In this document: positions 1-64,000 of the stretch, one piece after another
How positions within the stretch are numbered: position 1 is the first letter of the stretch
Layout of the letters: each line of letters opens with the position of its first letter
From: Escherichia coli
Lineage (GTDB): Bacteria; Pseudomonadota; Gammaproteobacteria; Enterobacterales; Enterobacteriaceae
Length of the DNA stretch: 64,000 nt
Strand: one strand, 5' to 3'
NCBI RefSeq assembly: GCF_003019035.1
Contig: NZ_CP027447.1
The notes under the pieces: model-generated
Database searches by the model: none
What the model was told of the DNA's origin: nothing
The model's input: the letters and a program-made list of their open reading frames with translations, nothing else
Made by a program: the position numbers and the translations under genes

Positions 1-807
1 GAGAATGGTACTGATAGCAGCTTCGACGATAACATCGTTGATGTGCGCCGGATCGTCTTTGCCAATCCGCCCGTTGGCATCAATTTGCAGTTCAATATGC
101 AGACCGTTATTTTTCAGCAAAATGCAGGTCGGCGCAGCGGCATCGCCACGGTAACCGACAAACTGCGCCGGGGTACGTAACGTGGTTTCTTTACCATTTT
201 TCAACTGGATGCGTAATTGTTTATCGACCACCTTAAACGCCACCACATCCTGATAGCTGCCGTTTTCCAGCGGTAGTGATTCATCGAGGAAACGCCGAAC
301 CCAGGCGATAACCTGCTCACCGCGCTGCGGATCGTAGCCGCTGACCATCGCCCCTTCCTGCGGGATGATGTCGCTGCCGTATAACGCATCGTACAGTGAG
401 CCCCAGCGAGCGTTCGCCGCGTTCAGCGCGTAGCGGGCGTTCATTGCCGGAACCACCAGCTGTGGCCCCGCCTGGCTGGTGATTTCGCTGTCAATGCCCG
501 TGGTTTCCACTGTCACGCGCTCCGGTTGTGGCACCAGGTAGCCCAGTTCACGCAGGAAAGATTTATAGGCCGCTTTATCTTTAACCGGCCCCGGATTGCT
601 GCGATGCCACTCATCAAGCGCCGCCTGAATGCGATCGCGTTCTGCCAGCAACTGACGATTTTCTGGTGCCAGATCGTGAACGATCTCATCAAAATTGCGC
701 CAGAACGCCGCAGTGTCCAACCCTGTTCCCGGTAAAACTTCTTCATCCACAAAACGTTTAAAATTGGCGTTAATGCGTAAACGGCCCTGGGTTATGGTTT
801 GACTCAT
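1..807 (-). CDS. glcB: malate synthase G, 5' portion (gene continues past window start)
   Basis: Reverse complement of 781-807 reads ATG AGT CAA ACC ATA ACC CAG GGC CGT = MSQTITQGR, the GlcB N-terminus; frame stays open to position 1 (269 codons); last gene of glcDEFGB order. Confidence 0.85.
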
Positions 808-828
808 TGTTTATCTCCTCGTTTTCGC

Positions 829-1233
829 TTATTTCGCCAACACCGCTGCTGCCGCTTTCGCGACCTGCGCATCCTGTGCTCCGGTTAAACCAGAAACGCC
901 CACGGCACCAATAATTTGCCCATCCACAACAACCGGTACGCCACCTTCCAGCGACGTCAGTAACGGCGCAGTCACGAACGCGGTACGTCCGTTGTTCACC
1001 ATCTCTTCATAGCCCTTAGTTTCACGACGCCCCAGCGCGGCGGTACGCGCTTTCTCCTGGGAGATGTAAGCCGCAATCGGCGCGCAATCGTCCATGCGAC
1101 TTAACGCCAGCAGATGACCGCCGTCATCGGCAACAGCAATGGAAACAGACCAGTTGTTTTTCTGCGCCTCTTCCTGACCTGCGGCAATAATTGCACTCGC
1201 CATTTGCTGGCTAAGAATGACTTTAGTTTTCAT
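829..1233 (-). CDS. glcG: GlcG (heme-binding DUF336-family protein)
   Basis: 140-aa ORF; start moved to MKTKVIL to give 134 aa; position between glcF and glcB. Confidence 0.85.
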   Translation of the reverse strand: MKTKVILSQQMASAIIAAGQEEAQKNNWSVSIAVADDGGHLLALSRMDDCAPIAAYISQEKARTAALGRRETKGYEEMVNNGRTAFVTAPLLTSLEGGVPVVVDGQIIGAVGVSGLTGAQDAQVAKAAAAVLAK

Positions 1234-1237
1234 TTTG

Positions 1238-2461
1238 TTATTCCTTTTCAAGGGCTTGTTCTACAATTTCAATCCAGTGACGCACAGAGGTACGACCGGC
1301 GCTCGCCAGATGCGTCTGGCAACCAATGTTGGCGGTGACGATCATTTCCGGTTTGCCGCTTTCCAGCGCATTCATTTTGTTATCCCGCAGCTGGCGCGCC
1401 AGATCGGGATGCGTTAACGCATATGTTCCCGCCGACCCGCAGCACAGATGGCTGTCGGGAACGTCCGTTAAGGTAAATCCAAGACGAAGCAACACTTTTT
1501 CCACTTCGCCGTTCAGCTTTTGCGCATGTTGTAGGGTACACGGGCAGTGGAAGGCCAGTTTTTTATCGCCGCGAATTGCCAGTTTTTCCAGCGGTTCCTC
1601 GCGCAGAAGTTCGACTAAATCGACCGCCAGCTCACTGACCTGACGCGCTTTATCGGCATACAACGCATCGTTTTTCAGCATCTGCCCATACTCTTTGACA
1701 AACGCGCCACAACCGCTGGCGGTTTGCAAAATTGCCTCGGCACCTGCTTCAATCGCGGGCCACCAGGCATCAATATTATTGCGCGCCCGCGCCAGCCCTT
1801 TCTCTTGCGCATTAAGATGATAGTCCACCGCGCCACAACAGCCTGCTTCGTTAGCTGGCATGACGCTGATCCCCAGACGATCCAGCACTCGCGCAGTTGC
1901 CGCGTTGGTGTTGGGCGAAAGCGTAGGCTGGGCGCAGCCTTCCAGCATTAAAACCCGACGCTTATGGCGCAGCGGTGGACGCGGTTTAGCTTTCACGGTT
2001 TCAGCAGGCAGTTTTGCTCTGACCTGTTCCGGTAAAAACGGTCGCAGCACCAGCCCTACCTGCGTCAGCGCACGGAAGACCGCCGGACGCGGCACTACCT
2101 GGCGCAATCCTTCGCGCAGCATTCGCTCCGGCAGTGGGCGTTTCACTTTCTGCTCGACAATATCACGCCCGATATCCAGCAAATTGTGATAGCGCACACC
2201 AGAAGGACAGGTGGTTTCACAATTACGGCAAGTGAGACAGCGATCGAGATGTTCCTGCGTTTTAAGCGTGACGTCGTTGCCTTCCAGCACCTGTTTAATC
2301 AGATAGATGCGCCCGCGCGGCCCGTCCAGTTCATCGCCCAGAAGCTGATAGGTTGGGCAGGTTGCGGTACAAAATCCGCAGTGAACACAGGCGCGCAGGA
2401 TGCTGTCGGCTTCCAGCGCGCGCGCGTTCTGCCGCATCTCTTCAGTTAATTGGGTTTGCAT
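1238..2461 (-). CDS. glcF: glycolate oxidase iron-sulfur subunit
   Basis: Cys-rich ferredoxin-type motifs (CxxCxxCxxxCP) in translation; start set at MQTQLTEEMRQ giving 407 aa. Confidence 0.9.
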   Translation of the reverse strand: MQTQLTEEMRQNARALEADSILRACVHCGFCTATCPTYQLLGDELDGPRGRIYLIKQVLEGNDVTLKTQEHLDRCLTCRNCETTCPSGVRYHNLLDIGRDIVEQKVKRPLPERMLREGLRQVVPRPAVFRALTQVGLVLRPFLPEQVRAKLPAETVKAKPRPPLRHKRRVLMLEGCAQPTLSPNTNAATARVLDRLGISVMPANEAGCCGAVDYHLNAQEKGLARARNNIDAWWPAIEAGAEAILQTASGCGAFVKEYGQMLKNDALYADKARQVSELAVDLVELLREEPLEKLAIRGDKKLAFHCPCTLQHAQKLNGEVEKVLLRLGFTLTDVPDSHLCCGSAGTYALTHPDLARQLRDNKMNALESGKPEMIVTANIGCQTHLASAGRTSVRHWIEIVEQALEKE

Positions 2462-2471
2462 AGCCTGCTCC

Positions 2472-3524
2472 TCAAAGTTCCGCGTACATGCGACCGGGGT
2501 TAAACACGCCGCAAGGGTCGAGCTGCTGTTTAAGCTGCTGGTGATAGCGGAATAAAGGAGCCGGTAGCGGGGCAAAGCCACCATCTCCGGCACTAAAGCG
2601 GGTCGCATGACCGCCCGCGTTGCGGGCGATGCGATGGATTTGATTGTCATCGGCTGTCGATTTCAGCCAGCGTAGCGCCCCGCCCCAGTCGATCAGTTGC
2701 TCGCCGGGTAAATCTATCATCGGCGCATCGCTGGGTAAGGAAATGCGCCATAAGGTACCTGGTAACGAGAAGAACGGCAGTTGTTGTTCACGCAATTGCT
2801 GCCAGAACTGACCCGCAACCTCTTCGCCCCCCAGCAGTTCACGCGCTGCTTTTACCGATCCTTCGCCGCCCTCAAGGCGGATCCACAACGCATTGTCGAA
2901 GTAACATAAGCCACTAATGGGTAATGGCTGGAGTTGCCACTGGGCGATTTCATTCATGGCTTCTTGCAGGCTGATTTCCCGACGCAGGCTCAGGGAGGCG
3001 CGCGGTCGCGGTAACACTTTCATCGAGATTTCAGTGAGCACGCCAAGACAACCGTAGCTTCCGGCCATTAACCGTGAGAGATCGTATCCGGCAACGTTTT
3101 TCATCACTTCACCACCAAAACGCAGATGTTTTCCAGTGCCGGTAATGATGCGCGTGCCGAGGACAAAATCGCGGACCGAACCGCTCCACGGGCGACGCGG
3201 CCCCGCCAGCCCGCAGGCGACCATCCCGCCCCAGGTGGCTTCTTCACCATAATGTGGCGGCTCGCAGGGGAGCATTTGCCCGGCGCTCTCCAGCGCCGCT
3301 TCAATCGCCACCAGCGGCGTTCCGGCACGAGCGGTTATCACCAGCTCGGTCGGGTCGTAATTAACAATGCCGCGATGACAACGCACATCCAGCGTTTGCC
3401 CGGTGACAGGACGACCTAAAAAGGCTTTGCTATTGCTGCCCTGAATCACCAGCGGCGTTTTATCGCTAATCGCCTGATTCACCTGCTCCAGCAGCGCCTG
3501 GCTGTAATCACACTCGCGTAGCAT
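2472..3524 (-). CDS. glcE: glycolate oxidase FAD-binding subunit
   Basis: 350-aa ORF, FAD-binding PCMH-type domain; 1-nt overlap with glcD stop. Confidence 0.9.
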   Translation of the reverse strand: MLRECDYSQALLEQVNQAISDKTPLVIQGSNSKAFLGRPVTGQTLDVRCHRGIVNYDPTELVITARAGTPLVAIEAALESAGQMLPCEPPHYGEEATWGGMVACGLAGPRRPWSGSVRDFVLGTRIITGTGKHLRFGGEVMKNVAGYDLSRLMAGSYGCLGVLTEISMKVLPRPRASLSLRREISLQEAMNEIAQWQLQPLPISGLCYFDNALWIRLEGGEGSVKAARELLGGEEVAGQFWQQLREQQLPFFSLPGTLWRISLPSDAPMIDLPGEQLIDWGGALRWLKSTADDNQIHRIARNAGGHATRFSAGDGGFAPLPAPLFRYHQQLKQQLDPCGVFNPGRMYAEL

Positions 3525-5023
3525 CAGAAACGCTCCAGTTCAGGGAAAGGTAAATGACCGTGATGCACATGCATGGCACCAAATTCAGCACAGCGGTGTA
3601 GCGTGGGAATGTTTTTCCCAGGGTTCAGCAAACCATCGGGGTCAAACGCCGCCTTGACCGCATGGAAGGTCGTGATTTCATCGCTGTTGAACTGGGCGCA
3701 CATTTGATTGATTTTTTCGCGCCCAATGCCATGTTCCCCACTGATGCTGCCGCCAACTTCAACGCAAAGTTCGAGGATCTTCCCGCCCAGCTCTTCCGCG
3801 CGGGCAAATTCACCGGGTTCGTTGGCATCGAAAAGGATTAACGGGTGCATGTTGCCGTCTCCGGCATGAAAGACGTTGGCAACGCGTAAATCATATTGCT
3901 GCGATAAACGGGCAATGCCTTCCAGTACGCCAGGCAGCGCGCGGCGTGGGATGGTGCCATCCATACAGTAGTAATCCGGGGAAATGCGCCCCACTGCCGG
4001 GAATGCGTTCTTGCGGCCGGCCCAGAAACGTACGCGCTCTGCTTCGTCCTGTGCCAGACGGACGTCAGTCGCGCCCGCTTTCAACAAGATGTCGTTAACC
4101 CGCTCGCAGTCTTCCTGTACGTCAGACTCCACGCCGTCCAGCTCGCACAATAAAATCGCTTCGGCATCGACGGGATAACCGGCATGTATAAAATCTTCCG
4201 CCGCGCGGATCGACAGGTTATCCATCATCTCCAGCCCGCCGGGGATAATGCCATTGGCGATGATGTCACCAACCGCAAGTCCGGCTTTTTCTACCGAGTC
4301 AAAGCTGGCTAACAGCACCCGCGCCACGGGCGGCTTCGGCAGCAGTTTTACCGTCACTTCGGTGGTCACGCCGAGCATACCTTCCGATCCGGTAAACAGC
4401 GCCAGCAGGTCAAAACCAGGCGAATCCAGCGCGTCCGATCCCAGCGTCAGCGCCTCGCCATCCAGCGTTTGCACTTCAATTTTCAGCAGGTTATGTACGG
4501 TTAGACCATATTTCAGGCAGTGAACGCCACCGGCATTTTCCGCCACATTGCCGCCAATCGAACAGGCGATTTGTGAGGACGGATCCGGCGCGTAATAGAG
4601 ATTATGCGGCGCAACGGCCTGGGAGATCGCCAGGTTACGCACGCCCGGCTGCACGCGCGCACGGCGACCAACGGGGTTAATGTCGAGGATCTCTTTAAAG
4701 CGCGCCATCACCAACAACACACCTTTTTCCAGCGGCAGCGCGCCACCAGAAAGCCCGGTGCCTGCGCCACGGGTCACCACCGGCACACGCAGGCGGTGGC
4801 AGACAGCCAGAATCGCCGTCACCTGTTCCATCTGCTTAGGCAGAACAACCAGTAATGGACGCGTGCGATACGCGCTCAACCCGTCACACTCGTAAGGAAT
4901 GATCTCCTCATCGGTATGCAGGATCTCCAGTCCAGGGACATGCTCACGCAGTGCCATCAGTACCGATGTGCGGTCGACATCGGGTAAAGCGCCATCAAGA
5001 CGCTCTTCGTACAAGATGCTCAT
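3524..5023 (-). CDS. glcD: glycolate oxidase subunit GlcD (FAD-linked oxidase)
   Basis: 499-aa ORF, FAD-linked oxidase family; first gene of the minus-strand glc operon. Confidence 0.9.
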   Translation of the reverse strand: MSILYEERLDGALPDVDRTSVLMALREHVPGLEILHTDEEIIPYECDGLSAYRTRPLLVVLPKQMEQVTAILAVCHRLRVPVVTRGAGTGLSGGALPLEKGVLLVMARFKEILDINPVGRRARVQPGVRNLAISQAVAPHNLYYAPDPSSQIACSIGGNVAENAGGVHCLKYGLTVHNLLKIEVQTLDGEALTLGSDALDSPGFDLLALFTGSEGMLGVTTEVTVKLLPKPPVARVLLASFDSVEKAGLAVGDIIANGIIPGGLEMMDNLSIRAAEDFIHAGYPVDAEAILLCELDGVESDVQEDCERVNDILLKAGATDVRLAQDEAERVRFWAGRKNAFPAVGRISPDYYCMDGTIPRRALPGVLEGIARLSQQYDLRVANVFHAGDGNMHPLILFDANEPGEFARAEELGGKILELCVEVGGSISGEHGIGREKINQMCAQFNSDEITTFHAVKAAFDPDGLLNPGKNIPTLHRCAEFGAMHVHHGHLPFPELERF

Positions 5024-5273
5024 GAGTAGGCTTCGCTTTGTTGTGTTGTGTGGCAGCTGATTTTTGCGCGCTGCTTCTGTGAACAGTTATTAAGCGGGCT
5101 TTTCGTTTTCGTCTATCTCTTTAGCTACCGGTCAGACCATTTTTTTTCCAGCTCTGTGACCTTGTCTTGGTTAACTTAATGTTAAATTGATGTAACATAA
5201 TCACTTACGTGATGTGCGTGTTTTGCGAGTTAAGAACAGAAAAATTGGTCCTACCTGTGCACGAGGTCCGGGA
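5024..5273. promoter_or_regulatory. glcD / glcC divergent promoter-operator region
   Basis: 250-bp non-coding interval between divergently oriented glcD and glcC; regulatory role inferred from position. Confidence 0.5.
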
Positions 5274-6038
5274 ATGAAAGATGAACGTCGCCCTATTTGC
5301 GAAGTGGTTGCAGAGAGTATCGAACGGTTAATTATCGACGGCGTACTGAAGGTCGGTCAGCCGCTTCCCTCGGAACGTCGACTGTGTGAAAAGCTCGGCT
5401 TCTCACGCTCCGCACTGCGTGAAGGGCTGACCGTGCTGCGCGGGCGCGGGATTATTGAAACGGCGCAGGGTCGCGATTCTCGTGTCGCACGGCTTAATCG
5501 GGTGCAGGACACCAGCCCGCTGATCCATCTGTTCAGTACGCAGCCGCGAACGCTGTACGATCTGCTCGACGTTCGCGCATTACTGGAGGGCGAATCGGCA
5601 AGGCTGGCGGCAACGCTGGGAACCCAGGCTGATTTTGTTGTGATAACCCGCTGTTATGAAAAAATGCTCGCCGCCAGTGAGAACAACAAAGAGATTTCGC
5701 TGATCGAACATGCGCAGTTGGATCACGCTTTCCATCTCGCCATTTGTCAGGCTTCTCACAATCAGGTGCTGGAGTTTACGCTGCAATCATTGACCGACCT
5801 GATGTTTAATTCGGTGTTTGCCAGCGTAAATAATCTCTACCATCGACCACAGCAAAAAAAGCAGATCGATCGCCAGCATGCGCGGATCTACAACGCGGTG
5901 TTGCAGCGGCTGCCGCACGTCGCCCAGCGCGCAGCACGCGATCATGTGCGGACCGTGAAAAAGAATCTCCACGATATCGAGCTGGAAGGCCACCATTTGA
6001 TTCGCTCGGCGGTGCCGCTGGAGATGAAGCAGGGGTGA
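5274..6038 (+). CDS. glcC: GntR/FadR-family transcriptional activator of the glc operon
   Basis: 274-aa ORF trimmed to MKDERRP start (254 aa); N-terminal GntR winged-helix region. Confidence 0.9.
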   Translation: MKDERRPICEVVAESIERLIIDGVLKVGQPLPSERRLCEKLGFSRSALREGLTVLRGRGIIETAQGRDSRVARLNRVQDTSPLIHLFSTQPRTLYDLLDVRALLEGESARLAATLGTQADFVVITRCYEKMLAASENNKEISLIEHAQLDHAFHLAICQASHNQVLEFTLQSLTDLMFNSVFASVNNLYHRPQQKKQIDRQHARIYNAVLQRLPHVAQRAARDHVRTVKKNLHDIELEGHHLIRSAVPLEMKQG

Positions 6039-6044
6039 CTGCCA

Positions 6045-7187
6045 TCAAATCTGCTTTTCATACAATCGGTAACGCTTGTACGGCTCCGCCCCAATGCGTT
6101 CCAGCATGTTATTCATGCCTGTATTGGTTTCGAGGATCCATGACATCTCCAGCGCATCGATCTTCCGGCGGGCAAACGGATCGCGTAAGGCTTCAATCAA
6201 TAACAACGCAATCACCGGGCCGATGCGGCTGAACTGATACTCGTCCCGCACGCCCATCAGCGGTACTCGCGCAGTTCGCACACCGCTGACTTTTAAACGC
6301 CACAGCAATTTTGCCCAGCCGAAGGGAAAGAGCGATCCGTTCAGATCGGCAATCGCCTCGTTGATGTTTGGCAAGCCGACAATAAACGCGCAGGGTGCAG
6401 AATCAATCTCAGCGATGTAGATCATATCGTCCGGCACCAGATATTTAAGTTGGTCGCCCATGGTCGCGAATTCATGTTCGGTAAACGGCACAAATCCCCA
6501 GTTGTGCTGCCAGCCAGAATTGAAAATCTCACGCAGGATCTGCATCTCTTCGGCAAACCGCTGGCGATTGATGCAGCGAATGGTCACCTTCTTACGCACC
6601 TGATCCATCAGTTTTTTTAGCGCCGGAGAGAAAGTGAGATCGGTTCGCTGCATCCACCACGCCAGTAAATCAATGCCTTTGTGATAACCCAATTGTTCAA
6701 TATGCGCGGCATACCACGGTTTACCGTGCGGCATCATCGCACAGGGTGGTGTATCGAAACCTTCAATCAGTAATCCGCTTTCCTGATTGATATTCAGGCT
6801 GAAAGGCCCGCTGATCTTACTTGCACCTTGTGACTTCAACCACGCTTCCGCTGCGCCAAACAACGCGGCAAAAACCTGCGGATCATCAATGGCGTCAATC
6901 ATGCCGAAATGACCGGTATCTTTGCCGTAACGCTCGCGGTGCAAGGTATCTATTTGCGCGGTAATACGCCCAACTATCTGCCCCGCTTTTTTTGCCACCC
7001 ACGCCTGCCAGATGATATGGTCCGTCCCCGGATTTTTCGCAGACAAATGCTCGTTGCGTTCAATGAATAAAGGGGGTATCCAGTTTGGATCGTCGGGATA
7101 AAGTGATGACGGAAAAGCGATAAATGCCTTAAGGTCATTTTTATTAATTACTTTTTCAATTTTAATCATCAGCAGATCGCATTCCAT
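6045..7187 (-). CDS. yghO: GNAT-like N-acyltransferase, candidate amine N-acylating enzyme (possible ceramide-synthase analogue)
   Basis: 380-aa ORF recognised as YghO; acyl-CoA N-acyltransferase-like fold assignment is from memory of the family, not a motif I can point to; start could be 7169 (MIKIEKV). Confidence 0.7.
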   Translation of the reverse strand: MECDLLMIKIEKVINKNDLKAFIAFPSSLYPDDPNWIPPLFIERNEHLSAKNPGTDHIIWQAWVAKKAGQIVGRITAQIDTLHRERYGKDTGHFGMIDAIDDPQVFAALFGAAEAWLKSQGASKISGPFSLNINQESGLLIEGFDTPPCAMMPHGKPWYAAHIEQLGYHKGIDLLAWWMQRTDLTFSPALKKLMDQVRKKVTIRCINRQRFAEEMQILREIFNSGWQHNWGFVPFTEHEFATMGDQLKYLVPDDMIYIAEIDSAPCAFIVGLPNINEAIADLNGSLFPFGWAKLLWRLKVSGVRTARVPLMGVRDEYQFSRIGPVIALLLIEALRDPFARRKIDALEMSWILETNTGMNNMLERIGAEPYKRYRLYEKQI

Positions 7188-7530
7188 AGTTCTGTGGGTA
7201 ACAAATAATTAACGGTGACAAACAGGTTGCAACAGCAACGAACGGCACCTTAATAATCAACCCAATGAATACAAACGACGAATAAATAGTATTTATTAAT
7301 GATTACGATAAGGTCAGAGACTACACAGAAGCGCCACAATGCCTTTTGTCGATTTAAGGCGACCGGACAAGGCTCCTTCTTAATATATTCATAAATTAAA
7401 TATCATTCACAATAAAAACAAAAAACTCAAATTCATTATTTAAATCAATGTTCATTTTCACACTGATGAAAATACTATCTCATTTATCTTTTATGCCTAT
7501 ATAATCCACCGCATTATTGTCATTTTATTT
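7188..7530. promoter_or_regulatory. AT-rich divergent control region between yghO and the lipid-synthesis operon
   Basis: 343-bp strongly AT-rich non-coding interval (runs such as aataaatagtatttattaatgatta) between divergent genes. Confidence 0.45.
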
Positions 7531-9282
7531 TTGATATCCAATTTTTTCGTGGTGTATATGTCTAATAAAATCTTTACGCATTCCCTACCTATGCGCTATG
7601 CCGATTTTCCAACGCTGGTTGATGCTTTGGACTATGCCGCTCTGAGTAGCGCTGGAATGAATTTTTATGACAGACGTTGCCAACTTGAAGATCAACTGGA
7701 ATATCAGACGTTAAAAGCGCGTGCCGAAGCTGGTGCGAAGCGGTTGTTATCGCTGAACCTGAAAAAAGGCGATCGCGTGGCACTGATTGCCGAAACCAGT
7801 AGCGGGTTCGTAGAGGCTTTTTTTGCCTGCCAGTATGCCGGCTTAGTCGCCGTCCCGTTGGCGATTCCCATGGGCGTCGGTCAGCGGGATTCCTGGAGCG
7901 CCAAGCTGCAGGGTTTACTGGCAAGTTGCCAGCCCGCAGCCATTATCACTGGTGATGAGTGGTTGCCACTGGTCAATGCCGCGACGCATAACAACAACCC
8001 CGAATTACATGTTTTAAGCCACGCCTGGTTTAAGGCATTACCGGAAGCCGATGTTGCGCTCCAGCGTCCAGTTCCGAACGATATCGCCTACCTCCAGTAC
8101 ACCTCCGGCAGCACCCGTTTTCCCCGTGGCGTCATTATCACCCATCGCGAAGTGATGGCTAATCTACGTGCTATAAGCCACGATGGCATAAAATTACGCC
8201 CTGGCGACCGCTGCGTCTCCTGGCTGCCTTTCTACCATGATATGGGACTGGTCGGCTTTCTCCTGACCCCCGTCGCCACGCAGCTTTCAGTAGATTATTT
8301 GCGCACTCAGGATTTTGCCATGCGTCCTCTGCAATGGCTTAAATTGATCAGTAAAAATCGCGGCACCGTTTCCGTTGCGCCGCCGTTTGGCTATGAATTG
8401 TGCCAGCGCCGCGTGAATGAAAAAGATCTCGCTGAACTGGATCTTTCCTGCTGGCGCGTCGCTGGTATTGGTGCAGAACCCATCTCCGCAGAACAACTCC
8501 ATCAATTCGCTGAATGTTTCCGTCAGGTCAACTTTGACGATAAAACTTTCATGCCGTGCTACGGACTGGCAGAAAATGCGCTGGCTGTCAGCTTCTCTGA
8601 TGAAGCTTCCGGGGTTGTGGTTAACGAAGTGGATCGCGACATCCTCGAATATCAGGGCAAAGCCGTCGCGCCGGATGCTGAAACACGCGCCGTATCGACT
8701 TTCGTCAACTGCGGTAAAGCGTTGCCGGAACATGGCATTGAAATCCGCAATGAAGCAGGTATACCTGTCGCGGAACGTGTGGTAGGCCATATTTGCATCT
8801 CCGGCCCTAGCCTGATGAGCGGTTACTTTGGCGACCAGATTTCACAAGACGAGATTGCCGCGACGGGCTGGTTAGACACCGGCGACCTCGGTTATCTGCT
8901 GGACGGTTATCTGTATGTCACCGGACGCATTAAAGATCTGATTATTATTCGTGGCCGTAATATCTGGCCGCAGGATATTGAATATATTGCGGAACAGGAA
9001 CCGGAAATTCATTCTGGCGATGCGATTGCTTTTGTTACCGCCCAGGAAAAAATCATTTTGCAGATCCAGTGTCGGATCAGCGATGAAGAACGTCGCGGGC
9101 AGCTTATCCACGCGCTGGCAGCACGGATCCAAAGCGAATTTGGTGTGACCGCGGCTATCGATCTGTTGCCGCCCCACAGTATTCCCCGAACGTCCTCCGG
9201 CAAGCCTGCCCGTGCGGAAGCGAAAAAACGTTATCAGAAGGCTTATGCTGCAAGCCTTCATGTGCAGGAATCCCTGGCATGA
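7531..9282 (+). CDS. fatty acyl-AMP ligase / acyl-ACP synthetase (AMP-binding superfamily)
   Basis: 583-aa ORF with adenylation motif YTSGSTRFPRGV and C-terminal SSGKPAR-type motif; start may be 7558 or 7591; stop overlaps next start (ATGA). Confidence 0.8.
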   Translation: MISNFFVVYMSNKIFTHSLPMRYADFPTLVDALDYAALSSAGMNFYDRRCQLEDQLEYQTLKARAEAGAKRLLSLNLKKGDRVALIAETSSGFVEAFFACQYAGLVAVPLAIPMGVGQRDSWSAKLQGLLASCQPAAIITGDEWLPLVNAATHNNNPELHVLSHAWFKALPEADVALQRPVPNDIAYLQYTSGSTRFPRGVIITHREVMANLRAISHDGIKLRPGDRCVSWLPFYHDMGLVGFLLTPVATQLSVDYLRTQDFAMRPLQWLKLISKNRGTVSVAPPFGYELCQRRVNEKDLAELDLSCWRVAGIGAEPISAEQLHQFAECFRQVNFDDKTFMPCYGLAENALAVSFSDEASGVVVNEVDRDILEYQGKAVAPDAETRAVSTFVNCGKALPEHGIEIRNEAGIPVAERVVGHICISGPSLMSGYFGDQISQDEIAATGWLDTGDLGYLLDGYLYVTGRIKDLIIIRGRNIWPQDIEYIAEQEPEIHSGDAIAFVTAQEKIILQIQCRISDEERRGQLIHALAARIQSEFGVTAAIDLLPPHSIPRTSSGKPARAEAKKRYQKAYAASLHVQESLA

Positions 9283-10193
9283 ATCAAACTGTCGCGGTGA
9301 CGGGCGCTACCGGGTTTATCGGTAAATATATTATCGATAACCTGCTCGCCCGCGGCTTTCACGTTCGCGCATTGACGCGTACTGCCCGTGCTCACGTCAA
9401 TGACAATCTCATCTGGGTGCGCGGTTCTCTGGAAGATACTCATTCACTTAGCGAACTGGTTGCCGGAGCCAGCGTGGTGGTCCATTGCGCCGGGCAAGTG
9501 CGCGGGCACAAAGAAGAGATTTTTACCCGCTGTAACGTTGACGGCAGCCTGCGACTGATGCAAGCGGCAAAAGAGAGCGGCTTTTGCCAACGTTTTCTGT
9601 TTATCTCTTCGCTGGCGGCGCGCCATCCCGAACTCTCCTGGTACGCAAATTCCAAACACGTCGCCGAACAACGGCTGACTGCAATGGCTGATGAAATTAC
9701 GCTGGGCGTTTTTCGCCCGACAGCCGTGTATGGTCCCGGCGATAAAGAGTTAAAACCGCTGTTTGACTGGATGCTGCGCGGCCTGCTGCCACGACTTGGT
9801 GCGCCAGATACACAACTCTCTTTCCTGCACGTCACCGATTTTGCGCAAGCAGTGGGTCAGTGGTTAAGCGCCGAAACTGTACAGACGCAAACCTATGAAT
9901 TATGCGATGGCGTCGCTGGCGGCTATGACTGGCAACGCGTACGACAGCTTGCCGCCGAAGCCCGTTGTGGTTCTGTGCAGATGGTTGGCATTCCTCTGCC
10001 GGTACTCACCTGCCTTGCGGATATCAGTACTGCGTTGAGTCGCCTGGCAGGTAAAGAACCTATGCTGACCCGCTCGAAAATTCGTGAATTAACCCACGCC
10101 GACTGGTCGGCAAATAATAACCGTATTTCTGAAGATATTAATTGGTTTCCCGGGATTAGCCTGGAACACGCATTACGCAACGGGCTATTTTGA
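9279..10193 (+). CDS. NAD(P)-dependent epimerase/dehydratase-fold reductase
   Basis: 304-aa ORF; N-terminal Rossmann motif VTGATGFIGKYI; translationally coupled to upstream ligase. Confidence 0.8.
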   Translation: MNQTVAVTGATGFIGKYIIDNLLARGFHVRALTRTARAHVNDNLIWVRGSLEDTHSLSELVAGASVVVHCAGQVRGHKEEIFTRCNVDGSLRLMQAAKESGFCQRFLFISSLAARHPELSWYANSKHVAEQRLTAMADEITLGVFRPTAVYGPGDKELKPLFDWMLRGLLPRLGAPDTQLSFLHVTDFAQAVGQWLSAETVQTQTYELCDGVAGGYDWQRVRQLAAEARCGSVQMVGIPLPVLTCLADISTALSRLAGKEPMLTRSKIRELTHADWSANNNRISEDINWFPGISLEHALRNGLF

Positions 10194-10224
10194 TTGTCTT
10201 GTTTAAAGGTGTGTTAACGTTTCT

Positions 10225-10473
10225 ATGGTAAATCGTGAAATAGTAATGGATTACATCCTTTCCTGTTTACAGGATTTGGTCGAAAACGGTGTGGAAATTA
10301 AGCCCAACAGCGATCTCGTCAACGATCTTGGCCTGGAGTCGATCAAAGTGATGGATCTCTTAATGATGCTGGAAGACAGATTCGATATTTCCATTCCTAT
10401 TAATATTCTGCTGGATGTCAAAACCCCTGTGCAATTAATGGAAACTCTACTTCCATGGCTGGAGAATAAATAA
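10225..10473 (+). CDS. acyl carrier protein (dedicated)
   Basis: 82-aa acidic ORF with phosphopantetheine-attachment-type motif DLGLESIKVMDL; stop overlaps next start (TAATG); start may be 10246. Confidence 0.75.
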   Translation: MVNREIVMDYILSCLQDLVENGVEIKPNSDLVNDLGLESIKVMDLLMMLEDRFDISIPINILLDVKTPVQLMETLLPWLENK

Positions 10474-11645
10474 TGGGGCTATACGATAAATATGCGCGCC
10501 TTGCTGGCGAGCGACTGCAATTTAGTGACAACGGGTTAACGCCGTTTGGTACCTGTATTGATGAAGTGTATTCCGCCACCGAAGGTCGGATCGGCAATAA
10601 AAAAGTGATTCTGGCCGGGACCAATAATTATCTCGGTTTAACCTTTAATCATGATGCCATCGCCGAAGGTCAGGCAGCGTTAGCGGCCCAAGGCACCGGC
10701 ACCACCGGTTCTCGTATGGCTAATGGCAGTTATGCGCCGCATCTGGCGTTAGAGAAAGAGATTGCCGAGTTTTTCAATCGCCCTACCGCTATCGTTTTTT
10801 CAACCGGTTATACCGCTAATTTAGGCGTCATCAGCGCACTTGCCGACCATAACGCCGTGGTGTTACTGGATGCCGACAGCCACGCCAGTATTTATGACGC
10901 CTGTTCTCTCGGTGGCGCGGAAATTATTCGTTTCCGCCATAACGATGCTAAAGATCTGGAACGGCGCATGGTTCGCCTCGGTGAACGGGCGAAAGAGGCG
11001 ATTATCATCGTTGAGGGCATCTACAGCATGCTCGGTGACGTTGCGCCGTTAGCGGAAATTGTTGATATCAAACGTCGTCTCGGTGGTTATTTGATTGTCG
11101 ATGAAGCGCATTCGTTTGGCGTGTTAGGCGCAACGGGGCGCGGACTGGCTGAAGCCGTTGGCGTTGAAGATGATGTGGATATTATCGTTGGTACTTTCAG
11201 TAAAAGTCTGGCCTCGATTGGCGGTTTTGCTGTCGGTTCGGAAGCGATGGAAGTGTTGCGCTACGGCAGCCGCCCGTATATTTTTACCGCCTCTCCTTCT
11301 CCGTCCTGCATTGCGACCGTGCGCTCGTCGTTAAGAACCATTGCCTCACAACCAGAGCTGCGGCAAAAGCTGATGGATAACGCCAACCATCTGTATGACG
11401 GTCTGCAAAAACTGGGTTATGAGTTAAGTTCACATATTAGCCCGGTAGTGCCGGTAATAATCGGTTCGAAAGAGGACGGTTTACGCATCTGGCGCGAGCT
11501 TATTTCGCTGGGCGTTTATGTGAATCTTATCCTGCCACCTGCCGCGCCTGCAGGCATCACTCTGCTGCGCTGTAGCGTAAACGCTGCCCACAGTCATGAG
11601 CAAATCGATGCCATCATTCAGGCATTTGCTACTCTGAAGCAGTAA
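10473..11645 (+). CDS. PLP-dependent alpha-oxoamine synthase (serine palmitoyltransferase / KBL / BioF family)
   Basis: 390-aa ORF; class-II aminotransferase fold with PLP-lysine motif GTFSKSLASIGGF; K-12 bioF and kbl are located elsewhere. Confidence 0.8.
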   Translation: MGLYDKYARLAGERLQFSDNGLTPFGTCIDEVYSATEGRIGNKKVILAGTNNYLGLTFNHDAIAEGQAALAAQGTGTTGSRMANGSYAPHLALEKEIAEFFNRPTAIVFSTGYTANLGVISALADHNAVVLLDADSHASIYDACSLGGAEIIRFRHNDAKDLERRMVRLGERAKEAIIIVEGIYSMLGDVAPLAEIVDIKRRLGGYLIVDEAHSFGVLGATGRGLAEAVGVEDDVDIIVGTFSKSLASIGGFAVGSEAMEVLRYGSRPYIFTASPSPSCIATVRSSLRTIASQPELRQKLMDNANHLYDGLQKLGYELSSHISPVVPVIIGSKEDGLRIWRELISLGVYVNLILPPAAPAGITLLRCSVNAAHSHEQIDAIIQAFATLKQ

Positions 11646-11679
11646 TGTGAGCCCGCCGTGGTGTTGCGCCACGGCGGGT

Positions 11680-12759
11680 TTAATGTTGTCTGTCATACCA
11701 ATACACCAGGCTCAACGCCATCAGGACAAACGCTACCGGTAAACCGAGCGCGGTAACAGGTGCACTCAACGCAAATAGCAACCCCAGATTGACCATGATT
11801 TGATAGCTGATCCAGGTGAGTAAGCCAACGATGACGCCTACAGCGAGACGGCTACCCATCCCTGGCGAGCGCGGGGCGCTAAAGGTGAACGGCACAGCCA
11901 GCAAAATCATCGCCAGGGTCAGGATCGGTTGCCCCAGTTTTTCCCACAGTGCAAGGCGGTATTCGCTGCTGGGTTGTCCGGTTTCCTGCAAATAATGGAT
12001 GTAATGATTAAGCTGACGGACAGAAAAAGTATTCCCCGGCATCGATAACTCTTCAAGATCCATACTGGTGAAGGCCGATTGCCAGGCAAGATTATCTGAT
12101 GTTTCCAGCGTTTCTTTGCCATTCAACCATTTTTTATGATTCACACCATGCAGGATCCACGTTTTGTCGTCTTCAATGGAGGCACTGCGTGCAAAAATGT
12201 AGGATTCGAGCGAGAGATCGTCGCGATAATGAAATATCTCCACGCCCACAGGCTGGCCCTGCTCGTTCAGCGATTTCACCGTCACAAATTCATTACCGCG
12301 CCTGGCCCAAAGCATATTGCCGGTAATGTCATCGTCCTCCCCCAACGCGGTGGCAGTCGATTTGATTTGCAGCGCCTGTTGCTGCAATGGCGACGCCACC
12401 CACTCATCTATCGCGCCTAACGAAACAGTCCACAATATCCCGGCAACCAGCGCCACCAGTGCAATACGGAAGATAGAAAACCCAGTGCTGCGAATGGCGG
12501 TAAGCTCACTGTTTTTCGATAACTGCCCCAGGCCAACAATCCCTCCCAATAATGCGATAAATGGCGAAAGTTCGACCAGTGTACGCGGTAAGGTCATCAG
12601 CACCACCAGCACCGCCTGAGTCCAGCGATAACCGCCCGGGCTGACATCATCCAGTTCGTTAATCAGGTTGAAGGTGGTAAAAAGCGGCAGCAATAGCCCT
12701 GCGGCGGCGGCAAAACCGAGAAAGAGATGACGGATTAAATAGCGACTGAAAACATTCAT
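11680..12759 (-). CDS. LptG-like permease (YjgP/YjgQ family)
   Basis: Multi-pass membrane ORF; start set at MNVFSRYLIRH so that it overlaps the upstream gene stop by 4 nt (longest ORF extends to 12840). Confidence 0.7.
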   Translation of the reverse strand: MNVFSRYLIRHLFLGFAAAAGLLLPLFTTFNLINELDDVSPGGYRWTQAVLVVLMTLPRTLVELSPFIALLGGIVGLGQLSKNSELTAIRSTGFSIFRIALVALVAGILWTVSLGAIDEWVASPLQQQALQIKSTATALGEDDDITGNMLWARRGNEFVTVKSLNEQGQPVGVEIFHYRDDLSLESYIFARSASIEDDKTWILHGVNHKKWLNGKETLETSDNLAWQSAFTSMDLEELSMPGNTFSVRQLNHYIHYLQETGQPSSEYRLALWEKLGQPILTLAMILLAVPFTFSAPRSPGMGSRLAVGVIVGLLTWISYQIMVNLGLLFALSAPVTALGLPVAFVLMALSLVYWYDRQH

Positions 12760-13826
12760 CGGGAAAATTTCTGCAGCAAAGAGAAGTCGCGTGCGACCAG
12801 CATCAGCAGGCCCATTAGCATGAGTCCGGGTACTAACCACAAACCAGGAATGAGGGGAATCGCACCGTTAGCCACCAGCGTACGGCAGACGTCGCCGCCA
12901 TAAAAAATGGCAACAAACAGCAACGTCAGTGGCAATAACGTTGAAAATCGCCCTTGCCGCGGTTTTACCCGACTTAATGAAATGGCCAGCAGCGCCATCA
13001 ACAATGCGGTCAGGCCACGGCTTTGTCGCCATTGCAGTTCGGCATGATCGGCTGGAAAGACGGAGCGCGCCAGCTCCGTGACCGATTTTGCTTTGCGTTT
13101 GACGTTAGGGCTTTGATCCAGCTGATTCAGATGTAATTGCAGATTACGGTAGATCTGTTCGTTGTCGTCACGCCCCTGATGATCGAGAAGATAGGCGGTC
13201 CCGTTATGCAACATAACGGTCGGTTTCTCAGGTGATGGGTCAACCACATCAACCGAACGGGCGCGGAAAATGCGGGTTCGATTGGCAGTAGAAGTATAAA
13301 TCAGCGCGTCAGTCAGGCGATTATTATCCTGATCAACCGTCTGCGAAAGGATCATTCGTCCGTTATCGTTAGTGTTAAATTTCTTTGCCCGCAACTGGCG
13401 AACATCCAGCTCCGACTGCGACTGTTGCTCCAGTTGATAAATCTGCGCATAAGCCCACGGCCGACCATACATCGACAGAAGGGTGACAAAAATACTTAGC
13501 GGTATCGCCAGATAAAGAACGGCTTTGTACAAGCGTCCCGGACTGCCCCCCGCCGCAGAGATAGCGGTAATTTCCGAGTCGGTATACATCTGCCCTAGCG
13601 TCACGCCAACTGACACATACAGACCAACAGGTAACAACATCTCCAGTGCAATCAGCACTTTGTAGAAAACGATATCCAGCACAACATCAAGAGCTAAGGT
13701 CCCATTTGCCGCTTCGGTCAGATAACGCTGTGCGGAGTAGCTGGCGAAAATAAAGATCAGAAAACCGACGATAATCAGCACCAGACGGCGCGTACCACGC
13801 ATGATGTAGTGTTCAACCAGCTTCAT
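12756..13826 (-). CDS. LptF-like permease (YjgP/YjgQ family)
   Basis: 356-aa ORF, N-terminal TM helices, large periplasmic loop, C-terminal TM helices; paired with LptG-like gene. Confidence 0.7.
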   Translation of the reverse strand: MKLVEHYIMRGTRRLVLIIVGFLIFIFASYSAQRYLTEAANGTLALDVVLDIVFYKVLIALEMLLPVGLYVSVGVTLGQMYTDSEITAISAAGGSPGRLYKAVLYLAIPLSIFVTLLSMYGRPWAYAQIYQLEQQSQSELDVRQLRAKKFNTNDNGRMILSQTVDQDNNRLTDALIYTSTANRTRIFRARSVDVVDPSPEKPTVMLHNGTAYLLDHQGRDDNEQIYRNLQLHLNQLDQSPNVKRKAKSVTELARSVFPADHAELQWRQSRGLTALLMALLAISLSRVKPRQGRFSTLLPLTLLFVAIFYGGDVCRTLVANGAIPLIPGLWLVPGLMLMGLLMLVARDFSLLQKFSR

Positions 13827-13856
13827 CTCACTAACACCCTCAATCCTTTGAATTTT

Positions 13857-14420
13857 TTATTCATTGATCAGTTTCTGCGCCAGCGCAATGACATGATCTA
13901 CCTCTTCCGGCGTCAGGCTGCCGTCCTTTGCCCACTGAATTTGCCCGTCTTTATTCAGCACCAGAATGGTTGAACTCTGCTCCGGCAACCGCCAGGCAAC
14001 GCGTCCCAGTCCATTGCCGTCAATAACGAATTGCGCCCACGGATAGCGGCGTTTATTTTTTTCGATTTTGCCAACGACAAAATAGCCAGTACCGAAGATG
14101 GCATCATCGGTGTTCACAATGGTGGTGGGCTGAAAACGATCCTGCGGAAAGTTTGCCGCTTCAACCGCTTTAATTAACAGTGAGTTCTTTTTCTTCGCCG
14201 ACTTACGCCCGGCGATATACTGAATAATGCGGACTTTTCCCGCCAGCTGTGTGCTGTTCCACTTTTGGTAGTGAATTTCGTCGTCGCTATTCAGAAGCAG
14301 CTCGCCGCCTTCCTGGATATAAACGGGGGTAACCGTTTTGCCAGTGACGAAATTGTGTGCCTGCACACCCTGGGCTAAGAGCATGATAATCAGCGCAATA
14401 ATCAAACGAGATGACATCAT
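13857..14420 (-). CDS. secreted/periplasmic protein of unknown function (possibly thioredoxin-like fold)
   Basis: 187-aa ORF with N-terminal signal peptide MMSSRLIIALIIMLLAQGVQA; fold assignment is a guess. Confidence 0.55.
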   Translation of the reverse strand: MMSSRLIIALIIMLLAQGVQAHNFVTGKTVTPVYIQEGGELLLNSDDEIHYQKWNSTQLAGKVRIIQYIAGRKSAKKKNSLLIKAVEAANFPQDRFQPTTIVNTDDAIFGTGYFVVGKIEKNKRRYPWAQFVIDGNGLGRVAWRLPEQSSTILVLNKDGQIQWAKDGSLTPEEVDHVIALAQKLINE

Positions 14421-14428
14421 TGCTCCGG

Positions 14429-15253
14429 TTATAGCGGAAAACGCGAAATCAGCAGCTCTAAGCGCTGGCGAATATCGCTATCCAGCGCCACCGGTGCATC
14501 ATACGACTGGCGGTTTTCCATATCATCCGCCACCATGTCGTCGTGTTTATCCCCCATCAGGCCATTAATGGCGGCGAGGAAGCGGGAAATCTGTAACGCC
14601 TCTTTATTTTCAGGATCAAGCGATCTTAAGGTGTCGTAATAAGAAACCTGCTGGCTGATGATTTTTCGCACATCATGAAATTCCCTGCCGGTGAGTCGCG
14701 GTTTGGCAATTATCTCTTTCAGGGTATGCATTTGCTTTTGCCGATAGGCAATAAAACCGCTTACGCTTTCTAACTGGCTATGGCGTAATGAATAGTTCAC
14801 CAACGACCAGACCGGAGAGCTTAAATAAACCCGTAACAGGTTGCCGTAATACGACACAATATTTTTCTTACCGTTACGAAAACCGTCCTGAAAACGCCCC
14901 AAAAAAACGGTCGTTTTGCCGAATAAAAATCCGGCCTGATGCTTCTTTAAATACAGCCGTTGCGCAAAACGCAGGTGCTTGTAGCGCGCTCGCATGTATT
15001 TATACTTTTTGCGCTCATCGTCGGTAAGTATTTTGCCTTTTGCTTGTTTCAGCGTTAAGCGAAGTAACTCTTTGCGATTTACACCATCCAGCCAGAATCT
15101 CAAACATAAGGCATAATTGTCATGAATAATCTCCGGTGAACAGCGCAAAGTGATCGTTGGCGGCAAGCTAACCTGTGTGTCAATAACATCATTATCATCA
15201 ACAGCAATAAATAAACGCTCAATGACCTCAAGTGGAAAGTATTTTCTCATCAT
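14429..15253 (-). CDS. hypothetical basic protein, no recognisable domain
   Basis: 274-aa ORF; start overlaps yghQ stop (ATGA coupling) so likely translated. Confidence 0.55.
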   Translation of the reverse strand: MMRKYFPLEVIERLFIAVDDNDVIDTQVSLPPTITLRCSPEIIHDNYALCLRFWLDGVNRKELLRLTLKQAKGKILTDDERKKYKYMRARYKHLRFAQRLYLKKHQAGFLFGKTTVFLGRFQDGFRNGKKNIVSYYGNLLRVYLSSPVWSLVNYSLRHSQLESVSGFIAYRQKQMHTLKEIIAKPRLTGREFHDVRKIISQQVSYYDTLRSLDPENKEALQISRFLAAINGLMGDKHDDMVADDMENRQSYDAPVALDSDIRQRLELLISRFPL

Positions 15254-16602
15254 TGGAATTTTTCTCCGACTCCGTTATAGACCAATAAATGGCGACGGAG
15301 AAAAGTCCTTAATGTCGGTGCTAACGACAGGATCACATCCAGACATTGACCACCGAAATAAGCAAATGCAGCCCCCATTACGCCAAACAGATGACAAAAC
15401 ATAAACAACAAAATAACGTAAGCTAACGATGCAATAGTTTGTGCTATCAAAAAAGCGCGCTGTTTTCCCGCCATCAATAGCAATGACTCCTGAGGGAAGC
15501 CCAGCATCGAGATCACAATTGCGCCCAGCATCACCTGAATCAGGTCATACGCTTCGAGATACTTAACGCCAAACACCAGCGAAATAAGCGGCTTGCCGAC
15601 GATCAACACCGCGAGCGCCACCAGAATTCCGATTCCGCCCGCCAGTAAACCTGACTTCACGCCTAACAACCACGGTCTGGTGGTGCGCGGATCTAAACGC
15701 ATCACCTCTGGGTAAAAACTTTTGCCCAGTAAACCCGCTGGCGTTCCGGCGGCGTCGAAGAATGTCATGGCGATTTTAAATAACCCGGCGGCAGCGGGTC
15801 CTAACACGATCCCCACCAGCACTGTGCTGCACGAGTTACGCGCCGACCAGATGGAGTGGGCAATGTTGGTTGACCAGACAAAACTCCACGCGCCTTTGAT
15901 GTGTCGGGCAGACTCAAACAGATTCAATTTGAACGCGTTATGGATATTTCTGCGGCGTAATTCGCGCGCGGCAAACCACCAGTACATGGTGCCGCCAACC
16001 AGATTCGACACGTACCAGGCAATAACAAAGCCCGCAAAACCAAAGTCAAAATACCAGGCTACGACGCTCCCCGCTGCGCGCAGAAAAGGTTTCGTCGCTT
16101 GCTGTACAGCAATTAGATCGAAGCGATCTACCGCACGCAGAATGCCGGTCGGCGTGGAGGAAGCCATTGAAGGAATGAGCGTGCAATACAGCGCTGCCAG
16201 CCAAAAGCTTTGGTCATCCAGACCTAATGAATGGGAAAGAAAAGGGAGTAAGGCAATGCCGCCGACAATCGCCACCGCGCCGCTGACGATATCCAGCGAG
16301 AAGGAAAATGAGACGACATTGCGGAATTGCTGCGGATTATTGTTGGTTAATGCTGGTGTTCCGTACTGAACCACCAGCTGCCATGTCTGAAACTTAATAA
16401 AATCGCTGATCGACTTGGCGTACGATTGTACAATCACCAGTACGCCAAACATGGCGGGCGTCATCCCTTTACCGGCACACGAGAGCGCCAACAGACCCAG
16501 TAAAGCGCTCACGACATTACTGGAGCCTAACCAGGCGCTATTGCGAATAATGGTGCGAAACGCGCCATCTGCAAACCAATGTTTGATGTTAAAACCCGCC
16601 AA
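15250..16602 (-). CDS. yghQ: MOP-superfamily (Wzx/MurJ-like) flippase, full length
   Basis: 450-aa polytopic membrane ORF; recognised as YghQ but longer than the 355 aa I recall for K-12; start uncertain. Confidence 0.75.
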   Translation of the reverse strand: MAGFNIKHWFADGAFRTIIRNSAWLGSSNVVSALLGLLALSCAGKGMTPAMFGVLVIVQSYAKSISDFIKFQTWQLVVQYGTPALTNNNPQQFRNVVSFSFSLDIVSGAVAIVGGIALLPFLSHSLGLDDQSFWLAALYCTLIPSMASSTPTGILRAVDRFDLIAVQQATKPFLRAAGSVVAWYFDFGFAGFVIAWYVSNLVGGTMYWWFAARELRRRNIHNAFKLNLFESARHIKGAWSFVWSTNIAHSIWSARNSCSTVLVGIVLGPAAAGLFKIAMTFFDAAGTPAGLLGKSFYPEVMRLDPRTTRPWLLGVKSGLLAGGIGILVALAVLIVGKPLISLVFGVKYLEAYDLIQVMLGAIVISMLGFPQESLLLMAGKQRAFLIAQTIASLAYVILLFMFCHLFGVMGAAFAYFGGQCLDVILSLAPTLRTFLRRHLLVYNGVGEKFQ

Positions 16603-16647
16603 TTCAGCCTGACCTTATCGTTGATAGTAAAAAGTATCCCGCCAGCC

Positions 16648-17406
16648 TTAAGTTAAACTTCGGCGGTCAGAAACGATGGCAACCAGAGAAACCGCCTTCT
16701 GTGCCTGTTCCAGCACTTCGCTGTAAGGCGCTCTGGAATCAATCTCAAGAATTTTTGTGCCGTTATAGCCAATCGTCGACATGACGCCGATTTTGTCCTG
16801 CAGCTCGGCATAGTCATGGTCAGGCTTGCGGGAGATGGCAGTATCAATATCAATCCCCAAACGAATGATTAATTCAGGACGGTATTGCGCCATTTGTTGG
16901 TATAAACGCCGTTCGCGCTGCGCCAGAAACATGCTGATTTTCCCGGTCGCACGTTCGACGCCGATCCCCGGTCCGTCATAATAAAAGCCCGAAATTTCAG
17001 CCTGCGGGAAGCGATCGCTGACCACCAGAACGCCACTTTGCGCCAGTCGCTGAACCTTGCGTAGATTCGCCATTCTTCGCAGCGAGAAGCAGTACATAAT
17101 CACCGCCGCCCATACCGCCGGAGATTTGGTTTTCATGCTTTGGGTTTTCGAGGATTTGGCCGCCAGTCGCCGTTCGAGCCAGACGCCAACCAACGGCAAT
17201 CGTTTGATTTTGTCGCCGTCTTCGCCCGAGAGCAGCCCCAGATAGCGCCGCTCGGTTTGCCAGTGTTGTTGCAGCGATTTCACGAGGTCGGTGGTCAGTG
17301 TGGATTTACCGGTGCCATCACACCCGACCACCGCAATCAGCCCCGGAATGTAGTTGGGCTGCGGCGCGGTTGTACTATTAACAGTTTGTGTTTGTAGTGC
17401 GTCCAT
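16648..17406 (-). CDS. yghR: P-loop NTPase/kinase-like protein
   Basis: Walker A GCDGTGKST; conserved SDRFP and ARKPDH motifs shared with yghS and yghT; no ABC signature LSGGQ. Confidence 0.8.
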   Translation of the reverse strand: MDALQTQTVNSTTAPQPNYIPGLIAVVGCDGTGKSTLTTDLVKSLQQHWQTERRYLGLLSGEDGDKIKRLPLVGVWLERRLAAKSSKTQSMKTKSPAVWAAVIMYCFSLRRMANLRKVQRLAQSGVLVVSDRFPQAEISGFYYDGPGIGVERATGKISMFLAQRERRLYQQMAQYRPELIIRLGIDIDTAISRKPDHDYAELQDKIGVMSTIGYNGTKILEIDSRAPYSEVLEQAQKAVSLVAIVSDRRSLT

Positions 17407-17437
17407 TCGTTAAATCATCCCCTATCCATTTTGGTGA

Positions 17438-18151
17438 TCAGGAAAGCGCAGCGTGAATTGCGCGTAGTGACGCTTGCAGAATTTCATCGGCTGGTTGCCG
17501 ACCATCCAGTTCAAGGATCTTTGCGCCATTGAATGTCAGTTGCGGCGTAACGGCGATTTTTTCCTGTAACGCTGCCAGTTGGTGGTCAGGTTTACGCGCA
17601 AACGCGGTTTGTTCATCAATGCCAAGACGAATCAACAATACGGGCAAATAAGACGCCATCCATTGGTACAGCTTCAGCTCGCGCTGCCTTAACATTTTTA
17701 TCCAACCGTTACCGCCCGTGGTTTTTGCCAATTGCGGGCCATCAAAGCGAAAACCCGGCACTTCAACCTGCGGGTAGCGGTCGGTGATGAGCAGATAGCC
17801 TTGCTGGCTTTTACACAACATTTTGCGAAACTTGTACGCCCGCCAGCAGGAAAGCAGATAGATAACCAGCGCAGTAATATTGCCAGGCGGTGTGGAGGGC
17901 TTTTCGTGCACATGTGCCGCTTTACTTCGCAGATAACGCCCAAAAGGTGCGCCAATAACAGGGAGCTGTGAAATCCATTCGCCAATTCGCCCGGACGATT
18001 GCCCGAGATAAATGTGTTCTGTTGGCATTGTTGCTGCCAGTTCATTTACCAGGCTTGCCGTGAGGGTCGATTTACCTGAACCATCACATCCTACAATGGC
18101 AATAACACGCACTGGCGTGGAATTAATTATTGACATATTACGTTGATTCAC
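17438..18151 (-). CDS. yghS: P-loop NTPase/kinase-like protein (paralogue of yghR)
   Basis: Walker A GCDGSGKST; TDRYP and ARKPDH motifs. Confidence 0.8.
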   Translation of the reverse strand: MNQRNMSIINSTPVRVIAIVGCDGSGKSTLTASLVNELAATMPTEHIYLGQSSGRIGEWISQLPVIGAPFGRYLRSKAAHVHEKPSTPPGNITALVIYLLSCWRAYKFRKMLCKSQQGYLLITDRYPQVEVPGFRFDGPQLAKTTGGNGWIKMLRQRELKLYQWMASYLPVLLIRLGIDEQTAFARKPDHQLAALQEKIAVTPQLTFNGAKILELDGRQPADEILQASLRAIHAALS

Positions 18152-18324
18152 GAAAAACCCGGCAGCAAATAATGTATTGAATATTACGTGGTCCGTGCTC
18201 AGAATATCCGTTCAACCTTATTGTGACAATGGTTAATTGTGACATTGACCTGAATTACGCTTTCATAAAAACATATTAACCAAATAAATATTTTTAATGG
18301 ATATTTAAATTAAAGGATATATTC

Positions 18325-19017
18325 ATGCAGTCAATAACACCTCCATTAATTGCCGTTATTGGTAGCGATGGTTCAGGCAAGTCAACGGTGTGTGAACATC
18401 TCATTACCGTTGTCGAAAAATATGGTGCTGCCGAAAGAGTTCATTTAGGAAAACAGGCCGGAAATGTCGGTCGTGCAGTGACAAAATTACCGTTGATGGG
18501 AAAATCCTTACATAAAACAATTGAACGAAATCAGGTGAAAACAGCAAAAAAATTGCCAGGACCAGTTCCGGCGCTGGTAATTACAGCGTTTGTCGCCCGT
18601 CGCTTACTGCGCTTTCGTCATATGCTTGCCTGTCGTCGTCGCGGGTTAATTGTTCTAACCGACCGTTATCCTCAGGACCAAATTCCTGGCGCTTACGATG
18701 GTACAGTGTTCCCACCTAACATTGAAGGTGGTCGTTTTGTCTCATGGCTGGCAAGCTAGGAACGTAAAGCGTTTCACTGGATGGCGAGCCATAAACCGGA
18801 TCTGGTCATCAAACTCAATGTTGACCTTGAAGTTGCCTGCGCGCGTAAACCCGACCATAAACGGGAATCGCTGGCGAGGAAGATTGCCATAACGCCACAG
18901 TTAACCTTTGGCGGTGCACAACTGGTTGATATCGATGCTAATCAGCCACTGGAAAAGGTGCTGATTGATGCAGAAAAAGCGATTACGGATTTTATGACCG
19001 CGCGTGGTTATCACTAG
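18325..19017 (+). pseudogene. yghT: P-loop NTPase/kinase-like protein interrupted by an in-frame TAG at 18757-18759
   Basis: 144-aa and 78-aa ORFs are in the same frame; the 693-nt span is 231 codons (230 aa plus stop) with one internal TAG; Walker [10 protein letters not shown]. Confidence 0.6.
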
Positions 19018-19027
19018 TCAAAAATGG

Positions 19028-19058
19028 AAATGCCCGATCGCCAGGACCGGGCATTTTC
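19028..19058. terminator. stem-loop terminator between convergent yghT and pitB
   Basis: aaatgcccg / cgggcattt inverted repeat with 11-nt loop followed by TTTTC. Confidence 0.5.
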
Positions 19059-19065
19059 AGGAAGG

Positions 19066-20565
19066 TTAAATCAACTGCAATGCTATCCAGTACAACCCAC
19101 CAGAAAGAAAAATCGCCGCCGGTAAAGTAAACACCCACGCCATCAGGATGCTGGTTACCGTTTTACGCTGTAACCCACCGCCGTCCACCACCATCGTCCC
19201 TGCTACCGCAGACGAGAGGACGTGTGTTGTGGAGACGGGCATCCCAATATAACTGGCAAGGCCGATAGACACTGCCGCCGTCATTTGTGCCGCCATGCCT
19301 TGCGCATACGTCATGCCGCGCTTACCAATCTTCTCACCGATGGTCATCGCTACACGACGCCAGCCAATCATGGTGCCGATGCCGAGCGCCAGTGCTACCG
19401 CCATGATGATCCACACCGGTGCGTACTCAATGGTGCTTAACATATCGCTGCGCAGTTTTTTCAGCAGGTTCTGGTCTTCTTTACTGACGCCTGGCAGTTT
19501 CGCCAGCTTCGCGGAGGTATCAGAGATGCACAGCATAATGCGGCGCAGCTGGCTGCGCTGACTCACGCTTAACGGCTCGTAACTTTCCATATTGCCTGGC
19601 AGCATCGTTTTAACGCGCGCAATCGCATCAAAGGTATTTGCCGGATGACAGTGAAACTCTGTTACTTGCGTGCCATCAGTCGATGTCGCAGGCAATGGAG
19701 GTTCCATCGTAATCAACTTCTGCGGCAGTTCAGGATGCTGTTGCAGGTAGTGTTCGAAGTTGGTGACGGCATCGCGGGTACGGGTAATTTCATAGCCGGA
19801 CGCGTTCATATTGACGACGAAGCCAGCAGGGGCAATCCCCACCAGTACCAGCATCACCAGGCCGATCCCTTTCTGCCCGTCGTTCGCGCCGTGCGAAAAC
19901 GCCACGCCCGCAGCGGAAACAATCAGCGCAATACGCGTCCAGAATGGCGGCTTACGTTTGCCTTTTTTCTTTTTGCGATCTTCCGGAATGCGGTGAATAC
20001 GGTCACGCTTTTTCGTCCCGCTCCAGAAACGGCGCAGCAGGAAAATCAGACCACCCGCAATGACCAGGCCGACGATAGGGGAAACAATCAGCGAGGAGAA
20101 AATTTTGGTCACTTCACGCAGGTTTAACGCATCCATCACCGATGAGCCGGTTAACAGCGCGTTGGTTAAACCGATGCCGATAATCGCACCAATCAAGGTA
20201 TGCGAACTGGAGGCCGGTAAACCAAAGAACCACGTTCCCAGGTTCCAGATAATCGCCGCCAGCAGCATGGAAAAGACCATCGCCAGGCCGTGAGTTGACC
20301 CCATATTCAGCAACAAATCGGTTGGCAACATATGGACAATGGCATAGGCAACGCTAAGTCCGCCTAGCAATACGCCAAAAAAGTTAAAAAATGCCGCCAT
20401 CACCACAGCAAGTTGTGGTTGCATGGCACGAGTATAAATAACGGTTGCCACCGCATTCGCCGTGTCATGAAAACCATTGATTGCTTCGTAGAACAACACA
20501 AATGCCAGAGCAAGTAATAACAAAAGCCCTGTGTATATATCAAGGCCAACAAATAAATTTAGCAT
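19066..20565 (-). CDS. pitB: low-affinity inorganic phosphate transporter
   Basis: 499-aa ORF with PitA/PitB-type sequence ([35 protein letters not shown]); position next to yghT. Confidence 0.9.
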
Positions 20566-20806
20566 ATATTAGATTACGCCATTTTGAATTTACGAACGGA
20601 CGCATTATCAGTGACTTTAACGGCATGGGCAAAGTGAAATATCATTTTTTAACGATAAAAAGCGTGTTATTTCTTGTGTATCAGACAATAAGCATTCATT
20701 CAAAATCTTTAGAAATAATCAAAACACAAGTATTCCACTGGTTAATATATTCATATATTAAATAAATAAATATTGGAATATATAAATGTTGAATGTTTTG
20801 ATTAAT

Positions 20807-20841
20807 CCCCGAACTGATTATTCTTCATAATCAGTACGGGG
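20807..20841 (-). terminator. imperfect stem-loop downstream of gss
   Basis: ccccgaactgattat / ataatcagtacgggg inverted repeat just 3' of the gss stop. Confidence 0.35.
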
Positions 20842-20856
20842 TTGCTACAACATGTA

Positions 20857-22716
20857 TTACTCTTTCACCACAATTAGCGGTTCAATATCACTCTCTTTTT
20901 TGATGACCAGTGATTCATCACCGCGCAAACACGTCCCACCGTAGTTGCCGCCAACGGTGAAGGTACATACCTGAATGTATTTACCGTCCACTTTCGGCAA
21001 ACACCACAGTTGCTGATAGATGTTTTTCTGCTCGGCAAATTTACCGCTGGTTTTGTCCAGCACCTCTTCATGATGGCTGACCAGGTCGATATTGCTACCA
21101 CAGCGACCGGCGATCGGTTTCACTGCGTAACCTGTTTTTACCAGTTCATCATTAACAGTGAAATCGGTATCCAGCAGGTAACGATGGTGCGGGAACAGCG
21201 ACCAGAGGATCGGCAGAATCGCTTTGTTGCCGGGGATCACAGTCCACAGAGGTTCAAAGACCAGCACTTCCGGGCGCAGCAATACGTCGATAAGACGCAC
21301 TTCATTTTGCGGATGACCGGTACGGATCGGCACCGCAGCAAACTCACGGTCGCTGACTTCACGAATCTGATCAAACGCGGTTTCCCACGCCCAGGTTTTC
21401 CACACGCAGTTAACCAGTCGCCCTTCCCCATCAATCAGTTGCCCGGCAGCATCCCAGCCCAGTTCATCCAACCCACGCAAGATACGCGTTTCAAAGCCCG
21501 CCTGGTGCAGCGCCTGCTCCATAAACTGCGCGTGATAGTTTTCCTCGATATCTTTGTCCTGCATGATATGGACAAACGGACGTGCACGACTGTGTTTCCA
21601 GGCACCAGCCAGTTCGTTAATCAGCCCTTCCGCAGGATTGAAGCCGTTGCCTTTATAGCCCTGCTCCGCCCAACGTTCGAGGATCAAGCCCGCTTCGGTA
21701 TGACAGGAGGCGGAATCGGCGTTGTATTCGTAGACCTTCAGGCCACGTTCGTCCATGCAGAAATCCATACGACCGGTGATCATATGGTGACGGCGACGCT
21801 GCCAGGAGAGACGCAAACGTGGCCAGAGGATTTTCGGAATGTCGAACAGCGCCAGCAGGTTGTCATCTTTTAGCACCTTGTCGGTGGCGTGAAGATACAT
21901 CAGGTGCAGCTCGTTGGTGGCTTTAATCAGCTCCTGCTCTGCGCTCTCGGTAATGGTGTAGTAATGATACGGATCCTGATTGATCACCTGACCGTTGGCC
22001 TGCACGTAGGCATTTTGTAGCGGATCTTTTTCATCCAGCCATTTACCGTCAAACTGACCTTTGTTTTCCAGACGCGCTCCGCTGATTTTCAGCAGCTCGC
22101 CTGCAATTTCCGGCTGCGGTAAGCTGTAGTCGGTATCTTCCGTCTGGATCATCCAGCCCAGAATGGTGGTGTCATCAAACGTGTCTTTAAGGGTATAGCA
22201 GCCGTTTTCGACCACCATCTCCAGCTCGCGTGTCCACTGTTGCCCTTGCGGCAACGGGGAATGAATCACGTTCTGTTCCGCAATACGGACTTTGTTGCCA
22301 TGCAATTGAGTAATGATGGCGACATGGCCAGTGTCTTTAAATTCACCGCCTTTATCCCAGATAAGAAGCGCGCCCGCGACCGGTGCACGCGGCGAGCCAT
22401 TAGGAAATGCCTGCAATGGCAGGATGTTGTCATTAACCACTTCACGCAGGAAGCGCAGCGAGAAAATCTCCCACGCCATACCCACGTCAGTGAAGACCAC
22501 ACCGTAATTCAGAAAGAGAAAACGGCGAGCAAATTCAACGCATTGCCATTTGTGGCCCATATATTCGTCGTCGATATAGCTACGGAATACGGCGTCATCT
22601 TCGTATTCCTGCGGATCGAGAGAACTGTAATCTGAAGAGTAGATTGCTACCCCACCTGGGGCGTAGCCCAATAATGTCCCGAACGGGGCATCCTGGCTGG
22701 TCGTTCCTTTGCTCAT
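20857..22716 (-). CDS. gss: bifunctional glutathionylspermidine synthetase/amidase
   Basis: ORF begins MMSKGTTSQDAPFG; start placed at second Met to give 619 aa. Confidence 0.9.
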   Translation of the reverse strand: MSKGTTSQDAPFGTLLGYAPGGVAIYSSDYSSLDPQEYEDDAVFRSYIDDEYMGHKWQCVEFARRFLFLNYGVVFTDVGMAWEIFSLRFLREVVNDNILPLQAFPNGSPRAPVAGALLIWDKGGEFKDTGHVAIITQLHGNKVRIAEQNVIHSPLPQGQQWTRELEMVVENGCYTLKDTFDDTTILGWMIQTEDTDYSLPQPEIAGELLKISGARLENKGQFDGKWLDEKDPLQNAYVQANGQVINQDPYHYYTITESAEQELIKATNELHLMYLHATDKVLKDDNLLALFDIPKILWPRLRLSWQRRRHHMITGRMDFCMDERGLKVYEYNADSASCHTEAGLILERWAEQGYKGNGFNPAEGLINELAGAWKHSRARPFVHIMQDKDIEENYHAQFMEQALHQAGFETRILRGLDELGWDAAGQLIDGEGRLVNCVWKTWAWETAFDQIREVSDREFAAVPIRTGHPQNEVRLIDVLLRPEVLVFEPLWTVIPGNKAILPILWSLFPHHRYLLDTDFTVNDELVKTGYAVKPIAGRCGSNIDLVSHHEEVLDKTSGKFAEQKNIYQQLWCLPKVDGKYIQVCTFTVGGNYGGTCLRGDESLVIKKESDIEPLIVVKE

Positions 22717-22920
22717 CACTTTACCTTTAACAATACAACCTAAGCAGTTGGCGTAATTGTTGTGCTCTGATTACCTGCTCAGCGACATTAACCGGACAGA
22801 GGTCAGACTAATCATACACCTCATCGCAGCGGCTGGCGCAAAGGGTTAAAAAATTCACATTCTGTACAGCAAGTGACCTGCTACACTGCTTCAACACTAC
22901 CACTCAGAAGGCAACTCACT

Positions 22921-23787
22921 ATGACAGACAATACTTATCAGCCCGCGAAAGTCTGGACGTGGGATAAATCCGCTGGCGGCGCGTTCGCCAATATCAATCG
23001 CCCGGTTTCTGGTCCGACGCATGAAAAAACGCTGCCCGTTGGCAAACACCCATTACAACTTTATTCGCTGGGAACGCCGAACGGTCAGAAAGTAACGATT
23101 ATGCTTGAGGAGCTGCTGGCGCTGGGCGTTACTGGTGCAGAGTACGATGCCTGGCTGATACGCATAGGCGATGGCGATCAATTCTCCAGCGGCTTTGTCG
23201 AAGTGAACCCAAACTCGAAGATCCCGGCATTGCGCGACCATACCCATAATCCACCGATCCGCGTGTTTGAATCTGGTTCGATCCTGCTTTATCTGGCGGA
23301 GAAATTTGGCTATTTCCTGCCGCAGGATTTGGCAAAGCGTACTGAAACGATGAACTGGCTGTTCTGGTTACAGGGCGCGGCACCGTTCCTCGGCGGTGGT
23401 TTTGGTCACTTTTACCATTACGCGCCGGTGAAAATTGAGTACGCCATCAACCGCTTTACCATGGAAGCCAAGCGCCTGCTCGACGTGCTGGATAAGCAAC
23501 TGGCGCAGCACAAGTTTGTTGCGGGCGATGAGTACACCATTGCGGATATGGCGATCTGGCCGTGGTTTGGCAATGTGGTGTTAGGCGGCGTATATGATGC
23601 CGCAGAGTTTCTTGATGCGGGCAGTTATAAGCATGTACAACGCTGGGCGAAAGAAGTGGGCGAACGTCCGGCGGTGAAGCGTGGGCGTATTGTTAACCGC
23701 ATCAACGGACCGCTGAACGAGCAGTTGCATGAGCGCCATGACGCCAGTGATTTCGAGACGAATACGGAAGATAAGCGTCAGGGGTAA
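22921..23787 (+). CDS. yghU: glutathione S-transferase-like disulfide-bond reductase
   Basis: ORF trimmed to MTDNTYQPAKVW start (288 aa); GST fold. Confidence 0.9.
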   Translation: MTDNTYQPAKVWTWDKSAGGAFANINRPVSGPTHEKTLPVGKHPLQLYSLGTPNGQKVTIMLEELLALGVTGAEYDAWLIRIGDGDQFSSGFVEVNPNSKIPALRDHTHNPPIRVFESGSILLYLAEKFGYFLPQDLAKRTETMNWLFWLQGAAPFLGGGFGHFYHYAPVKIEYAINRFTMEAKRLLDVLDKQLAQHKFVAGDEYTIADMAIWPWFGNVVLGGVYDAAEFLDAGSYKHVQRWAKEVGERPAVKRGRIVNRINGPLNEQLHERHDASDFETNTEDKRQG

Positions 23788-23818
23788 GTCGCAACATTGG
23801 CAGGCTTATCGCTATGTA

Positions 23819-23848
23819 GCCGGATAAAGCATTTACGCCGCATCCGGC
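23819..23848. repeat. REP (repetitive extragenic palindromic) element
   Basis: gccggataaagcatttacgccgcatccggc between convergent yghU and hybG; matches enterobacterial REP pattern. Confidence 0.7.
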
Positions 23849-23856
23849 TTTAATCA

Positions 23857-24105
23857 TCACGCGCTGGTAATGTCGTAATCCATTTGGCGCAGCGCGTCTA
23901 ATGTGGCTTTGGCTTCATCTTCGTCGATGATGCTCATGGCAAATCCGACGTGTACCAGCACCCACTGGCCCAGCAGATCGGCAGGGTTACCTTCACAAAT
24001 CAGGGCGATATTCACGTCGCGCTTGATACCACATACTTCAACCTGCGCAAGCTGGTGAATATCCTCACCGACAGCCAGCACCTGGCCTGGAACGCCAATA
24101 CACAT
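23857..24105 (-). CDS. hybG: hydrogenase maturation chaperone (HypC family)
   Basis: 82-aa ORF starting MCIGVPGQV. Confidence 0.9.
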
Positions 24106-24117
24106 TGTTAACTCCGG

Positions 24118-24459
24118 TTATTCAACTTCAATACTTTTGACGATCAGCGAATCGCCGGTATCGACACGCAACCGCTCGCCATGACAGAGCGGACACTGCG
24201 CATCGTGCTGATGAATCTCCACCACCTGGCTGCAATCCCAGCACCAGGCCTGGGCGGGTTTATAGACGATATGTAAATCGCACCCTTGCGCCACCGTTCC
24301 GTGGCAGACAATTTCAAAACTAAAACGGACGGCGCTCTCCTCAACGCAGGAGAGCGCGCCAATTTCCAGCCACACGGCGGTGACGCGCTTAACATCGTGC
24401 TGCTCCGCCTGCCGTTGGATAATTTCAACGGCGCTCTGGCAAAGCGACAACTCATGCAT
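24118..24459 (-). CDS. hybF: hydrogenase nickel-incorporation protein (HypA family)
   Basis: Start set at MHELSLCQ (113 aa); CxxC zinc motifs. Confidence 0.9.
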   Translation of the reverse strand: MHELSLCQSAVEIIQRQAEQHDVKRVTAVWLEIGALSCVEESAVRFSFEIVCHGTVAQGCDLHIVYKPAQAWCWDCSQVVEIHQHDAQCPLCHGERLRVDTGDSLIVKSIEVE

Positions 24460-24940
24460 TTTCGCCACTCCTGCGGCCAAACAGCAGGGCGCGACGCCCT
24501 GCGTGTGGTACATCCGGATTCGTGACTGGCAGCGAAAGGATCATTCGTGCGCAGTCATCCGTCAGGCGTTGGCCCTCTTCAATCGACATGCTGTGCGAAA
24601 GCGGCGACATCAGCGAGCAGGAGAGGTATTGCGAAACACCGTCCAGTTCACCAACAGTAAAGGTCATAGTGCCATACGGCAGTTGCAGACCAATTTTTTC
24701 ACTCACTTTGCGCAGCGGCCAGAGTTGATCCGGGCCGGGGAAGATAACCGCACTCAGCATCCACGGGGTGATCACACACCCCGTCCACTGACCTTCGAAC
24801 AGCGTAAAGTCAGAAACATACACCGGCATTGAAGGATGCAGAAAAGAGAGATCGTGCATCGAACGCCGGGCAATTTCTTCAAACGCTGCCTGTACTTGCG
24901 CCTTCGGGGAGGTCTGGAAACCTGCTATCTCTTCAGTCAT
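24452..24940 (-). CDS. hybE: hydrogenase-2 operon chaperone
   Basis: Start set at MTEEIAGFQ (162 aa); overlaps hybF start and hybD stop. Confidence 0.85.
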   Translation of the reverse strand: MTEEIAGFQTSPKAQVQAAFEEIARRSMHDLSFLHPSMPVYVSDFTLFEGQWTGCVITPWMLSAVIFPGPDQLWPLRKVSEKIGLQLPYGTMTFTVGELDGVSQYLSCSLMSPLSHSMSIEEGQRLTDDCARMILSLPVTNPDVPHAGRRALLFGRRSGENA

Positions 24941-25427
24941 GAATCGCCTCCCGTGGGATAGCTTCCACGCCTGATTCGCGCAGCGCAGCCAGAACCTGCT
25001 CAAGCGCAGGTTCAATCATCGCTTCGACCGTCGGCGTTAAGCCGATGTGTGGCTCCAGTGATTCCGGGATCACGCCGACCAGGGTCAGCTTTTTCGGAAA
25101 CTCGCCGGTGAAGCGCAGGGCCGACAATACGTCGGCCAGGCCAAGCTGATGCGGAGAGATTTTGTTGGTAAACAACGCCGGAACTTCTTCATCCCGCAGG
25201 ATCATCATCGTTCCCGGCGCATTCTTTTTCGACACAATGGCATCCGCAATAATCAGATGATCGCGATTTGCCATGTCGCCAAGCAGCTCCATTCCCGCCG
25301 TGCCGCCATCGAGGATCTCAACATAATCCGGCAGAATGTATCGTTGCTCTAACGCTTCGACAATCCGCACACCGATAGCTTCATCGGTCAGCAAAATATT
25401 GCCGACCCCTAAGACTAAAATACGCAT
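24933..25427 (-). CDS. hybD: hydrogenase-2 maturation endopeptidase
   Basis: Start set at MRILVLGVGN (164 aa). Confidence 0.9.
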   Translation of the reverse strand: MRILVLGVGNILLTDEAIGVRIVEALEQRYILPDYVEILDGGTAGMELLGDMANRDHLIIADAIVSKKNAPGTMMILRDEEVPALFTNKISPHQLGLADVLSALRFTGEFPKKLTLVGVIPESLEPHIGLTPTVEAMIEPALEQVLAALRESGVEAIPREAIHD

Positions 25428-27130
25428 TACAGAACCTTCACTGAAACCACTTCGTTGCCGTCGGCATCCACTACGTGTACCGCACAGGCCATGCACGGGT
25501 CGAAGGAGTGAATGGTACGCACCACTTCCAGCGGTTTATTCGGATCGGCAACCGGTGTACCCACCAGCGACTGCTCGTAAGGACCGACGTCATCATTGAA
25601 GTTACGCGGACCAGAGTTCCAGGTTGATGGAACAACCGCCTGGTAGTTGCTGATGATACCGTCTTTAATAACCATCCAGTGAGACAGCATACCGCGCGGT
25701 GCTTCGAGGAAACCTACGCCTTTGAACTCACCCGTTGCCGGAATGTTCGGCTTCACAAAGGTGGTGTGATCGCCTTTGCCGATATTGGTGATCAGTGCAC
25801 TGTATTGATTTTGCAGGATATCCTGCAATTCGCAGCAGTGAACGGTACGACCAATAATACGGCCCAGCGTGGAGTGCAGTTGCGCCACTTCCAGCGTGTT
25901 GCCAGTCAGTTTCTGATAAATCGCAACGATTTCATTCAGTTTGTTCTGGGTAGACTCGCGTCCTGCCGCCAGTTTCACCAGCATGTTAGCCAGCGGACCC
26001 ACTTCTACCGTTTTGCCGTAGAAAGTCGGTGATTTCACCCAGGAGTATTTACCGTCGTCAGACCAACCATCATAAGCCGGAATGGTGGTACCTTCCCACG
26101 GTGCCTGCGGCGCTTCGTCTTTATACCAGGAGTGCTTCGCGCTCTCCTGAATGCCTTTAATCAGGTATTCATCGGAGTGGGAAGTGATCGGGCGATACGA
26201 GGACAGATCCGCATTCTCAATGTAGCCGCCCGGGAACAGGAAGCTGCCGTTTTTGCTGTCGGTCGGGAATTCCGGCACGCTCAGGTAGTTCACCGCACCT
26301 TTACCGCGCGTCAGCCATTCCGGGTAGAACGCGGCGATAACCGCGGTATCAACCTTATAAACCTGCTCAACAAAGTCGCTCAGTTTATCGATGAAAGACT
26401 TGATGTACATCAGGCGCTCAAGGTTCAGCACGCCCAGACCGTCGAGGTTGATTGGGTTAGCGACCCCACCTACCGCCAGGTTCTGAATGTGCGGCGTTTT
26501 ACCGCCCAGCAGCGCCACGACGCGGTTAGCGTCACGCTGGCACTCCAGCGCCTGCAGGTAGTGCGCTACCGCAATCAGGTTCACTTCCGGCGGCAGTTTC
26601 ATCGCCGGGTGACCCCAGTAGCCATTGGCGAAAATACCCAACTGACCGCTGGCAACCAGATCTTTGATCTTGTTCTGAACTTTGGTGAACTCTTCCGGGC
26701 TGTTCAGGTGCCAGGTCGAAACACCTTTCAGCATTTCGGAGGCTTTGGTTGGGTCAGCTTGCAGTGCAGAAGTGATGTCCACCCAGTCCAGCGCCGAGAG
26801 CTGATAGAAATGAACGATATGGTCATGCGTGGTGTGCGCAGCCAGAATGATGTTACGGATGTATTGCGCGTTAACCGGAACGTCGATATTCAGTGCACTT
26901 TCTGCCGCACGAACGGAAGACAGCGCGTGAGTGGTAGTACATACGCCACAGATACGTTGCACAATCATCCATGCATCGCGCGGATCGCGGTTTTTCACGA
27001 TCTCTTCCATGCCGCGCCACATGGTACCGGAAGCCCATGCTTTCGAAACGACGCCATTTTCGATTTCGCAATCGATGCGTAAATGCCCCTCAATACGGGT
27101 TACCGGATCAATAGTAATTCTCTGGCTCAT
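25427..27130 (-). CDS. hybC: [NiFe] hydrogenase-2 large subunit
   Basis: 567-aa ORF; N-terminal RxEGH and C-terminal DPCxxCxxH nickel-ligand motifs. Confidence 0.95.
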   Translation of the reverse strand: MSQRITIDPVTRIEGHLRIDCEIENGVVSKAWASGTMWRGMEEIVKNRDPRDAWMIVQRICGVCTTTHALSSVRAAESALNIDVPVNAQYIRNIILAAHTTHDHIVHFYQLSALDWVDITSALQADPTKASEMLKGVSTWHLNSPEEFTKVQNKIKDLVASGQLGIFANGYWGHPAMKLPPEVNLIAVAHYLQALECQRDANRVVALLGGKTPHIQNLAVGGVANPINLDGLGVLNLERLMYIKSFIDKLSDFVEQVYKVDTAVIAAFYPEWLTRGKGAVNYLSVPEFPTDSKNGSFLFPGGYIENADLSSYRPITSHSDEYLIKGIQESAKHSWYKDEAPQAPWEGTTIPAYDGWSDDGKYSWVKSPTFYGKTVEVGPLANMLVKLAAGRESTQNKLNEIVAIYQKLTGNTLEVAQLHSTLGRIIGRTVHCCELQDILQNQYSALITNIGKGDHTTFVKPNIPATGEFKGVGFLEAPRGMLSHWMVIKDGIISNYQAVVPSTWNSGPRNFNDDVGPYEQSLVGTPVADPNKPLEVVRTIHSFDPCMACAVHVVDADGNEVVSVKVL

Positions 27131-28305
27131 GCTTTGCTCGCCTCATGACGATTATGATCGTTTTGTTTTAAAGGAGGAAGTATCGGCAGTAGACGAATGA
27201 GTACGATGTAAGCGCAAATCTCAATAGCCACAAAACCAATAGAAATCAACAGTTCTTCCCAGGTCGGGAAGTAGGCGTAACCGCCGCCCGGGTTGAATGC
27301 CACCAGCGAATAGGTCAGACGCCAGGTTGCACAACCTAACAGCGCGCTCAGTGCTGACAGGAACAGCATGCGGGAATCATTACGCAGCTTCGCCACACGC
27401 AGAACGACCAGCGGGAAGAGCATCAGCAGGACTTCAATCCAGAACATCACGGAGTAGAAGTCACCGGCAAACGCTAACGACAGCTTGTCGCGATAGATAA
27501 GCTCGCCAAAGCGCAGCACGATGAAAATCGCCAGCAACACACTGATGGTGTTGGTCAGCTTAACGAACAGACTCTTTTCATCCGGACCGTTGCCACGCAG
27601 ACCCGCCTGCACCAGCGAACCTTCAAAGATGACAATTGAGAAGCCCATGATGAACGCCGTCAGCAGCGAGAACAGCGGCAACATTTCATAGCTTTGCCAC
27701 AGCGGATGCACCTTGTAGCCCGCCGAGATCATCAGCGACCCCATTGAAGACTGGTGCATGGTCGGCAGCAGCGCGCCAAGTGCAATGATGAAGAACATCA
27801 CCTTGTTCAGACGCTGTAGCGATACCTTCCAGCCCAGACGTTCAAACAGTGCCGGAGCAAACTCCAGTGCCATCACGCCGATATAGATGGTCATACAGAC
27901 CGCCGTCTCGAACAGTACCGAGTTCACGTTGAAGTGACCCGGAATGTAGAAGTACGGCAGGTTCCAGTAGCGACCCACGTCGATGGTGATCGACAAGCCA
28001 CCCAAGGAGTAACCGAACAGACTCGCCAACAGCGCCGGACGCACCAGCGGATGGTATTGCCCACGGTTAAAGACGTATACTGCCCACGCCAGCGCCCAGC
28101 CGCCACAGGCAAAGCCGGTACCGATCAACAGGTCAAACGCGATCCACACGCCCCACGGGAAGCCGCCGTTCAGGTCAGAGACAGAGCCAAGACCGAACAC
28201 CAGACGCTTCACAATCAGGAGCATACAGATGACGATTAACGGTCCAAAAATCATGACCGGTTTACTGATGATTTTGCCGCCCAGCGGTTGTGGATCATGA
28301 CTCAT
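27127..28305 (-). CDS. hybB: hydrogenase-2 integral membrane subunit
   Basis: 392-aa polytopic membrane ORF between hybA and hybC. Confidence 0.9.
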
Positions 28306-29281
28306 GATCGTCTCCTCCGTCGTGATGGTCGTTTTTGGTGTTGCGACGAACCAGCACGGTTAAGCCCGCCAGCACAGCCAGTGGTAGCATCATGCCTTTA
28401 TACAGGGTGTGTTGAATATTTTCGGAACGCGCACCGGTAGAAAGATCGTCCAGTTTCGGCAGGTCGAGATTTTCATAAGGCACACCCGTCAGTACCAGAA
28501 CCTGAGTACCGCCGCCCTCTTTCTCGCCGTACAGATGCGGATAATATTTCGGCACCGTATGCAGGTAAGTGTCGCCAGATTTCAGCGTCTGACGCGGATA
28601 GTGGTATTCGCTGCCAGGCTTCAGCGCCAGACGTTTTTTCGCCTCCGCCATCAGCTCTTCACGCGTACCGAAAATCACCGCGCCCGCCGGGCACACTTCT
28701 ACGCAGCCAGGCAGACCGCCTTTATCGAGACGTTCCACACCTTTCTGGTTGCACAGCTCGCACTTATGCAGCGCACCAAACGGGTTGTTGTAGTCGTACT
28801 TCGGCACATTGTATGGGCAGGCGACCATGCAGTAACGGCAGCCGGTGCACACATCTTTGTCGTAATGGACAATGCCGGTTTTCGGATCTTTTTTCAGTGC
28901 AGAGACCGGGCACACAGAGACACAGTTCGGATCGACGCAGTGCATACACTGTTTCTTAATGTACGCGTAGCCGTTCTCTTCCTGGTCTTTGTTGACACCC
29001 GTGCCGCTGGTCCACACCTGAATGATGTTATTGGTATACGGCGACAGTTTGTCGTTGTTCGACCAGGTCTGTTCCCCTTGCGGGTTACGTTCAGGGAAGT
29101 TGATATCCTGACACTTGGTGACGCAAGCCTGGCAGCCTACGCACAAGGTCGAGTCGTACAACATCCCCAGCGATCCCGGAATTGGCGGGCGGTTTTCAGC
29201 AGCCGCATGACTGACAGACGGCAACGCGCCCGTCAGCAATGCCCCGCAGGAGGCTGCTTTAATAAAATTACGTCTGTTCAC
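28295..29281 (-). CDS. hybA: hydrogenase-2 ferredoxin-type Fe-S subunit
   Basis: 328-aa ORF with twin-arginine signal ([15 protein letters not shown]) and multiple CxxCxxCxxxCP clusters. Confidence 0.9.
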
Positions 29282-29283
29282 GG

Positions 29284-30402
29284 TTATTCTCCCCGTGAGT
29301 CAGCGTTATCTTTCTTTTGCTGACGACCCAGTTCACGCACCGCCATCACGCTGACACCGGCAACCAGCCCAACCACACCGCCGAGCAAACCAATAGCGCC
29401 CGCAGAGACGTTGCCGCCTTCTTTAGCGTTAACGTCCGGTTTCTGTGAACGCGGAGTCTGATTTTCGACGTTGGCAAGCTGATGGATGCCTTTATGGAAG
29501 CCGATACCTTCTTCGTTACAGCCATAGCACGGGTGACCAATCGCCACCGGCCACACGCCGCCAACGTCGCAGAATTGCAGCGTTGAGCAGTTGCCGTAAG
29601 TTTCTGGCCCTTTACAGCCGAGGTGGTACAGGCACCAGCCTTCACGGTGGCCTTCGTCGCCGAACTCTTTCGCAAAGCGACCAGCATCGAAGTGCGGGCG
29701 ACGTTCACAGTGTTCGTGAATCAGACGGCCATAGGCGAAGGTCGGACGGTTTTTGTCATCCAGTTTCGGCGGCTTGCCGTAAGTGATAATGTGCGCAACG
29801 GTCGCGAGGAAGTTGTGCGGGTTCGGCGGGCAGCCCGGAATGTTGATAACGGTTTTGCCAGGCAGAACTTCTTGCAGGCTGACTGCGCCAGTTGGGTTAA
29901 CCCCAGCCGCGGCAACACCGCCCCACGCAGAGCAGGAACCGATAGCGATAATGGCTGCTGCGCCTTCCGCCGCTTTGCGGATGTGATCCACAATCGGCTC
30001 ACCGGCAACCATGCAATAAATACCATTATCTTTTAATGGGATGGAACCATCCACCACTAACACATACTGCCCTTTGTACTTCTCGAGAGCGTTATGTTTG
30101 TTCTCTTCGACCTGATGACCGAAGGCGGCGGAAAGCACTTCGTGATATTCCAGAGAGATAGTCTCCAGCACGAGGTTTTCTACCGTTGGATGCGTTGCAC
30201 GAAGCAGAGATTCCGTACAACCGGTACACTCCTGCGCGCCAATCCAGATAACTGGCGGACGCTGCGGGTTAGTAACCGATTCGGCCATCTCTGCCGCGGC
30301 TTTGCTACTTAACCCCATGGTGGCGGCTAATGCTGCACAAAGCTTCATGAAATCACGACGGTTAATGCCGTGAGAATGGATGAGGGTGTTATCTCCAGTC
30401 AT
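29284..30402 (-). CDS. hybO: [NiFe] hydrogenase-2 small subunit
   Basis: 372-aa ORF with Tat signal ([13 protein letters not shown]) and Fe-S cysteine ligands. Confidence 0.9.
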
Positions 30403-30590
30403 TTATAGTTATTCCGTTGCGAAGACCTGGCATATATTTTGCCTCAATCGCAAAATCAATAATGCGATCGATGCGCCATTTACCACACATTTATTATGGT
30501 TATCGATATCATGATACTGCGGCGGGGCGCTAAAACGAAGGGAAGAAGCATTAGTGTAATTAATTAAAGCAAGATAATACGTATGTTTGA
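30403..30590 (-). promoter_or_regulatory. hyb operon promoter region
   Basis: 188-bp AT-rich non-coding interval immediately upstream of hybO; regulatory role inferred from position. Confidence 0.4.
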
Positions 30591-30878
30591 TCAATTTTCG
30601 AGGCGATAACCGGCCATAAAAAAGCGCAACGTAGAACAGGAATTATTCTCACGAAAGAAATCCATTACCATCTCTTTATCCAGTCCATAGCGGCGCGTCA
30701 GAATACCCGCTTCCCAGGCGCTAAGCTGGCGATCTCCGGTCTTTTCGTACATCCGGTGTGAGTAGCCTAATACAAAACCGCGTTTATAATCGGCACAGTA
30801 TTTTGTCACATTAACCGCACTGTCGGCATGCGTTGCTTTTAATCCCGCCATTAAGCCTTTACCAAAATGGTTATTCAT
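30591..30878 (-). CDS. yghW: DUF2623-family small protein
   Basis: 95-aa ORF upstream of hyb operon. Confidence 0.8.
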
Positions 30879-30996
30879 CGTTCACCTCATTCGCTATATA
30901 TTGTCATATATAGCGATATTTTAGGCAAAGAACGACTTTTGCGCACGCTATTTTTTCATGCTTGTTTAAGACGTAATCCCGTAAGAGATAAACCTA

Positions 30997-31887
30997 TCAG
31001 GAGAGATATTTATCGAACCATTTCAGCGTCCTTTGCCAGGCAAGATCGGCGGCAGATTTGTCATAACGGGGCGTGGAATCATTATGGAATCCGTGATTAA
31101 CCCCCGGATAGATATACGCCTCATAGACCTTATTATTGGCTTTCAACGCCGCCTCGTAAGCAGGCCAGCCCTCGTTGATTCGGGTGTCCAGTTCCGCGTA
31201 GTGGAGTAGTAAAGGCGCTTCAATCTTCGCCACATCGGCAGTGGGTGCCTGTCGACCATAAAACGGCACCGCGCAGGCCAGTTCCGGATACGCGACAGCC
31301 GCCGCGTTCGATACGCCACCGCCATAGCAAAATCCGGTAATACCCACTTTGCCTGTCGCTTGCGGATAGCGTTGCATAAACTCAATTGCGGCAAAGAAAT
31401 CATTCATCAGTTTGGTTGGATCAACCTGCTGTTGCAGCTCACGACCTTTATCATCATTACCCGGATAACCTCCAACGGAACTTAAGCCGTCAGGTGCCAG
31501 GGCGATATACCCCGCCTTCGCCACTCGCCGTGCCACATCTTCGATATACGGATTCAGTCCACGATTCTCATGCACCACCACTACGGCTGGCGTTTTGCCG
31601 CTCATCTTTGCGGGCTTCACCAGATAACCCCGCACCTCGCCGTGACCATTTGGCGAAGGATACGTGATGTACTCAGCAACAATTTCCGGGTCGGTAAACT
31701 CTACCTGAGTCGCCAGCGCATAATTTGGCTTGAGCAAATCAAACAACGCTAATGCCGTCATCCCGCCTACCGCATACTTCGCCGCAAGGTTGAGGAACTC
31801 ACGTTTCGAGATTTTCCCGTGAGCGTAATAGTCGTAGTAATCCAGCAACTCTTGTGGGAAATCTTTGGCGGTTAAACGCGGCATCAT
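30997..31887 (-). CDS. yghX: dienelactone hydrolase-family protein, apparently intact
   Basis: Continuous ORF (310 aa from first Met, about 296 aa from MMPRL) with alpha/beta-hydrolase nucleophile elbow GFCYGG. Confidence 0.75.
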   Translation of the reverse strand: MMPRLTAKDFPQELLDYYDYYAHGKISKREFLNLAAKYAVGGMTALALFDLLKPNYALATQVEFTDPEIVAEYITYPSPNGHGEVRGYLVKPAKMSGKTPAVVVVHENRGLNPYIEDVARRVAKAGYIALAPDGLSSVGGYPGNDDKGRELQQQVDPTKLMNDFFAAIEFMQRYPQATGKVGITGFCYGGGVSNAAAVAYPELACAVPFYGRQAPTADVAKIEAPLLLHYAELDTRINEGWPAYEAALKANNKVYEAYIYPGVNHGFHNDSTPRYDKSAADLAWQRTLKWFDKYLS

Positions 31888-32040
31888 TGCACTCCTCAGT
31901 TGGTGTTTTTTTAAGCAAAGCATAAGCACGTGTTTTTGCCCAGTTTTTCGTCACTCTGTGAGCCAGACTACGGGATACGCGCTGGCGAATCGCTAAACTA
32001 GAAACATTGTTTCGAAATTGAACGGTGGAAAGGAGAGGTC

Positions 32041-33081
32041 ATGGTCTGGTTAGCGAATCCCGAACGTTACGGGCAGATGCAGTACCGCTATTGCGGAAAA
32101 AGTGGTTTGCGCCTGCCCGCGTTATCGCTCGGTTTATGGCACAATTTCGGTCACGTTAACGCGCTGGAATCACAGCGTGCGATCCTGCGTAAAGCGTTTG
32201 ATTTGGGCATTACGCACTTTGATTTAGCCAATAATTACGGGCCGCCTCCAGGAAGCGCAGAAGAGAACTTTGGTCGCCTGCTGCGCGAGGATTTTGCCGC
32301 TTATCGCGATGAACTGATTATCTCTACCAAGGCTGGCTACGATATGTGGCCCGGCCCTTACGGCTCTGGCGGTTCACGTAAATACCTGCTCGCCAGCCTC
32401 GACCAAAGCCTGAAGCGTATGGGGCTTGAGTATGTCGATATCTTTTACTCTCATCGCGTCGATGAAAATACGCCGATGGAAGAAACCGCCTCTGCGCTGG
32501 CTCATGCGGTACAAAGCGGTAAGGCGCTGTATGTCGGGATCTCCTCTTACTCGCCAGAGCGGACGCAAAAAATGGTCGAGTTACTGCGCGAGTGGAAAAT
32601 TCCGCTGTTAATTCATCAACCTTCGTACAATTTACTGAACCGCTGGGTGGATAAAAGCGGCCTGCTGAATACCCTGCAACATAACGGCGTGGGCTGCATT
32701 GCCTTTACTCCTCTGGCTCAGGGATTGCTGACCGGAAAATATCTCAACGGCATTCCGCAAGATTCACGGATGCATCGTGAAGGGAATAAAGTTCGTGGTC
32801 TGACGCCGAAAATGCTCACCGAAGCCAACCTCAACAGCCTGCGCTTATTGAATGAAATGGCACAGCAGCGTGGACAATCAATGGCGCAAATGGCGTTAAG
32901 CTGGTTGCTGAAAGATGAGCGAGTGACGTCGGTATTGATTGGTGCCAGCCGCGCGGAGCAACTTGAGGAGAACGTGCAGGCGCTGAATAATCTGACATTT
33001 AGCACCGAGGAGCTGGCGCAGATTGATCAGCATATCGCCGATGGCGAGCTGAATCTGTGGCAGGCGTCTTCCGATAAATGA
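32041..33081 (+). CDS. yghZ: aldo-keto reductase (L-glyceraldehyde 3-phosphate reductase)
   Basis: 346-aa AKR-family ORF. Confidence 0.9.
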   Translation: MVWLANPERYGQMQYRYCGKSGLRLPALSLGLWHNFGHVNALESQRAILRKAFDLGITHFDLANNYGPPPGSAEENFGRLLREDFAAYRDELIISTKAGYDMWPGPYGSGGSRKYLLASLDQSLKRMGLEYVDIFYSHRVDENTPMEETASALAHAVQSGKALYVGISSYSPERTQKMVELLREWKIPLLIHQPSYNLLNRWVDKSGLLNTLQHNGVGCIAFTPLAQGLLTGKYLNGIPQDSRMHREGNKVRGLTPKMLTEANLNSLRLLNEMAQQRGQSMAQMALSWLLKDERVTSVLIGASRAEQLEENVQALNNLTFSTEELAQIDQHIADGELNLWQASSDK

Positions 33082-33092
33082 CCTGTTAATAA

Positions 33093-33113
33093 CGGGCGCG
33101 AGAACCGCGCCCG
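33093..33113. terminator. bidirectional stem-loop between yghZ and yqhA
   Basis: GC-rich inverted repeat gggcgcg / cgcgccc with short loop. Confidence 0.5.
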
Positions 33114-33120
33114 AATCAGA

Positions 33121-33684
<564 letters not shown>

Positions 33685-33805
33685 TCAACATATACGTTAA
33701 ACCTTTGTCGCATGATGCTGAGGTTTAGGGATTTTCCTGGTTCCCTTATCAACGCATCGAGAGCGTCTACCCTTAAAGGACGTTGAACCTGAAGGGAGAA
33801 AAACG

Positions 33806-34690
33806 ATGTCTCATTTAAAAGACCCGACCACGCAGTATTACACTGGTGAATATCCCAAACAGAAACAACCGACGCCAGGCATCCAGGCGAAGATGACACC
33901 GGTACCGGATTGCGGCGAGAAAACCTATGTTGGTAGCGGTCGCCTGAAAGATCGTAAGGCACTGGTGACAGGGGGCGATTCCGGAATCGGTCGCGCTGCC
34001 GCCATCGCTTACGCGCGTGAAGGGGCTGACGTGGCGATCAGTTATCTTCCCGTGGAAGAAGAAGACGCTCAGGATGTGAAAAAGATCATTGAAGAATGCG
34101 GACGCAAAGCCGTTCTGCTGCCAGGCGATTTAAGCGATGAGAAATTTGCCCGTTCGCTGGTTCACGAAGCGCATAAGGCCTTAGGCGGGCTGGATATTAT
34201 GGCGCTGGTCGCCGGGAAACAGGTTGCCATTCCTGATATTGCAGACCTCACCAGCGAACAGTTTCAAAAGACCTTTGCCATTAACGTTTTCGCGCTATTC
34301 TGGCTAACCCAGGAAGCGATCCCCCTGCTACCGAAAGGTGCAAGTATTATCACCACTTCGTCAATCCAGGCATACCAGCCAAGCCCGCATTTACTGGACT
34401 ATGCGGCTACGAAGGCGGCGATTCTGAACTACAGCCGAGGCCTGGCAAAACAGGTCGCGGAGAAAGGTATTCGGGTGAATATTGTCGCGCCAGGCCCGAT
34501 CTGGACAGCACTGCAAATTTCCGGCGGGCAAACGCAGGATAAGATCCCGCAGTTTGGTCAGCAAACGCCGATGAAACGTGCGGGGCAACCGGCGGAACTG
34601 GCCCCTGTATATGTTTATCTGGCAAGTCAGGAATCGAGCTACGTCACCGCAGAAGTGCACGGCGTGTGCGGCGGCGAGCATTTAGGTTAA
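33806..34690 (+). CDS. yghA: short-chain dehydrogenase/reductase
   Basis: 294-aa ORF; SDR motif [10 protein letters not shown]. Confidence 0.9.
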
Positions 34691-34694
34691 AAAA

Positions 34695-34731
34695 ATGCCC
34701 GGTTGTGAAAAGCAACCGGGCATCATTTTTA
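34695..34731. terminator. bidirectional rho-independent terminator between yghA and exbD
   Basis: atgcccggttg / caaccgggcat 11-bp stem flanked by A-run upstream and T-run downstream. Confidence 0.65.
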
Positions 34732-35154
34732 TTTCGCTTTGGCAGTTTCTTCGCCAACCAGACCTATCTTCAGGTAACCCGCCTGATGCAGCGTATCCAT
34801 TACCTTCATCAACGTCTCGTAATCGACGGTTTTGTCCGCTCGGAAGAAGATGGTGGTGTCTTTCTTGCCTTCGGTTAACGCATTCAACGCCGTAATCATT
34901 GTTTCATCGGTGACCGGATCGTTACCGATAAACATCGAGTTGTCTGCCTTCACCGACAGATAAACCGGTTTTTCCGGGCGCGGCTGCGGCGTGCTGGTAG
35001 AAGCAGGCAAGTTCACCTTCACATCTACCGTCGCTAACGGTGCCGCCACCATAAAGATAATCAGCAGAACCAACATCACGTCGATAAACGGCGTCACGTT
35101 GATATCATGCATTTCGCCGTTATCGTCGAGGTTTTCGTTAAGATGCATTGCCAT
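34729..35154 (-). CDS. exbD: TonB-system energising protein ExbD
   Basis: 141-aa ORF. Confidence 0.9.
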   Translation of the reverse strand: MAMHLNENLDDNGEMHDINVTPFIDVMLVLLIIFMVAAPLATVDVKVNLPASTSTPQPRPEKPVYLSVKADNSMFIGNDPVTDETMITALNALTEGKKDTTIFFRADKTVDYETLMKVMDTLHQAGYLKIGLVGEETAKAK

Positions 35155-35160
35155 CGGACA

Positions 35161-35895
35161 TTATCCTGCGCGTAATTTTTGTGCAACACGAACCGGATGC
35201 GCAGCGGCGCTGGCTTCCAGATCCAGGTCACGGCTTTGCAGCAACAATACCTGCGCTGCAACATCACCCAGCATCGCTTTAAAGCCGCCAATCTGGCGTG
35301 CAAATACGTTATAGATAACGACCGCCGGAATCGCTGCCACGAGGCCGATTGCCGTTGCTAACAGAGCTTCTGCGATACCCGGCGCAACGACTGCCAGGTT
35401 AGTGGTCTGCGTTTGCGCGATACCAATAAAGCTGTTCATGATGCCCCAGACCGTACCAAACAGACCAACGAACGGCGAAATCGCGCCGATGGTTGCCAGA
35501 TAGCCGTTACCGCGGCCCATTTGACGACCTACTGCGGCGACCCGACGCTCCAGACGGAAGCTGGTACGTTCTTTAATACCTTCGTTATCGTCGCTGCCTT
35601 CTGACAGTTCCAGCTCATTCTGCGCTTCATTGAGCAAATGCAGGCTTAAGCTTTTGCTACCAAAATCAGCGGCGATATCGTTGGCCTGGTTTAAGGAACG
35701 CGCTTCAGCCAGCAGTTGCTGCTCGCGCTTAAGGCGACGCTTCTGATTGAAGAACTCTACGCTCTTACTGAAGAAGATTGCCCAGGTGACTACGGAGGCC
35801 AAAATAAGCCCAATCATCACGCACTTAACGACAATATCGGCGTGCTGATACATACCCCAGACGGAAAGGTCCGTCTGCATTAAATTATTACCCAC
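35161..35895 (-). CDS. exbB: TonB-system proton channel ExbB
   Basis: 244-aa ORF, MotA/TolQ/ExbB family. Confidence 0.9.
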   Translation of the reverse strand: MGNNLMQTDLSVWGMYQHADIVVKCVMIGLILASVVTWAIFFSKSVEFFNQKRRLKREQQLLAEARSLNQANDIAADFGSKSLSLHLLNEAQNELELSEGSDDNEGIKERTSFRLERRVAAVGRQMGRGNGYLATIGAISPFVGLFGTVWGIMNSFIGIAQTQTTNLAVVAPGIAEALLATAIGLVAAIPAVVIYNVFARQIGGFKAMLGDVAAQVLLLQSRDLDLEASAAAHPVRVAQKLRAG

Positions 35896-36113
35896 TGTGT
35901 ATCTCCAGGACGCAAGTCACAAAATCTGCGCATAATAATATCAAAACGACGTCGAATTGATAGTCGTTCTCATTACTATTTGCATACTGCCGTACCTTTG
36001 CTTTCTTTTCCTTGCGTTTACGCAGTAAAAAAGTCACCAGCACGCCATTTGCGAAAATTTTCTGCTTTATGCCAATTCTTCAGGATGCGCCCGCGAATAT
36101 TCATGCTAGTTTA

Positions 36114-36129
36114 GACATCCAGACGTATA
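36114..36129 (+). promoter_or_regulatory. tandem MetJ boxes upstream of metC
   Basis: agacatcc agacgtat, two 8-bp repeats resembling met-box consensus AGACGTCT, about 18 bp upstream of the metC start. Confidence 0.55.
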
Positions 36130-36146
36130 AAAACAGGAATCCCGAC

Positions 36147-37334
36147 ATGGCGGACAAAAAGCTTGATACTCAACTGGTGAATGCAGGACGCAGCAAAAAA
36201 TACACTCTCGGCGCGGTAAATAGCGTGATTCAGCGCGCTTCTTCGCTGGTCTTTGACAGTGTGGCAGCCAAAAAGCACGCGACGCGCAATCGCGCCAATG
36301 GCGAGTTGTTCTATGGACGGCGCGGAACGTTAACCCATTTTTCCTTACAACAAGCGATGTGTGAACTGGAAGGTGGCGCAGGCTGCGTGCTGTTCCCCTG
36401 CGGGGCGGCGGCGGTTGCTAATTCTATTCTTGCTTTTGTCGAACAGGGCGATCATGTGTTGATGACCAACACCGCCTATGAACCGAGTCAGGATTTCTGT
36501 AGCAAAATCCTCAGCAAACTGGGCGTAACGACATCGTGGTTTGATCCGCTGATTGGCGCAGATATCGTTAAACATGTGCAGCCAAACACTAAAATCGTGT
36601 TTCTGGAATCCCCAGGCTCCATCACCATGGAAGTCCACGACGTTCCGGCGATTGTTGCCGCCGTGCGCAGTGTGGTGCCGGATGCCATCATTATGATCGA
36701 TAACACCTGGGCGGCCGGTGTGCTGTTTAAGGCGCTGGATTTTGGCATCGATGTTTCCATTCAGGCCGCTACCAAATATCTGGTTGGGCATTCAGATGCG
36801 ATGATTGGTACTGCCGTATGCAATGCCCGTTGCTGGGAGCAGCTGCGGGAGAATGCCTATCTGATGGGCCAGATGGTCGATGCCGATACCGCTTATATAA
36901 CCAGCCGTGGCCTGCGCACTTTGGGTGTTCGCCTGCGTCAACATCATGAAAGCAGTCTGAAAGTGGCTGAGTGGCTGGCAGAACATCCGCAAGTAGCGCG
37001 AGTTAACCACCCTGCTCTGCCTGGCAGTAAAGGCCACGAATTCTGGAAACGAGACTTTACAGGTAGCAGCGGGCTATTTTCCTTTGTGCTTAAGAAAAAA
37101 CTCAATGATGAAGAGCTGGCGAACTATCTGGATAACTTCAGTTTATTCAGCATGGCCTACTCGTGGGGCGGGTATGAATCGTTGATCCTGGCAAATCAAC
37201 CAGAACATATCGCCGCCATTCGTCCACAAGGCGAGATCGATTTTAGCGGGACCTTGATTCGCCTGCATATTGGTCTGGAAGATGTCGACGATCTGATTGC
37301 CGATCTGGACGCCGGTTTTGCGCGAATTGTATAA
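36147..37334 (+). CDS. metC: cystathionine beta-lyase
   Basis: 440-aa ORF trimmed to [15 protein letters not shown] start (395 aa); PLP fold. Confidence 0.9.
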
Positions 37335-37473
37335 CATTGCCACTTTTGGACAATTTTGCAGACATTTTATTGTGAAAAGTCTTAAATTGTTGCGTCCGGG
37401 ATCAAGGCGTCCCGGACGATTCAGGAGTACAATAGGCAGATAAAGGCTTAAACGCTGTTCCACAGGAAAGTCC

Positions 37474-38133
37474 ATGGCTGTTATTCAAGATATCATCGCT
37501 GCGCTCTGGCAACACGACTTTGCCGCGCTGGCGGATCCTCATATTGTTAGCGTTGTTTACTTTGTCATGTTTGCCACGCTGTTTTTAGAAAACGGCCTGC
37601 TGCCCGCCTCATTTTTGCCAGGCGACAGCTTGTTGATATTGGCTGGCGCATTGATTGCCCAGGGGGTTATGGATTTTCTGCCTACGATTGCGATTCTGAC
37701 CGCCGCAGCAAGTCTGGGCTGCTGGTTAAGTTATATTCAGGGGCGCTGGTTAGGGAATACCAAAACGGTGAAAGGCTGGCTGGCACAGCTTCCTGCTAAA
37801 TATCACCAGCGCGCCACCTGCATGTTTGACCGCCACGGTCTGCTGGCGCTGCTGGCTGGACGTTTTCTTGCATTTGTCCGTACGTTGCTGCCAACCATGG
37901 CGGGAATTTCCGGTCTGCCAAACCGCCGCTTCCAGTTTTTCAACTGGTTAAGCGGATTGCTGTGGGTCAGCGTGGTAACCAGTTTCGGCTATGCATTAAG
38001 TATGATTCCGTTCGTTAAACGCCATGAAGATCAGGTAATGACGTTCCTGATGATCCTGCCAATTGCCTTGTTAACCGCTGGCTTGTTAGGCACGCTGTTT
38101 GTGGTGATTAAAAAAAAATACTGTAACGCCTGA
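37474..38133 (+). CDS. yghB: DedA-family inner membrane protein
   Basis: 219-aa ORF. Confidence 0.9.
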
Positions 38134-38143
38134 CGATTTTCCC

Positions 38144-38175
38144 CGTTCCCGGTTGCTGCACCGGGAACGTATTTA
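38144..38175. terminator. stem-loop terminator between yghB and yqhC
   Basis: cgttcccggt / accgggaacg 10-bp perfect stem, 6-nt loop, followed by tatttaatt. Confidence 0.6.
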
Positions 38176-39129
38176 ATTCCCCTGCATCGCCCGCATTCTT
38201 GCCGCATCTTCCCCCGGCGTCACACCAAAGTAACGTTTAAACTCACGGCTAAATTGCGATGCGCTTTCGTAACCGACGCGCATCGCTGCCGCACTGGCTT
38301 TCATGCCGTCGTGGATGATCATCATCCGCGCCTTATGCAGACGGTAATTCTTCAAATACTGCAACGGCGAGGTGCTGGTGACAGACTTAAAATTATGGTG
38401 GAACGCCGATACGCTCATGTTGGCTTCTGCCGCCAGTTGCTCGACGCTCAGGTTTTCGGTGTATTTATTCTCAATCCGTTTCAGCACGCGGCTAATCAGG
38501 CTGAAGTGAGTCTGGCGACTGACCAGCGCCAGTAACGCGCCGCCGCAAGGTCCGGTCAGCACGTAGTACAGAATTTCGCGGATGATCTGTTTGCCGAGAA
38601 TACGCGCATCCAGTGGTCGCTCCATCACGTCGAGTAACCGCTCCGCCGCGCATAAAATCTCTTCTGATAACGTGGCAGAGTTAATCCCGCTGGCTGCCAT
38701 CGACGGCTGGAAATGCTCATCTTCGCCAATGTCCATCAACAGTTCCTGTAACTGCAAAATATCGACATTGAGACGCAACCCTGCCAGCGGCACCTCTGAC
38801 GTGGCATAGGTTTCGCACTCAAACGGCAACGGCACCGTCAGCAGCAGGTATTCATTGGCATCATAACGAAACACGCGTTCATTGATATAACCGATTTTAT
38901 GCCCGGAAAAGAGAATTATGATGCCAGGCTCGTACATCACCGGTGTGCGTGCGAAGGGCGTCTCGCCATACAACAAACGCACATCGGGCAACAGCTCTGA
39001 CAAACTATTTTCTTTATTTTTCAGTTTATTAACTTTATCCGCCAGCAAGCGGCAAATCTCTTCACGTTTCATATCGCGTAATTTCTTAGGAATAATGCGG
39101 CAATTTGATTGTGCGCAATTTTGTAGCAT
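38173..39129 (-). CDS. yqhC: AraC-family transcriptional activator of yqhD-dkgA
   Basis: 375-aa ORF trimmed to [10 protein letters not shown] start (318 aa); C-terminal AraC HTH. Confidence 0.85.
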
Positions 39130-39265
39130 TTCTCCAGCACTCTGGAGAAATAGGCAAGACATTGGCAGAAATGAGCATTGAGAGGTACGGCGCTGGCGAC
39201 CACAATGAAAAACATCAGGCAGACCGATCTCTGCCCTCATATTGGCCCAGCAAAGGGAGCAAGTA

Positions 39266-40429
39266 ATGAACAACTTTAATCTGCACACCCCAACCCGCAT
39301 TCTGTTTGGTAAAGGCGCTATCGCTGGTTTACGCGAGCAAATTCCTCATGGCGCCCGCGTATTGATTACCTACGGCGGCGGCAGCGTGAAAAAAACCGGC
39401 GTTCTCGATCAAGTTCTGGATGCCCTGAAAGGCATGGACGTGCTGGAATTTGGCGGTATTGAGCCAAACCCGGCTTATGAAACGCTGATGAACGCCGTGA
39501 AACTGGTTCGCGAACAGAAAGTGACCTTCCTGCTGGCGGTTGGCGGCGGTTCTGTACTGGACGGCACCAAATTTATCGCCGCAGCGGCTAACTATCCGGA
39601 AAATATCGATCCGTGGCACATTCTGCAAACGGGCGGCAAAGAGATTAAAAGCGCCATCCCGATGGGCTGTGTGCTGACGCTGCCAGCAACCGGTTCAGAA
39701 TCCAACGCAGGCGCGGTGATCTCCCGTAAAACCACAGGCGACAAGCAGGCATTCCATTCTGCCCATGTTCAACCCGTATTTGCCGTGCTCGATCCGGTTT
39801 ATACCTACACTCTGCCGCCGCGTCAGGTGGCTAACGGTGTAGTGGATGCCTTTGTGCACACCGTGGAACAGTATGTTACCAAACCGGTTGATGCCAAAAT
39901 TCAGGACCGTTTCGCAGAAGGCATTTTGTTGACGCTGATCGAAGATGGTCCGAAAGCCCTGAAAGAGCCAGAAAACTACGATGTGCGCGCCAACGTCATG
40001 TGGGCGGCGACGCAGGCGCTGAACGGTTTGATTGGCGCTGGCGTACCGCAGGACTGGGCAACGCATATGCTGGGCCACGAACTGACTGCGATGCACGGTC
40101 TGGATCACGCGCAAACACTGGCTATCGTCCTGCCTGCACTGTGGAATGAAAAACGCGATACCAAGCGCGCTAAGCTGCTGCAATATGCTGAACGCGTCTG
40201 GAACATCACTGAAGGTTCCGACGATGAGCGTATTGACGCCGCGATTGCCGCAACCCGCAATTTCTTTGAGCAATTAGGCGTGCCTACCCACCTCTCCGAC
40301 TACGGTCTGGACGGCAGCTCCATCCCGGCTTTGCTGAAAAAACTGGAAGAGCACGGCATGACCCAACTGGGCGAAAATCATGACATTACGCTGGATGTCA
40401 GCCGCCGTATATACGAAGCCGCCCGCTAA
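39266..40429 (+). CDS. yqhD: NADPH-dependent aldehyde reductase (iron-type alcohol dehydrogenase)
   Basis: Start set at [17 protein letters not shown] (387 aa). Confidence 0.95.
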
Positions 40430-40533
40430 GCTTTTTACGCCTCAAACTTTCGTTTTCGGGCATTTCGTCCAGACTTAAGTTCACAACACCTCACCGGAGC
40501 CTGCTCCGGTGAGTTCATATAAAGGAGGAACGT

Positions 40534-41361
40534 ATGGCTAATCCAACCGTTATTAAGCTACAGGATGGCAATGTCATGCCCCAGCTGGGACTGGGCGTCT
40601 GGCAAGCAAGTAATGAGGAAGTAATCACCGCCATTCAAAAAGCGTTAGACGTGGGTTATCGCTCGATTGATACCGCCGCGGCCTACAAGAACGAAGAAGG
40701 TGTCGGCAAAGCCCTGAAAAATGCCTCAGTCAACAGAGAAGAACTGTTCATCACCACGAAACTGTGGAACGACGACCACAAGCGCCCCCGCGAAGCCCTG
40801 CTCGACAGCCTGAAAAAACTCCAGCTTGATTATATCGACCTCTACTTAATGCACTGGCCCGTTCCCGCTATCGACCATTATGTCGAAGCATGGAAAGGCA
40901 TGATCGAATTGCAAAAAGAGGGATTAATCAAAAGCATCGGCGTGTGCAACTTCCAGATCCATCACCTGCAACGCCTGATTGATGAAACTGGCGTGACGCC
41001 TGTTATTAATCAGATCGAACTTCACCCGCTGATGCAACAACGCCAGCTACATGCCTGGAACGCGACACACAAAATCCAGACCGAATCCTGGAGCCCATTA
41101 GCGCAAGGAGGGAAAGGCGTTTTCGATCAGAAAGTCATTCGCGATCTGGCAGATAAATACGGCAAAACCCCGGCGCAGATTGTTATCCGCTGGCATCTGG
41201 ATAGCGGCCTGGTGGTGATCCCGAAATCGGTCACACCTTCACGTATTGCCGAAAACTTTGATGTCTGGGATTTCCGTCTCGACAAAGACGAACTCGGCGA
41301 AATTGCAAAACTCGATCAGGGCAAGCGTCTCGGTCCCGATCCTGACCAGTTTGGCGGCTAA
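40534..41361 (+). CDS. dkgA: 2,5-diketo-D-gluconate reductase A / methylglyoxal reductase
   Basis: 275-aa AKR-family ORF starting MANPTVIKLQDGNVMPQLGLG. Confidence 0.95.
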   Translation: MANPTVIKLQDGNVMPQLGLGVWQASNEEVITAIQKALDVGYRSIDTAAAYKNEEGVGKALKNASVNREELFITTKLWNDDHKRPREALLDSLKKLQLDYIDLYLMHWPVPAIDHYVEAWKGMIELQKEGLIKSIGVCNFQIHHLQRLIDETGVTPVINQIELHPLMQQRQLHAWNATHKIQTESWSPLAQGGKGVFDQKVIRDLADKYGKTPAQIVIRWHLDSGLVVIPKSVTPSRIAENFDVWDFRLDKDELGEIAKLDQGKRLGPDPDQFGG

Positions 41362-41560
41362 CGTGCAAATTCTCCCGGTGGCGGTAATGTTCCGCTACCG
41401 GACTTTTCAGAAATCATTTATTCCCCTCGCGTCCCGCCCGTTGCTACTCTTCCTTGTTCAGGAATGCCAAATATAAGGACATCATCATGCAGAGCCGGAA
41501 GCTCTTAAAGGAACAACTCATCTACACCCGGGATAAACGCAACGGAGAGGTGAAAAACAG

Positions 41561-42487
41561 ATGAAAATAATACTTCTGTTTTTAGCAGCCCTGGCAAGTT
41601 TTACCGTACACGCGCAGCCTCCTTCACAGACCGTAGAACAAACAGTCCGGCAGATTTATCAGAACTATAAATCAGATGCCAGTACGCCTTATTTCGGTGA
41701 AACCGGAGAGCGGGCGATAACTTCTGCGCGTATTCAACAGGCGCTTACCCTGAACGACAATCTTACACTACCGGGCAATATTGGCTGGCTGGATTATGAT
41801 CCGGTTTGTGATTGTCAGGATTTTGGCGATCTGGTGTTAGAAAGCGTAGCGATAACCCAACCTGACGCCGATCATGCCGATGCCGTTGTGCGCTTTCGTA
41901 TCTTTAAAGACGATAAAGAAAAGACCACGCAGACACTGAAAATGGTGGCGGAAAATGGTCGTTGGGTCATTGACGATATTGTCAGCAATCATGGCAGCGT
42001 CTTACAAGCGGTTAATAGCGAGAATGAAAAAACGCTGGCCGCTATAGCTTCGTTGCAAAAAGAACAGCCGGAAGCCTTTGTTGCCGAACTCTTTGAACAT
42101 ATTGCTGATTATAGCTGGCCGTGGACGTGGGTGGTTTCCGACTCTTACCGCCAGGCGGTCAATGCCTTCTATAAAACCACCTTCAAGACTACCAACAATC
42201 CCGATGAAGATATGCAAATAGAACGGCAATTTATTTACGACAATCCGATCTGTTTTGGCGAAGAGTCGCTATTTTCACGCGTTGATGAAATCCGTGTCCT
42301 GGAGAAAACCGCCGATTCCGCCCGCATTCATGTTCGTTTTACGCTGACCAATGGCAACAACGAAGAGCAAGAACTGGTTTTACAGCGGCGCGAAGGTAAG
42401 TGGAAAATCGCTGATTTTATCCGCCCGAACAGCGGCAGCCTACTTAAGCAGATTGAGGCAAAAACCGCCGCCAGATTAAAACAATGA
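41561..42487 (+). CDS. yqhG: DUF3828-family periplasmic protein
   Basis: 308-aa ORF with signal peptide MKIILLFLAALASFTVHA. Confidence 0.85.
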   Translation: MKIILLFLAALASFTVHAQPPSQTVEQTVRQIYQNYKSDASTPYFGETGERAITSARIQQALTLNDNLTLPGNIGWLDYDPVCDCQDFGDLVLESVAITQPDADHADAVVRFRIFKDDKEKTTQTLKMVAENGRWVIDDIVSNHGSVLQAVNSENEKTLAAIASLQKEQPEAFVAELFEHIADYSWPWTWVVSDSYRQAVNAFYKTTFKTTNNPDEDMQIERQFIYDNPICFGEESLFSRVDEIRVLEKTADSARIHVRFTLTNGNNEEQELVLQRREGKWKIADFIRPNSGSLLKQIEAKTAARLKQ

Positions 42488-42537
42488 GCTGAATTAAATA
42501 ACAATTAGCCGGAACAATAAATAAAAGGGAACACTAT

Positions 42538-42795
42538 ATGAAAACGATTTTCACCGTGGGAGCTGTTGTTCTGGCAACCTGCTTGCTCAGTGGCTGCGTC
42601 AATGAGCAAAAGGTCAATCAGCTGGCGAGCAATGTGCAAACATTAAATGCCAAAATCGCCCGGCTTGAGCAGGATATGAAAGCATTACGCCCACAAATCT
42701 ATGCTGCCAAATCCGACGCTAACAGAGCCAATACGCGTCTTGATGCCCAGGACTATTTCGATTGCCTGCGCTGCTTGCGTATGTACGCAGAATGA
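42538..42795 (+). CDS. yqhH: Lpp-like outer membrane lipoprotein
   Basis: 85-aa ORF with lipobox LLSGC and coiled-coil body. Confidence 0.85.
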
Positions 42796-42803
42796 TAAAA
42801 AAA

Positions 42804-42838
42804 TTCCCGGCAGCATTCTGTTACCGGGGATATTTTTT
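42804..42838 (+). terminator. stem-loop with T-tract downstream of yqhH
   Basis: ttcccggcagcattctgttaccgggga followed by tatttttt. Confidence 0.5.
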
Positions 42839-45056
42839 AACGTCCAACCGCCGCTTTAGGGCGTTTCTTCGCACCAGCATTCTGCAGGCGAGATTGCGTA
42901 GACGACGCTTTTTTTGCCGTAGCAGGCGTCTGACGCTGGGTCGCCATCGGCGTATGTTTAGTCAACGCCGGACGGGTATTGCGGTTCTGGCGACGAGCCT
43001 CACGCATCTCTTCAATGGTTGGCGCAGGCACTAAGCAATCGCGACGGCTGCCAATCAGATGCTTTTTGCCCATCGCTTCCAGCGCCTGGCGGATTAACGG
43101 CCAGTTTGCCGGATCGTGGTAACGCAACAACGCTTTATGCAGACGACGCTGTTTGTCGCCCTTCGGCACGAAGACGTCTTCACTCTTATAACCAATCTTC
43201 GCCAGCGGGTTTTTGCCGGTGTAATACATGGTGGTCGAGTTAGCCAGCGGCGACGGATAGAAGTTCTGCACCTGGTCGAGGCGGAAACGATGCTTTTTCA
43301 GCCACAGCGCCAGATTCACCATATCTTCATCACGCGTACCCGGGTGCGCGGAGATGAAATACGGGATCAGATACTGTTCTTTACCTGCCTGTTTCGAGTA
43401 AGTATCGAACAGCTCTTTAAAGCGGTCATAGCTGCCCATGCCCGGCTTCATCATCTTCGATAACGGCCCTTCTTCGGTATGTTCCGGGGCAATCTTCAGA
43501 TAACCGCCAACGTGATGGGTCGCCAGCTCTTTGATATAGCGCGGATCTTCCACGGCGATGTCATAACGTACGCCGGAAGCGATCAGGATCTTTTTAATGC
43601 CTTTCAGATCACGAGCGCGGCGATAGAGGTTGATCGTCGGTTCGTGGTTAGTGTCCATGTGCGGACAAATATCCGGATAAACGCACGACAAACGACGGCA
43701 GGTTTGCTCAGCGCGTGGCGATTTGCAGCGCAACATATACATGTTGGCAGTTGGCCCACCGAGATCGGAAATTACGCCTGTAAAACCTGGAACGGTGTCG
43801 CGGATCGCTTCGATCTCATTAATGATCGAATCTTCCGAACGGCTCTGAATAATGCGCCCTTCGTGCTCGGTAATAGAACAGAAAGAGCAGCCGCCAAAGC
43901 AGCCACGCATAATGTTGACCGAGAAACGAATCATTTCGTAAGCCGGAATTCGGGCATTACCGTAAGCCGGATGCGGCACGCGCTTGTACGGCAGCGCAAA
44001 GACGCTATCCATCTCTTCGGTAGAAAGCGGAATAGCAGGCGGGTTGATCCATACATAGCGGTCGCCATGTTTTTGCATCAATGCGCGGGCGCAGCCTGGG
44101 TTAGTTTCGTGGTGCAGAATGCGCGAAGCATGGGCGTACAGCACTTTATCGCCCTTCACTTTCTCGAAAGAAGGCAGCAACACGTAGGTTTTTTCCCACG
44201 GTTTCGGGCGTGGTGGCTGCACGGTTACAGCTTTGGCTTCCTGCTTTTTCGGAGCTACCGGTTTGTTATCCGCGCACGGCAAATCTTCGCCATACGGATG
44301 CGGGATTGGGTCGATTTTCCCTGGGGTATCAAGACGGGTGGAATCCACACCGCTCCAGCCTGGCAACGCCTCTTTTACGATAATCGCGGTATTACGCACA
44401 TCGCGGATTTCACTAATCGGCTCGCCCATCGCCAGACGGTGCGCCACTTCCACCAGCGGACGCTCACCGTTACCAAACATCAGCATGTCGGCTTTCGAAT
44501 CCACCAACACGGAACGGCGCACGGTATCGGACCAGTAATCATAATGCGCGGTACGGCGCAGGCTGGCCTCAATACCGCCGAGGATCACCGGCACATCTTT
44601 CCACGCCTCTTTACAACGTTGGGTATAAACCAGTGTGGCGCGATCCGGACGCTTACCCGCGACATTATCTGGCGTGTAGGCATCGTCATGACGTAAACGG
44701 CGATCGGCGGTATAGCGGTTGATCATCGAGTCCATGTTGCCAGCAGTAACGCCGAAAAACAGATTCGGTTTACCCAGACGCATGAAATCGTCTTTACTGC
44801 TCCAGTCTGGCTGAGCGATGATCCCAACGCGAAAGCCCTGCGCTTCCAGCATACGACCGCAAATCGCCATCCCGAAGCTTGGGTGATCGACATACGCGTC
44901 GCCAGTAACCAAAATGATGTCGCAGCTATCCCAGCCAAGTTGATCCATCTCTTCACGTGACATCGGCAAAAACGGTGCCGGTCCAAAACAGGCGGCCCAG
45001 TACTGCGGCCAGGAGAACAGGTCGCGATCCGGTTGGATCAGGGAGATAGAGCTCAT
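42837..45056 (-). CDS. ygiQ: radical SAM-superfamily protein (UPF0313)
   Basis: 739-aa ORF; radical-SAM cysteine motif CFGGCSFC. Confidence 0.9.
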
Positions 45057-45307
45057 TTTGCTTCCAGAAATGATAAAAAAATAATCAAAGGCCGGGGATT
45101 ATACGCTGTATCACGCGCGGAAATGAAGTGATGTTGATGAACGGTGGCGAAATACCCTGGTGAGGTTTTTCACTGCCCGACTTGGGCAAGCACATTTAAG
45201 GCTGGCGGTATCGTGGCAACTGCCGCTACTATTTATGCCGATCAGCAACGTTCAAATCATATTGCACGACGATCGGCTATCCGAGGACACCCACAGTAAG
45301 GCAAGGT

Positions 45308-46057
45308 ATGGAACAGGTTATTACAAAGCGCCGCTATTACGATATTGGTCTACAGATTGAAGAGCTGCTGTATTCAGGCGTATTTAAGGCCGGAGAACGC
45401 TTACCTTCAGAACGTGAACTGAGCGAGCGGTTTAATACCAGCCGAACTACCATTCGTGAAGCCATCATTATGCTGGAACTGAAAGGCGTATTGAATGTGA
45501 AGCAAGGGTCAGGGATTTTCTTTGTCGACTCCACCGATAAGCTCAACCAGAAATCATTAATGCCCTATTCAGAAATTGGCCCGTTTGAACTGTTGCAGGC
45601 GCGTCAGGTGATTGAGAGCAATATTACTGGTTTTGCAGCCAGCCAGATTAGCTTTAACGAGTTACAAGAGTTAAAGAAAATCATTAGCTTGCAGGAAAAC
45701 GCTATCGCTGCGGAAAGTGATAAATTTGAAGACCTGGATCACCGATTTCATAGCATTATTGCCGAAGCGACGCAAAATCGGGTACTCATCAAACAAGCCG
45801 CTGAATTATGGCGGGCAGTGCGCACAGAAAACCCCCGCTGGAAGAAACTTAACTACAAGTACCTGCATGAAAAGCATTTGCGTCTGCAATGGCTGGAAGA
45901 TCACCGGGCTATTTTCCTGGCTCTGCAACAGAAAGATTCAGAGCTCGCCAGGGAAGCGTCCTGGAGACATCTGGAAAACAGCAAAAATGAACTGATCAAA
46001 ATCTTCAAACAAGACGCTTCCATCAGCGATTTTGATGACTTTTTCTTCGCTCGTTAA
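45308..46057 (+). CDS. GntR/FadR-family transcriptional regulator
   Basis: 249-aa ORF; N-terminal winged HTH (ERLPSERELSERFNTSRTTIREA), FCD-type C-terminal domain. Confidence 0.8.
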   Translation: MEQVITKRRYYDIGLQIEELLYSGVFKAGERLPSERELSERFNTSRTTIREAIIMLELKGVLNVKQGSGIFFVDSTDKLNQKSLMPYSEIGPFELLQARQVIESNITGFAASQISFNELQELKKIISLQENAIAAESDKFEDLDHRFHSIIAEATQNRVLIKQAAELWRAVRTENPRWKKLNYKYLHEKHLRLQWLEDHRAIFLALQQKDSELAREASWRHLENSKNELIKIFKQDASISDFDDFFFAR

Positions 46058-46379
46058 CCTTCATTAGTCCAGAGCTGGCGTGAAAAATGACGCTGGCTCT
46101 GCGTTGCACCCTCCACTGGTATACGCTCTCTTCTCAATTGGTCTAATAAATCGATTATCATCAGATATCTTAGATTAGCGGCAATTATCCCAAAAACTGA
46201 CTTCTAAAAAACTTTCCTTTCATTTTATTCATATAACTCATTGATACAGATATAAATAACGCCTTGTTGTTCTGTTTCGTACTTTTACCTTTCTCTGCAA
46301 GCGTGATGCATCTCTCTGTTTTTGGTCTAGTGAATTATGTAAATTGGTATACACACAAGCCACCAGGAGTAAGAGCATA

Positions 46380-47852
46380 ATGTCAGGGAACGAAAGTATC
46401 GATGCCGCCCACTATGATCAGGTAACCACCTGGCCTCGGGGCGGGTTACAGGCAGATATTGTCCATATTGGTTTTGGCGCTTTTCATCGCGGACACCAGG
46501 CTGTCTACACGGATCTCACTAATCAACTTTCGGACACCCGCTGGGGGATCTTTGAGATCAACCTGTTTGGTGATGCTCAACTGATCGAAAACTTAAATGC
46601 GCAAAATGGGCTGTTTTCGGTTGTGGAAACATCTGCATCGCAATCTACCTCACGCCTTGTGCGTTCGGTGGCTGGCGGTATTCATACCCCCAGAGATGGC
46701 ATTGCCGCAGCAATCCATAAACTGGCTGAACCTCAGGTAAAAATCGTTTCATTAACCATCACCGAGAAAGGTTATTGCCTCGATCCGCAAACACGTTCAC
46801 TTGATCTCACCAATGGATTAATCCAACACGATCTACAAAACCCGGATGCGCCTCTGTCAGCTATTGGCGTGATCGTCTGTGCTTTGCAACAACGTAAAGC
46901 GACAGGACTCGCCGCTTTTAGTGTGCTCTCCTGTGACAACTTGCCAGACAATGGGCATCTGACGCGCAATGCCGTTCTCGGTTTTGCCCGACAACTGGAC
47001 CAGCCCCTGGCTCAGTGGATCGAAGAAAATGTCTCATTTCCAGGCACGATGGTAGATCGCATTGTTCCGGCAATGACTGAATCGCAATTCGCCTTACTGG
47101 AAACGAAAACCGGTTATGCCGATCCCTGCGGGATCGTCTGCGAATCATTTCGTCAGTGGGTGATCGAAGATAATTTTGTGCGCGGACGACCACAATGGGA
47201 TAAAGCCGGCGCGATGTTTGTCAGCAATGTTCAGCCTTATGAAGAGATGAAGTTACGCATGTTAAATGGTAGCCATTCATTTCTGGCTTATAACGGCTCG
47301 CTGGCAGGCTATGAGTTTATCTGGCAATGCATGGAAGACGCTAATTTTCGTTCCATTACCCACCAACTGATGATTAATGAACAAGCCCGAACACTTAATC
47401 CAGACTTAAATATCAACATCCAGGAATACGCCGACCTGTTAATTGAACGCTTTAGCAACCGTAACGTTGCACACCGTACCGGGCAAATAGCCATGGACGG
47501 TTCACAAAAGCTTCCCCAGCGTGCACTGACGCCCTGGCTGAAATTACATCAGCAAAAGCAAAACAATGCTGTTCTGTCACTGCTCGTTGCTGGTTGGTTG
47601 CATTATGTCATTGATGCTGTTGAGAAAAGCCAGTCTGTCGCTGATCCAATGAATGACCAATTTCAGGCGCTAATAAAGGAACAACAAGACGCATGGCAAC
47701 AGGCGCTCGCATTACTGCACCTTAGCGCCATATTTGGTGATTTAAGCAACCATCAGCCATTTATAAATGAAATAAAAATCGCCTTTGCGAATATAAAAAA
47801 CAAAGGCATCAAGGCCACCATCAGCCAATTATTATCGGATGAGCAGAAATGA
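46380..47852 (+). CDS. mannitol-dehydrogenase-family oxidoreductase (fructuronate/mannonate-reductase-like)
   Basis: Start moved from TTG at 46344 to ATG at 46380 preceded by aggag RBS (MSGNESIDAAHY); long-chain mannitol DH family features. Confidence 0.75.
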   Translation: MSGNESIDAAHYDQVTTWPRGGLQADIVHIGFGAFHRGHQAVYTDLTNQLSDTRWGIFEINLFGDAQLIENLNAQNGLFSVVETSASQSTSRLVRSVAGGIHTPRDGIAAAIHKLAEPQVKIVSLTITEKGYCLDPQTRSLDLTNGLIQHDLQNPDAPLSAIGVIVCALQQRKATGLAAFSVLSCDNLPDNGHLTRNAVLGFARQLDQPLAQWIEENVSFPGTMVDRIVPAMTESQFALLETKTGYADPCGIVCESFRQWVIEDNFVRGRPQWDKAGAMFVSNVQPYEEMKLRMLNGSHSFLAYNGSLAGYEFIWQCMEDANFRSITHQLMINEQARTLNPDLNINIQEYADLLIERFSNRNVAHRTGQIAMDGSQKLPQRALTPWLKLHQQKQNNAVLSLLVAGWLHYVIDAVEKSQSVADPMNDQFQALIKEQQDAWQQALALLHLSAIFGDLSNHQPFINEIKIAFANIKNKGIKATISQLLSDEQK

Positions 47853-48865
47853 AAACATTAATTTGTCAGCAGCCTGGCGTTATGGAATATGTGGAAAAGG
47901 ATATTCCCACACCAGCAGATAATGAAGTGCTGTTAAAAATCAAAGCTGTGGGTATTTGTGGTACTGATATTCACGCTTTTGCCGGCAGACAGCCTTTTTT
48001 TAGCTACCCACGTGTATTAGGTCATGAAATATGCGCCGAAGCGGTTTCGCGAGGCAGCCAGTGCCAAACAGCACAATCAGGCCAGCGCTATTCCGTCATC
48101 CCATGCATTCCGTGTGGCGAGTGCGCAGCCTGTCGGGAAGAGAAAACGAACTGCTGCGAACGTGTTTCGCTGTATGGCGTGCATCAGGATGGGGGTTTTA
48201 GTGAGTACCTTGCGGTACGTGAAGACAACCTTGTGCCTCTCCCTGACGAGGTCAGCGACAGTGCCGGAGCATTGGTTGAATGTTTCGCCATTGGTGCACA
48301 TGCCGTTCGTCGGGCAGAGATCAAGGCTGAACAAAACGTACTGGTGGTTGGCGCTGGGCCAATCGGTCTGGCTACCGCGGCCATCGCCAGGGCTAAAGGG
48401 GCGCATGTTGTTGTTGCTGATATTGATTGTCAACGTCGCCAGCACGTTGTGGATCATCTGGCAATTAATGTCTTCGACCCAACACAGGAAGGTTTTATTG
48501 CCGCGCTTAGTGAAGTATTTGGCGGCGAACTGGCTTGCGTAGTCCTGGATGCGACGGGAAATAAAGCTTCAATGAGTCATGATGTAAATCTTATTCGTCA
48601 TGGCGGCAAAATTGTTTTCATCGGTTTGTACATTGGTGAACTTGTTATTGACGATCCGACCTTCCATAAAAAAGAGACAACGTTACTCAGCAGCCGCAAT
48701 GCCACACGGGAAGATTTTGCGTTGGTGATTGAACTGATGCGCAGCAATAAAATTCACGAAAATTTAATGAAAAACCAGGCGTTCAATTTCTTTAGTGTTG
48801 GCGAAGATTACCAGCGTAACGTTGTAGAAAATAAAAATATGGTCAAGGGTGTGATCACTTTTTAA
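47849..48865 (+). CDS. Zn-dependent medium-chain alcohol/polyol dehydrogenase
   Basis: 338-aa ORF; catalytic GHE motif, structural-zinc Cys cluster CGECAACREEKTNCC, Rossmann GAGPIG; ATGA overlap with upstream gene. Confidence 0.8.
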   Translation: MKTLICQQPGVMEYVEKDIPTPADNEVLLKIKAVGICGTDIHAFAGRQPFFSYPRVLGHEICAEAVSRGSQCQTAQSGQRYSVIPCIPCGECAACREEKTNCCERVSLYGVHQDGGFSEYLAVREDNLVPLPDEVSDSAGALVECFAIGAHAVRRAEIKAEQNVLVVGAGPIGLATAAIARAKGAHVVVADIDCQRRQHVVDHLAINVFDPTQEGFIAALSEVFGGELACVVLDATGNKASMSHDVNLIRHGGKIVFIGLYIGELVIDDPTFHKKETTLLSSRNATREDFALVIELMRSNKIHENLMKNQAFNFFSVGEDYQRNVVENKNMVKGVITF

Positions 48866-48875
48866 GGGAACAAAT

Positions 48876-49886
48876 ATGACAACTGTTTATGTCAGTGAAG
48901 AAAATTTAAAATCACTGGTGCACCACAAATTACATACCGCCGGGCTGGATACCGACACCACACAACAGGTGACAGATGTTTTAGTACATGCCGATATTAC
49001 AGGTGTGCATTCACATGGTGTTATGCGTGTCGAACATTATTGCACCCGCCTTGCTGCCGGAGGGTTAAATAAAGCCCCGCAGTTTAGCATTGAGCAAATT
49101 TCACCGTCAGTGGCCATTCTCGACTCTGACGACGGAATGGGGCATTCCGCATTAATTAGCGCCACTGAGCACGCTATTAAACTGGCCCAGCAAGAGGGCC
49201 TCGGTTTTGTTAGCGTTAAAAACACGTCTCACTGTGGTGCGTTATCTTATTTTGCAGAGATGATCACCAACAAAGGGTTGGTTGCTATCGTAATGACGCA
49301 AACCGATACCTGTGTGGCTCCCCATGGCGGCGCCGAGCGCTTTTTGGGAACTAACCCCATCGCCTTTGGTTTCCCGGTGGAAAACAGCCATCCGATGATT
49401 GTTGATATGGCGACCAGTGCCACGGCTTTCGGCAAAATACTTCATGCAAAGGAAACCGGAAAACATATTGGTGAAGGGCTGGCGATAGATAAAAACGGTT
49501 ATGGCACCACTGATCCGTATAAGATTGAAAACCTGCTACCTTTCGGCCAACACAAAGGTTCAGGCATTGCACTGGCTATTGATGCACTGACTGGCGTGCT
49601 GATGAATGCGAATTTTGGCAACCATATTGTTCGCATGTATGGTGATTATGACAAGATGCGTAAGCTGGCAAGTTTGGTTATTGCCATCGATCCGAAAAAG
49701 CTCGGCAATCCTGTTTTTGCAAAAACCATGGCGCAAATGGTCACGGAGTTGCATGCCGTTAAACCGGCTCCCGGTATCGAAAAAGTGTTAGCGCCGAACG
49801 ATCCGCAAATGCACTACAAAGAAAAATGCCAACAGGAAGGTATTCCGGTTCCGGCAGGAATATTCCATTATCTGGCAGAGAATTAA
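48876..49886 (+). CDS. Ldh2-family (malate/L-lactate dehydrogenase 2-type) oxidoreductase
   Basis: 336-aa ORF with Ldh2-family features (HSHGVMRVEHY, GTNPIAFG). Confidence 0.75.
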   Translation: MTTVYVSEENLKSLVHHKLHTAGLDTDTTQQVTDVLVHADITGVHSHGVMRVEHYCTRLAAGGLNKAPQFSIEQISPSVAILDSDDGMGHSALISATEHAIKLAQQEGLGFVSVKNTSHCGALSYFAEMITNKGLVAIVMTQTDTCVAPHGGAERFLGTNPIAFGFPVENSHPMIVDMATSATAFGKILHAKETGKHIGEGLAIDKNGYGTTDPYKIENLLPFGQHKGSGIALAIDALTGVLMNANFGNHIVRMYGDYDKMRKLASLVIAIDPKKLGNPVFAKTMAQMVTELHAVKPAPGIEKVLAPNDPQMHYKEKCQQEGIPVPAGIFHYLAEN

Positions 49887-49958
49887 TCACTACTTTTTAT
49901 TATAACGATAGAAAAGCGCTGTATTTATCGTTTCTGTTATATTAACCAGGAGCAAGAT

Positions 49959-50942
49959 ATGAAAGCACTTCGTCCTCTGACGGCATCGCTTATGCTGTTA
50001 ACCAGTTGTTTTTTAGTTTCCAATACCACACTGGCAAAAACAACATTAAAACTCAGTCATAATCAGGATAAAAGCCATGCTGTCCATAAAGCATTAAGCT
50101 ATTTAGCGGATAAAACCAAAGAGTATTCTAATGGTGAATTAGTTATTCGCATTTACCCAAATGCGACATTAGGTAATGAGCGTGAATCACTGGAATTAAT
50201 GAACTCCGGTGCATTACAGATGGTTAAGGTTAATGCTGCATCACTAGAATCATTTGCCCCGGATTACAGCCTTTTCAGTCTGCCGTTCTTATTTCGCGAC
50301 CGTGATCACTATTATCGTGTTCTGCAAAGTGATTTAGGTAAAAAAATACTTAAGTCATCAGAAAGCAAAGGTTTTGTTGGTATTACGTACTATGACGGCG
50401 GTGCGAGAAGTTTTTATTCCAATAAACCGATTACAAAACCTGAAGATTTAGCGGGAATGAAAATCAGGGTTCAACAAAGCCCCAGCGCCATTGCAATGAT
50501 GAAAGCACTCGGTGGTGTCGCTACCCCGATGGCGCAAGGCGAACTCTACACCGCACTTCAGCAAGGTGTGGTTGATGGCGGAGAGAACAATACCGTTGTC
50601 TATTCCGATATGCGTCACGCCGAAGTCGCAAAAGTCTATTCACGTGATGAACACACCATGGTACCTGATGTGTTAATTATCAGCACCGACGTGTTGAATA
50701 AACTTGGTGATAAAGAGCGCACGGCATTATTAAAAGCAGCCGATGAGTCAATGATGCAGATGAAGGACGTCATCTGGCCTGCGGCTGAAAAAGAAGCCTA
50801 CGACAAAATGAAAGGGATGAACGCAACAGTTGTTGATGTTGATAAATCCGCTTTCAAAGAACGCGTCAAACCGTTATACGATGAATTCAAGGCGAAAGAT
50901 GCACAATCCGCCAAAAACCTTGAGCAAGTAGAAAGTATGTAA
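49959..50942 (+). CDS. TRAP transporter substrate-binding protein (DctP family)
   Basis: 327-aa ORF with signal peptide and DctP-type sequence. Confidence 0.8.
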   Translation: MKALRPLTASLMLLTSCFLVSNTTLAKTTLKLSHNQDKSHAVHKALSYLADKTKEYSNGELVIRIYPNATLGNERESLELMNSGALQMVKVNAASLESFAPDYSLFSLPFLFRDRDHYYRVLQSDLGKKILKSSESKGFVGITYYDGGARSFYSNKPITKPEDLAGMKIRVQQSPSAIAMMKALGGVATPMAQGELYTALQQGVVDGGENNTVVYSDMRHAEVAKVYSRDEHTMVPDVLIISTDVLNKLGDKERTALLKAADESMMQMKDVIWPAAEKEAYDKMKGMNATVVDVDKSAFKERVKPLYDEFKAKDAQSAKNLEQVESM

Positions 50943-50983
50943 CCCTAATGGGCAGGTAATTCCTGCCTTTTCATGGAAGACTT

Positions 50984-51466
50984 ATGCGAACACTCACTCA
51001 TATTCTTAATAAGATCCTTGCCGGATGTTGCCGCATTATTCTCGCCATTATGGTGTTCTGCGTAACCTGGCAAGTTATTGCACGTTTTATTTTTAACGCT
51101 CCCAGCACTGTGCTTGATGAGTTCACCCAGATTTTATTTATGTGGATGATTTTACTTGGTGGTGTATATACTGCGGGGTTAAAAAAACATCTGGCCATTG
51201 ATTTGTTGGCTCAAAAACTTCCGGCTGCATCTGTTCTGACGCTTGACTGTTTTATCCAAATTATTATTACGGTCTTTGCGGTTATTTTCATGATCTATGG
51301 CGGGAATATTGTTGTTGAAAAAGCACAACATGTTGGACAAATCTCTCCTGTATTAAAATGGCCGATGGATAAGGTTTATTGGGTTATGCCTGCCAGTGGG
51401 CTTATTCTGGTCTGGTATTCAGTGATGAATATCATCGACAACTATCGCAAATGGAATTCTCATTAA
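50984..51466 (+). CDS. TRAP transporter small permease (DctQ family)
   Basis: 160-aa ORF with four predicted TM helices. Confidence 0.75.
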   Translation: MRTLTHILNKILAGCCRIILAIMVFCVTWQVIARFIFNAPSTVLDEFTQILFMWMILLGGVYTAGLKKHLAIDLLAQKLPAASVLTLDCFIQIIITVFAVIFMIYGGNIVVEKAQHVGQISPVLKWPMDKVYWVMPASGLILVWYSVMNIIDNYRKWNSH

Positions 51467-51476
51467 CGAGGGAAGT

Positions 51477-52781
51477 ATGGACATTGAATATATCTACCCC
51501 GTCTTAATTTTATTTGGCAGTTTTGCCGTCATGCTGGCAATCGGTGTGCCAATTACTTTTGCGATTGGTCTTTCTTCGCTGTTATCTATTATTACTGCCT
51601 TACCACCCGATGCCGCCATTTCTGTGATTTCGCAAAAGATGACTGTGGGGCTGGATGGCTTTACGCTATTAGCCATTCCCTTCTTCGTGTTAGCCGGAAA
51701 CATTATGAATACCGGTGGTATAGCCAGACGACTGGTTAACCTGGCGCAAGCATTAGTTGGGCGTCTTCCTGGCTCACTGGCTCATTGTAATATCCTCGCG
51801 AATACACTGTTTGGTGCGATTTCAGGTTCAGCCGTTGCGTCAGCCGCAGCGGTAGGTGGGATTATGTCACCACTGCAAGAAAAAGAGGGCTATGATCCGG
51901 CGTTCTCTGCGGCGGTTAATATTGCCTCTGCCCCCATTGGCCTGATGATCCCACCGAGCAATGTGTTGATTGTTTATTCCCTCGCCAGTGGCGGGACTTC
52001 TGTCGCTGCGTTGTTCTTAGCTGGATATCTGCCGGGCATCCTCACCGCTGTTGCCTTAATGTTTGTAGCTGCACTTTATGCCCGACGTCACCATTACCCA
52101 GTGGCCGAACGCATCAATTACCGTCAGTTTTTACAGGTATTCCGCGAATCAATTCCTAGCCTGATGCTTATTTTTATCATTATTGGCGGTATTATCGCAG
52201 GGGTATTTACGCCCACAGAAGCATCAGCAATAGCGGTAATTTATAGTTTAGCCCTGGCGATGATTTACCGGGAAATCACCATCAAGAAACTCAATGACAT
52301 CCTGTTAGACTCCGTAGTAACCAGTTCAATTGTTCTGTTGCTGGTAGGCTGCTCGATGGGGATGTCATGGGCCATGACGAATGCTGATGTTCCTGAGTTG
52401 ATCAACGAACTGATTACCCGCGTTTCGGATAACAAATGGGTCATTCTATTTATTATTAATATCATTCTGTTGATCGTCGGTACCTTTATGGATATCACGC
52501 CGGCGATCCTGATATTTACACCTATTTTCCTGCCGATCGCCCAGCATCTGGGGATTGATCCGATTCACTTCGGCATCATTATGGTTTTCAACTTAACCAT
52601 TGGCCTTTGCACACCACCTGTCGGCACCATTCTGTTTGTGGGGTGCAGCATTGGTAAGGTCAGTATCGACAGGGCAATAAAACCATTACTGCCGATGTTT
52701 CTGGCATTGTTTGTAGTAATGGCAATTATTTGTTATTTCCCGCAGCTTAGTCTGATGCTGCCAGGATTATTTTCGACCTGA
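51477..52781 (+). CDS. TRAP transporter large permease (DctM family)
   Basis: 434-aa polytopic ORF. Confidence 0.8.
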   Translation: MDIEYIYPVLILFGSFAVMLAIGVPITFAIGLSSLLSIITALPPDAAISVISQKMTVGLDGFTLLAIPFFVLAGNIMNTGGIARRLVNLAQALVGRLPGSLAHCNILANTLFGAISGSAVASAAAVGGIMSPLQEKEGYDPAFSAAVNIASAPIGLMIPPSNVLIVYSLASGGTSVAALFLAGYLPGILTAVALMFVAALYARRHHYPVAERINYRQFLQVFRESIPSLMLIFIIIGGIIAGVFTPTEASAIAVIYSLALAMIYREITIKKLNDILLDSVVTSSIVLLLVGCSMGMSWAMTNADVPELINELITRVSDNKWVILFIINIILLIVGTFMDITPAILIFTPIFLPIAQHLGIDPIHFGIIMVFNLTIGLCTPPVGTILFVGCSIGKVSIDRAIKPLLPMFLALFVVMAIICYFPQLSLMLPGLFST

Positions 52782-52814
52782 TACACAATGAAGACTGCAT
52801 ACTGAGTAATTTTC

Positions 52815-52840
52815 AATGCCCCACCACTCTGTGGGGCATT
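52815..52840. terminator. stem-loop between convergent TRAP permease gene and ftsP
   Basis: aatgccccac / gtggggcatt 10-bp perfect stem with 6-nt loop. Confidence 0.5.
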
Positions 52841-52851
52841 GAATTGGTCCA

Positions 52852-54264
52852 TTACGGTACCGGATTGACCAACAGTTGCCCAATCGAACCACGGTCCGCC
52901 ATTTCCAGCGTCTGACTGTTGAAGTAGAACGGGAAGTGCGCCCAGGAAGGCTGACCGAAATAAACAAGCAGCTCCACTTGTCCGTCAACCCAAACGGTAT
53001 CTTTCCAGCCTCTGTCTTCCGGGAACGGCATCGCGCCATTCACGTTACGGATCTGGAACATCACGCCTTCAATATGGAACGCTTGCGGCTCGTCCGCGCG
53101 TACCGTCCAGCGTTCCCACGTTCCTTGCTGCGCGGTGACATCAATACGGTTGACGTCCCACAGCTGTCCATTAATCCCCGGGTCATCACCCAGACTGATA
53201 TCGCGACTGCGAATCGGCGAACCAGCCATGATTTCAGTTGGCAGCAGGCGCATCGGAAGACTGTCTGTGACCAGCGGCAGAAGGCCGGTTGGGCGCAGCG
53301 TTAGCACCAGGGTAGAAACCAGAATACTGGATGGCTCAAAGAAGCCGCGAATACGATCAACAATGCTCGCCGCTTCACCACAGGTGATCGACACTTCATC
53401 ACCGTTGCTCATATCCACCAGAATCTCGCGGCGCTCGCCCGGTGCCAGCGAAAGTTGCTTCACCGATACAGGAGCGGGCAGGAATCCCTGATCGCCAGAA
53501 ATCACATGTAACGGGCGACCATCGCTCATCTGTAGTTGATAGCGACGAGAGTTCGACGCGTTCAACAGACGCAAGCGCACCCAGCCACGCGAGACTTCAA
53601 CGTACGGGCTTTGTACACCGTTAACCAGCAGCGTATCGCCAACAAAGCCGCCGCTTCCCGGTTCGTTATATTCCGGCGTACCAAAGTTATCCAGCCGTTT
53701 ATCCTGAATAATGACCGGAAAATCATCCACACCATAATGGTTGGGGATAGGCAGCGATTTGCTGACTTCATCTTCCACCAGCCACATTCCGGCAAGGCCG
53801 TTATAGACCTGCTGAGCCGTGCGGTTGGGAGTATTGGCGTGATACCACAGAGTAGCTGCGTTCTGGCGAATGGGCAGTACGGGTGCCCAGTCAGCGTTTG
53901 GCGACATCATCCGTGCCGGACCGCCCATCAGCGGGCCTGGTACCTGTAGCCCGGCCACCGTCATTGAGACATTTTCTGTCAGGCGGTTGCTGTAAATAAG
54001 CTTAACATCGTCGCCCTTCCAGACGCGGATAGTCGGCCCCAGGTAACGACCATTGATTCCCCAAACCGACGCGCGTGTCCCTGGCGTAAATGACCAGTGC
54101 GCACGTTGTACAGTCATAAACAGCGGTTGCCCACGGCGAGATTCAAGCAGCGGCGGAACGGGTAGCGGTTGCTGTTGCCCGGCTGCGCTGGCCTTCAGGG
54201 GAACAGCGCCTGCACAAAGTGCAATCCCCGATGCCTGAATGAACTGACGCCGACTGAGTGACAT
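52852..54264 (-). CDS. ftsP: cell division protein FtsP (SufI), multicopper-oxidase fold
   Basis: 470-aa ORF with Tat signal MSLSRRQFIQASG. Confidence 0.9.
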   Translation of the reverse strand: MSLSRRQFIQASGIALCAGAVPLKASAAGQQQPLPVPPLLESRRGQPLFMTVQRAHWSFTPGTRASVWGINGRYLGPTIRVWKGDDVKLIYSNRLTENVSMTVAGLQVPGPLMGGPARMMSPNADWAPVLPIRQNAATLWYHANTPNRTAQQVYNGLAGMWLVEDEVSKSLPIPNHYGVDDFPVIIQDKRLDNFGTPEYNEPGSGGFVGDTLLVNGVQSPYVEVSRGWVRLRLLNASNSRRYQLQMSDGRPLHVISGDQGFLPAPVSVKQLSLAPGERREILVDMSNGDEVSITCGEAASIVDRIRGFFEPSSILVSTLVLTLRPTGLLPLVTDSLPMRLLPTEIMAGSPIRSRDISLGDDPGINGQLWDVNRIDVTAQQGTWERWTVRADEPQAFHIEGVMFQIRNVNGAMPFPEDRGWKDTVWVDGQVELLVYFGQPSWAHFPFYFNSQTLEMADRGSIGQLLVNPVP

Positions 54265-54338
54265 ATTTGCTCCATGTAAAACTGGCTAAAGTAATACCGT
54301 GCAGGAAAGTGTTCCCCGCAAAAATACAGATTGCCGAC

Positions 54339-55076
54339 TTAAACTTTTCCGGCGGCTTCGCGCTCTGCGACTTCTTTATCGAGCTCGGCGATTTTTTGTT
54401 CCATTATCGAACGACAATGGGCAGCCAGCTCACGAACCTGATCTTTGCCATACTGACTGACGTCAATTGGCGGCAGCATTTCGACAATCACCAGACCGTT
54501 GTGCAGTCGATTAAGATTAATCTTATTCGAAGTTGTAGAGACGCACACGGGAATAATCGGGACGCCCGCCGCAATTGCCGCGTGAAATGCCCCGGTCTTG
54601 AACGGCAGCAGGCCGCGACCACGGCTGCGGGTTCCTTCCGGGAACATCCAGATGGAAATACGGCGTTTTTTGAAGTGATTCACGACTTCCGCAATAGTGC
54701 CGTGAGCTTTAGTGCGATTGTTTCTGTCGATCAATAAGTTGCCGGTTAACCAGTACAACTGCCCGAAGAAGGGGATCCACAGCAAGCTCTTTTTACCTAC
54801 CGTCACCGTCGGCGGTTGCACAATGTTCGATGCTGTGACCATGTCATAGTTGTTCTGGTGGTTAGCGATATAGATAGCATTGCCGTAGCTTTCAGCATCC
54901 GCAGGTTTGCGGCACTCAACTTTCAGGCCGAACAGCGGTGCAAGACGACCAAACATATGCCCAAAGGTGGCCACATGTTTCGGGTTACGCGGGCTGAAAA
55001 GGCAGTAAATGGAGCCGAATACACAGACTAAGATGCTGTAAATCACGGTAATAATAAGACGAAAGATATATAGCAT
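54339..55076 (-). CDS. plsC: 1-acyl-sn-glycerol-3-phosphate acyltransferase
   Basis: 245-aa ORF; acyltransferase HxxxxD motif (NHQNNYD). Confidence 0.9.
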   Translation of the reverse strand: MLYIFRLIITVIYSILVCVFGSIYCLFSPRNPKHVATFGHMFGRLAPLFGLKVECRKPADAESYGNAIYIANHQNNYDMVTASNIVQPPTVTVGKKSLLWIPFFGQLYWLTGNLLIDRNNRTKAHGTIAEVVNHFKKRRISIWMFPEGTRSRGRGLLPFKTGAFHAAIAAGVPIIPVCVSTTSNKINLNRLHNGLVIVEMLPPIDVSQYGKDQVRELAAHCRSIMEQKIAELDKEVAEREAAGKV

Positions 55077-55238
55077 AACACCCTCTGAAGGTCTGAGAGA
55101 CTGGCATTGTACGTCACCTGAAATCAGGTTAGGGCATTGTTAAAAGCCGCTCTCTGGAAAAGCGTATTGTTAATCGCAACGCATGAATAAACAACGGTTT
55201 CAAGGGAATTTTTATCGTTTCCGGGGGTAGAATACGCT

Positions 55239-55268
55239 GCCGGATGACGACTTAACGTTTCATCCGGC
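55239..55268. repeat. REP-like palindromic element between parC and plsC
   Basis: gccggatgacgacttaacgtttcatccggc. Confidence 0.55.
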
Positions 55269-55309
55269 GTTCCTTGCAAGCGGGAGGAAACAGCGCCCTC
55301 CCCGGCATA

Positions 55310-57568
55310 TTACTCTTCGCTATCACCGCTGCTGGCACGGCGAGGAGAGTCGATCTCAACACGATCGATACGCTGCAAACCGCGCATCAACGTACCGCGG
55401 CGTCCACGTTCGCCAGTGACTTTCTGTAGCTCTTCCGGACGCAGTTTAATTTTGCGTTTCCCAACATGAATGGTCAGCGTGCTTTGCGGCGGCAGAACGT
55501 ACAGTTGCGCCAGACCATCTTCTCCACGCGCGGCTTCTGCCGATGGAATGTTGATAATCTTGTTGCCTTTGCCCTTCGACAGCTGCGGCAGATCGCTTAC
55601 CGGGAACATCAACATACGGCCTGCCTGAGTGATTGCCAGCAGCATATCGGAAGCATCTTCAATCACCACCGGCGGCATAACATGGGCATTTTCCGGTAAG
55701 GTGATCAAAGCCTTACCTGCACGGTTACGCGCCACCAGATCGTTAAAGGTGCAGACGAAACCGTAACCCGCATCGGAAGCCATCAGCAGTTTCTGATCGT
55801 CGCTTTCCATCAGCATATGGTCAACGGTCGCTCCAGGCGGCAACGTTAATTTGCCGGTGAGCGGTTCGCCCTGACCACGCGCCGACGGCAGCGTAATCGG
55901 GTCGATGGCATAGCTACGACCGGTGGAATCAACAAACACTACCGGTTGGTTGCTCTTACCTTTCACCGCCGCTTTGAAGCTATCGCCCGCTTTATAATTC
56001 AGGCCCGGCGCGTCGATATCATGGCCTTTAGCGCTGCGTACCCAGCCCATCTGCGACAGCACAATGGTGACAGGTTCAGACGGCAGCATGTCGTGCTCGC
56101 TCATCGCTTTCGCTTCTTCGCGTTCCTGCAACGGCGAACGACGTTCGTCACCGTAGGCTTGCGCGTCTGCCTGCAGTTCTTTCTTCAGCAGGTTATTCAT
56201 TTTACGCTCGGAAGCCAAAATGCCCTGCAACTGGTCGCGCTCTTTTTCCAGCTCACTCTGCTCACCGCGAATCTTCATCTCTTCCAGTTTGGCAAGATGA
56301 CGCAGTTTCAGTTCGAGGATCGCTTCCGCCTGGGTTTCCGTAAGGCCAAACCGCGACATCAGCGCCGGTTTCGGTTCATCTTCATTACGAATGATCTCAA
56401 TCACTTCGTCGATATTGAGAAACGCCACCAGCAAACCTTCGAGGATATGCAGGCGCTTGAGGACTTTCTCCAGACGATAGTTCAGTCGGCGGCGCACGGT
56501 ATCGCGGCGGAACACCAGCCATTCGGAGAGGATTTCCAGCAGGTTTTTCACCGCCGGACGACCATCCAGACCGATCATATTGAGGTTAATGCGATAGCTC
56601 TTTTCCAGATCGGTGGTAGCGAAGAGGTGGTTCATCACCTGATCCATATCCACGCGGTTGGAACGCGGCACAATCACCAGACGGGTCGGGTTCTCGTGGT
56701 CAGATTCATCGCGCAGATCGTCAACCATCGGCAGCTTTTTGTTGCGCATTTGCGCAGCAATTTGCTCCAGTACGCGCGCACCTGAAACCTGATGCGGCAA
56801 TGCGCTGATAACCACCGCGCCATCTTCTTTCTTCCAAACCGCGCGCATACGCACTGAACCACGTCCGTTCTCGTAGATTTTACGAATCTCGGCGCGCGAA
56901 GTGATAATTTCCGCTTCAGTCGGATAATCCGGCCCCTGCACGATATCCAGCAGCTGATCGAGCGTGGTTTTCGGCTGGTCGATTAATGCGATTGCCGCCT
57001 GAGCCACTTCACGCAGGTTATGCGGTGGAATATCGGTCGCCATGCCGACGGCAATACCGGTGGTGCCGTTAAGCAAAATGTTTGGCAGACGGGCAGGCAG
57101 CATTTTCGGCTCCTGCAAAGTGCCGTCGAAGTTTGGCACCCAGTCAGCCGTCCCCTGCCCCAGCTCGCTCAATAGCAGCTCGGAATATTTCGACAACCGG
57201 GATTCGGTGTAACGCATTGCCGCGAACGATTTCGGATCGTCCGGCGCACCCCAGTTCCCCTGACCATCAACCAGCGGATAACGGTAAGAGAACGGCTGCG
57301 CCATCAGGACCATCGCTTCATAACAGGCACTATCGCCGTGCGGATGGTATTTACCCAGTACGTCACCGACGGTACGGGCCGATTTTTTAAATTTGGCGCT
57401 GGCATTCAGGCCCAGCTCAGACATCGCATACACAATGCGGCGCTGAACAGGTTTCAGACCATCACCAATAAACGGCAACGCACGGTCCATGATCACGTAC
57501 ATGGAGTAGTTTAAGTAGGCGTTTTCCGTAAATTCATGTAGCGCAAGGCGCTCTGCCATATCGCTCAT
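55310..57568 (-). CDS. parC: DNA topoisomerase IV subunit A
   Basis: 752-aa ORF; GyrA/ParC family with active-site region AMRYTE. Confidence 0.95.
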
Positions 57569-57705
57569 TAATTCTGATTCCTCAACTTATTCGCCAGCCT
57601 TCAAAGGGGCAATATTGCCGGAGATACTACATTATCTGCCGCGTCGAGTCACAGGAGATCAGCGTGAATAGCGCCGCCAGACGTGCTCCGACGGCGATAA
57701 AGGCA

Positions 57706-59313
57706 TCAATGTGCCTTGATATACAACTCTTTGCTGTAGACATAATCCTGGGGATTATGCAGCGGAAAACCGCCAACGTAGGGTTTAAGCAGTTTGATTA
57801 ACGGCTGATAGTAGATAGGAATCAGCGGTGCCTGCTGGTTGATGATCACTTCTGCCTGCTGATACAACGCATTACGCTTTGTTGCATCAGCCGTTTGTGC
57901 CGCCTGGTTTAGTAAGGCGTCATACTGCGCGTTTTTCCAGTGGCCGACATTTTCCTCGCTATCGCTCTTAAGCGTGTTCAGAAAGGTGGAGGCATCATTG
58001 TACGTCGCATCCCACGACTGCCGAGACAACATGAAATCACCGGCTCGTCGGGCATCAAGATAAGTTTTCCACTCCATTGTGCGCAGCGTCACCTGTGCAC
58101 CCAGCCATTTTTTCCATTCGGAAGACAACGCTATCGCGGTCTTTTCATGCAGATCGTACTTGTTGTAGAACAGCTCAAAGCGTAGCGGATGAGAGGCGTC
58201 GTATCCCGCCTGTTTCAGCAAGACTTTTGCCATCGCGACGCGCTCACTCATTGGCTTTTGCAGTTCATCGAACGTCGTCGCGCTAAAGCCTTTTACCTCT
58301 GGCGGCGTCAGCGTGGTTGCGGGCGTTCTCAACCCCAGTACCTTTTGCGCAATAAGCTGTCGATCAACCGTAAGATATAGCGCCCGACGCACCCGCACAT
58401 CGTTAAATGGCGGTTTCTCAAGGTTAAAGTTGTAATATTCGCTGTTCAGACGCGGGATAATTCGTAGCTCGCCAGGCAGTGATTTTTCAATGGCGGGAAT
58501 TTGCTGCGCCGGAACCCAGGTGAGATCGACCTCTCCCGCGCGATAGCGGTTATAGCCGGTGACCGAATTATCCAGCGCCAGATACTCAACCTGTTGCAAT
58601 ACTGTATGTTGCGCATCGCGGTACTTTGGATTTTTGCGTGCAGTAATCTTTTCGTTAACTACCCACTGATCAAGCACAAAGGCACCGTTGTAAACCATGT
58701 TCCCTGGCTTACTCCAGCTATCGCCATGTTTAGCGATGACATGATGAGGAACCGGGAACAGCGTCGGCCAGGCGAGCATCGTCGTGAACCAAGGAACCGG
58801 CTGCTCAAGCGTAACTTCAAGAGTACGATCATCCATCGCTTTGACACCCAGCGATGTAACATCTGCTTTACCCGCAACAATAGCCGCGGCATTGTTAATG
58901 TGCGCCTGTGCCAGATAGCCAGCAAAAGGGCTTGCCGTTTTCGGGTCAACCGCACGTTGCCAGCCGAGGACAAAATCCTCTGCCGTCAGAGGCTGACCGT
59001 CTGACCACTGCAAACCGCTACGCAGATGGAAAATATAGCGCTTGCCGCCGTCCAGTATCTCCCAGCGTTCAGCCTGAGCGGGCTGCACCTGGCCTTCACC
59101 GTCCATCCATACCAGACCTTCAAACAGATCCAGCACAATCTGCGCGGCAGTATTCTCCTCTACCTTTTGCGGGTCGAGCGTGCCTGGGTCGCTATGATTG
59201 TTGTAACGAAAGACTTGTTGCGGGGCGAGCGGTGTGTTGGCGGGAACGTCAGCAGCGTAGAGAGGAGCCGCACTTACCAGGCTGACCAGCCATAATAAAT
59301 TTCGCGTATACAT
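57706..59313 (-). CDS. ygiS: periplasmic solute-binding protein of an oligopeptide-type ABC system
   Basis: 556-aa ORF trimmed to MYTRNLLWLVSL start (535 aa); SBP family 5. Confidence 0.85.
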   Translation of the reverse strand: MYTRNLLWLVSLVSAAPLYAADVPANTPLAPQQVFRYNNHSDPGTLDPQKVEENTAAQIVLDLFEGLVWMDGEGQVQPAQAERWEILDGGKRYIFHLRSGLQWSDGQPLTAEDFVLGWQRAVDPKTASPFAGYLAQAHINNAAAIVAGKADVTSLGVKAMDDRTLEVTLEQPVPWFTTMLAWPTLFPVPHHVIAKHGDSWSKPGNMVYNGAFVLDQWVVNEKITARKNPKYRDAQHTVLQQVEYLALDNSVTGYNRYRAGEVDLTWVPAQQIPAIEKSLPGELRIIPRLNSEYYNFNLEKPPFNDVRVRRALYLTVDRQLIAQKVLGLRTPATTLTPPEVKGFSATTFDELQKPMSERVAMAKVLLKQAGYDASHPLRFELFYNKYDLHEKTAIALSSEWKKWLGAQVTLRTMEWKTYLDARRAGDFMLSRQSWDATYNDASTFLNTLKSDSEENVGHWKNAQYDALLNQAAQTADATKRNALYQQAEVIINQQAPLIPIYYQPLIKLLKPYVGGFPLHNPQDYVYSKELYIKAH

Positions 59314-59421
59314 GGTATTCCTTACCGGAGAAATTATAAGCCCAACAACAATACGCCTGTGGCATTGTTCGCTCAAACTTATCGCGAGTGATTTGGCTCA
59401 CACTCCGGTAAAGATTCCCCA

Positions 59422-59904
59422 TCACGCTAACGGTACATAAACATCCGTTTCCAGTCGCTGCTCTGTCATCCCTTCGGCAAGATTGGTGTAGTGAAACAGG
59501 ATCGGGGCTTTGCGCATTTTTTCGCCGCTTGCTGGAAGCCAGTGGCGAATGATGCCCCATATCGTGTGTGAAATATCGTCCAGCTCGCCAACATGGCGGG
59601 CCACAGCATAACGTCCACCGGTAAGTTCACCATTACTTACGCCATAACGATTATCGGGGATCGGTTCGCTAACGCTGCCGCAGATATCAAAGCGAAACGC
59701 TTCTGGTGCGGTGGTGGCAGGGTCGTCCCAGGCGACGCCAAAAGTCTGGCTTTGGTTAACAGGAGAAAGCCCCGTCTCTTTACGCCACATGATAAATTTC
59801 GCCACGCTGTAGTTGAGCAACTCAGGGCTACAGCGGTGCGGCAACATCGCCACAGGGATTGATGGGAAATCGATAATATTTACATCCAGTGTCAGGTTTG
59901 TCAT
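59422..59904 (-). CDS. ygiV: GyrI-like small-molecule-binding domain protein
   Basis: 160-aa ORF. Confidence 0.8.
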   Translation of the reverse strand: MTNLTLDVNIIDFPSIPVAMLPHRCSPELLNYSVAKFIMWRKETGLSPVNQSQTFGVAWDDPATTAPEAFRFDICGSVSEPIPDNRYGVSNGELTGGRYAVARHVGELDDISHTIWGIIRHWLPASGEKMRKAPILFHYTNLAEGMTEQRLETDVYVPLA

Positions 59905-59956
59905 TTTGCCTCCCTGCGAAATTATTCCCGGGAACGCGTCCCGGGAGCGGTAACAA

Positions 59957-60349
59957 TTACGGATTTACTTTGCGGATCTGTTTGACGTCAATTTCAACAG
60001 AGTTCCAGTCTTTATCGACTTCACCCTGAATCTCAACCGTATCTTTCGGCGTCACCGTCACGCCGTTCCAGCGTTTGTGGTCGATATCAACATTGATAGT
60101 ACCGCTGGCATCTTTGAACACGTAGAGATCGTCAGAGATGCGTTCAACGATATTGCCGCGTAGGGTTACCCAGGTGTCGTCACGCAGGGATTTTGCGCTT
60201 TCTACGGTCGTTACGCTGCCGTTCGGCCCCTGGAATCCTCCGGCCTGACTTTGCGTTGCCGATGGGCCAGAAAAACCTCCCTGCTCTGCTGCCATAACCG
60301 GTGCACTGCACAGGGCCATTACTGCGATTACTGCTGCGAATTTTTTCAT
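59957..60349 (-). CDS. ygiW: BOF/OB-fold periplasmic stress protein (VisP)
   Basis: Start set at MKKFAAVIAVMALCSAPVMA (130 aa); signal peptide. Confidence 0.85.
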   Translation of the reverse strand: MKKFAAVIAVMALCSAPVMAAEQGGFSGPSATQSQAGGFQGPNGSVTTVESAKSLRDDTWVTLRGNIVERISDDLYVFKDASGTINVDIDHKRWNGVTVTPKDTVEIQGEVDKDWNSVEIDVKQIRKVNP

Positions 60350-60500
60350 GTTTATTACTCCCTTTAATGTCTGTTTCCGAGCATTTAACAAGATAGTCCT
60401 TAACAACTTCTTAAGGGAAAAAAATAAAATTTAATGCTGTACAGAGCGCGTTACAACACGGTTTACTGGCAGCAAATACGGTTATCGCAGGGATGAAAAA

Positions 60501-61160
60501 ATGCGAATTTTACTGATAGAAGATGACATGCTGATTGGCGACGGCATCAAAACGGGCCTTAGTAAAATGGGTTTTAGCGTCGACTGGTTTACACAAGGTC
60601 GTCAGGGAAAAGAGGCGCTATATAGCGCGCCTTATGATGCGGTGATCCTGGATTTAACCTTACCGGGCATGGATGGTCGCGATATTTTGCGCGAATGGCG
60701 AGAAAAAGGTCAGCGTGAGCCGGTTTTGATCCTGACCGCGCGCGATGCGCTGGCGGAACGTGTAGAAGGGCTGCGTCTGGGAGCTGACGATTATCTGTGT
60801 AAACCTTTTGCGTTGATAGAAGTCGCCGCCAGGCTGGAAGCTCTGATGCGCCGAACCAACGGCCAGGCCAGCAACGAGCTGCGCCACGGCAACGTCATGC
60901 TCGACCCCGGCAAACGTATCGCCACGCTGGCTGGCGAACCCTTAACGCTGAAGCCAAAAGAATTTGCCCTGCTGGAATTACTGATGCGTAACGCTGGTCG
61001 GGTACTGCCGCGCAAACTGATTGAAGAGAAACTGTATACCTGGGACGAAGAGGTCACCAGTAATGCCGTTGAAGTGCATGTGCATCATCTGCGACGCAAA
61101 CTCGGCAGTGATTTTATTCGTACCGTTCATGGTATTGGCTACACATTAGGTGAGAAATGA
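60501..61160 (+). CDS. qseB: OmpR-family response regulator
   Basis: 219-aa ORF; receiver domain plus winged-helix; 4-nt overlap with qseC. Confidence 0.9.
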
Positions 61161-62506
61161 AATTTACCCAACGTCTTAGTCTGCGAGTCAGGCTGACGCT
61201 AATCTTTTTAATTCTGGCCTCAGTGACCTGGCTGCTTTCCAGCTTTGTCGCCTGGAAACAAACAACGGATAACGTCGATGAGTTGTTCGACACCCAACTG
61301 ATGCTGTTTGCCAAGCGGTTAAGTACGCTCGATCTCAACGAAATCAACGCGGCAGATCGCATGGCACAGACGCCAAATAAATTAAAACACGGTCATGTTG
61401 ATGACGATGCGCTGACCTTTGCCATCTTTACCCACGACGGCAGAATGGTCCTTAACGATGGCGATAACGGAGAAGATATTCCCTATAGCTATCAACGGGA
61501 AGGTTTTGCTGACGGGCAACTGGTCGGTGAAGACGATCCCTGGCGTTTTGTCTGGATGACCTCACCTGATGGCAAATATCGCATCGTTGTTGGTCAGGAA
61601 TGGGAATACCGTGAAGACATGGCGCTGGCGATTGTTGCCGGGCAATTGATCCCGTGGCTTGTCGCACTGCCGATTATGTTAATCATCATGATGGTACTAC
61701 TGGGTCGTGAACTCGCGCCGCTGAACAAACTGGCGCTGGCACTACGTATGCGTGACCCTGACTCGGAAAAACCACTAAACGCGACGGGCGTACCCAGCGA
61801 AGTGCGTCCACTGGTTGAGTCGTTGAATCAACTGTTCGCCCGCACACATGCGATGATGGTTCGTGAACGACGCTTTACCTCCGACGCAGCTCACGAACTT
61901 CGTAGCCCGTTAACGGCGCTGAAAGTGCAAACCGAAGTTGCGCAGCTCTCTGACGATGATCCGCAGGCGCGGAAAAAAGCGCTGCTTCAATTACATTCCG
62001 GAATCGATCGTGCTACTCGTCTGGTTGATCAACTGCTCACGCTATCGCGGCTGGACTCACTGGATAACCTTCAGGACGTCGCGGAGATCCCGCTTGAAGA
62101 TCTCCTGCAATCGTCGGTGATGGATATTTACCACACGGCGCAGCAGGCGAAAATTGACGTGCGACTGACACTCAATGCCCACGGCATCAAACGCACCGGA
62201 CAACCGCTATTGCTAAGTTTGTTGGTGCGAAATTTGCTGGATAACGCCGTGCGCTACAGTCCACAGGGCAGCGTGGTGGACGTCACGCTGAATGCCGATA
62301 ATTTCATCGTGAGGGATAACGGCCCCGGTGTGACACCAGAGGCACTGGCGAGAATTGGCGAACGCTTCTATCGCCCACCCGGACAAACCGCTACCGGCAG
62401 TGGACTTGGGCTATCGATTGTCCAGCGAATCGCCAAATTGCATGGCATGAATGTTGAGTTTGGGAATGCGGAACAAGGTGGATTTGAGGCGAAGGTAAGC
62501 TGGTAA
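61157..62506 (+). CDS. qseC: sensor histidine kinase
   Basis: 449-aa ORF; two TM helices, H-box AAHELRSPL, ATPase domain. Confidence 0.9.
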
Positions 62507-62513
62507 CTTCTCT

Positions 62514-62550
62514 GTCTATGAGAGCCGTTAAAACGACTCTCATAGACTTT
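62514..62550 (+). terminator. rho-independent terminator downstream of qseC
   Basis: gtctatgagag / ctctcatagac 11-bp perfect stem followed by ttt. Confidence 0.6.
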
Positions 62551-62551
62551 A

Positions 62552-62884
62552 CTAATAGCAAAATATAAACCGTCCCCCAAAAAGCCACCAACCACAACCC
62601 AGACAAATAACGAGCGAGAATACATATAGCCAAAACTCGAACATTTCCCGCATAAAGAGTTTTCTTAAGATAAGAATAATAAGTGGCGTCAGAAGAAAAA
62701 ATGCTGCAATCATTGCTTGCAATATACGATCTTCGCCTGAAACGGAAGGTATACTGCAAATATTGTCTCCCGACTCAAGCATCCAGTCATACTTATTGAA
62801 AGCAAAAAAAGCATCTATTAACCAATAAGTAAGCATTATGTATAACAGAGCTTCAAATATTGTTTGAATTTTATGCTTTAACAT
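62552..62884 (-). CDS. ygiZ: small inner membrane protein
   Basis: 110-aa hydrophobic ORF. Confidence 0.8.
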   Translation of the reverse strand: MLKHKIQTIFEALLYIMLTYWLIDAFFAFNKYDWMLESGDNICSIPSVSGEDRILQAMIAAFFLLTPLIILILRKLFMREMFEFWLYVFSLVICLGCGWWLFGGRFIFCY

Positions 62885-63241
62885 ATGTTAGCACTCTCTA
62901 AAAAAGTCCAGTCGGAGATCTGGTTTTCGATACCCTCCAGTAAATCTATTTAAAATAATCTGCGTAACACGCTGATATTTTCATTTTTAGTTATTCAACA
63001 CCACAATTATCAACTCGCAGAAAGTCCACACCAACGTTGTAAATTAACCCTGTGCTAGTTGGAATGATGAGAAATTGCTATCAGTATTGTCATTTTCAGA
63101 AAATATTTATCCCGCATCGGTGAATCAGAGCAAGATCAGACTTTTGCTAAATTCGCAAAAGACTTTGCACATTTTGCTAATTTCACCGTACCGCTCTGTG
63201 ACGTACTATAGTCGGTAAACGTCTCACCTTGAGGTTAAAAA

Positions 63242-63823
63242 ATGAGCAACATCCTGATTATCAACGGCGCGAAAAAATTCGCCCACTCCAATGGTCAACT
63301 GAACGACACCCTGACCGAAGTCGCGGATGGCACACTGCGCGACCTCGGGCATGATGTCCGCATCGTTCGCGCCGACAGCGACTACGATGTCAAAGCGGAA
63401 GTACAAAACTTTCTCTGGGCTGATGTGGTGATCTGGCAGATGCCAGGCTGGTGGATGGGCGCGCCGTGGACAGTGAAAAAATACATTGATGATGTATTCA
63501 CCGAAGGTCACGGGACGCTGTATGCCAGCGATGGTCGTACCCGCAAAGATCCGTCGAAAAAATACGGCTCCGGCGGCCTGGTACAGGGCAAAAAATATAT
63601 GCTTTCTCTGACCTGGAACGCACCAATGGAAGCCTTCACCGAAAAAGATCAGTTCTTCCACGGCGTTGGTGTTGACGGTGTGTACCTGCCGTTCCATAAA
63701 GCAAACCAATTCCTTGGCATGGAACCGCTGCCGACATTTATCGCTAATGACGTGATAAAAATGCCTGATGTTCCCCGCTATACTGAAGAATATCGCAAGC
63801 ATCTTGTGGAAATTTTTGGTTAA
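63242..63823 (+). CDS. mdaB: NADPH:quinone oxidoreductase
   Basis: 193-aa ORF MSNILIINGAKKFAHSNGQLN. Confidence 0.95.
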   Translation: MSNILIINGAKKFAHSNGQLNDTLTEVADGTLRDLGHDVRIVRADSDYDVKAEVQNFLWADVVIWQMPGWWMGAPWTVKKYIDDVFTEGHGTLYASDGRTRKDPSKKYGSGGLVQGKKYMLSLTWNAPMEAFTEKDQFFHGVGVDGVYLPFHKANQFLGMEPLPTFIANDVIKMPDVPRYTEEYRKHLVEIFG

Positions 63824-63853
63824 CTAGAGCTCTGGCTTTAGAAGGAGTTAACC

Positions 63854-64000
63854 ATGATTACAGTAATCGCAGAAATCCGTACTCGTCCTGGTCAACATCA
63901 CCGTCAGGCAGTGTTGGATCAGTTTGCTAAAATCGTTCCAACCGTACTGAAAGAAGAAGGTTGCCACGGCTATGCGCCAATGGTGGATTGCGCTGCTGGC
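63854..64000 (+). CDS. ygiN: quinol monooxygenase, 5' portion (gene continues past window end)
   Basis: ATG at 63854 preceded by ggagtt RBS; translation MITVIAEIRTRPGQHHRQAVLDQF. Confidence 0.85.
   Translation, partial: MITVIAEIRTRPGQHHRQAVLDQFAKIVPTVLKEEGCHGYAPMVDCAAG

Follow-up and report, generated by a model that had tools for sequence, protein, structure and literature searches.

A conserved Escherichia coli locus resembling the proteobacterial ceramide synthesis module, with accessory genes of its own

A described relative of the locus analysed here is that of Caulobacter crescentus (CC_1152–CC_1168, equivalent to ccna_01210–01226), an organism in which native lipid production is proven, as it is not in E. 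coli. The Caulobacter head group is ceramide diphosphoglycerate. In E. coli BL21(DE3), the genes ECD_02850–02854 were named aca/yghO, aasR, epi, acpR and spt by Padilla-Gomez et al. (2022; Front Microbiol, PMC9386255), who found that co-expression of AasR_Ec, AcpR_Ec and SPT_Ec leads to 3-oxo-sphinganine, and who also observed sphinganine-like and ceramide-like spots in TLC of E. coli, formed ‘possibly by intrinsic enzymes’. In a separate literature, the fatty acyl-AMP ligase EcFAAL (PDB 3PBK) was shown to form acyl-AMP and to reject CoA, with an E. coli ACP as acceptor of the acyl group (PMC8460268); neither sphingolipid nor serine palmitoyltransferase turned up in text searches of that paper. 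For the five genes, identity and homology to the Caulobacter pathway are already in the literature, as is activity for three of them, and the view taken in the earlier note on this DNA that an intact locus is unexpected in E. coli is not upheld, given its publication for BL21(DE3) (PMC9386255) and the naming of spt by the PGAP annotation. The context added here concerns distribution beyond E. coli B, purifying selection and loss from K-12.

The window, that is the whole stretch of 64,000 nucleotides of E. coli DNA that was analysed (NZ_CP027447.1), carries yghO divergent from the operon aasR–epi–acpR–spt, which occupies positions 7591–11645 on the plus strand (Table 1). All five ORFs are intact, and they are real genes and not chance ORFs. 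The five adjacent genes read earlier from the sequence alone, together with each motif quoted for them, were located: YTSGSTRFPRGV in the aasR product is encoded at 8098–8133, VTGATGFIGKYI in the epi product at 9297–9332, DLGLESIK in the acpR product at 10324–10347 and GTFSKSL in the spt product at 11190–11210. The aasR start is placed differently by different sources, at ATG 7591 in BL21 (PGAP), at ATG 7558 in strain SCU-301 (PGAP) and at TTG 7531 in a mechanical ORF list. Translational coupling of the last four genes, which had also been proposed, holds in part: aasR and epi overlap by 4 nt (ATGA) and acpR and spt by 1 nt (TAATG), whereas epi and acpR are separated by 31 nt. The yghO–aasR intergenic region has 31.8 % GC, compared with 51 % in the whole window. 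An Rfam scan of 5000–19500 found no family, and match counts in a scan for sigma-70 consensus sequences and terminators did not exceed the shuffled background, with the hairpin between spt and lptG2 as the sole standout; this hairpin is likely to be a two-way terminator.

Table 1. Positions of the core and accessory features within the window
Feature	Position	Strand	Product	Description
yghO	6045–7187	-	380 aa	bCerS/Aca homologue (Caulobacter CC_1154); predicted tandem-GNAT N-acyltransferase
yghO–aasR intergenic region	7188–7590			AT-rich, between divergent genes; presumed promoters and any control sites
aasR	7591–9282	+	562–563 aa	Fatty acyl-AMP ligase/acyl-AcpR synthetase, alias EcFAAL
epi/cerR	9279–10193	+	304 aa	Putative extended-SDR reductase for the 3-keto group
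acpR	10225–10473	+	82 aa	Dedicated acyl carrier protein
spt	10473–11645	+	390 aa	Serine palmitoyltransferase; PLP lysine K244 within GTFSKSL
Hairpin	11648–11682			16-bp stem between convergent spt and lptG2; by far the longest stem in the terminator scan
lptG2	11680–12759	-		Second, divergent LptG permease; LptF/LptG family models TIGR04408 and TIGR04407 passed by the pair
lptF2	12756–13826	-		Second, divergent LptF permease
ytfJ-like gene	13857–14417	-		TIGR01626, 216 bits; hydrophobic, signal-peptide-like N-terminus
Unnamed gene	14429–15253	-	274 aa	CHAD-like all-helical fold; start overlaps yghQ stop by 4 nt
yghQ	15250–16602	-		MOP-family flippase-like membrane protein; homologue of CC_1166 (‘potential flippase’)
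yghR	16648–17406	-		P-loop gene, nucleotide kinase-like
yghS	17438–18151	-		P-loop gene, nucleotide kinase-like
yghT	18325–19017	+		P-loop gene, nucleotide kinase-like; in-frame TAG in window

Every protein of the Caulobacter locus was compared in both directions with the E. coli block. The reciprocal best pairs comprise YghO–CC_1154 (bCerS/Aca), AasR–CC_1165, Epi–CC_1164 (CerR), AcpR–CC_1163 and Spt–CC_1162, with identities of 44 % over the full length for YghO/bCerS, 43.6 % for AasR, 33 % for Epi/CerR, 41 % for AcpR and 54 % for Spt. Thus the match to the Caulobacter ceramide enzyme set, which the earlier note had put forward, is confirmed by five reciprocal best matches out of five and by the same operon order.

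AasR passes the NCBIfam fatty acyl-AMP ligase model NF006624 (872 bits, cut-off 600), is identical to ECD_02851 of BL21 at 551 of 562 residues, and matches 3PBK with 1262 bits and about 99 % identity (seven residues substituted and one inserted in 563 aa). It is therefore the same protein as the crystallised, CoA-rejecting and ACP-loading EcFAAL and not an ordinary CoA ligase, in line with the first reading of this DNA, and the structural and lipid literatures both describe one gene, aasR/EcFAAL, under two names. AcpR (80 of 82 residues identical to ECD_02853) gave weak matches, below the cut-offs, on ACP models; its identity to CC_1163 extends across the serine attachment site, the serine of LGLES*IK being aligned to that of DS*L, and ECD_02853 (AcpR_Ec) is labelled by beta-alanine in vivo, which shows that it carries a 4'-phosphopantetheine group (PMC9386255). 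The gene sits directly upstream of spt in one operon, its stop codon overlapping the spt start. Epi carries both TGxxGxxG (TGATGFIG) and YxxxK (YANSK, encoded at 9642–9656) motifs, is identical to ECD_02852 at 294 of 304 residues, and occupies the same operon position as its reciprocal best match CC_1164, between aasR and acpR.

The relationship of YghO to CC_1154 (CCNA_01212) extends over 380 of 380 aa (43.7 % identity, E 5e-111), and this homology agrees with the published Table S2. Since Pfam, NCBIfam and PDB sequence searches with YghO gave no match, the claim that it is a GNAT-like N-acyltransferase needed a fold prediction, and the predicted structure does indeed adopt a tandem-GNAT (acyl-CoA N-acyltransferase) fold. 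In E. coli, Serratia and Pluralibacter alike the gene is a neighbour of the spt operon, and more distant YghO homologues adjoin an Spt-like aminotransferase or an LptF/G pair. A role for YghO unconnected with spt was also weighed, since K-12 retains the gene and homologues are numerous among enterobacteria; this was rejected because the enterobacterial homologues were found beside spt operons. The gene is reportedly mentioned in a 2018 lysine acetyltransferase screen, and our literature search found no paper assaying E. coli YghO for N-acylation of long-chain bases.

The accessory genes at 11680–19017 begin with a pair related to the lipopolysaccharide extractor LptB2FG, in that LptF2 and LptG2 pass its LptF/LptG family models; in contrast to the canonical K-12 LptF and LptG, to which they are only 28–30 % identical, LptF2 and LptG2 are dispensable, since viable K-12 is without both, and no second lptB or other ATPase gene was found in 11680–19017. 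In the two-way comparison with the Caulobacter locus, LptF2 and LptG2 are likewise reciprocal best matches of the LptF2/G2 pair encoded there. Sphingolipid transport in Caulobacter depends on LptF2/G2, according to a preprint in which the locus of E. coli UTI89 is also drawn, and by analogy E. coli LptF2/G2 are a candidate sphingolipid exporter. The ytfJ-like gene tracks this pair, lying beside both genes in Pluralibacter and being missing with both from the Serratia locus, and its product is probably periplasmic because its N-terminus is signal-peptide-like. Neither Pfam nor NCBIfam gave a match to the 274-aa protein. YghQ and CC_1166 are reciprocal best matches (26 % identity over 406 aa, E 1e-43), and yghQ is retained in both the Serratia and Pluralibacter loci. 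The genes yghR, yghS and yghT are three paralogues, retained beside spt in Serratia at 68–71 % identity; their matches to dTMP kinase and P-loop models were weak and below cut-off, and a PDB sequence search with YghR gave no useful match. In the window yghT has a stop at codon 145, where SCU-301 has Gln, and the BL21 gene is without an in-frame stop. A literature search for functions of yghQ, yghR, yghS and yghT found none.

Considering all of the above, we regard it as very probable that the locus represents, in E. coli, the proteobacterial module for ceramide (sphingolipid) synthesis. AasR, which cannot use CoA, would adenylate a long-chain fatty acid and load it onto AcpR, as shown for near-identical E. 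coli proteins, and Spt would condense acyl-AcpR with L-serine to give 3-oxo-sphinganine and CO2, as shown for the BL21 protein. By homology to Caulobacter bCerS, YghO may then acylate the amine, which brings in the second chain, and Epi/CerR may reduce the 3-keto group. The reverse order of these last two steps, reduction before N-acylation, had been proposed earlier and is one of two published models, whereas data from the Klein laboratory favour N-acylation first; the acylation-before-reduction model is found in the 2024 JBC paper of that laboratory and also in PMC9386255, and Caulobacter localization data favour it. The neighbouring genes on the minus strand probably supply the remainder of the pathway: of the accessory proteins, YghQ could act as a flippase, LptF2/G2 might borrow the LPS ATPase LptB to draw the lipid out of the inner membrane, and YghR/S/T with the CHAD-fold protein may perform head-group chemistry, probably phosphate-based. 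More tentatively, we suggest as a possibility only that E. coli and many other Enterobacterales naturally make a sphingolipid with an anionic, phosphate-based head group other than that of Caulobacter, which YghR/S/T and the CHAD-fold protein would build, YghQ would flip and LptB2–F2G2 would export, with the YtfJ-like protein in place of LptC2. We did not find these accessory roles (of YghR/S/T, the CHAD-fold protein, YghQ, LptB2–F2G2 and the YtfJ-like protein) proposed in the literature examined.

In one alternative to a ceramide module, the 390-aa enzyme is an additional BioF or Kbl that serves biotin or threonine metabolism beside unrelated neighbours. In favour of this, the enzyme is, like BioF and Kbl, a PLP fold-type I oxoamine synthase and has all core catalytic residues in common with them. 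Yet Spt scores 599.4 bits on the serine palmitoyltransferase equivalog NF047599 (NCBIfam, curated cut-off 500) as against 333.7 on bioF (cut-off 426), 296.7 on Kbl (cut-off 460) and 221.5 on the CqsA-type model (cut-off 428), all three of which it fails; it is 54 % identical to Caulobacter Spt as against 30–31 % to E. coli BioF and Kbl; and spt overlaps a dedicated ACP gene and is always linked to acpR. Model scores, identities and linkage to acpR together effectively refute a BioF/Kbl identity, one of the outcomes that would have counted against the first interpretation of the locus. A further reading, in which the product is another aminolipid built from a non-serine amino acid, an N-acyl amino alcohol or a CqsA-type signalling molecule, appears very improbable to us. 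Homologues with other substrates (cysteate acyltransferase, CqsA, Kbl and BioF) are detectable, and the equivalent of Sphingomonas-type R378 (S. paucimobilis numbering) is Leu in E. coli Spt; however, Caulobacter Spt, a proven ceramide enzyme, carries the same Leu, and the curated Spt equivalog cut-off is the only one passed. Positions S264 and T294–A295 agree with Spt sequences, unlike BioF or Kbl, and the best PDB match is the S. paucimobilis SPT (2JG2; 375 bits, 47 % identity). The earlier statement that the amino-acid substrate cannot be read from the sequence is corrected by work on BL21 SPT, 99 % identical to the window enzyme (387 of 390 residues), which makes 3-oxo-sphinganine from L-[14C]serine, with extracts favouring acyl-AcpR (PMC9386255).

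It is also conceivable, and in our judgement unlikely, that the locus is a silent leftover, with working enzymes kept off, for example through the AT-rich promoter region, and with no sphingolipid made in nature. BL21(DE3) with empty vectors showed neither SPT activity nor 3-oxo-sphinganine in LB (PMC9386255), and therefore the chromosomal operon appears to be switched off in laboratory culture. The low GC content of the yghO–aasR intergenic region would fit such silencing, yghT is a nonsense pseudogene in the window, K-12 and about one quarter of complete genomes are without spt with no defect reported, and our literature search found no report of a sphingolipid in wild-type E. coli. On the other hand, the other 12 genes are intact, with dN/dS against BL21 of 0–0.14; 4092 of 5426 complete E. 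coli genomes (75 %) carry spt at full length; and, unlike decaying relics, the block is retained at other chromosomal sites in Serratia and Pluralibacter with 60–82 % protein identity, the homologues of the five core genes showing 70–82 % identity in the same arrangement. The block is thus conserved under purifying selection in about three in four complete E. coli genomes, as it is in other Enterobacterales. In K-12, spt was lost in an IS5-linked 8.4-kb deletion that left yghO in place and yghQ truncated by IS5, and this deletion probably explains the view of E. coli as sphingolipid-free. Base composition was also considered as a sign of horizontal transfer and this was rejected, the 13-kb block having 49.9 % GC against 51 % for the window. 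In other species, bacterial sphingolipids have effects on host signalling, on sensitivity to polymyxin and on the robustness of the outer membrane, and for this reason a sphingolipid made in the host by commensal or pathogenic E. coli would be relevant to gut and urinary-tract biology.

Compared with the known systems, the ECD_02850–ECD_02854 genes of BL21(DE3) are the same locus in another strain, with 97–100 % identical proteins, identical gene order and identical neighbours (glcC on one side and lptG2 to pitB on the other); the differences are at strain level only: each protein differs at 0–11 amino acids, aasR has one additional Asn codon and, outside the core, yghT carries the nonsense codon. 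E. coli Spt has in common with S. paucimobilis SPT the equivalents of the PLP-binding residues H159, D231, H234 and K265 and of the carboxylate-binding R390, and in contrast to that enzyme it favours acyl-AcpR over acyl-CoA. With respect to Caulobacter, the E. coli locus is without CpgA/B/C/D, CC_1152, CC_1167, LptC2 and the metallophosphatase, whereas Caulobacter is without the YtfJ-like protein, the CHAD-fold protein and YghR/S/T. Since CpgA (CDP-alcohol transferase), CpgB (DAGK-type ceramide kinase), CpgC and CpgD (cytidylyltransferase) had no match in the E. coli block at E <1e-3, the latter lies outside the Caulobacter-type ceramide phosphoglycerate head-group system, and given that the accessory gene sets differ, the E. 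coli head group is probably different from that of Caulobacter. Protein identity across the two loci is only 24–54 %, yet both have the order aasR–epi–acpR–spt, a YghQ-like flippase candidate (CC_1166 in Caulobacter) and an LptF2/LptG2 pair.

Comparison with the whole Caulobacter vibrioides locus, retrieved through an exact match to its Spt sequence, supports the ceramide-pathway resemblance that the earlier note had put forward, since BLASTP of locus against locus in both directions matched each of the five proteins (table) and the operon order aasR-epi-acpR-spt is identical in the two. All five ORFs lie where that note had placed them, and every one of its four quoted motifs is found in the sequence. 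Its proposal that the last four genes are translationally coupled holds at two of the three junctions, ligase/SDR (ATGA overlap) and ACP/synthase (TAATG overlap), and fails between SDR and ACP, which are 31 nt apart.

Features of the five-gene locus and its surroundings (window coordinates unless stated), with BLASTP matches in Caulobacter
Feature	Coordinates	Strand	Caulobacter match	Remark
yghO	6045-7187	-	CC_1154 (bCerS/Aca), 43.7% over 380 aa, E 5e-111	ORF list
yghO-aasR intergenic gap	7188-7590			403 bp, 31.8% GC
aasR (acyl-AMP ligase)	7591-9282	+	CC_1165, 43.6%	ORF list
epi (SDR)	9279-10193	+	CC_1164 (CerR), 33%	ORF list
acpR (ACP)	10225-10473	+	CC_1163, 41% over 51 aa	ORF list
spt (oxoamine synthase)	10473-11645	+	CC_1162, 53.7%	ORF list
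Hairpin, 16-bp stem	11648-11682			Terminator scan; separates operon from convergent next gene
lptG2 and lptF2	11680-13826	-		28-30% identical to canonical LptG/LptF
YtfJ-family gene		-		Beyond the five genes
274-aa protein gene and yghQ	14429-16602	-	YghQ: CC_1166	274-aa protein without family match
yghR, yghS		-		Beyond the five genes
yghT	18325-19017	+		After minus-strand genes
Serratia block (metagenome scaffold L007)	1-11125 of L007			yghO, spt operon, yghT/S/R, yghQ, 274-aa gene

Spt scores 599 bits on NF047599, the NCBI curated serine palmitoyltransferase equivalog (cut-off 500), and stays below the cut-offs of the bioF (334 versus 426) and Kbl (297 versus 460) models; its closest solved structure is the Sphingomonas paucimobilis SPT (SpSPT; 375 bits), with Kbl structures at about 200 and BioF at about 175. 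In an alignment that includes SpSPT, Caulobacter Spt and the BioF and Kbl of E. coli itself, H159, D231, H234, K265 and R390 are all retained in Spt, whose identity is 54% to the Caulobacter enzyme versus 30-31% to BioF/Kbl. Arg378 of SpSPT, which we take to be functionally important, stands immediately before the PPATP sequence; the E. coli enzyme has Leu at the equivalent position (window 11580-11590), as does the Caulobacter enzyme, a substitution that may be tied to their preference for acyl-ACP over acyl-CoA. The amino-acid substrate, which the earlier note had held to be unreadable from the sequence, is known to be serine; PMC9386255 reports conversion of L-[14C]serine by SPT_Ec, with acyl-AcpR as the preferred acyl donor.

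At 872 bits the ligase exceeds the cut-off (600) of the model for fatty acyl-AMP ligases, and it is the crystallised EcFAAL (PDB 3PBK, ~99% identity), shown in an eLife 2021 paper (PMC8460268) to reject CoA and load an E. coli ACP. PGAP annotations differ on its start (ATG 7558 in SCU-301 versus ATG 7591 in BL21), and the first native residues of the 3PBK chain, MRYADFPT, match 7591. The SDR carries the Rossmann and YxxxK motifs. YghO found no match in Pfam, NCBIfam or a PDB sequence search; a search of 1.84 billion cluster representatives gave 6502 relatives (E ≤ 0.001) and was the source of a 29-sequence alignment, and its AlphaFold model (pLDDT 92.8) confirms, at the level of predicted fold, that it is GNAT-like. 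The top-scoring distant relative (P0241, 784 aa) has double the normal length and two matched stretches, and may be a fusion or tandem duplication of ceramide synthase. Reduction before acylation, the order that had been predicted, is one of two published models; Caulobacter localisation data (Klein laboratory, 2024 JBC) assign Spt and bCerS to the cytoplasm and CerR to the periplasm, and thus favour acylation first.

The observation is confirmed and its interpretation supported for a locus that was already known. PGAP names the last gene 'spt: serine palmitoyltransferase', the proteins are 97-100% identical to ECD_02850-02854 of BL21(DE3) (YghO, 380/380), and among 5426 complete E. coli genomes the same DNA is present at ≥80% coverage in 4068 and spt near full length in 4092 (75%). 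Padilla-Gomez et al. 2022 (PMC9386255) named the genes aca/yghO, aasR, epi, acpR and spt, found the full set of five clustered in Caulobacter and E. coli BL21 alone, and showed phosphopantetheine on AcpR_Ec and formation of 3-oxo-sphinganine in vivo by AasR_Ec, AcpR_Ec and SPT_Ec; in a 2026 preprint (10.64898/2026.04.12.717747), E. coli UTI89 'sphingolipid operons' appear in a drawing alongside Caulobacter's. What remains of interest is native production and the accessory genes of the 13-gene block that runs to yghT.

We found no report of a sphingolipid from wild-type E. coli in the literature searched, and BL21 with empty vectors in LB showed neither SPT activity nor product (PMC9386255); putative nucleoid-protein silencing would be consistent with such absent expression. 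The divergent promoter region upstream of aasR is strikingly AT-rich, as is acpR (39.8% GC), the rest of the block being ~50% GC. That the genes are a dead relic seems unlikely, since dN/dS against BL21, a rough measure from small counts, is 0-0.14 for every block gene. One gene, yghT, is a nonsense pseudogene in this strain, because codon 145 is an in-frame TAG (18757-18759) where SCU-301, an exact match to the window across 6045-11645, has CAG (Gln), and BL21 yghT has no in-frame stop; the remaining 12 are intact. For the 274-aa gene and yghQ, dS against BL21 is 0.35 and 0.19 (neighbours, 0.05-0.12), with just 248/274 residues of the 274-aa protein identical, which may reflect an alternative allele or a patch of recombination. 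In K-12 MG1655, an IS5 copy (IS5LO/insH9) stands in place of window 7148-15533 (8.4 kb); yghO lacks its first 40 nt and yghQ its 3' end, and everything between them (the entire aasR-epi-acpR-spt operon, lptG2, lptF2, the genes for the YtfJ-like and 274-aa proteins) is gone, which probably explains the pathway's absence from this laboratory strain and, probably also, why E. coli has been thought to lack sphingolipids.

Beyond the five genes, the RefSeq/PGAP names lptG and lptF for lptG2 and lptF2 are misleading, considering their low identity to the essential canonical pair and their absence from K-12. In Serratia liquefaciens and Pluralibacter gergoviae, yghO and the spt operon are accompanied by yghQ and the 274-aa gene, together with yghR/S/T in the former and lptF2/G2 and ytfJ in the latter; the block proteins are 60-82% identical and the flanking genes different. 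No lptF2/G2 or ytfJ-like gene lies within 10 kb of the Serratia block, and since all three are missing from that copy, the ytfJ-like gene seems to move with the transporter pair as a three-gene unit.

In Caulobacter, sphingolipid transport requires LptF2/G2, which bind LptB, the LPS ATPase (10.64898/2026.04.12.717747), and the Caulobacter flippase candidate CC_1166 is the reciprocal best match of YghQ (26% over 406 aa, E 1e-43). The Caulobacter locus has no counterpart of the YtfJ-like protein, the 274-aa protein or YghR/S/T, and the E. coli block has none of the Caulobacter head-group enzymes CpgA-D (BLASTP, locus against locus). That absence, the block's gene content and its three P-loop kinase-like paralogs YghR/S/T suggest, by inference, a putative phosphate-based head group unlike that of Caulobacter.

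What the first reader, a model, noticed from the sequence alone, without database searches (positions are those of the whole stretch)
6045..16602. Locus is uninterrupted here, whereas K-12 carries an IS5-disrupted remnant
From memory of the K-12 map, glcC is followed by a truncated yghO, an IS5 copy and a shortened yghQ (about 355 aa), then yghR-yghS-yghT. Here there is no IS element and yghQ is 450 codons. The whole biosynthesis operon and the permease genes sit where K-12 has the insertion and deletion. If that memory is right, the standard laboratory strain has lost the core of this system, which would explain why it remains undescribed.
Basis: partly seen in the sequence, partly recalled or inferred. 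Interest (0 to 1): 0.55.

Follow-up and report, generated by a model that had tools for sequence, protein, structure and literature searches.

The report
E. coli sphingolipid locus, lost in K-12
This window holds the intact 13-gene E. coli locus for making and exporting a sphingolipid-type membrane lipid; laboratory strain K-12 destroyed it stepwise with IS5 elements, but both the locus and the K-12 remnant are already in the literature.

Summary
Between glcC and pitB the window carries an uninterrupted block: yghO | aasR-cerR-acpR-spt | lptG2-lptF2-ytfJ-like-CHAD-like-yghQ-yghR-yghS | yghT. K-12 MG1655 lacks window 7148-15534 (8,387 bp) and has one 1,195-bp IS5 (IS5LO) there. Its native yghO loses 13 codons and its yghQ stops after 355 aa.

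The intact state is ancestral. At least 80% of the K-12-missing stretch is present in 4,063 of 5,426 complete E. coli genomes, always at this site. It is also there in cryptic Escherichia clades. There is no tRNA, integrase or flanking repeat, and all 13 genes are under purifying selection.

The early K-12 stock WG1 keeps an intermediate state: the same IS5-yghQ junction, but only 1.36 kb deleted, plus a second IS5 in acpR. So the MG1655 deletion is a later extension. Other lineages lost the locus independently (O157:H7 at SpLE3, several through IS1).

'Undescribed' is wrong. AasR, AcpR and Spt of BL21(DE3) have been shown to make 3-oxo-sphinganine. A 2026 preprint draws the UTI89 locus and ties LptF2/G2 to sphingolipid export.

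New here: the stepwise history, the prevalence figures, and a CHAD-fold protein next to three dTMP-kinase-like paralogues, which hints at a phosphate-rich head group.

The parts
5274..6038 (+). glcC, left flanking core gene; its stop lies 6 bp from the yghO stop
   Evidence: RefSeq annotation of the near-identical strain SCU-301; spacing
6045..7187 (-). yghO, candidate bacterial ceramide synthase (N-acyltransferase 'aca'/cerS). The K-12 left breakpoint is at 7147/7148, at a TTAA (7144-7147) in codon 13-14
   Evidence: It is 42% identical to the homologue in a Caulobacteraceae spt locus. PMC9386255 pairs yghO/ECD_02850 with CC_1154. No Pfam, NCBIfam or PDB sequence hit
7148..15534 (.). Segment missing from K-12 MG1655 (8,387 bp), replaced there by IS5LO
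7188..7557 (.). Divergent yghO/aasR spacer, 370 bp, 31.6% GC; presumed promoter region and a recurrent IS1 insertion and deletion site in other strains
   Evidence: IS1 junctions
7558..9282 (+). aasR, fatty acyl-AMP ligase (acyl-AcpR synthetase)
   Evidence: NCBIfam NF006624, 872 bits against a cut-off of 600; ECD_02851 tested in PMC9386255
9279..10193 (+). cerR/epi, extended short-chain dehydrogenase (SDR), candidate 3-keto reductase
   Evidence: Pfam Epimerase/3Beta_HSD; NCBIfam hits below cut-offs; ECD_02852 in PMC9386255
10225..10473 (+). acpR, dedicated acyl carrier protein with the DLGLES phosphopantetheine motif. The WG1 IS5#1 target TTAA is at 10435-10438
   Evidence: ECD_02853 was labelled with beta-alanine in PMC9386255
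10473..11645 (+). spt, serine palmitoyltransferase
   Evidence: NCBIfam equivalog NF047599, 599 bits against a cut-off of 500; SPT_Ec activity in PMC9386255
11680..12759 (-). lptG paralogue (lptG2)
   Evidence: TIGR04408, 305 bits against 240; the Caulobacter LptG2 role is described in 10.64898/2026.04.12.717747
12756..13826 (-). lptF paralogue (lptF2)
   Evidence: TIGR04407, 319 bits against 230
13857..14417 (-). YtfJ-family protein with an N-terminal signal-like sequence. The WG1 left breakpoint of IS5#2 is at 14177/14178 (TTAA at 14174-14177)
   Evidence: TIGR01626, 216 bits against 151
14429..15253 (-). 274-aa 'hypothetical protein' with a CHAD-like all-helical fold and many invariant Lys/Arg/His
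15250..16602 (-). yghQ, MOP/Wzx-type flippase family, 450 codons. In K-12 IS5 abuts 15535, where codon 356 reads TAG instead of CAG (window CTGA at 15535-15538)
   Evidence: Pfam Polysacc_synt; weak MOP flippase hit; 33% identical to the gene upstream of aasR in a Caulobacteraceae locus; junction
16648..17406 (-). yghR, dTMP-kinase-like P-loop protein (paralogue 1)
17438..18151 (-). yghS, dTMP-kinase-like P-loop protein (paralogue 2)
18325..19017 (+). yghT, dTMP-kinase-like P-loop protein (paralogue 3); in this window interrupted by TAG at 18757-18759
19066..20565 (-). pitB, right flanking phosphate transporter. It also lies within 10 kb of the block in Citrobacter, Pseudocitrobacter, Hafnia and Pluralibacter

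Best explanation
Window 6045-19017 is the native E. coli copy of the proteobacterial sphingolipid locus. It is a 13-gene unit lying between glcC and pitB. Shown in the literature: AasR loads a fatty acid onto the dedicated carrier AcpR, and Spt condenses acyl-AcpR with serine to give 3-oxo-sphinganine. Inferred by homology: CerR reduces the product and YghO N-acylates it to give a (dihydro)ceramide. Inferred from work on Caulobacter: the MOP-family protein YghQ flips the lipid, and the LptF2/LptG2 permease pair, probably powered by the housekeeping LptB, extracts it from the inner membrane towards the outer membrane. My own inference: the three dTMP-kinase-like paralogues YghR/S/T and the CHAD-fold protein add or handle a phosphate-rich anionic head group. 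The periplasmic YtfJ-like protein has no assigned role. K-12 does not have this system because IS5 destroyed it in steps. Step 1: an IS5 sat in yghQ at a CTAA that is itself a CAG-to-TAG change of codon 356, and 1.36 kb to its left was deleted up to a TTAA in the ytfJ-like gene. Step 2: a second IS5 inserted in acpR with a clean TTAA duplication; this state is preserved in stock WG1. Step 3: in the line leading to EMG2, MG1655 and W3110, the deletion was extended leftward by a further 7.0 kb, to a TTAA in codon 13-14 of yghO. That left one IS5 with unmatched flanks (TTAA and CTAA). Every left junction sits on an IS5 target (YTAR). The events were therefore transposase-made adjacent deletions, or new insertions followed by IS5-IS5 recombination.
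For: Structure of the deletion. WG1 intermediate with an identical IS5-yghQ junction; PMC9997739 notes the extra IS5-flanked genes in WG1 relative to EMG2, MG1655 and W3110. The K-12 ancestor carried the B-type allele. WG1 spt to ytfJ' is 100% identical to BL21 over 3,743 bp. The K-12 right flank differs from BL21 at 2 of 4,500 bases, one of them the junction G-to-A. Ancestral state: at least 80% of the K-12-missing stretch is present in 4,063 of 5,426 complete genomes, on chromosomes (all but 1 of 4,287 places) and at the glcC-pitB site in every record inspected. It is intact in B2 UTI89, BL21-derived Rosetta2(DE3) and O111 strain 11128. It lies at the same glcC-pitB site in cryptic Escherichia clades. 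There is no tRNA and there are no flanking repeats. Block GC is 49.9% against 51.0% for the window, and gene junctions with the flanks are 6 and 48 bp. dN/dS is 0.04-0.20 for all 13 genes, with dS similar to that of glcD and pitB. The 13 genes travel together across Citrobacter, Pseudocitrobacter, Hafnia, Serratia, Mangrovibacter, Pluralibacter, Rosenbergiella and Pantoea, although the modules are rearranged. Function: family scores above curated cut-offs for Spt, FAAL, LptF, LptG and YtfJ; biochemistry of the E. coli enzymes in PMC9386255; the LptF2/G2-LptB complex and synthetic lethality in Caulobacter in 10.64898/2026.04.12.717747. Head-group module: with the parallel in PMC12995831.
Against: None of the papers I found reports a sphingolipid from any unmodified E. 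coli. In PMC9386255 the empty-vector BL21(DE3) control, which has the intact locus, gave only the ordinary lipid profile on TLC. The locus may therefore be silent in laboratory media. The locus is lost again and again (K-12, O157:H7, several IS1 deletions), and single genes are knocked out in some carriers: yghT here, yghS in L063, aasR in ET210. It is therefore dispensable under many conditions. The roles of YghQ, YtfJ-like, the CHAD-like protein and YghR/S/T are inferred from fold and gene neighbourhood only. The YghS model is of moderate quality (pLDDT 76), and a dTMP-kinase fold does not identify the substrate. The order of the K-12 events is inferred from two genomes. IS5#1 could be specific to WG1. 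Whether step 3 happened in the laboratory rests on the stock history given in PMC9997739.
Confidence: 0.85

Rival explanations
1. The extra genes are a horizontally acquired island present in this strain and some others. K-12 shows the original empty site with an unrelated IS5.
For: Across Enterobacterales the block is patchy. Spt relatives were found in Citrobacter, Hafnia, Serratia and others, but not in the representative genomes of Salmonella, Klebsiella, E. fergusonii or E. albertii. So it has been gained or lost at deeper levels. About a fifth of complete E. coli genomes lack the interior.
Against: In K-12 the IS5 interrupts two genes of the block, leaving yghO without its first 13 codons and yghQ without its last 94. 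An empty site would not show that. WG1 keeps most of the interior with the same right junction. There is no integrase, tRNA or direct repeat; GC is native-like and dS is like that of the flanks. The block is at the same site in cryptic clades. Absences in other lineages have different IS- or island-marked endpoints.
Confidence: 0.03
2. The locus is an LPS or polysaccharide system, as the automatic names suggest ('LPS export permease LptF/LptG', 'lipopolysaccharide biosynthesis protein', 'NAD-dependent epimerase/dehydratase'), and not a sphingolipid system.
For: The LptF and LptG paralogues pass the NCBIfam equivalog cut-offs. YghQ hits the Polysacc_synt and MOP flippase families. CerR resembles sugar epimerases.
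Against: The locus holds a serine palmitoyltransferase above its equivalog cut-off, with its dedicated ACP and acyl-ACP synthetase. The E. coli proteins make 3-oxo-sphinganine when co-expressed. There is no glycosyltransferase or sugar-nucleotide enzyme in the block. The housekeeping lptF/lptG lie elsewhere in E. coli (my own knowledge). In Caulobacter the LptF2/G2 paralogues become essential only when sphingolipids are made.
Confidence: 0.05
3. The locus is a decaying relic in E. coli as a whole: expressed nowhere, making nothing, and being lost at random. On this view the K-12 loss has no phenotypic meaning.
For: Independent IS-mediated losses are seen in many lineages. Nonsense or split genes occur in carriers. 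BL21(DE3) controls showed no native sphingolipid.
Against: All 13 genes have dN/dS of 0.04-0.20 against UTI89, E. whittamii and Citrobacter amalonaticus. At least 80% of the K-12-missing stretch is kept in about 80% of non-K-12 complete genomes. Gene content is conserved across genera despite rearrangement. These patterns indicate selection for function in nature.
Confidence: 0.1
4. The whole 8.4-kb K-12 deletion is one event that predates isolation in 1922, and WG1 regained or never belonged to that history.
For: MG1655 has a single IS5 with unmatched flanks, which one adjacent deletion could produce. I examined only one intermediate genome.
Against: WG1 and MG1655 share the identical IS5-yghQ junction, including the unique G-to-A base, which is one of only 2 differences from BL21 in 4.5 kb. 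That marks common descent of the right junction, while WG1 retains 7 kb that MG1655 lacks. PMC9997739 treats WG1 as an early K-12 stock.
Confidence: 0.07

Closest known systems
E. coli BL21(DE3) ECD_02850-ECD_02854 (yghO/aca, aasR, epi/cerR, acpR, spt), Padilla-Gomez et al. 2022, PMC9386255
   Same: It is the same locus, an allele of it. Rosetta2(DE3) has all 13 genes in the same order and site, and about 96% DNA identity to the window over the K-12-missing stretch. YghO is the identical protein (WP_001300526.1). AasR, AcpR and Spt have been tested biochemically.
   Different: The paper presents it as a feature of 'E. coli B' and ETEC B7A. It covers only the five biosynthetic genes and does not mention K-12, IS5 or the eight other genes. 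Here the block is shown to be the majority state of the species.
Caulobacter crescentus sphingolipid locus CC_1152-CC_1168 (ccna_01212-01226), PMC11324152 and bioRxiv 10.64898/2026.04.12.717747
   Same: It has the five ceramide genes, an LptF2/LptG2 pair with no LptB of its own, and a MOP-type putative flippase next to aasR. A Caulobacteraceae locus shows homologues at 33-53% identity.
   Different: The ±7-10 kb fetched around spt in the Caulobacteraceae locus shows no homologue of YghR/S/T, the CHAD-like protein or the YtfJ-like protein. The annotated E. coli block has no LptC2-like gene. I did not test it for homologues of the CPG2 head-group enzymes (CC_1152/1153/1158-1161). The head group is therefore probably different.
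Other IS-caused envelope defects of K-12, such as rfb-50 (IS5 in wbbL, loss of O antigen)
   Same: The same element (IS5), the same strain history, and the same kind of target, a surface-lipid pathway (PMC9997739; the list of 11 IS5 copies in PMC11677980).
   Different: rfb-50 is a simple insertion. Here the insertion is combined with successive adjacent deletions that removed eight and a half genes, so it cannot revert.
Crenarchaeal PPK3 polyphosphate operon (two dTMP-kinase-like paralogues plus a CHAD protein plus PPX), PMC12995831
   Different: There is no PPX or SixA here. The module sits inside a lipid synthesis and export locus. Sequence similarity is limited to the P-loop region. Ordinary dTMP kinases match equally well, so this is a lead and not a membership.

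Membership tests
Proteobacterial ('Rhodobacteria'-type) ceramide synthesis cluster | Serine palmitoyltransferase of the alpha-oxoamine synthase family | tested here: met
   NCBIfam equivalog NF047599, 599 bits against a cut-off of 500; enzyme activity of the BL21 allele in PMC9386255
Proteobacterial ('Rhodobacteria'-type) ceramide synthesis cluster | Dedicated ACP gene directly upstream of spt, forming an operon | tested here: met
   acpR 10225-10473 overlaps the spt start by 1 nt; PF00550; DLGLES motif
Proteobacterial ('Rhodobacteria'-type) ceramide synthesis cluster | Specialised acyl-ACP synthetase (AasR) nearby | tested here: met
   FAAL NF006624, 872 bits against a cut-off of 600; 43% identical to the Caulobacteraceae homologue
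Proteobacterial ('Rhodobacteria'-type) ceramide synthesis cluster | CerR-type SDR reductase and bCerS-type N-acyltransferase | tested here: met
   cerR is 35% and yghO 42% identical to the genes in a Caulobacteraceae spt locus; orthology is stated in PMC9386255. The catalytic activity of the E. coli proteins has not been shown
Proteobacterial ('Rhodobacteria'-type) ceramide synthesis cluster | The organism actually makes a ceramide or sphingolipid | not testable with these tools
   Needs lipidomics; I found no report for native E. coli
LptF2/LptG2 sphingolipid exporter | A second LptF/LptG pair encoded inside the sphingolipid locus, with no LptB in the locus | tested here: met
   TIGR04407 and TIGR04408 above cut-off; no ABC ATPase among the 13 genes
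LptF2/LptG2 sphingolipid exporter | Complex with the housekeeping LptB; required when sphingolipid is made | not testable with these tools
   Shown only for Caulobacter
Simple IS5 insertion (K-12 allele) | 1,195-bp element with terminal inverted repeats, flanked by a matching 4-bp YTAR duplication | tested here: not met
   The element is complete, but the flanks are TTAA and CTAA in MG1655 and at WG1 IS5#2, so each is an insertion plus deletion. WG1 IS5#1 does have a matching TTAA
Genomic island / mobile element (rival reading of the block) | Integrase or transposase, a tRNA or att-type direct repeats at the borders, atypical composition | tested here: not met
   No tRNA; no flanking repeats; no such genes; GC 49.9%
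CHAD domain proteins (274-aa gene) | CHAD helical-bundle fold | tested here: met
   [not shown]
CHAD domain proteins (274-aa gene) | Sequence match to a known family profile (Pfam hits on record, NCBIfam) | tested here: not met
   No Pfam hit on record and no NCBIfam hit; the PDB profile search was empty
CHAD domain proteins (274-aa gene) | Binds inorganic polyphosphate | not testable with these tools
   Invariant residues are rich in Lys/Arg/His, which is suggestive only
PPK2/PPK3-type polyphosphate kinases (YghR/S/T) | dTMP-kinase-superfamily P-loop fold | tested here: met
   [not shown]
PPK2/PPK3-type polyphosphate kinases (YghR/S/T) | Specific relationship to PPK families rather than to nucleotide kinases; polyP-dependent activity | tested here: inconclusive
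   [not shown]

The most novel reading that the evidence does not exclude
Most natural E. coli, and a scattering of other Enterobacterales, can make an anionic sphingolipid that has never been seen, because K-12 cannot make it and the locus is quiet in ordinary media. Its head group would be built not by the Caulobacter phosphoglycerate enzymes but by a module of three dTMP-kinase-like kinases and a CHAD-fold, polyphosphate-type binding protein. The product would be a ceramide carrying one or several phosphates, or a polyphosphate chain. YghQ and an LptB-LptF2-LptG2 machine would then export it to the outer membrane.
Probability: 0.2. Interest if true: 0.8.

Novelty: already known. Interest (0 to 1): 0.35.

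Why it matters
Work on the E. coli envelope and its lipids has long leaned on K-12, which lacks this pathway. Its reference annotation still lists the chimeric yghO (b2981) and the truncated yghQ (b2983) as ordinary genes. They are in the ASKA and Keio collections and are interpreted as functional, for example yghQ as a chlorhexidine-resistance marker (PMC8170033, PMC6199490). Three-quarters of sequenced complete genomes, including uropathogens and BL21, carry the full locus. If it is expressed in the host, a surface sphingolipid could affect outer-membrane barrier function, polymyxin and phage sensitivity, and host signalling, as such lipids do in Caulobacter and Bacteroides. The stepwise IS5 record also gives a dated example of how laboratory storage erodes a genome.

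Tried and rejected
PDB sequence searches with YghO, the YtfJ-like protein and the profile of the 274-aa protein gave nothing usable. The fold search was needed for the 274-aa protein.

The Stankeviciute 2022 paper (PMC8891067) is not held. Olea-Ozuna 2021 was not among the results listed and I did not read it. I therefore cannot say whether either mentions K-12.

Two guesses at the Sakai coordinates missed the site before the third found it.

A phylogroup-by-phylogroup survey could not be done, because the search tool lists at most 60 records and gives no phylogroup. I used named strains and junction-specific 200-bp queries instead. The two IS1 junction queries are noisy, because IS1 is very abundant and the 40-piece limit was reached in about 380 records.

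I considered that the CTAA beside the K-12 IS5 might be ordinary strain divergence. I rejected that because it is one of only two differences from BL21 in 4.5 kb.

I considered YghR/S/T as the missing ABC ATPase of LptF2/G2 and rejected it. Their fold is that of a nucleotide kinase, not an ABC protein.

I did not test the block for homologues of the Caulobacter ceramide kinase CpgB, which PMC10331486 describes as a diacylglycerol-kinase-like protein with a GGDG motif.

Full report
**What is in the window**

ORF listing and the RefSeq annotation of the nearly identical strain SCU-301 agree on the gene order. SCU-301 differs from the window at 3 of 19,201 bases.

- Left flank: glcD, glcC.
- yghO (6045-7187, minus strand).
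- Transcribed divergently from yghO: aasR (7558-9282), cerR (9279-10193), acpR (10225-10473), spt (10473-11645).
- Convergent on these, on the minus strand: lptG paralogue (11680-12759), lptF paralogue (12756-13826), YtfJ-family gene (13857-14417), a 274-aa gene (14429-15253), yghQ (15250-16602), yghR (16648-17406), yghS (17438-18151).
- Divergent yghT (18325-19017).
- Right flank: pitB and gss.

There is no IS5 anywhere in the window.

**The comparison with K-12**

I aligned MG1655 with the window, using two records that are identical over 6 kb spanning the IS5 region. K-12 matches window 2000-7147 and 15534/15535-21200 at 97.9% identity. Between them is a complete 1,195-bp IS5 (IS5LO, insH9). 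K-12 thus lacks window 7148-15534, which is 8,387 bp.

The native yghO loses its first 13 codons and its promoter. The reference annotation reads it on into IS5 as a 390-aa protein. yghQ ends after 355 residues.

**How the deletion arose**

The flanks of the K-12 IS5 are TTAA on the left and CTAA on the right. The element therefore does not sit in a simple target duplication.

Strain WG1 is an early K-12 stock from Palo Alto, and it shows an intermediate state.

- yghO, aasR and cerR are intact.
- One IS5 lies in the 3' end of acpR, with a clean TTAA duplication (window 10435-10438).
- spt, lptG2 and lptF2 are intact.
- A second IS5 has its left flank at a TTAA in the ytfJ-like gene (14174-14177).
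- The right junction of that second IS5 with yghQ is identical to the MG1655 junction.

WG1 therefore lacks only window 14178-15534. MG1655 shares the right junction but has its left junction 7.0 kb further on.

All three left junctions lie on TTAA. PMC11677980 gives CTAA and CTAG as IS5 insertion sites. The wider YTAR consensus, which includes TTAA, is my own knowledge. This points to transposase-made adjacent deletions, or to fresh insertions followed by recombination between IS5 copies.

PMC9997739 had noted that WG1 carries extra genes 'lptG, acpP, oleD' flanked by IS5, relative to EMG2, MG1655 and W3110. It did not interpret them.

The base next to the shared right junction is informative. 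K-12 and WG1 read CTAA where the window, BL21 and every uninterrupted genome listed read CTGA (window 15535-15538). On the coding strand this changes yghQ codon 356 from CAG to TAG. K-12 differs from BL21 at only 2 of 4,500 bases on this flank, so the coincidence is unlikely to be chance. The simplest reading is that a nonsense mutation in yghQ also created a preferred IS5 target. This is an inference.

**Ancestral or inserted?**

The K-12-missing segment is at least 80% present in 4,063 of 5,426 complete E. coli genomes (74.9%). It is partly present in 204 and absent from 1,159. All but one of 4,287 matching places are on chromosomes, with at most two per genome.

The K-12-type yghO-IS5 junction occurs in 353 genomes. 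Those listed are mostly laboratory derivatives, plus one dog-source record (THB42-F5) and an EC600 transconjugant labelled as human-derived.

Full blocks were verified in three strains:

- UTI89, phylogroup B2.
- BL21-derived Rosetta2(DE3).
- O111:H- strain 11128.

A scan of one genome per species found the block at the same glcC-pitB site in E. whittamii and three other Escherichia lineages.

The borders are tight: 6 bp to glcC and 48 bp to pitB. They contain no tRNA, integrase or direct repeats, and the block has 49.9% GC. For all 13 genes dN/dS is 0.04-0.20 against UTI89, E. whittamii and Citrobacter amalonaticus. Synonymous divergence resembles that of glcD and pitB. The intact state is therefore ancestral for E. 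coli, and the K-12 state is derived.

**Other losses**

Several other lineages have lost the locus, each with different endpoints (window coordinates):

| Lineage | What is missing | Element at the junction |
|---|---|---|
| O157:H7 Sakai | everything from pheV to the middle of pitB (up to 19329) | SpLE3/OI-122 island ending in IS remnants |
| FORC_082 | 7227-20729 | IS1 |
| DXMF6-3R | 7631-20519 | IS1 |
| ET210 | 10660-20751 | IS1 |
| ETEC1746 | up to 15034 | IS1 |
| PKF8 | up to 18157 | IS1 |

The Sakai junction is found in 296 genomes. The 370-bp yghO-aasR spacer has 31.6% GC and carries IS1 at many positions in further genomes. Loss is recurrent and independent.

**What the locus does**

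Spt, the fatty acyl-AMP ligase, both Lpt paralogues and the YtfJ-family protein score above the curated NCBIfam cut-offs.

PMC9386255 cloned the BL21 alleles of three of these genes.

- It showed that AcpR carries phosphopantetheine.
- AasR, AcpR and Spt together yield 3-oxo-sphinganine.
- Spt prefers acyl-AcpR as its substrate.
- It assigned ECD_02852 and yghO to the reductase and N-acyltransferase steps.

PMC11324152 and a 2026 preprint describe second copies of LptF, LptG and LptC, plus a putative flippase, in the Caulobacter locus. They show that LptF2/G2 bind each other and the housekeeping LptB, and they draw the E. coli UTI89 locus for comparison.

My tblastn comparison shows that all 13 genes, including yghR, yghS and yghT, stay together in Citrobacter, Pseudocitrobacter, Hafnia, Serratia, Mangrovibacter, Pluralibacter, Rosenbergiella and Pantoea. 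The modules are shuffled between these genera, which defines the functional unit.

**The uncharacterised genes**

The pairing of dTMP-kinase-like paralogues with a CHAD protein, next to the phosphate transporter pitB, suggests a phosphate-rich head group on the lipid. This is a hypothesis only.

The ±7-10 kb fetched around spt in the Caulobacteraceae locus shows no homologue of these proteins. The E. coli block was not tested for homologues of the Caulobacter head-group enzymes.

**Verdict**

The claim that the system is undescribed does not hold.

- The exact breakpoints.
- The stepwise IS5 history through WG1.
- The nonsense and target-site coincidence at the shared junction.
- Species-wide prevalence and the independent losses.
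- The definition of the 13-gene unit across genera.
- The CHAD and dTMP-kinase-like lead.

No native E. coli sphingolipid has been reported in the papers I could search.

Noticed in passing
window 18757-18759 (yghT): yghT has a premature TAG at codon 145 in this window. The otherwise nearly identical strain SCU-301 (3 differences in 19.2 kb) reads CAG. One gene of the 13-gene block is therefore probably inactive in this strain.
   Followed up: partly
[not shown]
   Followed up: partly
window 15535-15538 versus K-12 L002 6344-6347: The 4 bp next to the K-12/WG1 IS5 read CTAA instead of CTGA. This is one of only two differences from BL21 in 4.5 kb. It is a CAG-to-TAG nonsense change in yghQ that also creates a preferred IS5 target.
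   Followed up: partly
window 7188-7557: The yghO-aasR spacer is 370 bp at 31.6% GC. In other E. coli genomes it holds IS1 copies at many different positions, often with deletions running to the pitB-gss region.
   Followed up: partly
window 14429-15253 versus L068 (UTI89): The CHAD-like gene has dS 0.56 against UTI89, while its neighbours have 0.05-0.20. This suggests a divergent allele or an old recombination patch. UTI89 annotates it as 837 nt rather than 825.
   Followed up: no
L062 (O157:H7 Sakai 3,852,167-3,875,617): In Sakai the SpLE3/OI-122 island at pheV ends in IS remnants that abut a truncated pitB. The gsp/yghJ region, the whole glc operon and the sphingolipid block are all missing. 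The junction is shared by 296 complete genomes.
   Followed up: partly
window 19066-20565 (pitB) and loci L010-L012, L014, L015, L019, L023: pitB lies within 10 kb of the block in Citrobacter, Pseudocitrobacter, Hafnia and Pluralibacter, although glcC does not. It follows yghT in all of them except Pluralibacter, where it lies upstream of yghO. It may belong functionally with the phosphate-handling genes, or it may mark an old insertion site.
   Followed up: no
window 23789-23850: Every comparison with other strains breaks between 23788 and 23851 (between yghU and hybG). The intervening piece has a different length in each strain, so this is a variable intergenic element.
   Followed up: no
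(E. coli genomes): One of about 4,800 matching places lies on a record classed as a plasmid. This may be a misassigned replicon or a rare transfer.
   Followed up: no
L063 16966-17663: In another E. coli assembly yghS is split into two ORFs of 85 and 148 aa, a further example of single-gene decay in carriers of the locus. ET210 has an internal stop in aasR.
   Followed up: no

Follow-up and report, generated by a model that had tools for sequence, protein, structure and literature searches.

What controls the ceramide genes of Escherichia coli, and where is that control exerted? Textbooks describe this species as lacking sphingolipids. A ceramide module that is intact and biochemically competent is carried by 76% of complete E. 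coli genomes and has been lost from K-12. The spacer between yghO and aasR is the place where expression of this module is decided, and the promoters and repressors acting there offer a practical route to the inducing condition. A sequence-only reading had described the spacer as a 343-bp, AT-rich divergent control region that may be bound by silencers such as H-NS and be silent in laboratory culture. This proposal was examined in a window of 64,000 nucleotides (64 kb), which is the E. coli chromosome segment from glcB to past qseC.

All five genes of the module are present and intact in the window, and they are intact in most genomes. To the left of the spacer, on the minus strand, lies yghO (6045 to 7187, with a probable start at ATG 7169), assigned as a GNAT-like N-acyltransferase. 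To its right, on the plus strand, lie aasR (7558 to 9282), encoding a fatty acyl-AMP ligase or specialised acyl-ACP synthetase; epi (9279 to 10193), encoding a cerR-like reductase of the NAD-dependent epimerase/dehydratase family; acpR (10225 to 10473), encoding a specialised acyl carrier protein; and spt (10473 to 11645), encoding serine palmitoyltransferase (599 bits with the NCBIfam equivalog model NF047599, whose cut-off is 500). The four plus-strand genes gave Pfam and NCBIfam matches. For yghO, neither Pfam nor NCBIfam gave a match in this window, and its homologues showed a faint match to Acetyltransf_1. Its assignment as an N-acyltransferase is based on this faint match, on the source names (N-acetyltransferase or GNAT family) and on its homology to Caulobacter CC_1154 (aca/bCerS) as given in PMC9386255. 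The functions of the genes are taken from publications. In BL21(DE3) the cluster comprises ECD_02850 (yghO, equated with aca, the CC_1154 homologue), ECD_02851 (aasR), ECD_02852 (epi), ECD_02853 (acpR) and ECD_02854 (spt) (Padilla-Gomez 2022, PMC9386255), and overexpression of E. coli AcpR, AasR and SPT yields active proteins (PMC9386255).

The genes that border the spacer, yghO (minus strand) and the acyl-AMP ligase gene (plus strand), are divergent, and the description of the spacer as a divergent control region of a lipid (ceramide) locus was borne out. Beyond spt lie convergent genes (lptG/lptF-like, YtfJ-family, hypothetical, yghQ, yghR and yghS); these seven, from lptG-like through yghS, are transcribed from the opposite end of the locus. 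The spacer governs only yghO and the four-gene aasR-spt operon, and not the seven convergent genes. The lipid locus has one other promoter region, the divergent yghS-yghT spacer (18152 to 18324, GC 0.30).

The interval is long, as had been claimed, but it extends further to the right than the proposed limit of 7530, which is only an open reading frame boundary set by a TTG at 7531. The AasR N-terminus encoded from ATG 7558 (MSxxxxTHSLPMRYADFPTL; MSNKIFTHSLPMRYADFPTL in the window) is conserved across many genera, and the yghO-aasR interval therefore extends to 7557, giving 370 bp (7188 to 7557) with a GC content of 0.316. Since relatives carry an in-frame ATG at the place of E. coli GTG 7549, this alternative codon may be the true start, in which case the interval would end at 7548. 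The RefSeq aasR start at 7591 is probably too short. At the opposite end, YghO homologues are 374 amino acids long and begin at the second methionine, making ATG 7169 the probable start of yghO; positions 7170 to 7187 may thus also be non-coding, with the left limit possibly at 7170. Homologues have nothing that corresponds to the first six codons (MECDLL) of yghO as annotated in E. coli. In some strains (BL21(DE3) and DFL.5) a 5-bp tandem duplication, GTTCT, adjoins the annotated yghO start (window position 7188).

The marked AT-richness of the interval was confirmed. The GC content of 7188 to 7530 is 0.318, compared with 0.51 for the whole window, and only 0.43% of all 343-bp segments in the 64 kb reach its AT-richness. 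When intergenic regions were ranked, with gene coordinates carried over from an annotated genome, the yghO-aasR spacer was the longest of the 39 regions of at least 20 bp and ranked third in AT-richness among the 15 longer than 150 bp, behind the pitB-gss (GC 0.289) and yghS-yghT (GC 0.301) spacers. Composition was uneven along its length, with GC contents of 0.32 at 7200 to 7310, 0.51 at 7311 to 7380 and 0.22 at 7381 to 7557. AT content is well above the window average, at 68% over the 370 bp and 78% over the last 177 bp, and both A/T tracts that had been singled out are present, at 7281 to 7313 and 7412 to 7450. The AT-richness and length of the spacer are clearly non-random, yet they lie in the tail of a normal distribution and not outside it. 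Further AT-rich stretches of the window are the pitB-gss spacer (20566 to 20856, GC 0.29) and a trough near ygiZ (62527 to 62868) at the window end.

Conservation of the spacer was mapped in an alignment of 11 Escherichia sequences with the window as reference, including four divergent lineages whose yghO and aasR agree with the window at just 66-86% of 4-fold degenerate sites. The strongest conservation was found at 7470 to 7557, read on the plus strand and comprising the predicted core promoter and an AU-rich 5' leader. This 88-bp block is 97.7-100% identical in all Escherichia aligned, with a P of about 1e-7 for the most divergent strain by a binomial estimate from alignment counts. A second conserved block, at 7377 to 7412, coincides with the best minus-strand promoter candidate. 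Together with this block, 7230 to 7258 and 7284 to 7310 are moderately to well conserved, and the first A/T run (7281 to 7313) is moderately conserved. The GC-richer centre (7311 to 7376) is hypervariable or replaced, with 46-57% identity in two lineages. The most AT-rich tract (7381 to 7469), which includes the A/T run at 7412 to 7450, is 74-89% identical in divergent clades and is variable among Escherichia at 7413 to 7437; some strains (BL21(DE3) and DFL.5) have one additional A in the A-run at about 7419. A palindrome considered as an operator, ATTTTCA-N6-TGAAAAT (7454 to 7473), was set aside as probably not one, because its left arm varies among strains. The spacer stays AT-rich even where its sequence differs among Escherichia. 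The alignment shows clear purifying selection on 7470 to 7557 and on 7377 to 7412 across Escherichia clades. The strict conservation of 7470 to 7557 goes beyond what composition-driven H-NS binding needs and points to RNA polymerase and a sequence-specific factor, or to a leader function.

The conserved block next to aasR contains a perfect -10 hexamer, TATAAT, on the plus strand at 7500 to 7505. It gave the top plus-strand score in the promoter scan, at the 99.999th percentile of the window, and is invariant in all Escherichia compared. The hexamer at the -35 position (7477 to 7482, ATCTCA) matches the consensus at just 3 of 6 bases. The predicted transcription start of the aasR operon falls near 7511 to 7513; rightward transcription would most likely begin about 7 nt past the TATAAT, without a usable -35. 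The best minus-strand score was obtained for a candidate with a -35 of TTGTGA (7412 to 7407) and a -10 of TATATT (7387 to 7382). Leftward transcription would most likely start from this conserved block, with a predicted start near 7375, leaving a yghO leader of about 190-205 nt. Position weights for the scan were derived from approximate hexamer frequencies; a stricter consensus scan missed both predicted promoters because it needed at least 4 of 6 matches in each hexamer. Across the spacer, 22 promoter-like sites exceeded the window's 99.9th percentile, compared with 3.7 expected. With divergent flanking genes and -10/-35-like elements on both strands inside conserved blocks, the spacer has the predicted features of a sigma-70 divergent region. 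It is a real divergent promoter region of an ordinary, known kind, situated in a little-studied ceramide locus. A candidate sigma-54 promoter seen by eye near 7236 to 7250 (GGTGCC-N-TTGCT) was rejected, as its spacing is one base off.

The missing -35 of the rightward promoter and the near-invariance of the 40 bp upstream make it probable that this promoter depends on a sequence-specific activator or some other bound factor. Such a dependence could explain a silent operon with H-NS uninvolved: the promoter would be off in the laboratory because it lacks a -35 and because its activator, or the activator's signal, is missing, and the AT-richness would represent UP-element-like DNA, factor sites and the usual non-coding AT bias. 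We hold this explanation to be possible, with a minority share of the probability. The combination of a perfect -10 with a 3/6 -35 argues for it, as does the near-invariance of the 88 bp leading up to the start codon, a constraint that binding driven by composition would not call for.

The same block would also supply the leader of the rightward transcript, predicted to be AU-rich, about 45 nt long and equipped with a weak ribosome-binding site. A cis-acting RNA leader, acting as a riboswitch, attenuator or thermosensor, could in principle be the main control, with DNA composition secondary. Across genera, the leader ahead of the aasR start codon is conserved and the remaining spacer is unalignable. 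In the predicted fold of this leader, the start-codon region is base-paired with codons 10-14. The leader is, however, short and AU-rich, and when both predicted leaders were folded alongside shuffled controls, neither did better than its controls (aasR leader, z = -1.9; 227-nt yghO leader, z = 0.0). A search of 6800 to 7900 against Rfam gave no match at E values up to 1, and none of the long spacers of eight related loci reached a gathering score. Control by an RNA leader is very improbable. Pluralibacter gergoviae has a fluoride riboswitch (RF01734, 45 bits) some 4 kb away from the module, unrelated to the spacer. Small open reading frames in the E. coli spacer were chance ones only, of 21-32 amino acids, and its repeats were short and of low identity; the long spacers of other genera contained no conserved open reading frame.

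YghO homologues at about 80% identity are widespread in Enterobacterales, and 34 yghO loci, one genome per species, were compared. The aasR-epi-acpR-spt genes are divergent from yghO in 32 of the 34 loci, and the surrounding genes differ. The pairing was found in Escherichia, Shimwellia, Citrobacter, Pluralibacter, Pseudocitrobacter, Serratia, Klebsiella indica, Erwinia and Rosenbergiella, and further in Rahnella, Cedecea, Sodalis, Hafnia and a Pseudomonas MAG, amounting to at least 12 enterobacterial genera overall. In all compared loci the spacer is 288-1113 bp long, with a GC content of 0.26-0.43 that is always below that of the flanking genes. Since this arrangement recurs across genera in differing contexts, the divergent layout and the long AT-rich spacer are ancestral to the module, a mobile set of five genes, and did not arise by local chance. 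No regulator gene accompanied the module in the loci of other genera, which fits control by global factors.

Outside Escherichia, the only part of the spacer that BLAST could align was the stretch of about 75 nt leading up to the aasR start. A 16-nt motif, TTTACCACTTAATGCT, recurs in the spacers of other genera: with at most 3 mismatches allowed, it was present in 19 of 32 loci, representing at least 11 genera, and it lay on the aasR strand every time. Several of the long spacers have a conserved promoter-like block about 50 nt beyond the motif. An oriented element of this kind resembles a specific operator and so argues for the activator-dependent explanation. At the same threshold, no match to TTTACCACTTAATGCT was found in the whole 64-kb window or in any Escherichia spacer, so that no putative activator site can be pointed to in E. 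coli, which weighs against that explanation. At most, a gapped relic, GCCACAATGCCTTTT, is present at 7334 to 7348 in the hypervariable centre. Owing to the absence of TTTACCACTTAATGCT, Escherichia seems to hold a shortened, rewired control region. An apparent 27-nt similarity between the centre of the E. coli spacer and Serratia liquefaciens was dropped, as it was not found in other genera.

The absence of TTTACCACTTAATGCT can also be taken as a sign of decay. On this account the locus is weakly expressed, its low expression is constitutive and its AT-richness is mutational drift; the Escherichia spacer would be a shortened, degraded form of a 630-1113-bp ancestral spacer, no longer with a key cis element or with either Shine-Dalgarno sequence. 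In keeping with this, the Shine-Dalgarno sequences of yghO and aasR are weak or mis-spaced in Escherichia, whereas most other genera show an AAGG suitably positioned 5 nt upstream of yghO, and the centre of the Escherichia spacer is hypervariable. Inactivation has also recurred. The spacer was found at a coverage of at least 80% in 4131 of 5426 complete E. coli genomes, about 24% being without most of it. In K-12, the locus is deleted from the 5' end of yghO (codon ~14) to the middle of yghQ, adjoining an IS5. The pig isolate 2015-01-2097 has an IS1 and foreign genes in place of yghO and the whole spacer up to 7588, and strain DA33135 has a spacer identical to that of the window and an internal stop in aasR. 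Against decay stand the purifying selection on the 88-bp block and on 7377 to 7412 in Escherichia, the integrity of the five genes in the window and in most genomes, and the functional E. coli enzymes (PMC9386255). We consider decay unlikely, although less so than control by an RNA leader.

The inactivations in K-12, the pig isolate and DA33135 are repeated and independent. Strain differences were also seen elsewhere in the window. A 7.5-kb accessory block at 45308 to 52781, between ygiQ and ftsP, encodes a TRAP transporter, three dehydrogenases and a regulator of the FCD family; BL21(DE3) and strain 042 have ygiQ directly next to ftsP. The window lacks the mqsR-mqsA toxin-antitoxin pair that BL21(DE3) carries between ygiS and ygiV, and just a 108-bp spacer (59314 to 59421) is found instead. 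The last 1.1 kb (62863 to 64000) gave no alignment with DA33135, which has hypothetical and Hcp (type VI secretion) genes after ygiZ.

The spacer was scanned for sites of known regulators with about 14 motifs, using consensus sequences. Matches to Fur, PhoB, CRP, FNR, IHF, sigma-E, PhoP, Lrp, RcsAB, PmrA, CpxR and OmpR were at chance level in the spacer, and the A/T run at 7281 to 7313 contained no convincing Fur, Lrp or CpxR site by these consensus sequences. An ArcA-like repeat, GTTAATTATTTGTTA, was found on the minus strand at 7199 to 7213, just upstream of the yghO start, with two GTTA elements 11 bp apart and 13 of 15 matches to the ArcA consensus. Its P is about 0.01 before correction for the roughly 14 motifs tried, and its first GTTA is altered in three divergent clades; as a putative ArcA site it is a lead only. 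The sole other 13/15 match in the window, GTTAACTTAATGTTA (5170 to 5184), lies in the glcD-glcC spacer of the glc operon, which is ArcA-repressed, and it served as an informal positive control. For the activator-dependent explanation these scans are unfavourable: no known factor consensus fits convincingly, and the ArcA-like repeat is nominal in significance and not in all clades.

Published work on BL21(DE3) bears on the proposed silence. With empty vectors, this strain yields no 3-oxo-sphinganine and its extracts have no SPT activity (PMC9386255). Plasmid-borne E. coli SPT alone yields nothing; product needs plasmid-borne AasR, AcpR and SPT together, and the chromosomal aasR fails to complement plasmid-borne acpR and spt (PMC9386255). 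The absence of product and activity indicates, indirectly, that expression of the chromosomal operon is not appreciable in complex medium (LB) at 30 C. When given 3-oxo-sphinganine, BL21(DE3) forms sphinganine-like and ceramide-like products, possibly via the chromosomal epi and yghO (PMC9386255), which suggests that silence may be incomplete. The earlier suggestion of laboratory silence thus agrees with the lack of product and SPT activity, with the reservation that epi and yghO may have basal activity in this strain.

The sequence indicators for H-NS are mixed. AT content and the density of promoter-like sites speak for it; dense promoter-like hexamers are typical of H-NS-bound DNA. A high-affinity H-NS motif, tCGATAAATT, was reportedly described by Lang in 2007, although such a motif is not obligatory for binding. 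Against this consensus, the best match in the spacer was 8 of 10 bases, occurred only once (7388 to 7397; TCGATAAATT is the motif) and is about what chance would give; the window as a whole contained 86 such matches, compared with 67 expected by chance. The coding DNA of the module has a normal GC content of 0.50-0.57, and an extended H-NS filament over the locus is therefore unlikely. The missing high-affinity motif and the normal coding GC count towards an activator acting without H-NS. In the accessible part of the literature, no H-NS ChIP data were found for any strain carrying the locus, and no hns-mutant expression values for it. Strain 042 carries the locus as EC042_RS17425-17445, at 3,486,042 to 3,491,639 (3.49 Mb), and an RNA-seq table of its wild type and its hns, hns2, hns hns2 and hha hha2 mutants belongs to a source accessible in part (PMC5861252). 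H-NS silencing of the spacer is plausible, being compatible with its composition and with the BL21(DE3) data. The hypothesis is reasonable, and stands neither confirmed nor favoured; a model with a specific regulator is at least as likely.

These findings can be accommodated by a reading that combines both kinds of control, namely that the spacer is a bidirectional promoter region of the ceramide module that needs an activator, is coated by H-NS/StpA and is off in ordinary culture. We put the probability of this combined reading at about 0.5. The spacer would drive yghO leftward and aasR-epi-acpR-spt rightward, and thereby the five genes of ceramide (dihydroceramide) synthesis. H-NS/StpA would coat the surrounding DNA, which is 68-78% AT, and hold the operon off in ordinary culture, and a signal would switch the operon on by displacing the silencer or by supplying the activator. 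More tentatively, 7470 to 7557 may be the putative docking site of a sequence-specific switch for a normally silent ceramide pathway, a switch that would have been rewired in Escherichia relative to the Enterobacterales carrying TTTACCACTTAATGCT. If this is true, the factor and signal acting at 7470 to 7557 would show when E. coli makes sphingolipids. That an AT-rich spacer may be bound by H-NS is a generic, expected inference; the advance lies in mapping which segments are constrained and which are free, in the comparison across genera and in the testable predictions that follow.

Among known systems, the closest is the ECD_02850-ECD_02854 cluster of BL21(DE3), which resembles the window in genes and gene order and has a spacer 98-99% identical to that of the window. 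The ceramide genes of Caulobacter crescentus, CC_1154 and CC_1162-CC_1165, provide the same five functions as the E. coli module; unlike E. coli yghO, the N-acyltransferase gene of Caulobacter is not a divergent neighbour of the operon. The papers on these two systems (Olea-Ozuna 2021; Padilla-Gomez 2022, PMC9386255) concern the enzymes only and leave the spacer, promoters and regulation undescribed. Within the window, the glcD-glcC spacer, 2 kb to the left, is likewise a single spacer shared by divergent units with promoter-like elements on both strands, and it is shorter and less AT-rich than the yghO-aasR spacer (250 versus 370 bp; GC 0.43 versus 0.32). AT-rich promoter regions of E. coli that are silenced by H-NS/StpA include those of proU, bgl, hns itself and LEE1. 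The spacer resembles regions of this type in AT content, in the density of promoter hexamers and in the lack of detectable product in LB (BL21(DE3)), and differs from them in having no high-affinity nucleation motif, in its flanks of normal GC content and in its 88-bp conserved core. Compared with ordinary divergent sigma-70 regions, it is distinguished by a long-spacer layout that is conserved across at least 12 genera.

Follow-up and report, generated by a model that had tools for sequence, protein, structure and literature searches.

A seven-gene operon of Escherichia coli as the probable modification and transport half of the sphingolipid locus

Our results indicate that the seven-gene minus-strand operon at positions 11680-18151 of the window (i.e., the whole 64,000-nucleotide stretch of Escherichia coli DNA analysed here, which lies in the glc-pitB region) probably constitutes, together with the divergent gene yghT, the half of the E. 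coli sphingolipid locus that acts after ceramide synthesis, in which kinases and a CHAD-fold protein would act on the head group, YghQ would flip the lipid, and LptF2G2-LptB would export it (Table 1). Every functional step in E. coli is one that we infer, above all that of the kinases and the CHAD-fold protein. The second LptF/LptG pair of the sphingolipid locus has recently been described, and the locus of strain UTI89 was drawn beside the Caulobacter locus in Fig. 2B of a 2026 preprint (bioRxiv 10.64898/2026.04.12.717747); the CHAD-fold protein and the three small kinases of the E. coli locus were not described before. An earlier note on this DNA had suggested a dedicated route taking a non-LPS lipid to the outer membrane; homology, conservation and genomic context support such a route, and the idea, essentially right, agrees with the findings and proposals since published for the Caulobacter counterpart.

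Table 1. Features of the locus, with coordinates in the window.
Feature	Coordinates	Strand	Description
yghO	6045-7187	-	Bacterial ceramide synthase-type N-acyltransferase ('aca'; RefSeq name); outside 11680-18151
aasR	7558-9282	+	Ceramide-precursor operon (7558-11645); RefSeq
cerR/epi	9279-10193	+	Ceramide-precursor operon; RefSeq
acpR	10225-10473	+	Ceramide-precursor operon; RefSeq
spt	10473-11645	+	Ceramide-precursor operon; RefSeq
Hairpin	11648-11682	unstranded	16-bp G+C-rich stem, 10 G-C pairs, inside the spt/lptG2 junction; terminator scan
lptG2	11680-12759	-	LptG paralogue; 6 TM-like segments and periplasmic domain
lptF2	12756-13826	-	LptF paralogue; stop overlaps lptG2 start (ATGA)
ytfJ2	13857-14420	-	Periplasmic YtfJ-family protein, paralogue of housekeeping YtfJ
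274-aa protein gene	14429-15253	-	Soluble, basic (pI 9.6), CHAD (conserved histidine alpha-helical domain) fold
yghQ	15250-16602	-	MOP-superfamily (Polysacc_synt) flippase, full length, 450 aa
yghR	16648-17406	-	P-loop kinase, thymidylate-kinase fold, paralogue 1
yghS	17438-18151	-	P-loop kinase, thymidylate-kinase fold, paralogue 2; first gene of operon
yghS/yghT divergent control region	18152-18324	unstranded	Sigma-70-like site, minus strand, 18229-18201; promoter scan, consensus match only
yghT	18325-19017	+	Third paralogous P-loop kinase, divergent; outside 11680-18151 but part of the set

The operon structure proposed in the earlier note was verified: seven co-directional minus-strand ORFs fill the interval and, in the RefSeq gene models, are separated by -4, 30, 11, -4, 45 and 31 nt. 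Both ATGA start/stop overlaps, read along the minus strand, were confirmed (12759-12756, gATGAatg; 15253-15250, caATGAtg). The operon is convergent with the yghO-aasR-cerR-acpR-spt side, also as claimed, leaving a 34-nt junction between the end of spt (11645) and lptG2, whose hairpin is probably a bidirectional terminator. Within the divergent control region between yghS and yghT, a FlhDC SELEX peak has been reported in K-12. The convergent cassette corresponds to the sphingolipid (ceramide) pathway: its aasR-cerR-acpR-spt genes carry AMP-binding, Epimerase, PP-binding and Aminotran_1_2 Pfam domains, respectively, AasR, AcpR and SPT of E. coli BL21 yielded 3-oxo-sphinganine in biochemical assays, and yghO corresponds to aca, ECD_02850 (PMC9386255). 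Orthologues of yghO in Enterobacterales loci are 74-98% identical. The 13 genes formed by the ceramide cassette, the operon and yghT are clustered in many Enterobacterales genera with rearranged gene order; for instance, all 13 are co-located in each of three distinct orders (E. coli, Serratia L006 and Sodalis L007). As the same genes remain together despite this reordering, the arrangement is not attributable to chance.

The LptF/LptG-like nature of the permease pair, as previously proposed, is borne out by scores above the curated NCBIfam cut-offs, with 305 bits for LptG2 against TIGR04408 (cut-off 240) and 319.5 bits for LptF2 against TIGR04407 (cut-off 230). The segment 11680-12840 is only the maximal ORF of lptG2, whose start is likely the ATG at 12759, within the ATGA overlap. 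LptG2 is 28% identical to K-12 LptG over 350 residues, and LptF2, which aligns over its full length to solved LptF chains, is 30% identical to K-12 LptF. The scores of LptG2 against solved LptG structures (Pseudomonas, Vibrio, Enterobacter, E. coli, Shigella and Klebsiella) ranged from 140 to 147 bits, with 8frl_G lower at 125 bits; since most solved LptF/LptG of distant gamma-proteobacteria match the pair about equally well, it did not arise by recent duplication of the host lptFG. Among the orthologues surveyed, the glutamates of the coupling helix, which dock LptB, are conserved in 36/36 LptG2 (E88) and 37/37 LptF2 (E84) sequences, and so is the hydrophobic cavity (site table). The suggestion that the pair could borrow the canonical LptB is consistent with these residues, as well as with the Caulobacter LptF2/LptG2 pair, which pulls down LptB.

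One alternative, which we consider very unlikely, is that LptF2/LptG2 represent a spare or specialised LPS extractor (e.g., for modified lipid A or stress) flanked by unrelated envelope genes. The cut-offs surpassed by both proteins are of the 'equivalog' type, their RefSeq names are those of LPS export permeases, and four basic cavity positions are retained, namely LptF R33, LptF K317 (as R), LptG K62 (as R) and LptG R136 (as K). However, none of the 36 LptG2 orthologues retains the TM1 lysines with which canonical LptG contacts lipid A phosphates and inner core (K34 is replaced by N/D/T, K40 by D/E and K41 by D), and in canonical LptG the K34E change is lethal (PMC6744409, from which the roles of the LPS-contact residues are taken). 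Other contact sites are also changed (LptG R133 to L/Q; LptF K322 to N), and position 66 of LptG is occupied by an acidic residue or Asn. Hence, by alignment, the E. coli pair retains the predicted LptB-coupling glutamates and replaces the LptG lysines that would hold lipid A phosphates. Further against a spare LPS extractor, the pair adjoins spt in 37/37 surveyed loci with enough flank and was never found in spt-distant core loci, and in Caulobacter the essentiality of LptF2/G2 depends on sphingolipid synthesis.

The protein encoded by ytfJ2, previously noted as secreted, belongs to the YtfJ family (216 bits against TIGR01626, cut-off 151; Pfam PF09695, E 1.9e-59), is 55% identical to K-12 YtfJ, lacks cysteines and carries a predicted Sec-type signal peptide (MMSSRLIIALIIMLLAQGVQA/H). 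The 274-aa protein, for which no recognisable domain had been claimed, does adopt a recognisable fold, that of the polyphosphate-binding-type CHAD domain, although no Pfam CHAD score is reached. It shares this fold with CHAD proteins (PF05235; 6qv5, 6rn5 PptA, 3e0s; the C-terminal domain of E. coli YgiF), but is encoded alongside thymidylate-kinase-fold proteins and a lipid flippase instead of PPK1, PPK2, PPX or CYTH. YghQ was correctly recognised as a Wzx/MurJ-like flippase, with MOP/Polysacc_synt assignment by Pfam (PF01943, PF13440) and a weak NCBIfam MOP match.

As for the P-loop proteins, their number in the operon stands, and their proposed service as ATPase for the permease pair does not: they have a thymidylate-kinase fold, no ABC signature is present in YghR, and they are not ABC ATPases and cannot stand in for LptB. 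YghR and YghS are 40% identical and share all family-invariant residues; Walker A (GxDGxGKST), DRY and RKPDH motifs are invariant in both and in YghT, whose orthologues are found with yghR/yghS in most of the loci surveyed. The fold, Walker A and the DRY after strand 3 are common to the thymidylate kinase, deoxynucleoside kinase and PPK2 group, from which these proteins differ in the family-specific RKPDH, an insertion at residues 45-115, and the presence of three conserved paralogues in a lipid locus. No PDB relative of YghR was found by sequence, and the three proteins reach 25-31 bits against the NCBIfam dTMP kinase model (cut-off 83), far below the threshold. 'dTMP kinase', the product name given by RefSeq, probably claims too much.

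The loci of the survey were collected around the CHAD-like gene, and all of them therefore contain it. In these loci, LptG2 and YtfJ2 occurred together in 42 cases, YtfJ2 alone in 2, LptG2 alone in none, and neither in 34. LptF2G2 and the YtfJ paralogue are an enterobacterial add-on, and the CHAD-like protein, the kinases and YghQ form a separable core, also present in Sphingomonadales, Acetobacteraceae and Rhodanobacteraceae. In this survey, the permease pair occurred only beside spt wherever enough flank was available, and the core forms a yghS-yghR-yghT-yghQ-CHAD operon not adjoining spt in Sphingomonadales and Acetobacteraceae. It is conceivable, if unlikely, that this core acts on another phosphate-rich molecule of the envelope or cytoplasm (undecaprenyl-PP glycan, polyP or nucleotide pool) and is merely co-regulated with the sphingolipid genes. 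The classical cargo of MOP flippases is undecaprenyl-PP-linked, a PmrAB-like two-component system flanks the core in 13/19 sphingomonad loci, and short metagenome contigs place CHAD-like and P-loop genes beside unrelated ones (ParAB, the glycosyltransferase GT4, the NTP transferase NTP_transf_3), so that the core could serve another envelope molecule. Furthermore, CHAD domains are binders of inorganic polyphosphate and are encoded in polyP-kinase operons, according to a preprint (bioRxiv 10.1101/567040). Conversely, linkage of the core to spt is seen in two taxonomic orders with differing gene arrangements, including a contiguous single-strand spt-yghQ-CHAD run in Rhodanobacteraceae; the named lineages with the core that could be checked (all but Carnimonas and two MAGs) have spt, either in the locus (Enterobacterales, Rhodanobacteraceae) or dispersed (Sphingomonadales, Acetobacteraceae; PMC9386255); and RefSeq annotation and Pfam reveal no glycosyltransferase, Wzy, Wzz or polyP enzyme in the E. 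coli locus.

A further reading, most unlikely in our judgement, regards the E. coli locus as an inherited evolutionary relic, seldom if ever expressed and heading for loss. K-12 has lost the segment through an IS5-mediated deletion without obvious harm, leaving YghQ as a truncated 355-aa remnant, and yghT in the window is interrupted by an in-frame TAG (18757-18759; C to T relative to NZ_CP051751.1); five complete genomes, of which four bear the label O55:H7, contain the same 51-mer. The system is therefore dispensable and possibly laboratory-silent. In addition, of 5426 complete E. coli genomes, 4095 (about 75%) contain at least 80% of the 8-kb query taken from the window (11000-19000), about a quarter being without an intact copy, and no report of a sphingolipid native to E. 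coli was found in the literature searched. Nevertheless, purifying selection acts on all 13 genes, with dN/dS values of 0.035-0.13 against E. whittamii, close to those of the neighbouring housekeeping genes pitB and gss (0.016); the ORFs are intact, translational coupling is conserved, and the locus is maintained over many Enterobacterales genera.

With the integration of these findings, we favour a sphingolipid pathway of two modules. The first, yghS-yghR(-yghT), yghQ and the CHAD-fold gene, is a conserved core in sphingolipid-making Proteobacteria: at the cytoplasmic face, YghR/S/T would equip ceramide with a phosphorylated (anionic) head group, aided by the basic CHAD-fold protein as phosphate-group binder or scaffold, and YghQ would then flip the product to the periplasmic leaflet. 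In the second, lptF2-lptG2-ytfJ2, the LptF2/LptG2 extractor would dock the housekeeping LptB ATPase dimer via its coupling-helix glutamates, pull the sphingolipid from the inner membrane and feed it into the Lpt bridge toward the outer membrane, with the periplasmic YtfJ paralogue as a putative accessory factor.

Compared with canonical LptB2FGC (lptF b4261, lptG b4262), LptF2/G2 share family and architecture at 28-30% identity, with coupling glutamates and cavity conserved, but differ in the replacement of LptG K34, K40, K41 and R133 and LptF K322, and are encoded beside spt, whereas canonical lptF/lptG lie beside pepA. The comparison system for the E. coli operon is that of Caulobacter crescentus, comprising lptF2 (CCNA_01214), lptG2 (CCNA_01213), lptC2 (CCNA_01226) and CC_1166, where LptF2/LptG2, encoded in the sphingolipid locus, form a complex and become dispensable if no anionic sphingolipid is produced, and the Polysacc_synt protein CC_1166 is the proposed flippase (bioRxiv 10.64898/2026.04.12.717747). 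CC_1166 and YghQ belong to the same InterPro family (IPR002797). Both bacteria carry LptF/LptG paralogues and a Polysacc_synt protein inside the sphingolipid locus without an LptB copy, a likeness of family and context. Unlike that of Caulobacter, the E. coli locus has neither LptC2 nor the head-group genes cpgA-D, CC_1158 and CC_1167; instead, it carries the YtfJ paralogue, the CHAD-fold protein and three thymidylate-kinase-fold proteins. The proposed analogy to CpgB and the ceramide diphosphoglycerate (CPG2) pathway, in which ceramide is phosphorylated in the cytoplasm to give an anionic outer-membrane sphingolipid, would be functional, CpgB being an LCB5/diacylglycerol-kinase family protein with a GGDG motif, not a P-loop kinase, and without homology to YghR/S/T.

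The stretch is part of the E. coli chromosome with the gene order glcDEFGB-glcC-yghO ... yghT-pitB-gss-hyb, and its genes aasR, cerR/epi, acpR, spt and aca/yghO constitute the bacterial dihydroceramide pathway; expression of AasR, AcpR and SPT from E. coli BL21 yielded 3-oxo-sphinganine (PMC9386255). The seven-gene minus-strand operon described in the earlier note was confirmed, with gaps of -4, 30, 11, -4, 45 and 31 nt, and both of its ATGA overlaps were verified. For lptG2, the gene nearest to spt, the maximal ORF starts at 12840, and the annotated start at 12759, which falls within an ATGA overlap, is the more likely one. The ends of lptG2 and spt are 34 nt apart, and a 16-bp hairpin is found between these convergent 3' ends.

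Coordinates of the features of the locus in the window and in the comparison loci (L numbers, from other genomes)
Feature	Sequence	Coordinates	Strand	Description
Biosynthesis operon	window		+	fatty acyl-AMP ligase, NAD-dependent epimerase family protein, acyl carrier protein, serine palmitoyltransferase (RefSeq annotation)
yghO	window			divergent, in front of the plus-strand operon (RefSeq annotation)
Seven-gene operon	window	11680-18151	-	lptG2, lptF2, ytfJ2, CHAD-like gene, yghQ, yghR, yghS
ytfJ2	window	13857-14420	-	paralogue of ytfJ
yghR, yghS and yghT	window	16648-19017		yghS and yghT named 'dTMP kinase' in RefSeq
yghT	window	from 18325	+	divergent; third paralogous P-loop gene
Stop codon in yghT	window	18757-18759	+	in-frame TAG
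8-kb query	window	11000-19000		used for the count in complete E. coli genomes
Stretch replaced in K-12	window	about 7100-16300		5' end of yghO through first quarter of yghQ
IS5	L002	4147-5341		K-12 MG1655
ytfJ	L089	4709-5263		housekeeping copy
RND pump and channel	L047	11775-20492		also in L051, L054-L056
Two-component system	L061	4915-7025		also in 12 other loci
DgkA-type kinase gene	L007	17823-18182		Sodalis
Genes after lptG2	L006	13856-16919		Serratia marcescens
Tandem CHAD-like fusion	L008	1488-3182		metagenomic protein P0123
Two CHAD-like genes	L054	9152-10816		Luteibacter genome
Two CHAD-like genes	L083	5525-8669		gammaproteobacterial MAG

The two permeases were correctly assigned to the LptF/LptG family, as LptG2 scored 305.1 bits against NCBIfam TIGR04408 (cut-off 240) and LptF2 scored 319.5 bits against TIGR04407 (cut-off 230), and both matched Pfam LptF_LptG (PF03739). 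Both proteins align end to end with solved LptF/LptG chains (TM1-3, periplasmic domain, TM4-6), display 5-6 hydrophobic segments positioned as in the K-12 proteins, and are 28% (LptG2) and 30% (LptF2) identical to their K-12 counterparts. LptG2 scored about equally against the solved LptG of Pseudomonas, Vibrio, Enterobacter, E. coli, Shigella and Klebsiella (140-147 bits), with a lower score for 8frl_G (125 bits), and LptF2 scored best against 6mjp_F, 5x5y_F and 9doh_F (about 114 bits), the remaining solved LptF chains giving 78-95 bits. These scores indicate that LptF2 and LptG2 are old paralogues rather than recent copies of the host genes.

That the pair is a specialised LPS extractor was considered, and its family membership would agree with this; the bearing evidence comes from the LPS-contacting residues of the Shigella cryo-EM structure (PMC6744409), whose equivalents were read from an alignment in which K-12 LptG and LptF were set against 36-37 non-identical orthologues from enterobacteria. 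Four basic residues are retained, namely LptF R33, LptF K317 (as R), LptG K62 (as R) and LptG R136 (as K/R), together with the hydrophobic character of the cavity residues. The coupling-helix glutamates, which we take to dock LptB, are invariant (LptF E84 in 37/37 LptF2 and LptG E88 in 36/36 LptG2 orthologues). Conversely, all 36 LptG2 orthologues have lost the basic residues at the four LptG positions expected of an LPS-specific extractor (K34 to N/D/T, K40 to D/E, K41 to D and R133 to L/Q), LptF K322 is replaced by N in the LptF2 orthologues, and position 66 of LptG gains D, N or E. Canonical LptG, in which K34E is lethal, uses K34, K40, K41 and R133, basic residues of TM1 and the periplasmic rim, to bind the lipid A phosphates and inner core (PMC6744409). 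Because these contacts are replaced while the coupling glutamates and the hydrophobic cavity are kept, the pair seems unsuited to lipid A and, as far as sequence can tell, looks built for LptB docking, acyl chains and some phosphate. A charge inversion of the whole LptG2 protein was also entertained from its pI in the window (5.5, against 9.5 for canonical LptG) and was discarded, since the median orthologue has a pI of 8.7; only the site-specific replacements are thus claimed.

In agreement with the earlier note, no ABC ATPase is encoded in the locus here, and the same was seen in other Enterobacterales. Its further suggestion that the P-loop proteins could be the missing ATPase had to be abandoned, as YghR and YghS have neither the ABC signature (LSGGQ) nor the ABC nucleotide-binding fold. 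YghR, YghS and YghT are 35-45% identical to one another; they display the fold, Walker A and DR(Y/H) motif of the thymidylate-kinase fold, and the Walker A (GxDGxGKST), DRYPQ and RKPDH motifs are invariant across 28 sequences from five lineages. A sequence search of the PDB returned no relatives of the three. They are small-molecule or lipid phosphotransferases and not a transporter motor. E. coli has its own tmk, and scores against the dTMP kinase model TIGR00041 were 24.8-30.9 bits, below the cut-off of 83.25; accordingly, these proteins are probably not dTMP kinases, and the RefSeq name of yghS and yghT is probably an over-annotation, spread over thousands of genomes. Two other assignments were rejected: homology to CpgB, the Caulobacter ceramide kinase, which is a member of the LCB5/DAG-kinase family, and an anti-phage defence role for the pairing of P-loop and helical proteins, for which PADLOC gave trivial P-loop matches only.

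The 274-aa protein, previously regarded as having no recognisable domain, matched no Pfam or NCBIfam model itself, yet it was found to adopt a helical CHAD fold. Its AlphaFold model is all-helical (pLDDT 97). Of 80 relatives scanned singly against Pfam CHAD (PF05235), 22 gave a match with E<=0.1 and 3 with E<=1e-3 (best 2.5e-5). The protein is soluble and basic (pI 9.6), and its family comprises 193 clusters at the 50% identity level. In an 80-sequence alignment R88, D123, H193 and R196 are invariant and K92, R95, H105, K197, H237 and D238 nearly so, the conserved residues falling in two repeated motifs, RARFKxLRF...MGxLQD and FHxxRKIISR...NGLMGxxHD; the basic and histidine residues among them (R88, K92, R95, H105, H193, R196, K197 and H237) constitute a putative basis for polyphosphate binding. 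CHAD domains bind inorganic polyphosphate, and free-standing CHAD genes are found in operons that also encode polyphosphate kinases or phosphatases (bioRxiv 10.1101/567040). Elsewhere, the CHAD-like domain was observed tandemly fused in one 564-aa metagenomic protein, and as two separate genes in two genomes.

The proposed flippase was likewise recovered, as precomputed matches of the 450-aa YghQ to Pfam PF01943 (Polysacc_synt) and PF13440, of the MOP superfamily, cover its membrane domain; its score of 36 bits against 273 for the NCBIfam MOP model indicates that it is no orthologue of WzxC. Crude hydropathy counting found only 6 segments in YghQ and was excluded as topology evidence. The protein with a signal peptide is YtfJ2 (TIGR01626, 216 bits against 151.1; PF09695, E 1.9e-59), whose N-terminal signal sequence, read directly off the translation, is of the kind that targets proteins to the periplasm. 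PDB sequence searches with YtfJ2 and YghQ gave nothing useful. YtfJ2 is 55% identical to K-12 YtfJ, a periplasmic housekeeping member of an orphan family, and ytfJ2 was duplicated together with LptFG, which may be a first clue from gene context to a part of YtfJ proteins in envelope lipid transport.

The distribution of these genes was surveyed by scanning a GTDB set, each species represented by a single genome, with a CHAD-like alignment of 14 sequences, the 80-sequence alignment being too diverse for this, which gave 78 loci that were then searched with all 13 window proteins; as the survey was anchored on the CHAD-like gene, it covers LptF2G2 and yghQ where that gene is present. Only annotated families were used, as high-G+C loci gave rise to many spurious antisense ORFs when conserved neighbours were clustered. 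The association of the operon with the biosynthesis genes, proposed as a check in the earlier note, held in Enterobacterales, where all 13 genes are present wherever the flank suffices (Escherichia, Pseudocitrobacter, Hafnia, Sodalis, Serratia, Pantoea, Erwinia, Citrobacter, Mangrovibacter, Klebsiella indica, Tatumella, Cedecea, Rosenbergiella and Rahnella), in an order that differs among E. coli, Serratia and Sodalis. Sphingomonadales and Acetobacteraceae only have the core yghS-yghR-yghT-yghQ-CHAD, as an operon away from spt. Rhodanobacteraceae (Luteibacter, Rhodanobacter, Dyella) display the arrangement yghT / yghS-yghR / aasR-cerR-acpR-spt-yghQ-CHAD without LptF2G2 or YtfJ. LptG2 and a YtfJ paralogue occur together in 42 loci and LptG2 alone in none; the five loci with LptG2 and without spt are all cut off on the relevant side. 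The locus therefore splits into an Lpt-type extractor add-on and a core of flippase, kinases and CHAD protein common to sphingomonads and acetic-acid bacteria, and YghRST-like genes are still adjacent to the remoter CHAD-like family members on short metagenome contigs.

Several neighbours of these modules were recorded. An MdtABC-like RND pump and a NodT-type outer-membrane channel are encoded between the CHAD-like gene and yghO of Rhodanobacteraceae, and this pump may be an alternative exporter in place of LptF2G2/YtfJ; an MmpL gene adjoins spt in Myxococcus (bioRxiv 10.64898/2026.04.12.717747, a preprint of April 2026). A divergent PmrA/PmrB- or QseB/QseC-like two-component system adjoins the core operon in 13/19 sphingomonad loci, which hints that the core is regulated as an envelope-modification system. 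In Sodalis a DgkA-type diacylglycerol kinase gene is present between yghO and yghR, and in Serratia marcescens lptG2 is directly followed by a gene for a phospholipase-like protein (DUF8093) and by two ankyrin-repeat genes.

Within E. coli, an 8-kb query was covered at >=80% in 4095/5426 complete genomes. Both the biosynthesis cassette and the export operon are found in most strains, including BL21 and the uropathogenic UTI89. We considered that the locus is a decaying relic, with which two losses would be in accordance. In K-12 MG1655 an IS5 has taken the place of aasR, cerR, acpR, spt, lptG2, lptF2, ytfJ2 and the CHAD-like gene, so the locus has been little studied, and published K-12 yghQ phenotypes, which concern a truncated remnant, were not used. 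In the window itself yghT is cut to 144 aa by a C->T change (Gln145 to stop), where strain SCU-301 (NZ_CP051751.1) has CAG and an intact product of 230 aa; the two sequences show 3 differences in 31 kb (3233 A/C, 18757 T/C, 19549 C/T), which makes the window the sequence of a very near relative of SCU-301 or a further version of it, all other complete genomes being ~98% identical across the locus. The 51-mer with the TAG was found in only five complete genomes, of which four carry the label O55:H7. Against decay, dN/dS relative to Escherichia whittamii is 0.035-0.13 for all 13 genes (0.016 for the flanking housekeeping pitB and gss), and the locus is selectively maintained in the genus despite these losses in single lineages.

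Taken together, we regard it as likely that the locus serves the modification and export of a sphingolipid. The plus-strand operon and YghO would make ceramide in the cytoplasm, as partly shown for the E. coli enzymes, and YghR, YghS, YghT and the CHAD-fold protein would add a phosphorylated head group. YghQ would then flip the product, judging from its family and from analogy to Caulobacter CC_1166, and LptF2/LptG2, with the housekeeping LptB, would extract it and pass it to the Lpt bridge, as the coupling glutamates and the Caulobacter experiments suggest; YtfJ2, given its strict co-occurrence, might assist in the periplasm. The head-group step, a tentative proposal, derives from the fold, the catalytic motifs in three paralogues, phosphate binding by CHAD domains and the tight linkage to spt in two orders. 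Alternatively, the core module might act on some other phosphate-rich molecule, in line with its place away from spt in sphingomonads and acetic-acid bacteria; in Sphingomonas, Zymomonas and Gluconobacter, spt is present and the sphingolipid genes are dispersed (PMC9386255), and the linkage in two orders speaks against this alternative.

With ceramide as the substrate, a more specific and rather unlikely version can be outlined. Kinases of the nucleotide-monophosphate type transfer phosphate to an acceptor that is itself a phosphate, and the lipids that MOP flippases normally recognise are linked to pyrophosphate; since CHAD also binds phosphate chains, the CHAD-fold protein might conceivably join YghR, YghS and YghT in equipping ceramide with a phospho-anhydride head group (pyro-, tri- or oligophosphate, or a phosphate-linked substituent). 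YghQ would flip this lipid, and an adapted LptF2G2, with LptB and YtfJ2, would export it in Enterobacterales. If so, it would represent a class of anionic sphingolipids not described before, common to E. coli and other Enterobacterales, Rhodanobacteraceae, sphingomonads and acetic-acid bacteria, and the orphan YtfJ family would gain a first functional context. To our knowledge, E. coli is not regarded as a producer of sphingolipids, and the literature searched held nothing relevant on a sphingolipid native to this species or on the function of yghQRST. Were the system active, the outer membrane of E. coli may contain an anionic sphingolipid when the bacterium lives in the gut or causes an infection. 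Such a lipid could influence the membrane barrier, the binding of polymyxin and signalling to the host, and would be a competitor of LPS for LptB. The core points to uncharacterised head-group chemistry, and provides testable roles for five orphan E. coli genes (yghQ, yghR, yghS, yghT and the CHAD-like gene).

The Lpt-paralogue route is already known. In Caulobacter, CC_1155, CC_1156 and CC_1168 (LptG2, LptF2 and LptC2) and the Polysacc_synt-family CC_1166 were proposed in 2024 to move phosphosphingolipids to the outer membrane (PMC11324152), and according to the April 2026 preprint the lpt paralogues are deletable only if spt or the ceramide kinase gene cpgB is absent, LptF2 co-purifies with LptG2, and each of the two binds the single LptB. 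The same preprint reports lptF2/lptG2 in many alpha- and gamma-proteobacterial sphingolipid loci, with lptC2 confined to Caulobacter, and draws the UTI89 locus beside those of Caulobacter and Sphingomonas. The main idea of the earlier note, a lipid-export route with a borrowed LptB, thus appears right in matching the Caulobacter experiments and is no longer new, and we found no description of the CHAD assignment, of the thymidylate-kinase-fold triplet or of the split into a widely conserved core and an enterobacterial LptF2G2-YtfJ module. As identities between Caulobacter and S. wittichii are only 28-30%, identity alone does not decide common descent with CCNA_01213/01214, the Caulobacter LptG2 and LptF2. 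Like the Caulobacter pair, E. coli LptF2/LptG2 are encoded inside a sphingolipid biosynthesis locus that has no LptB copy, whereas the E. coli variant differs from the Caulobacter system in its head-group genes and accessory transport factors.
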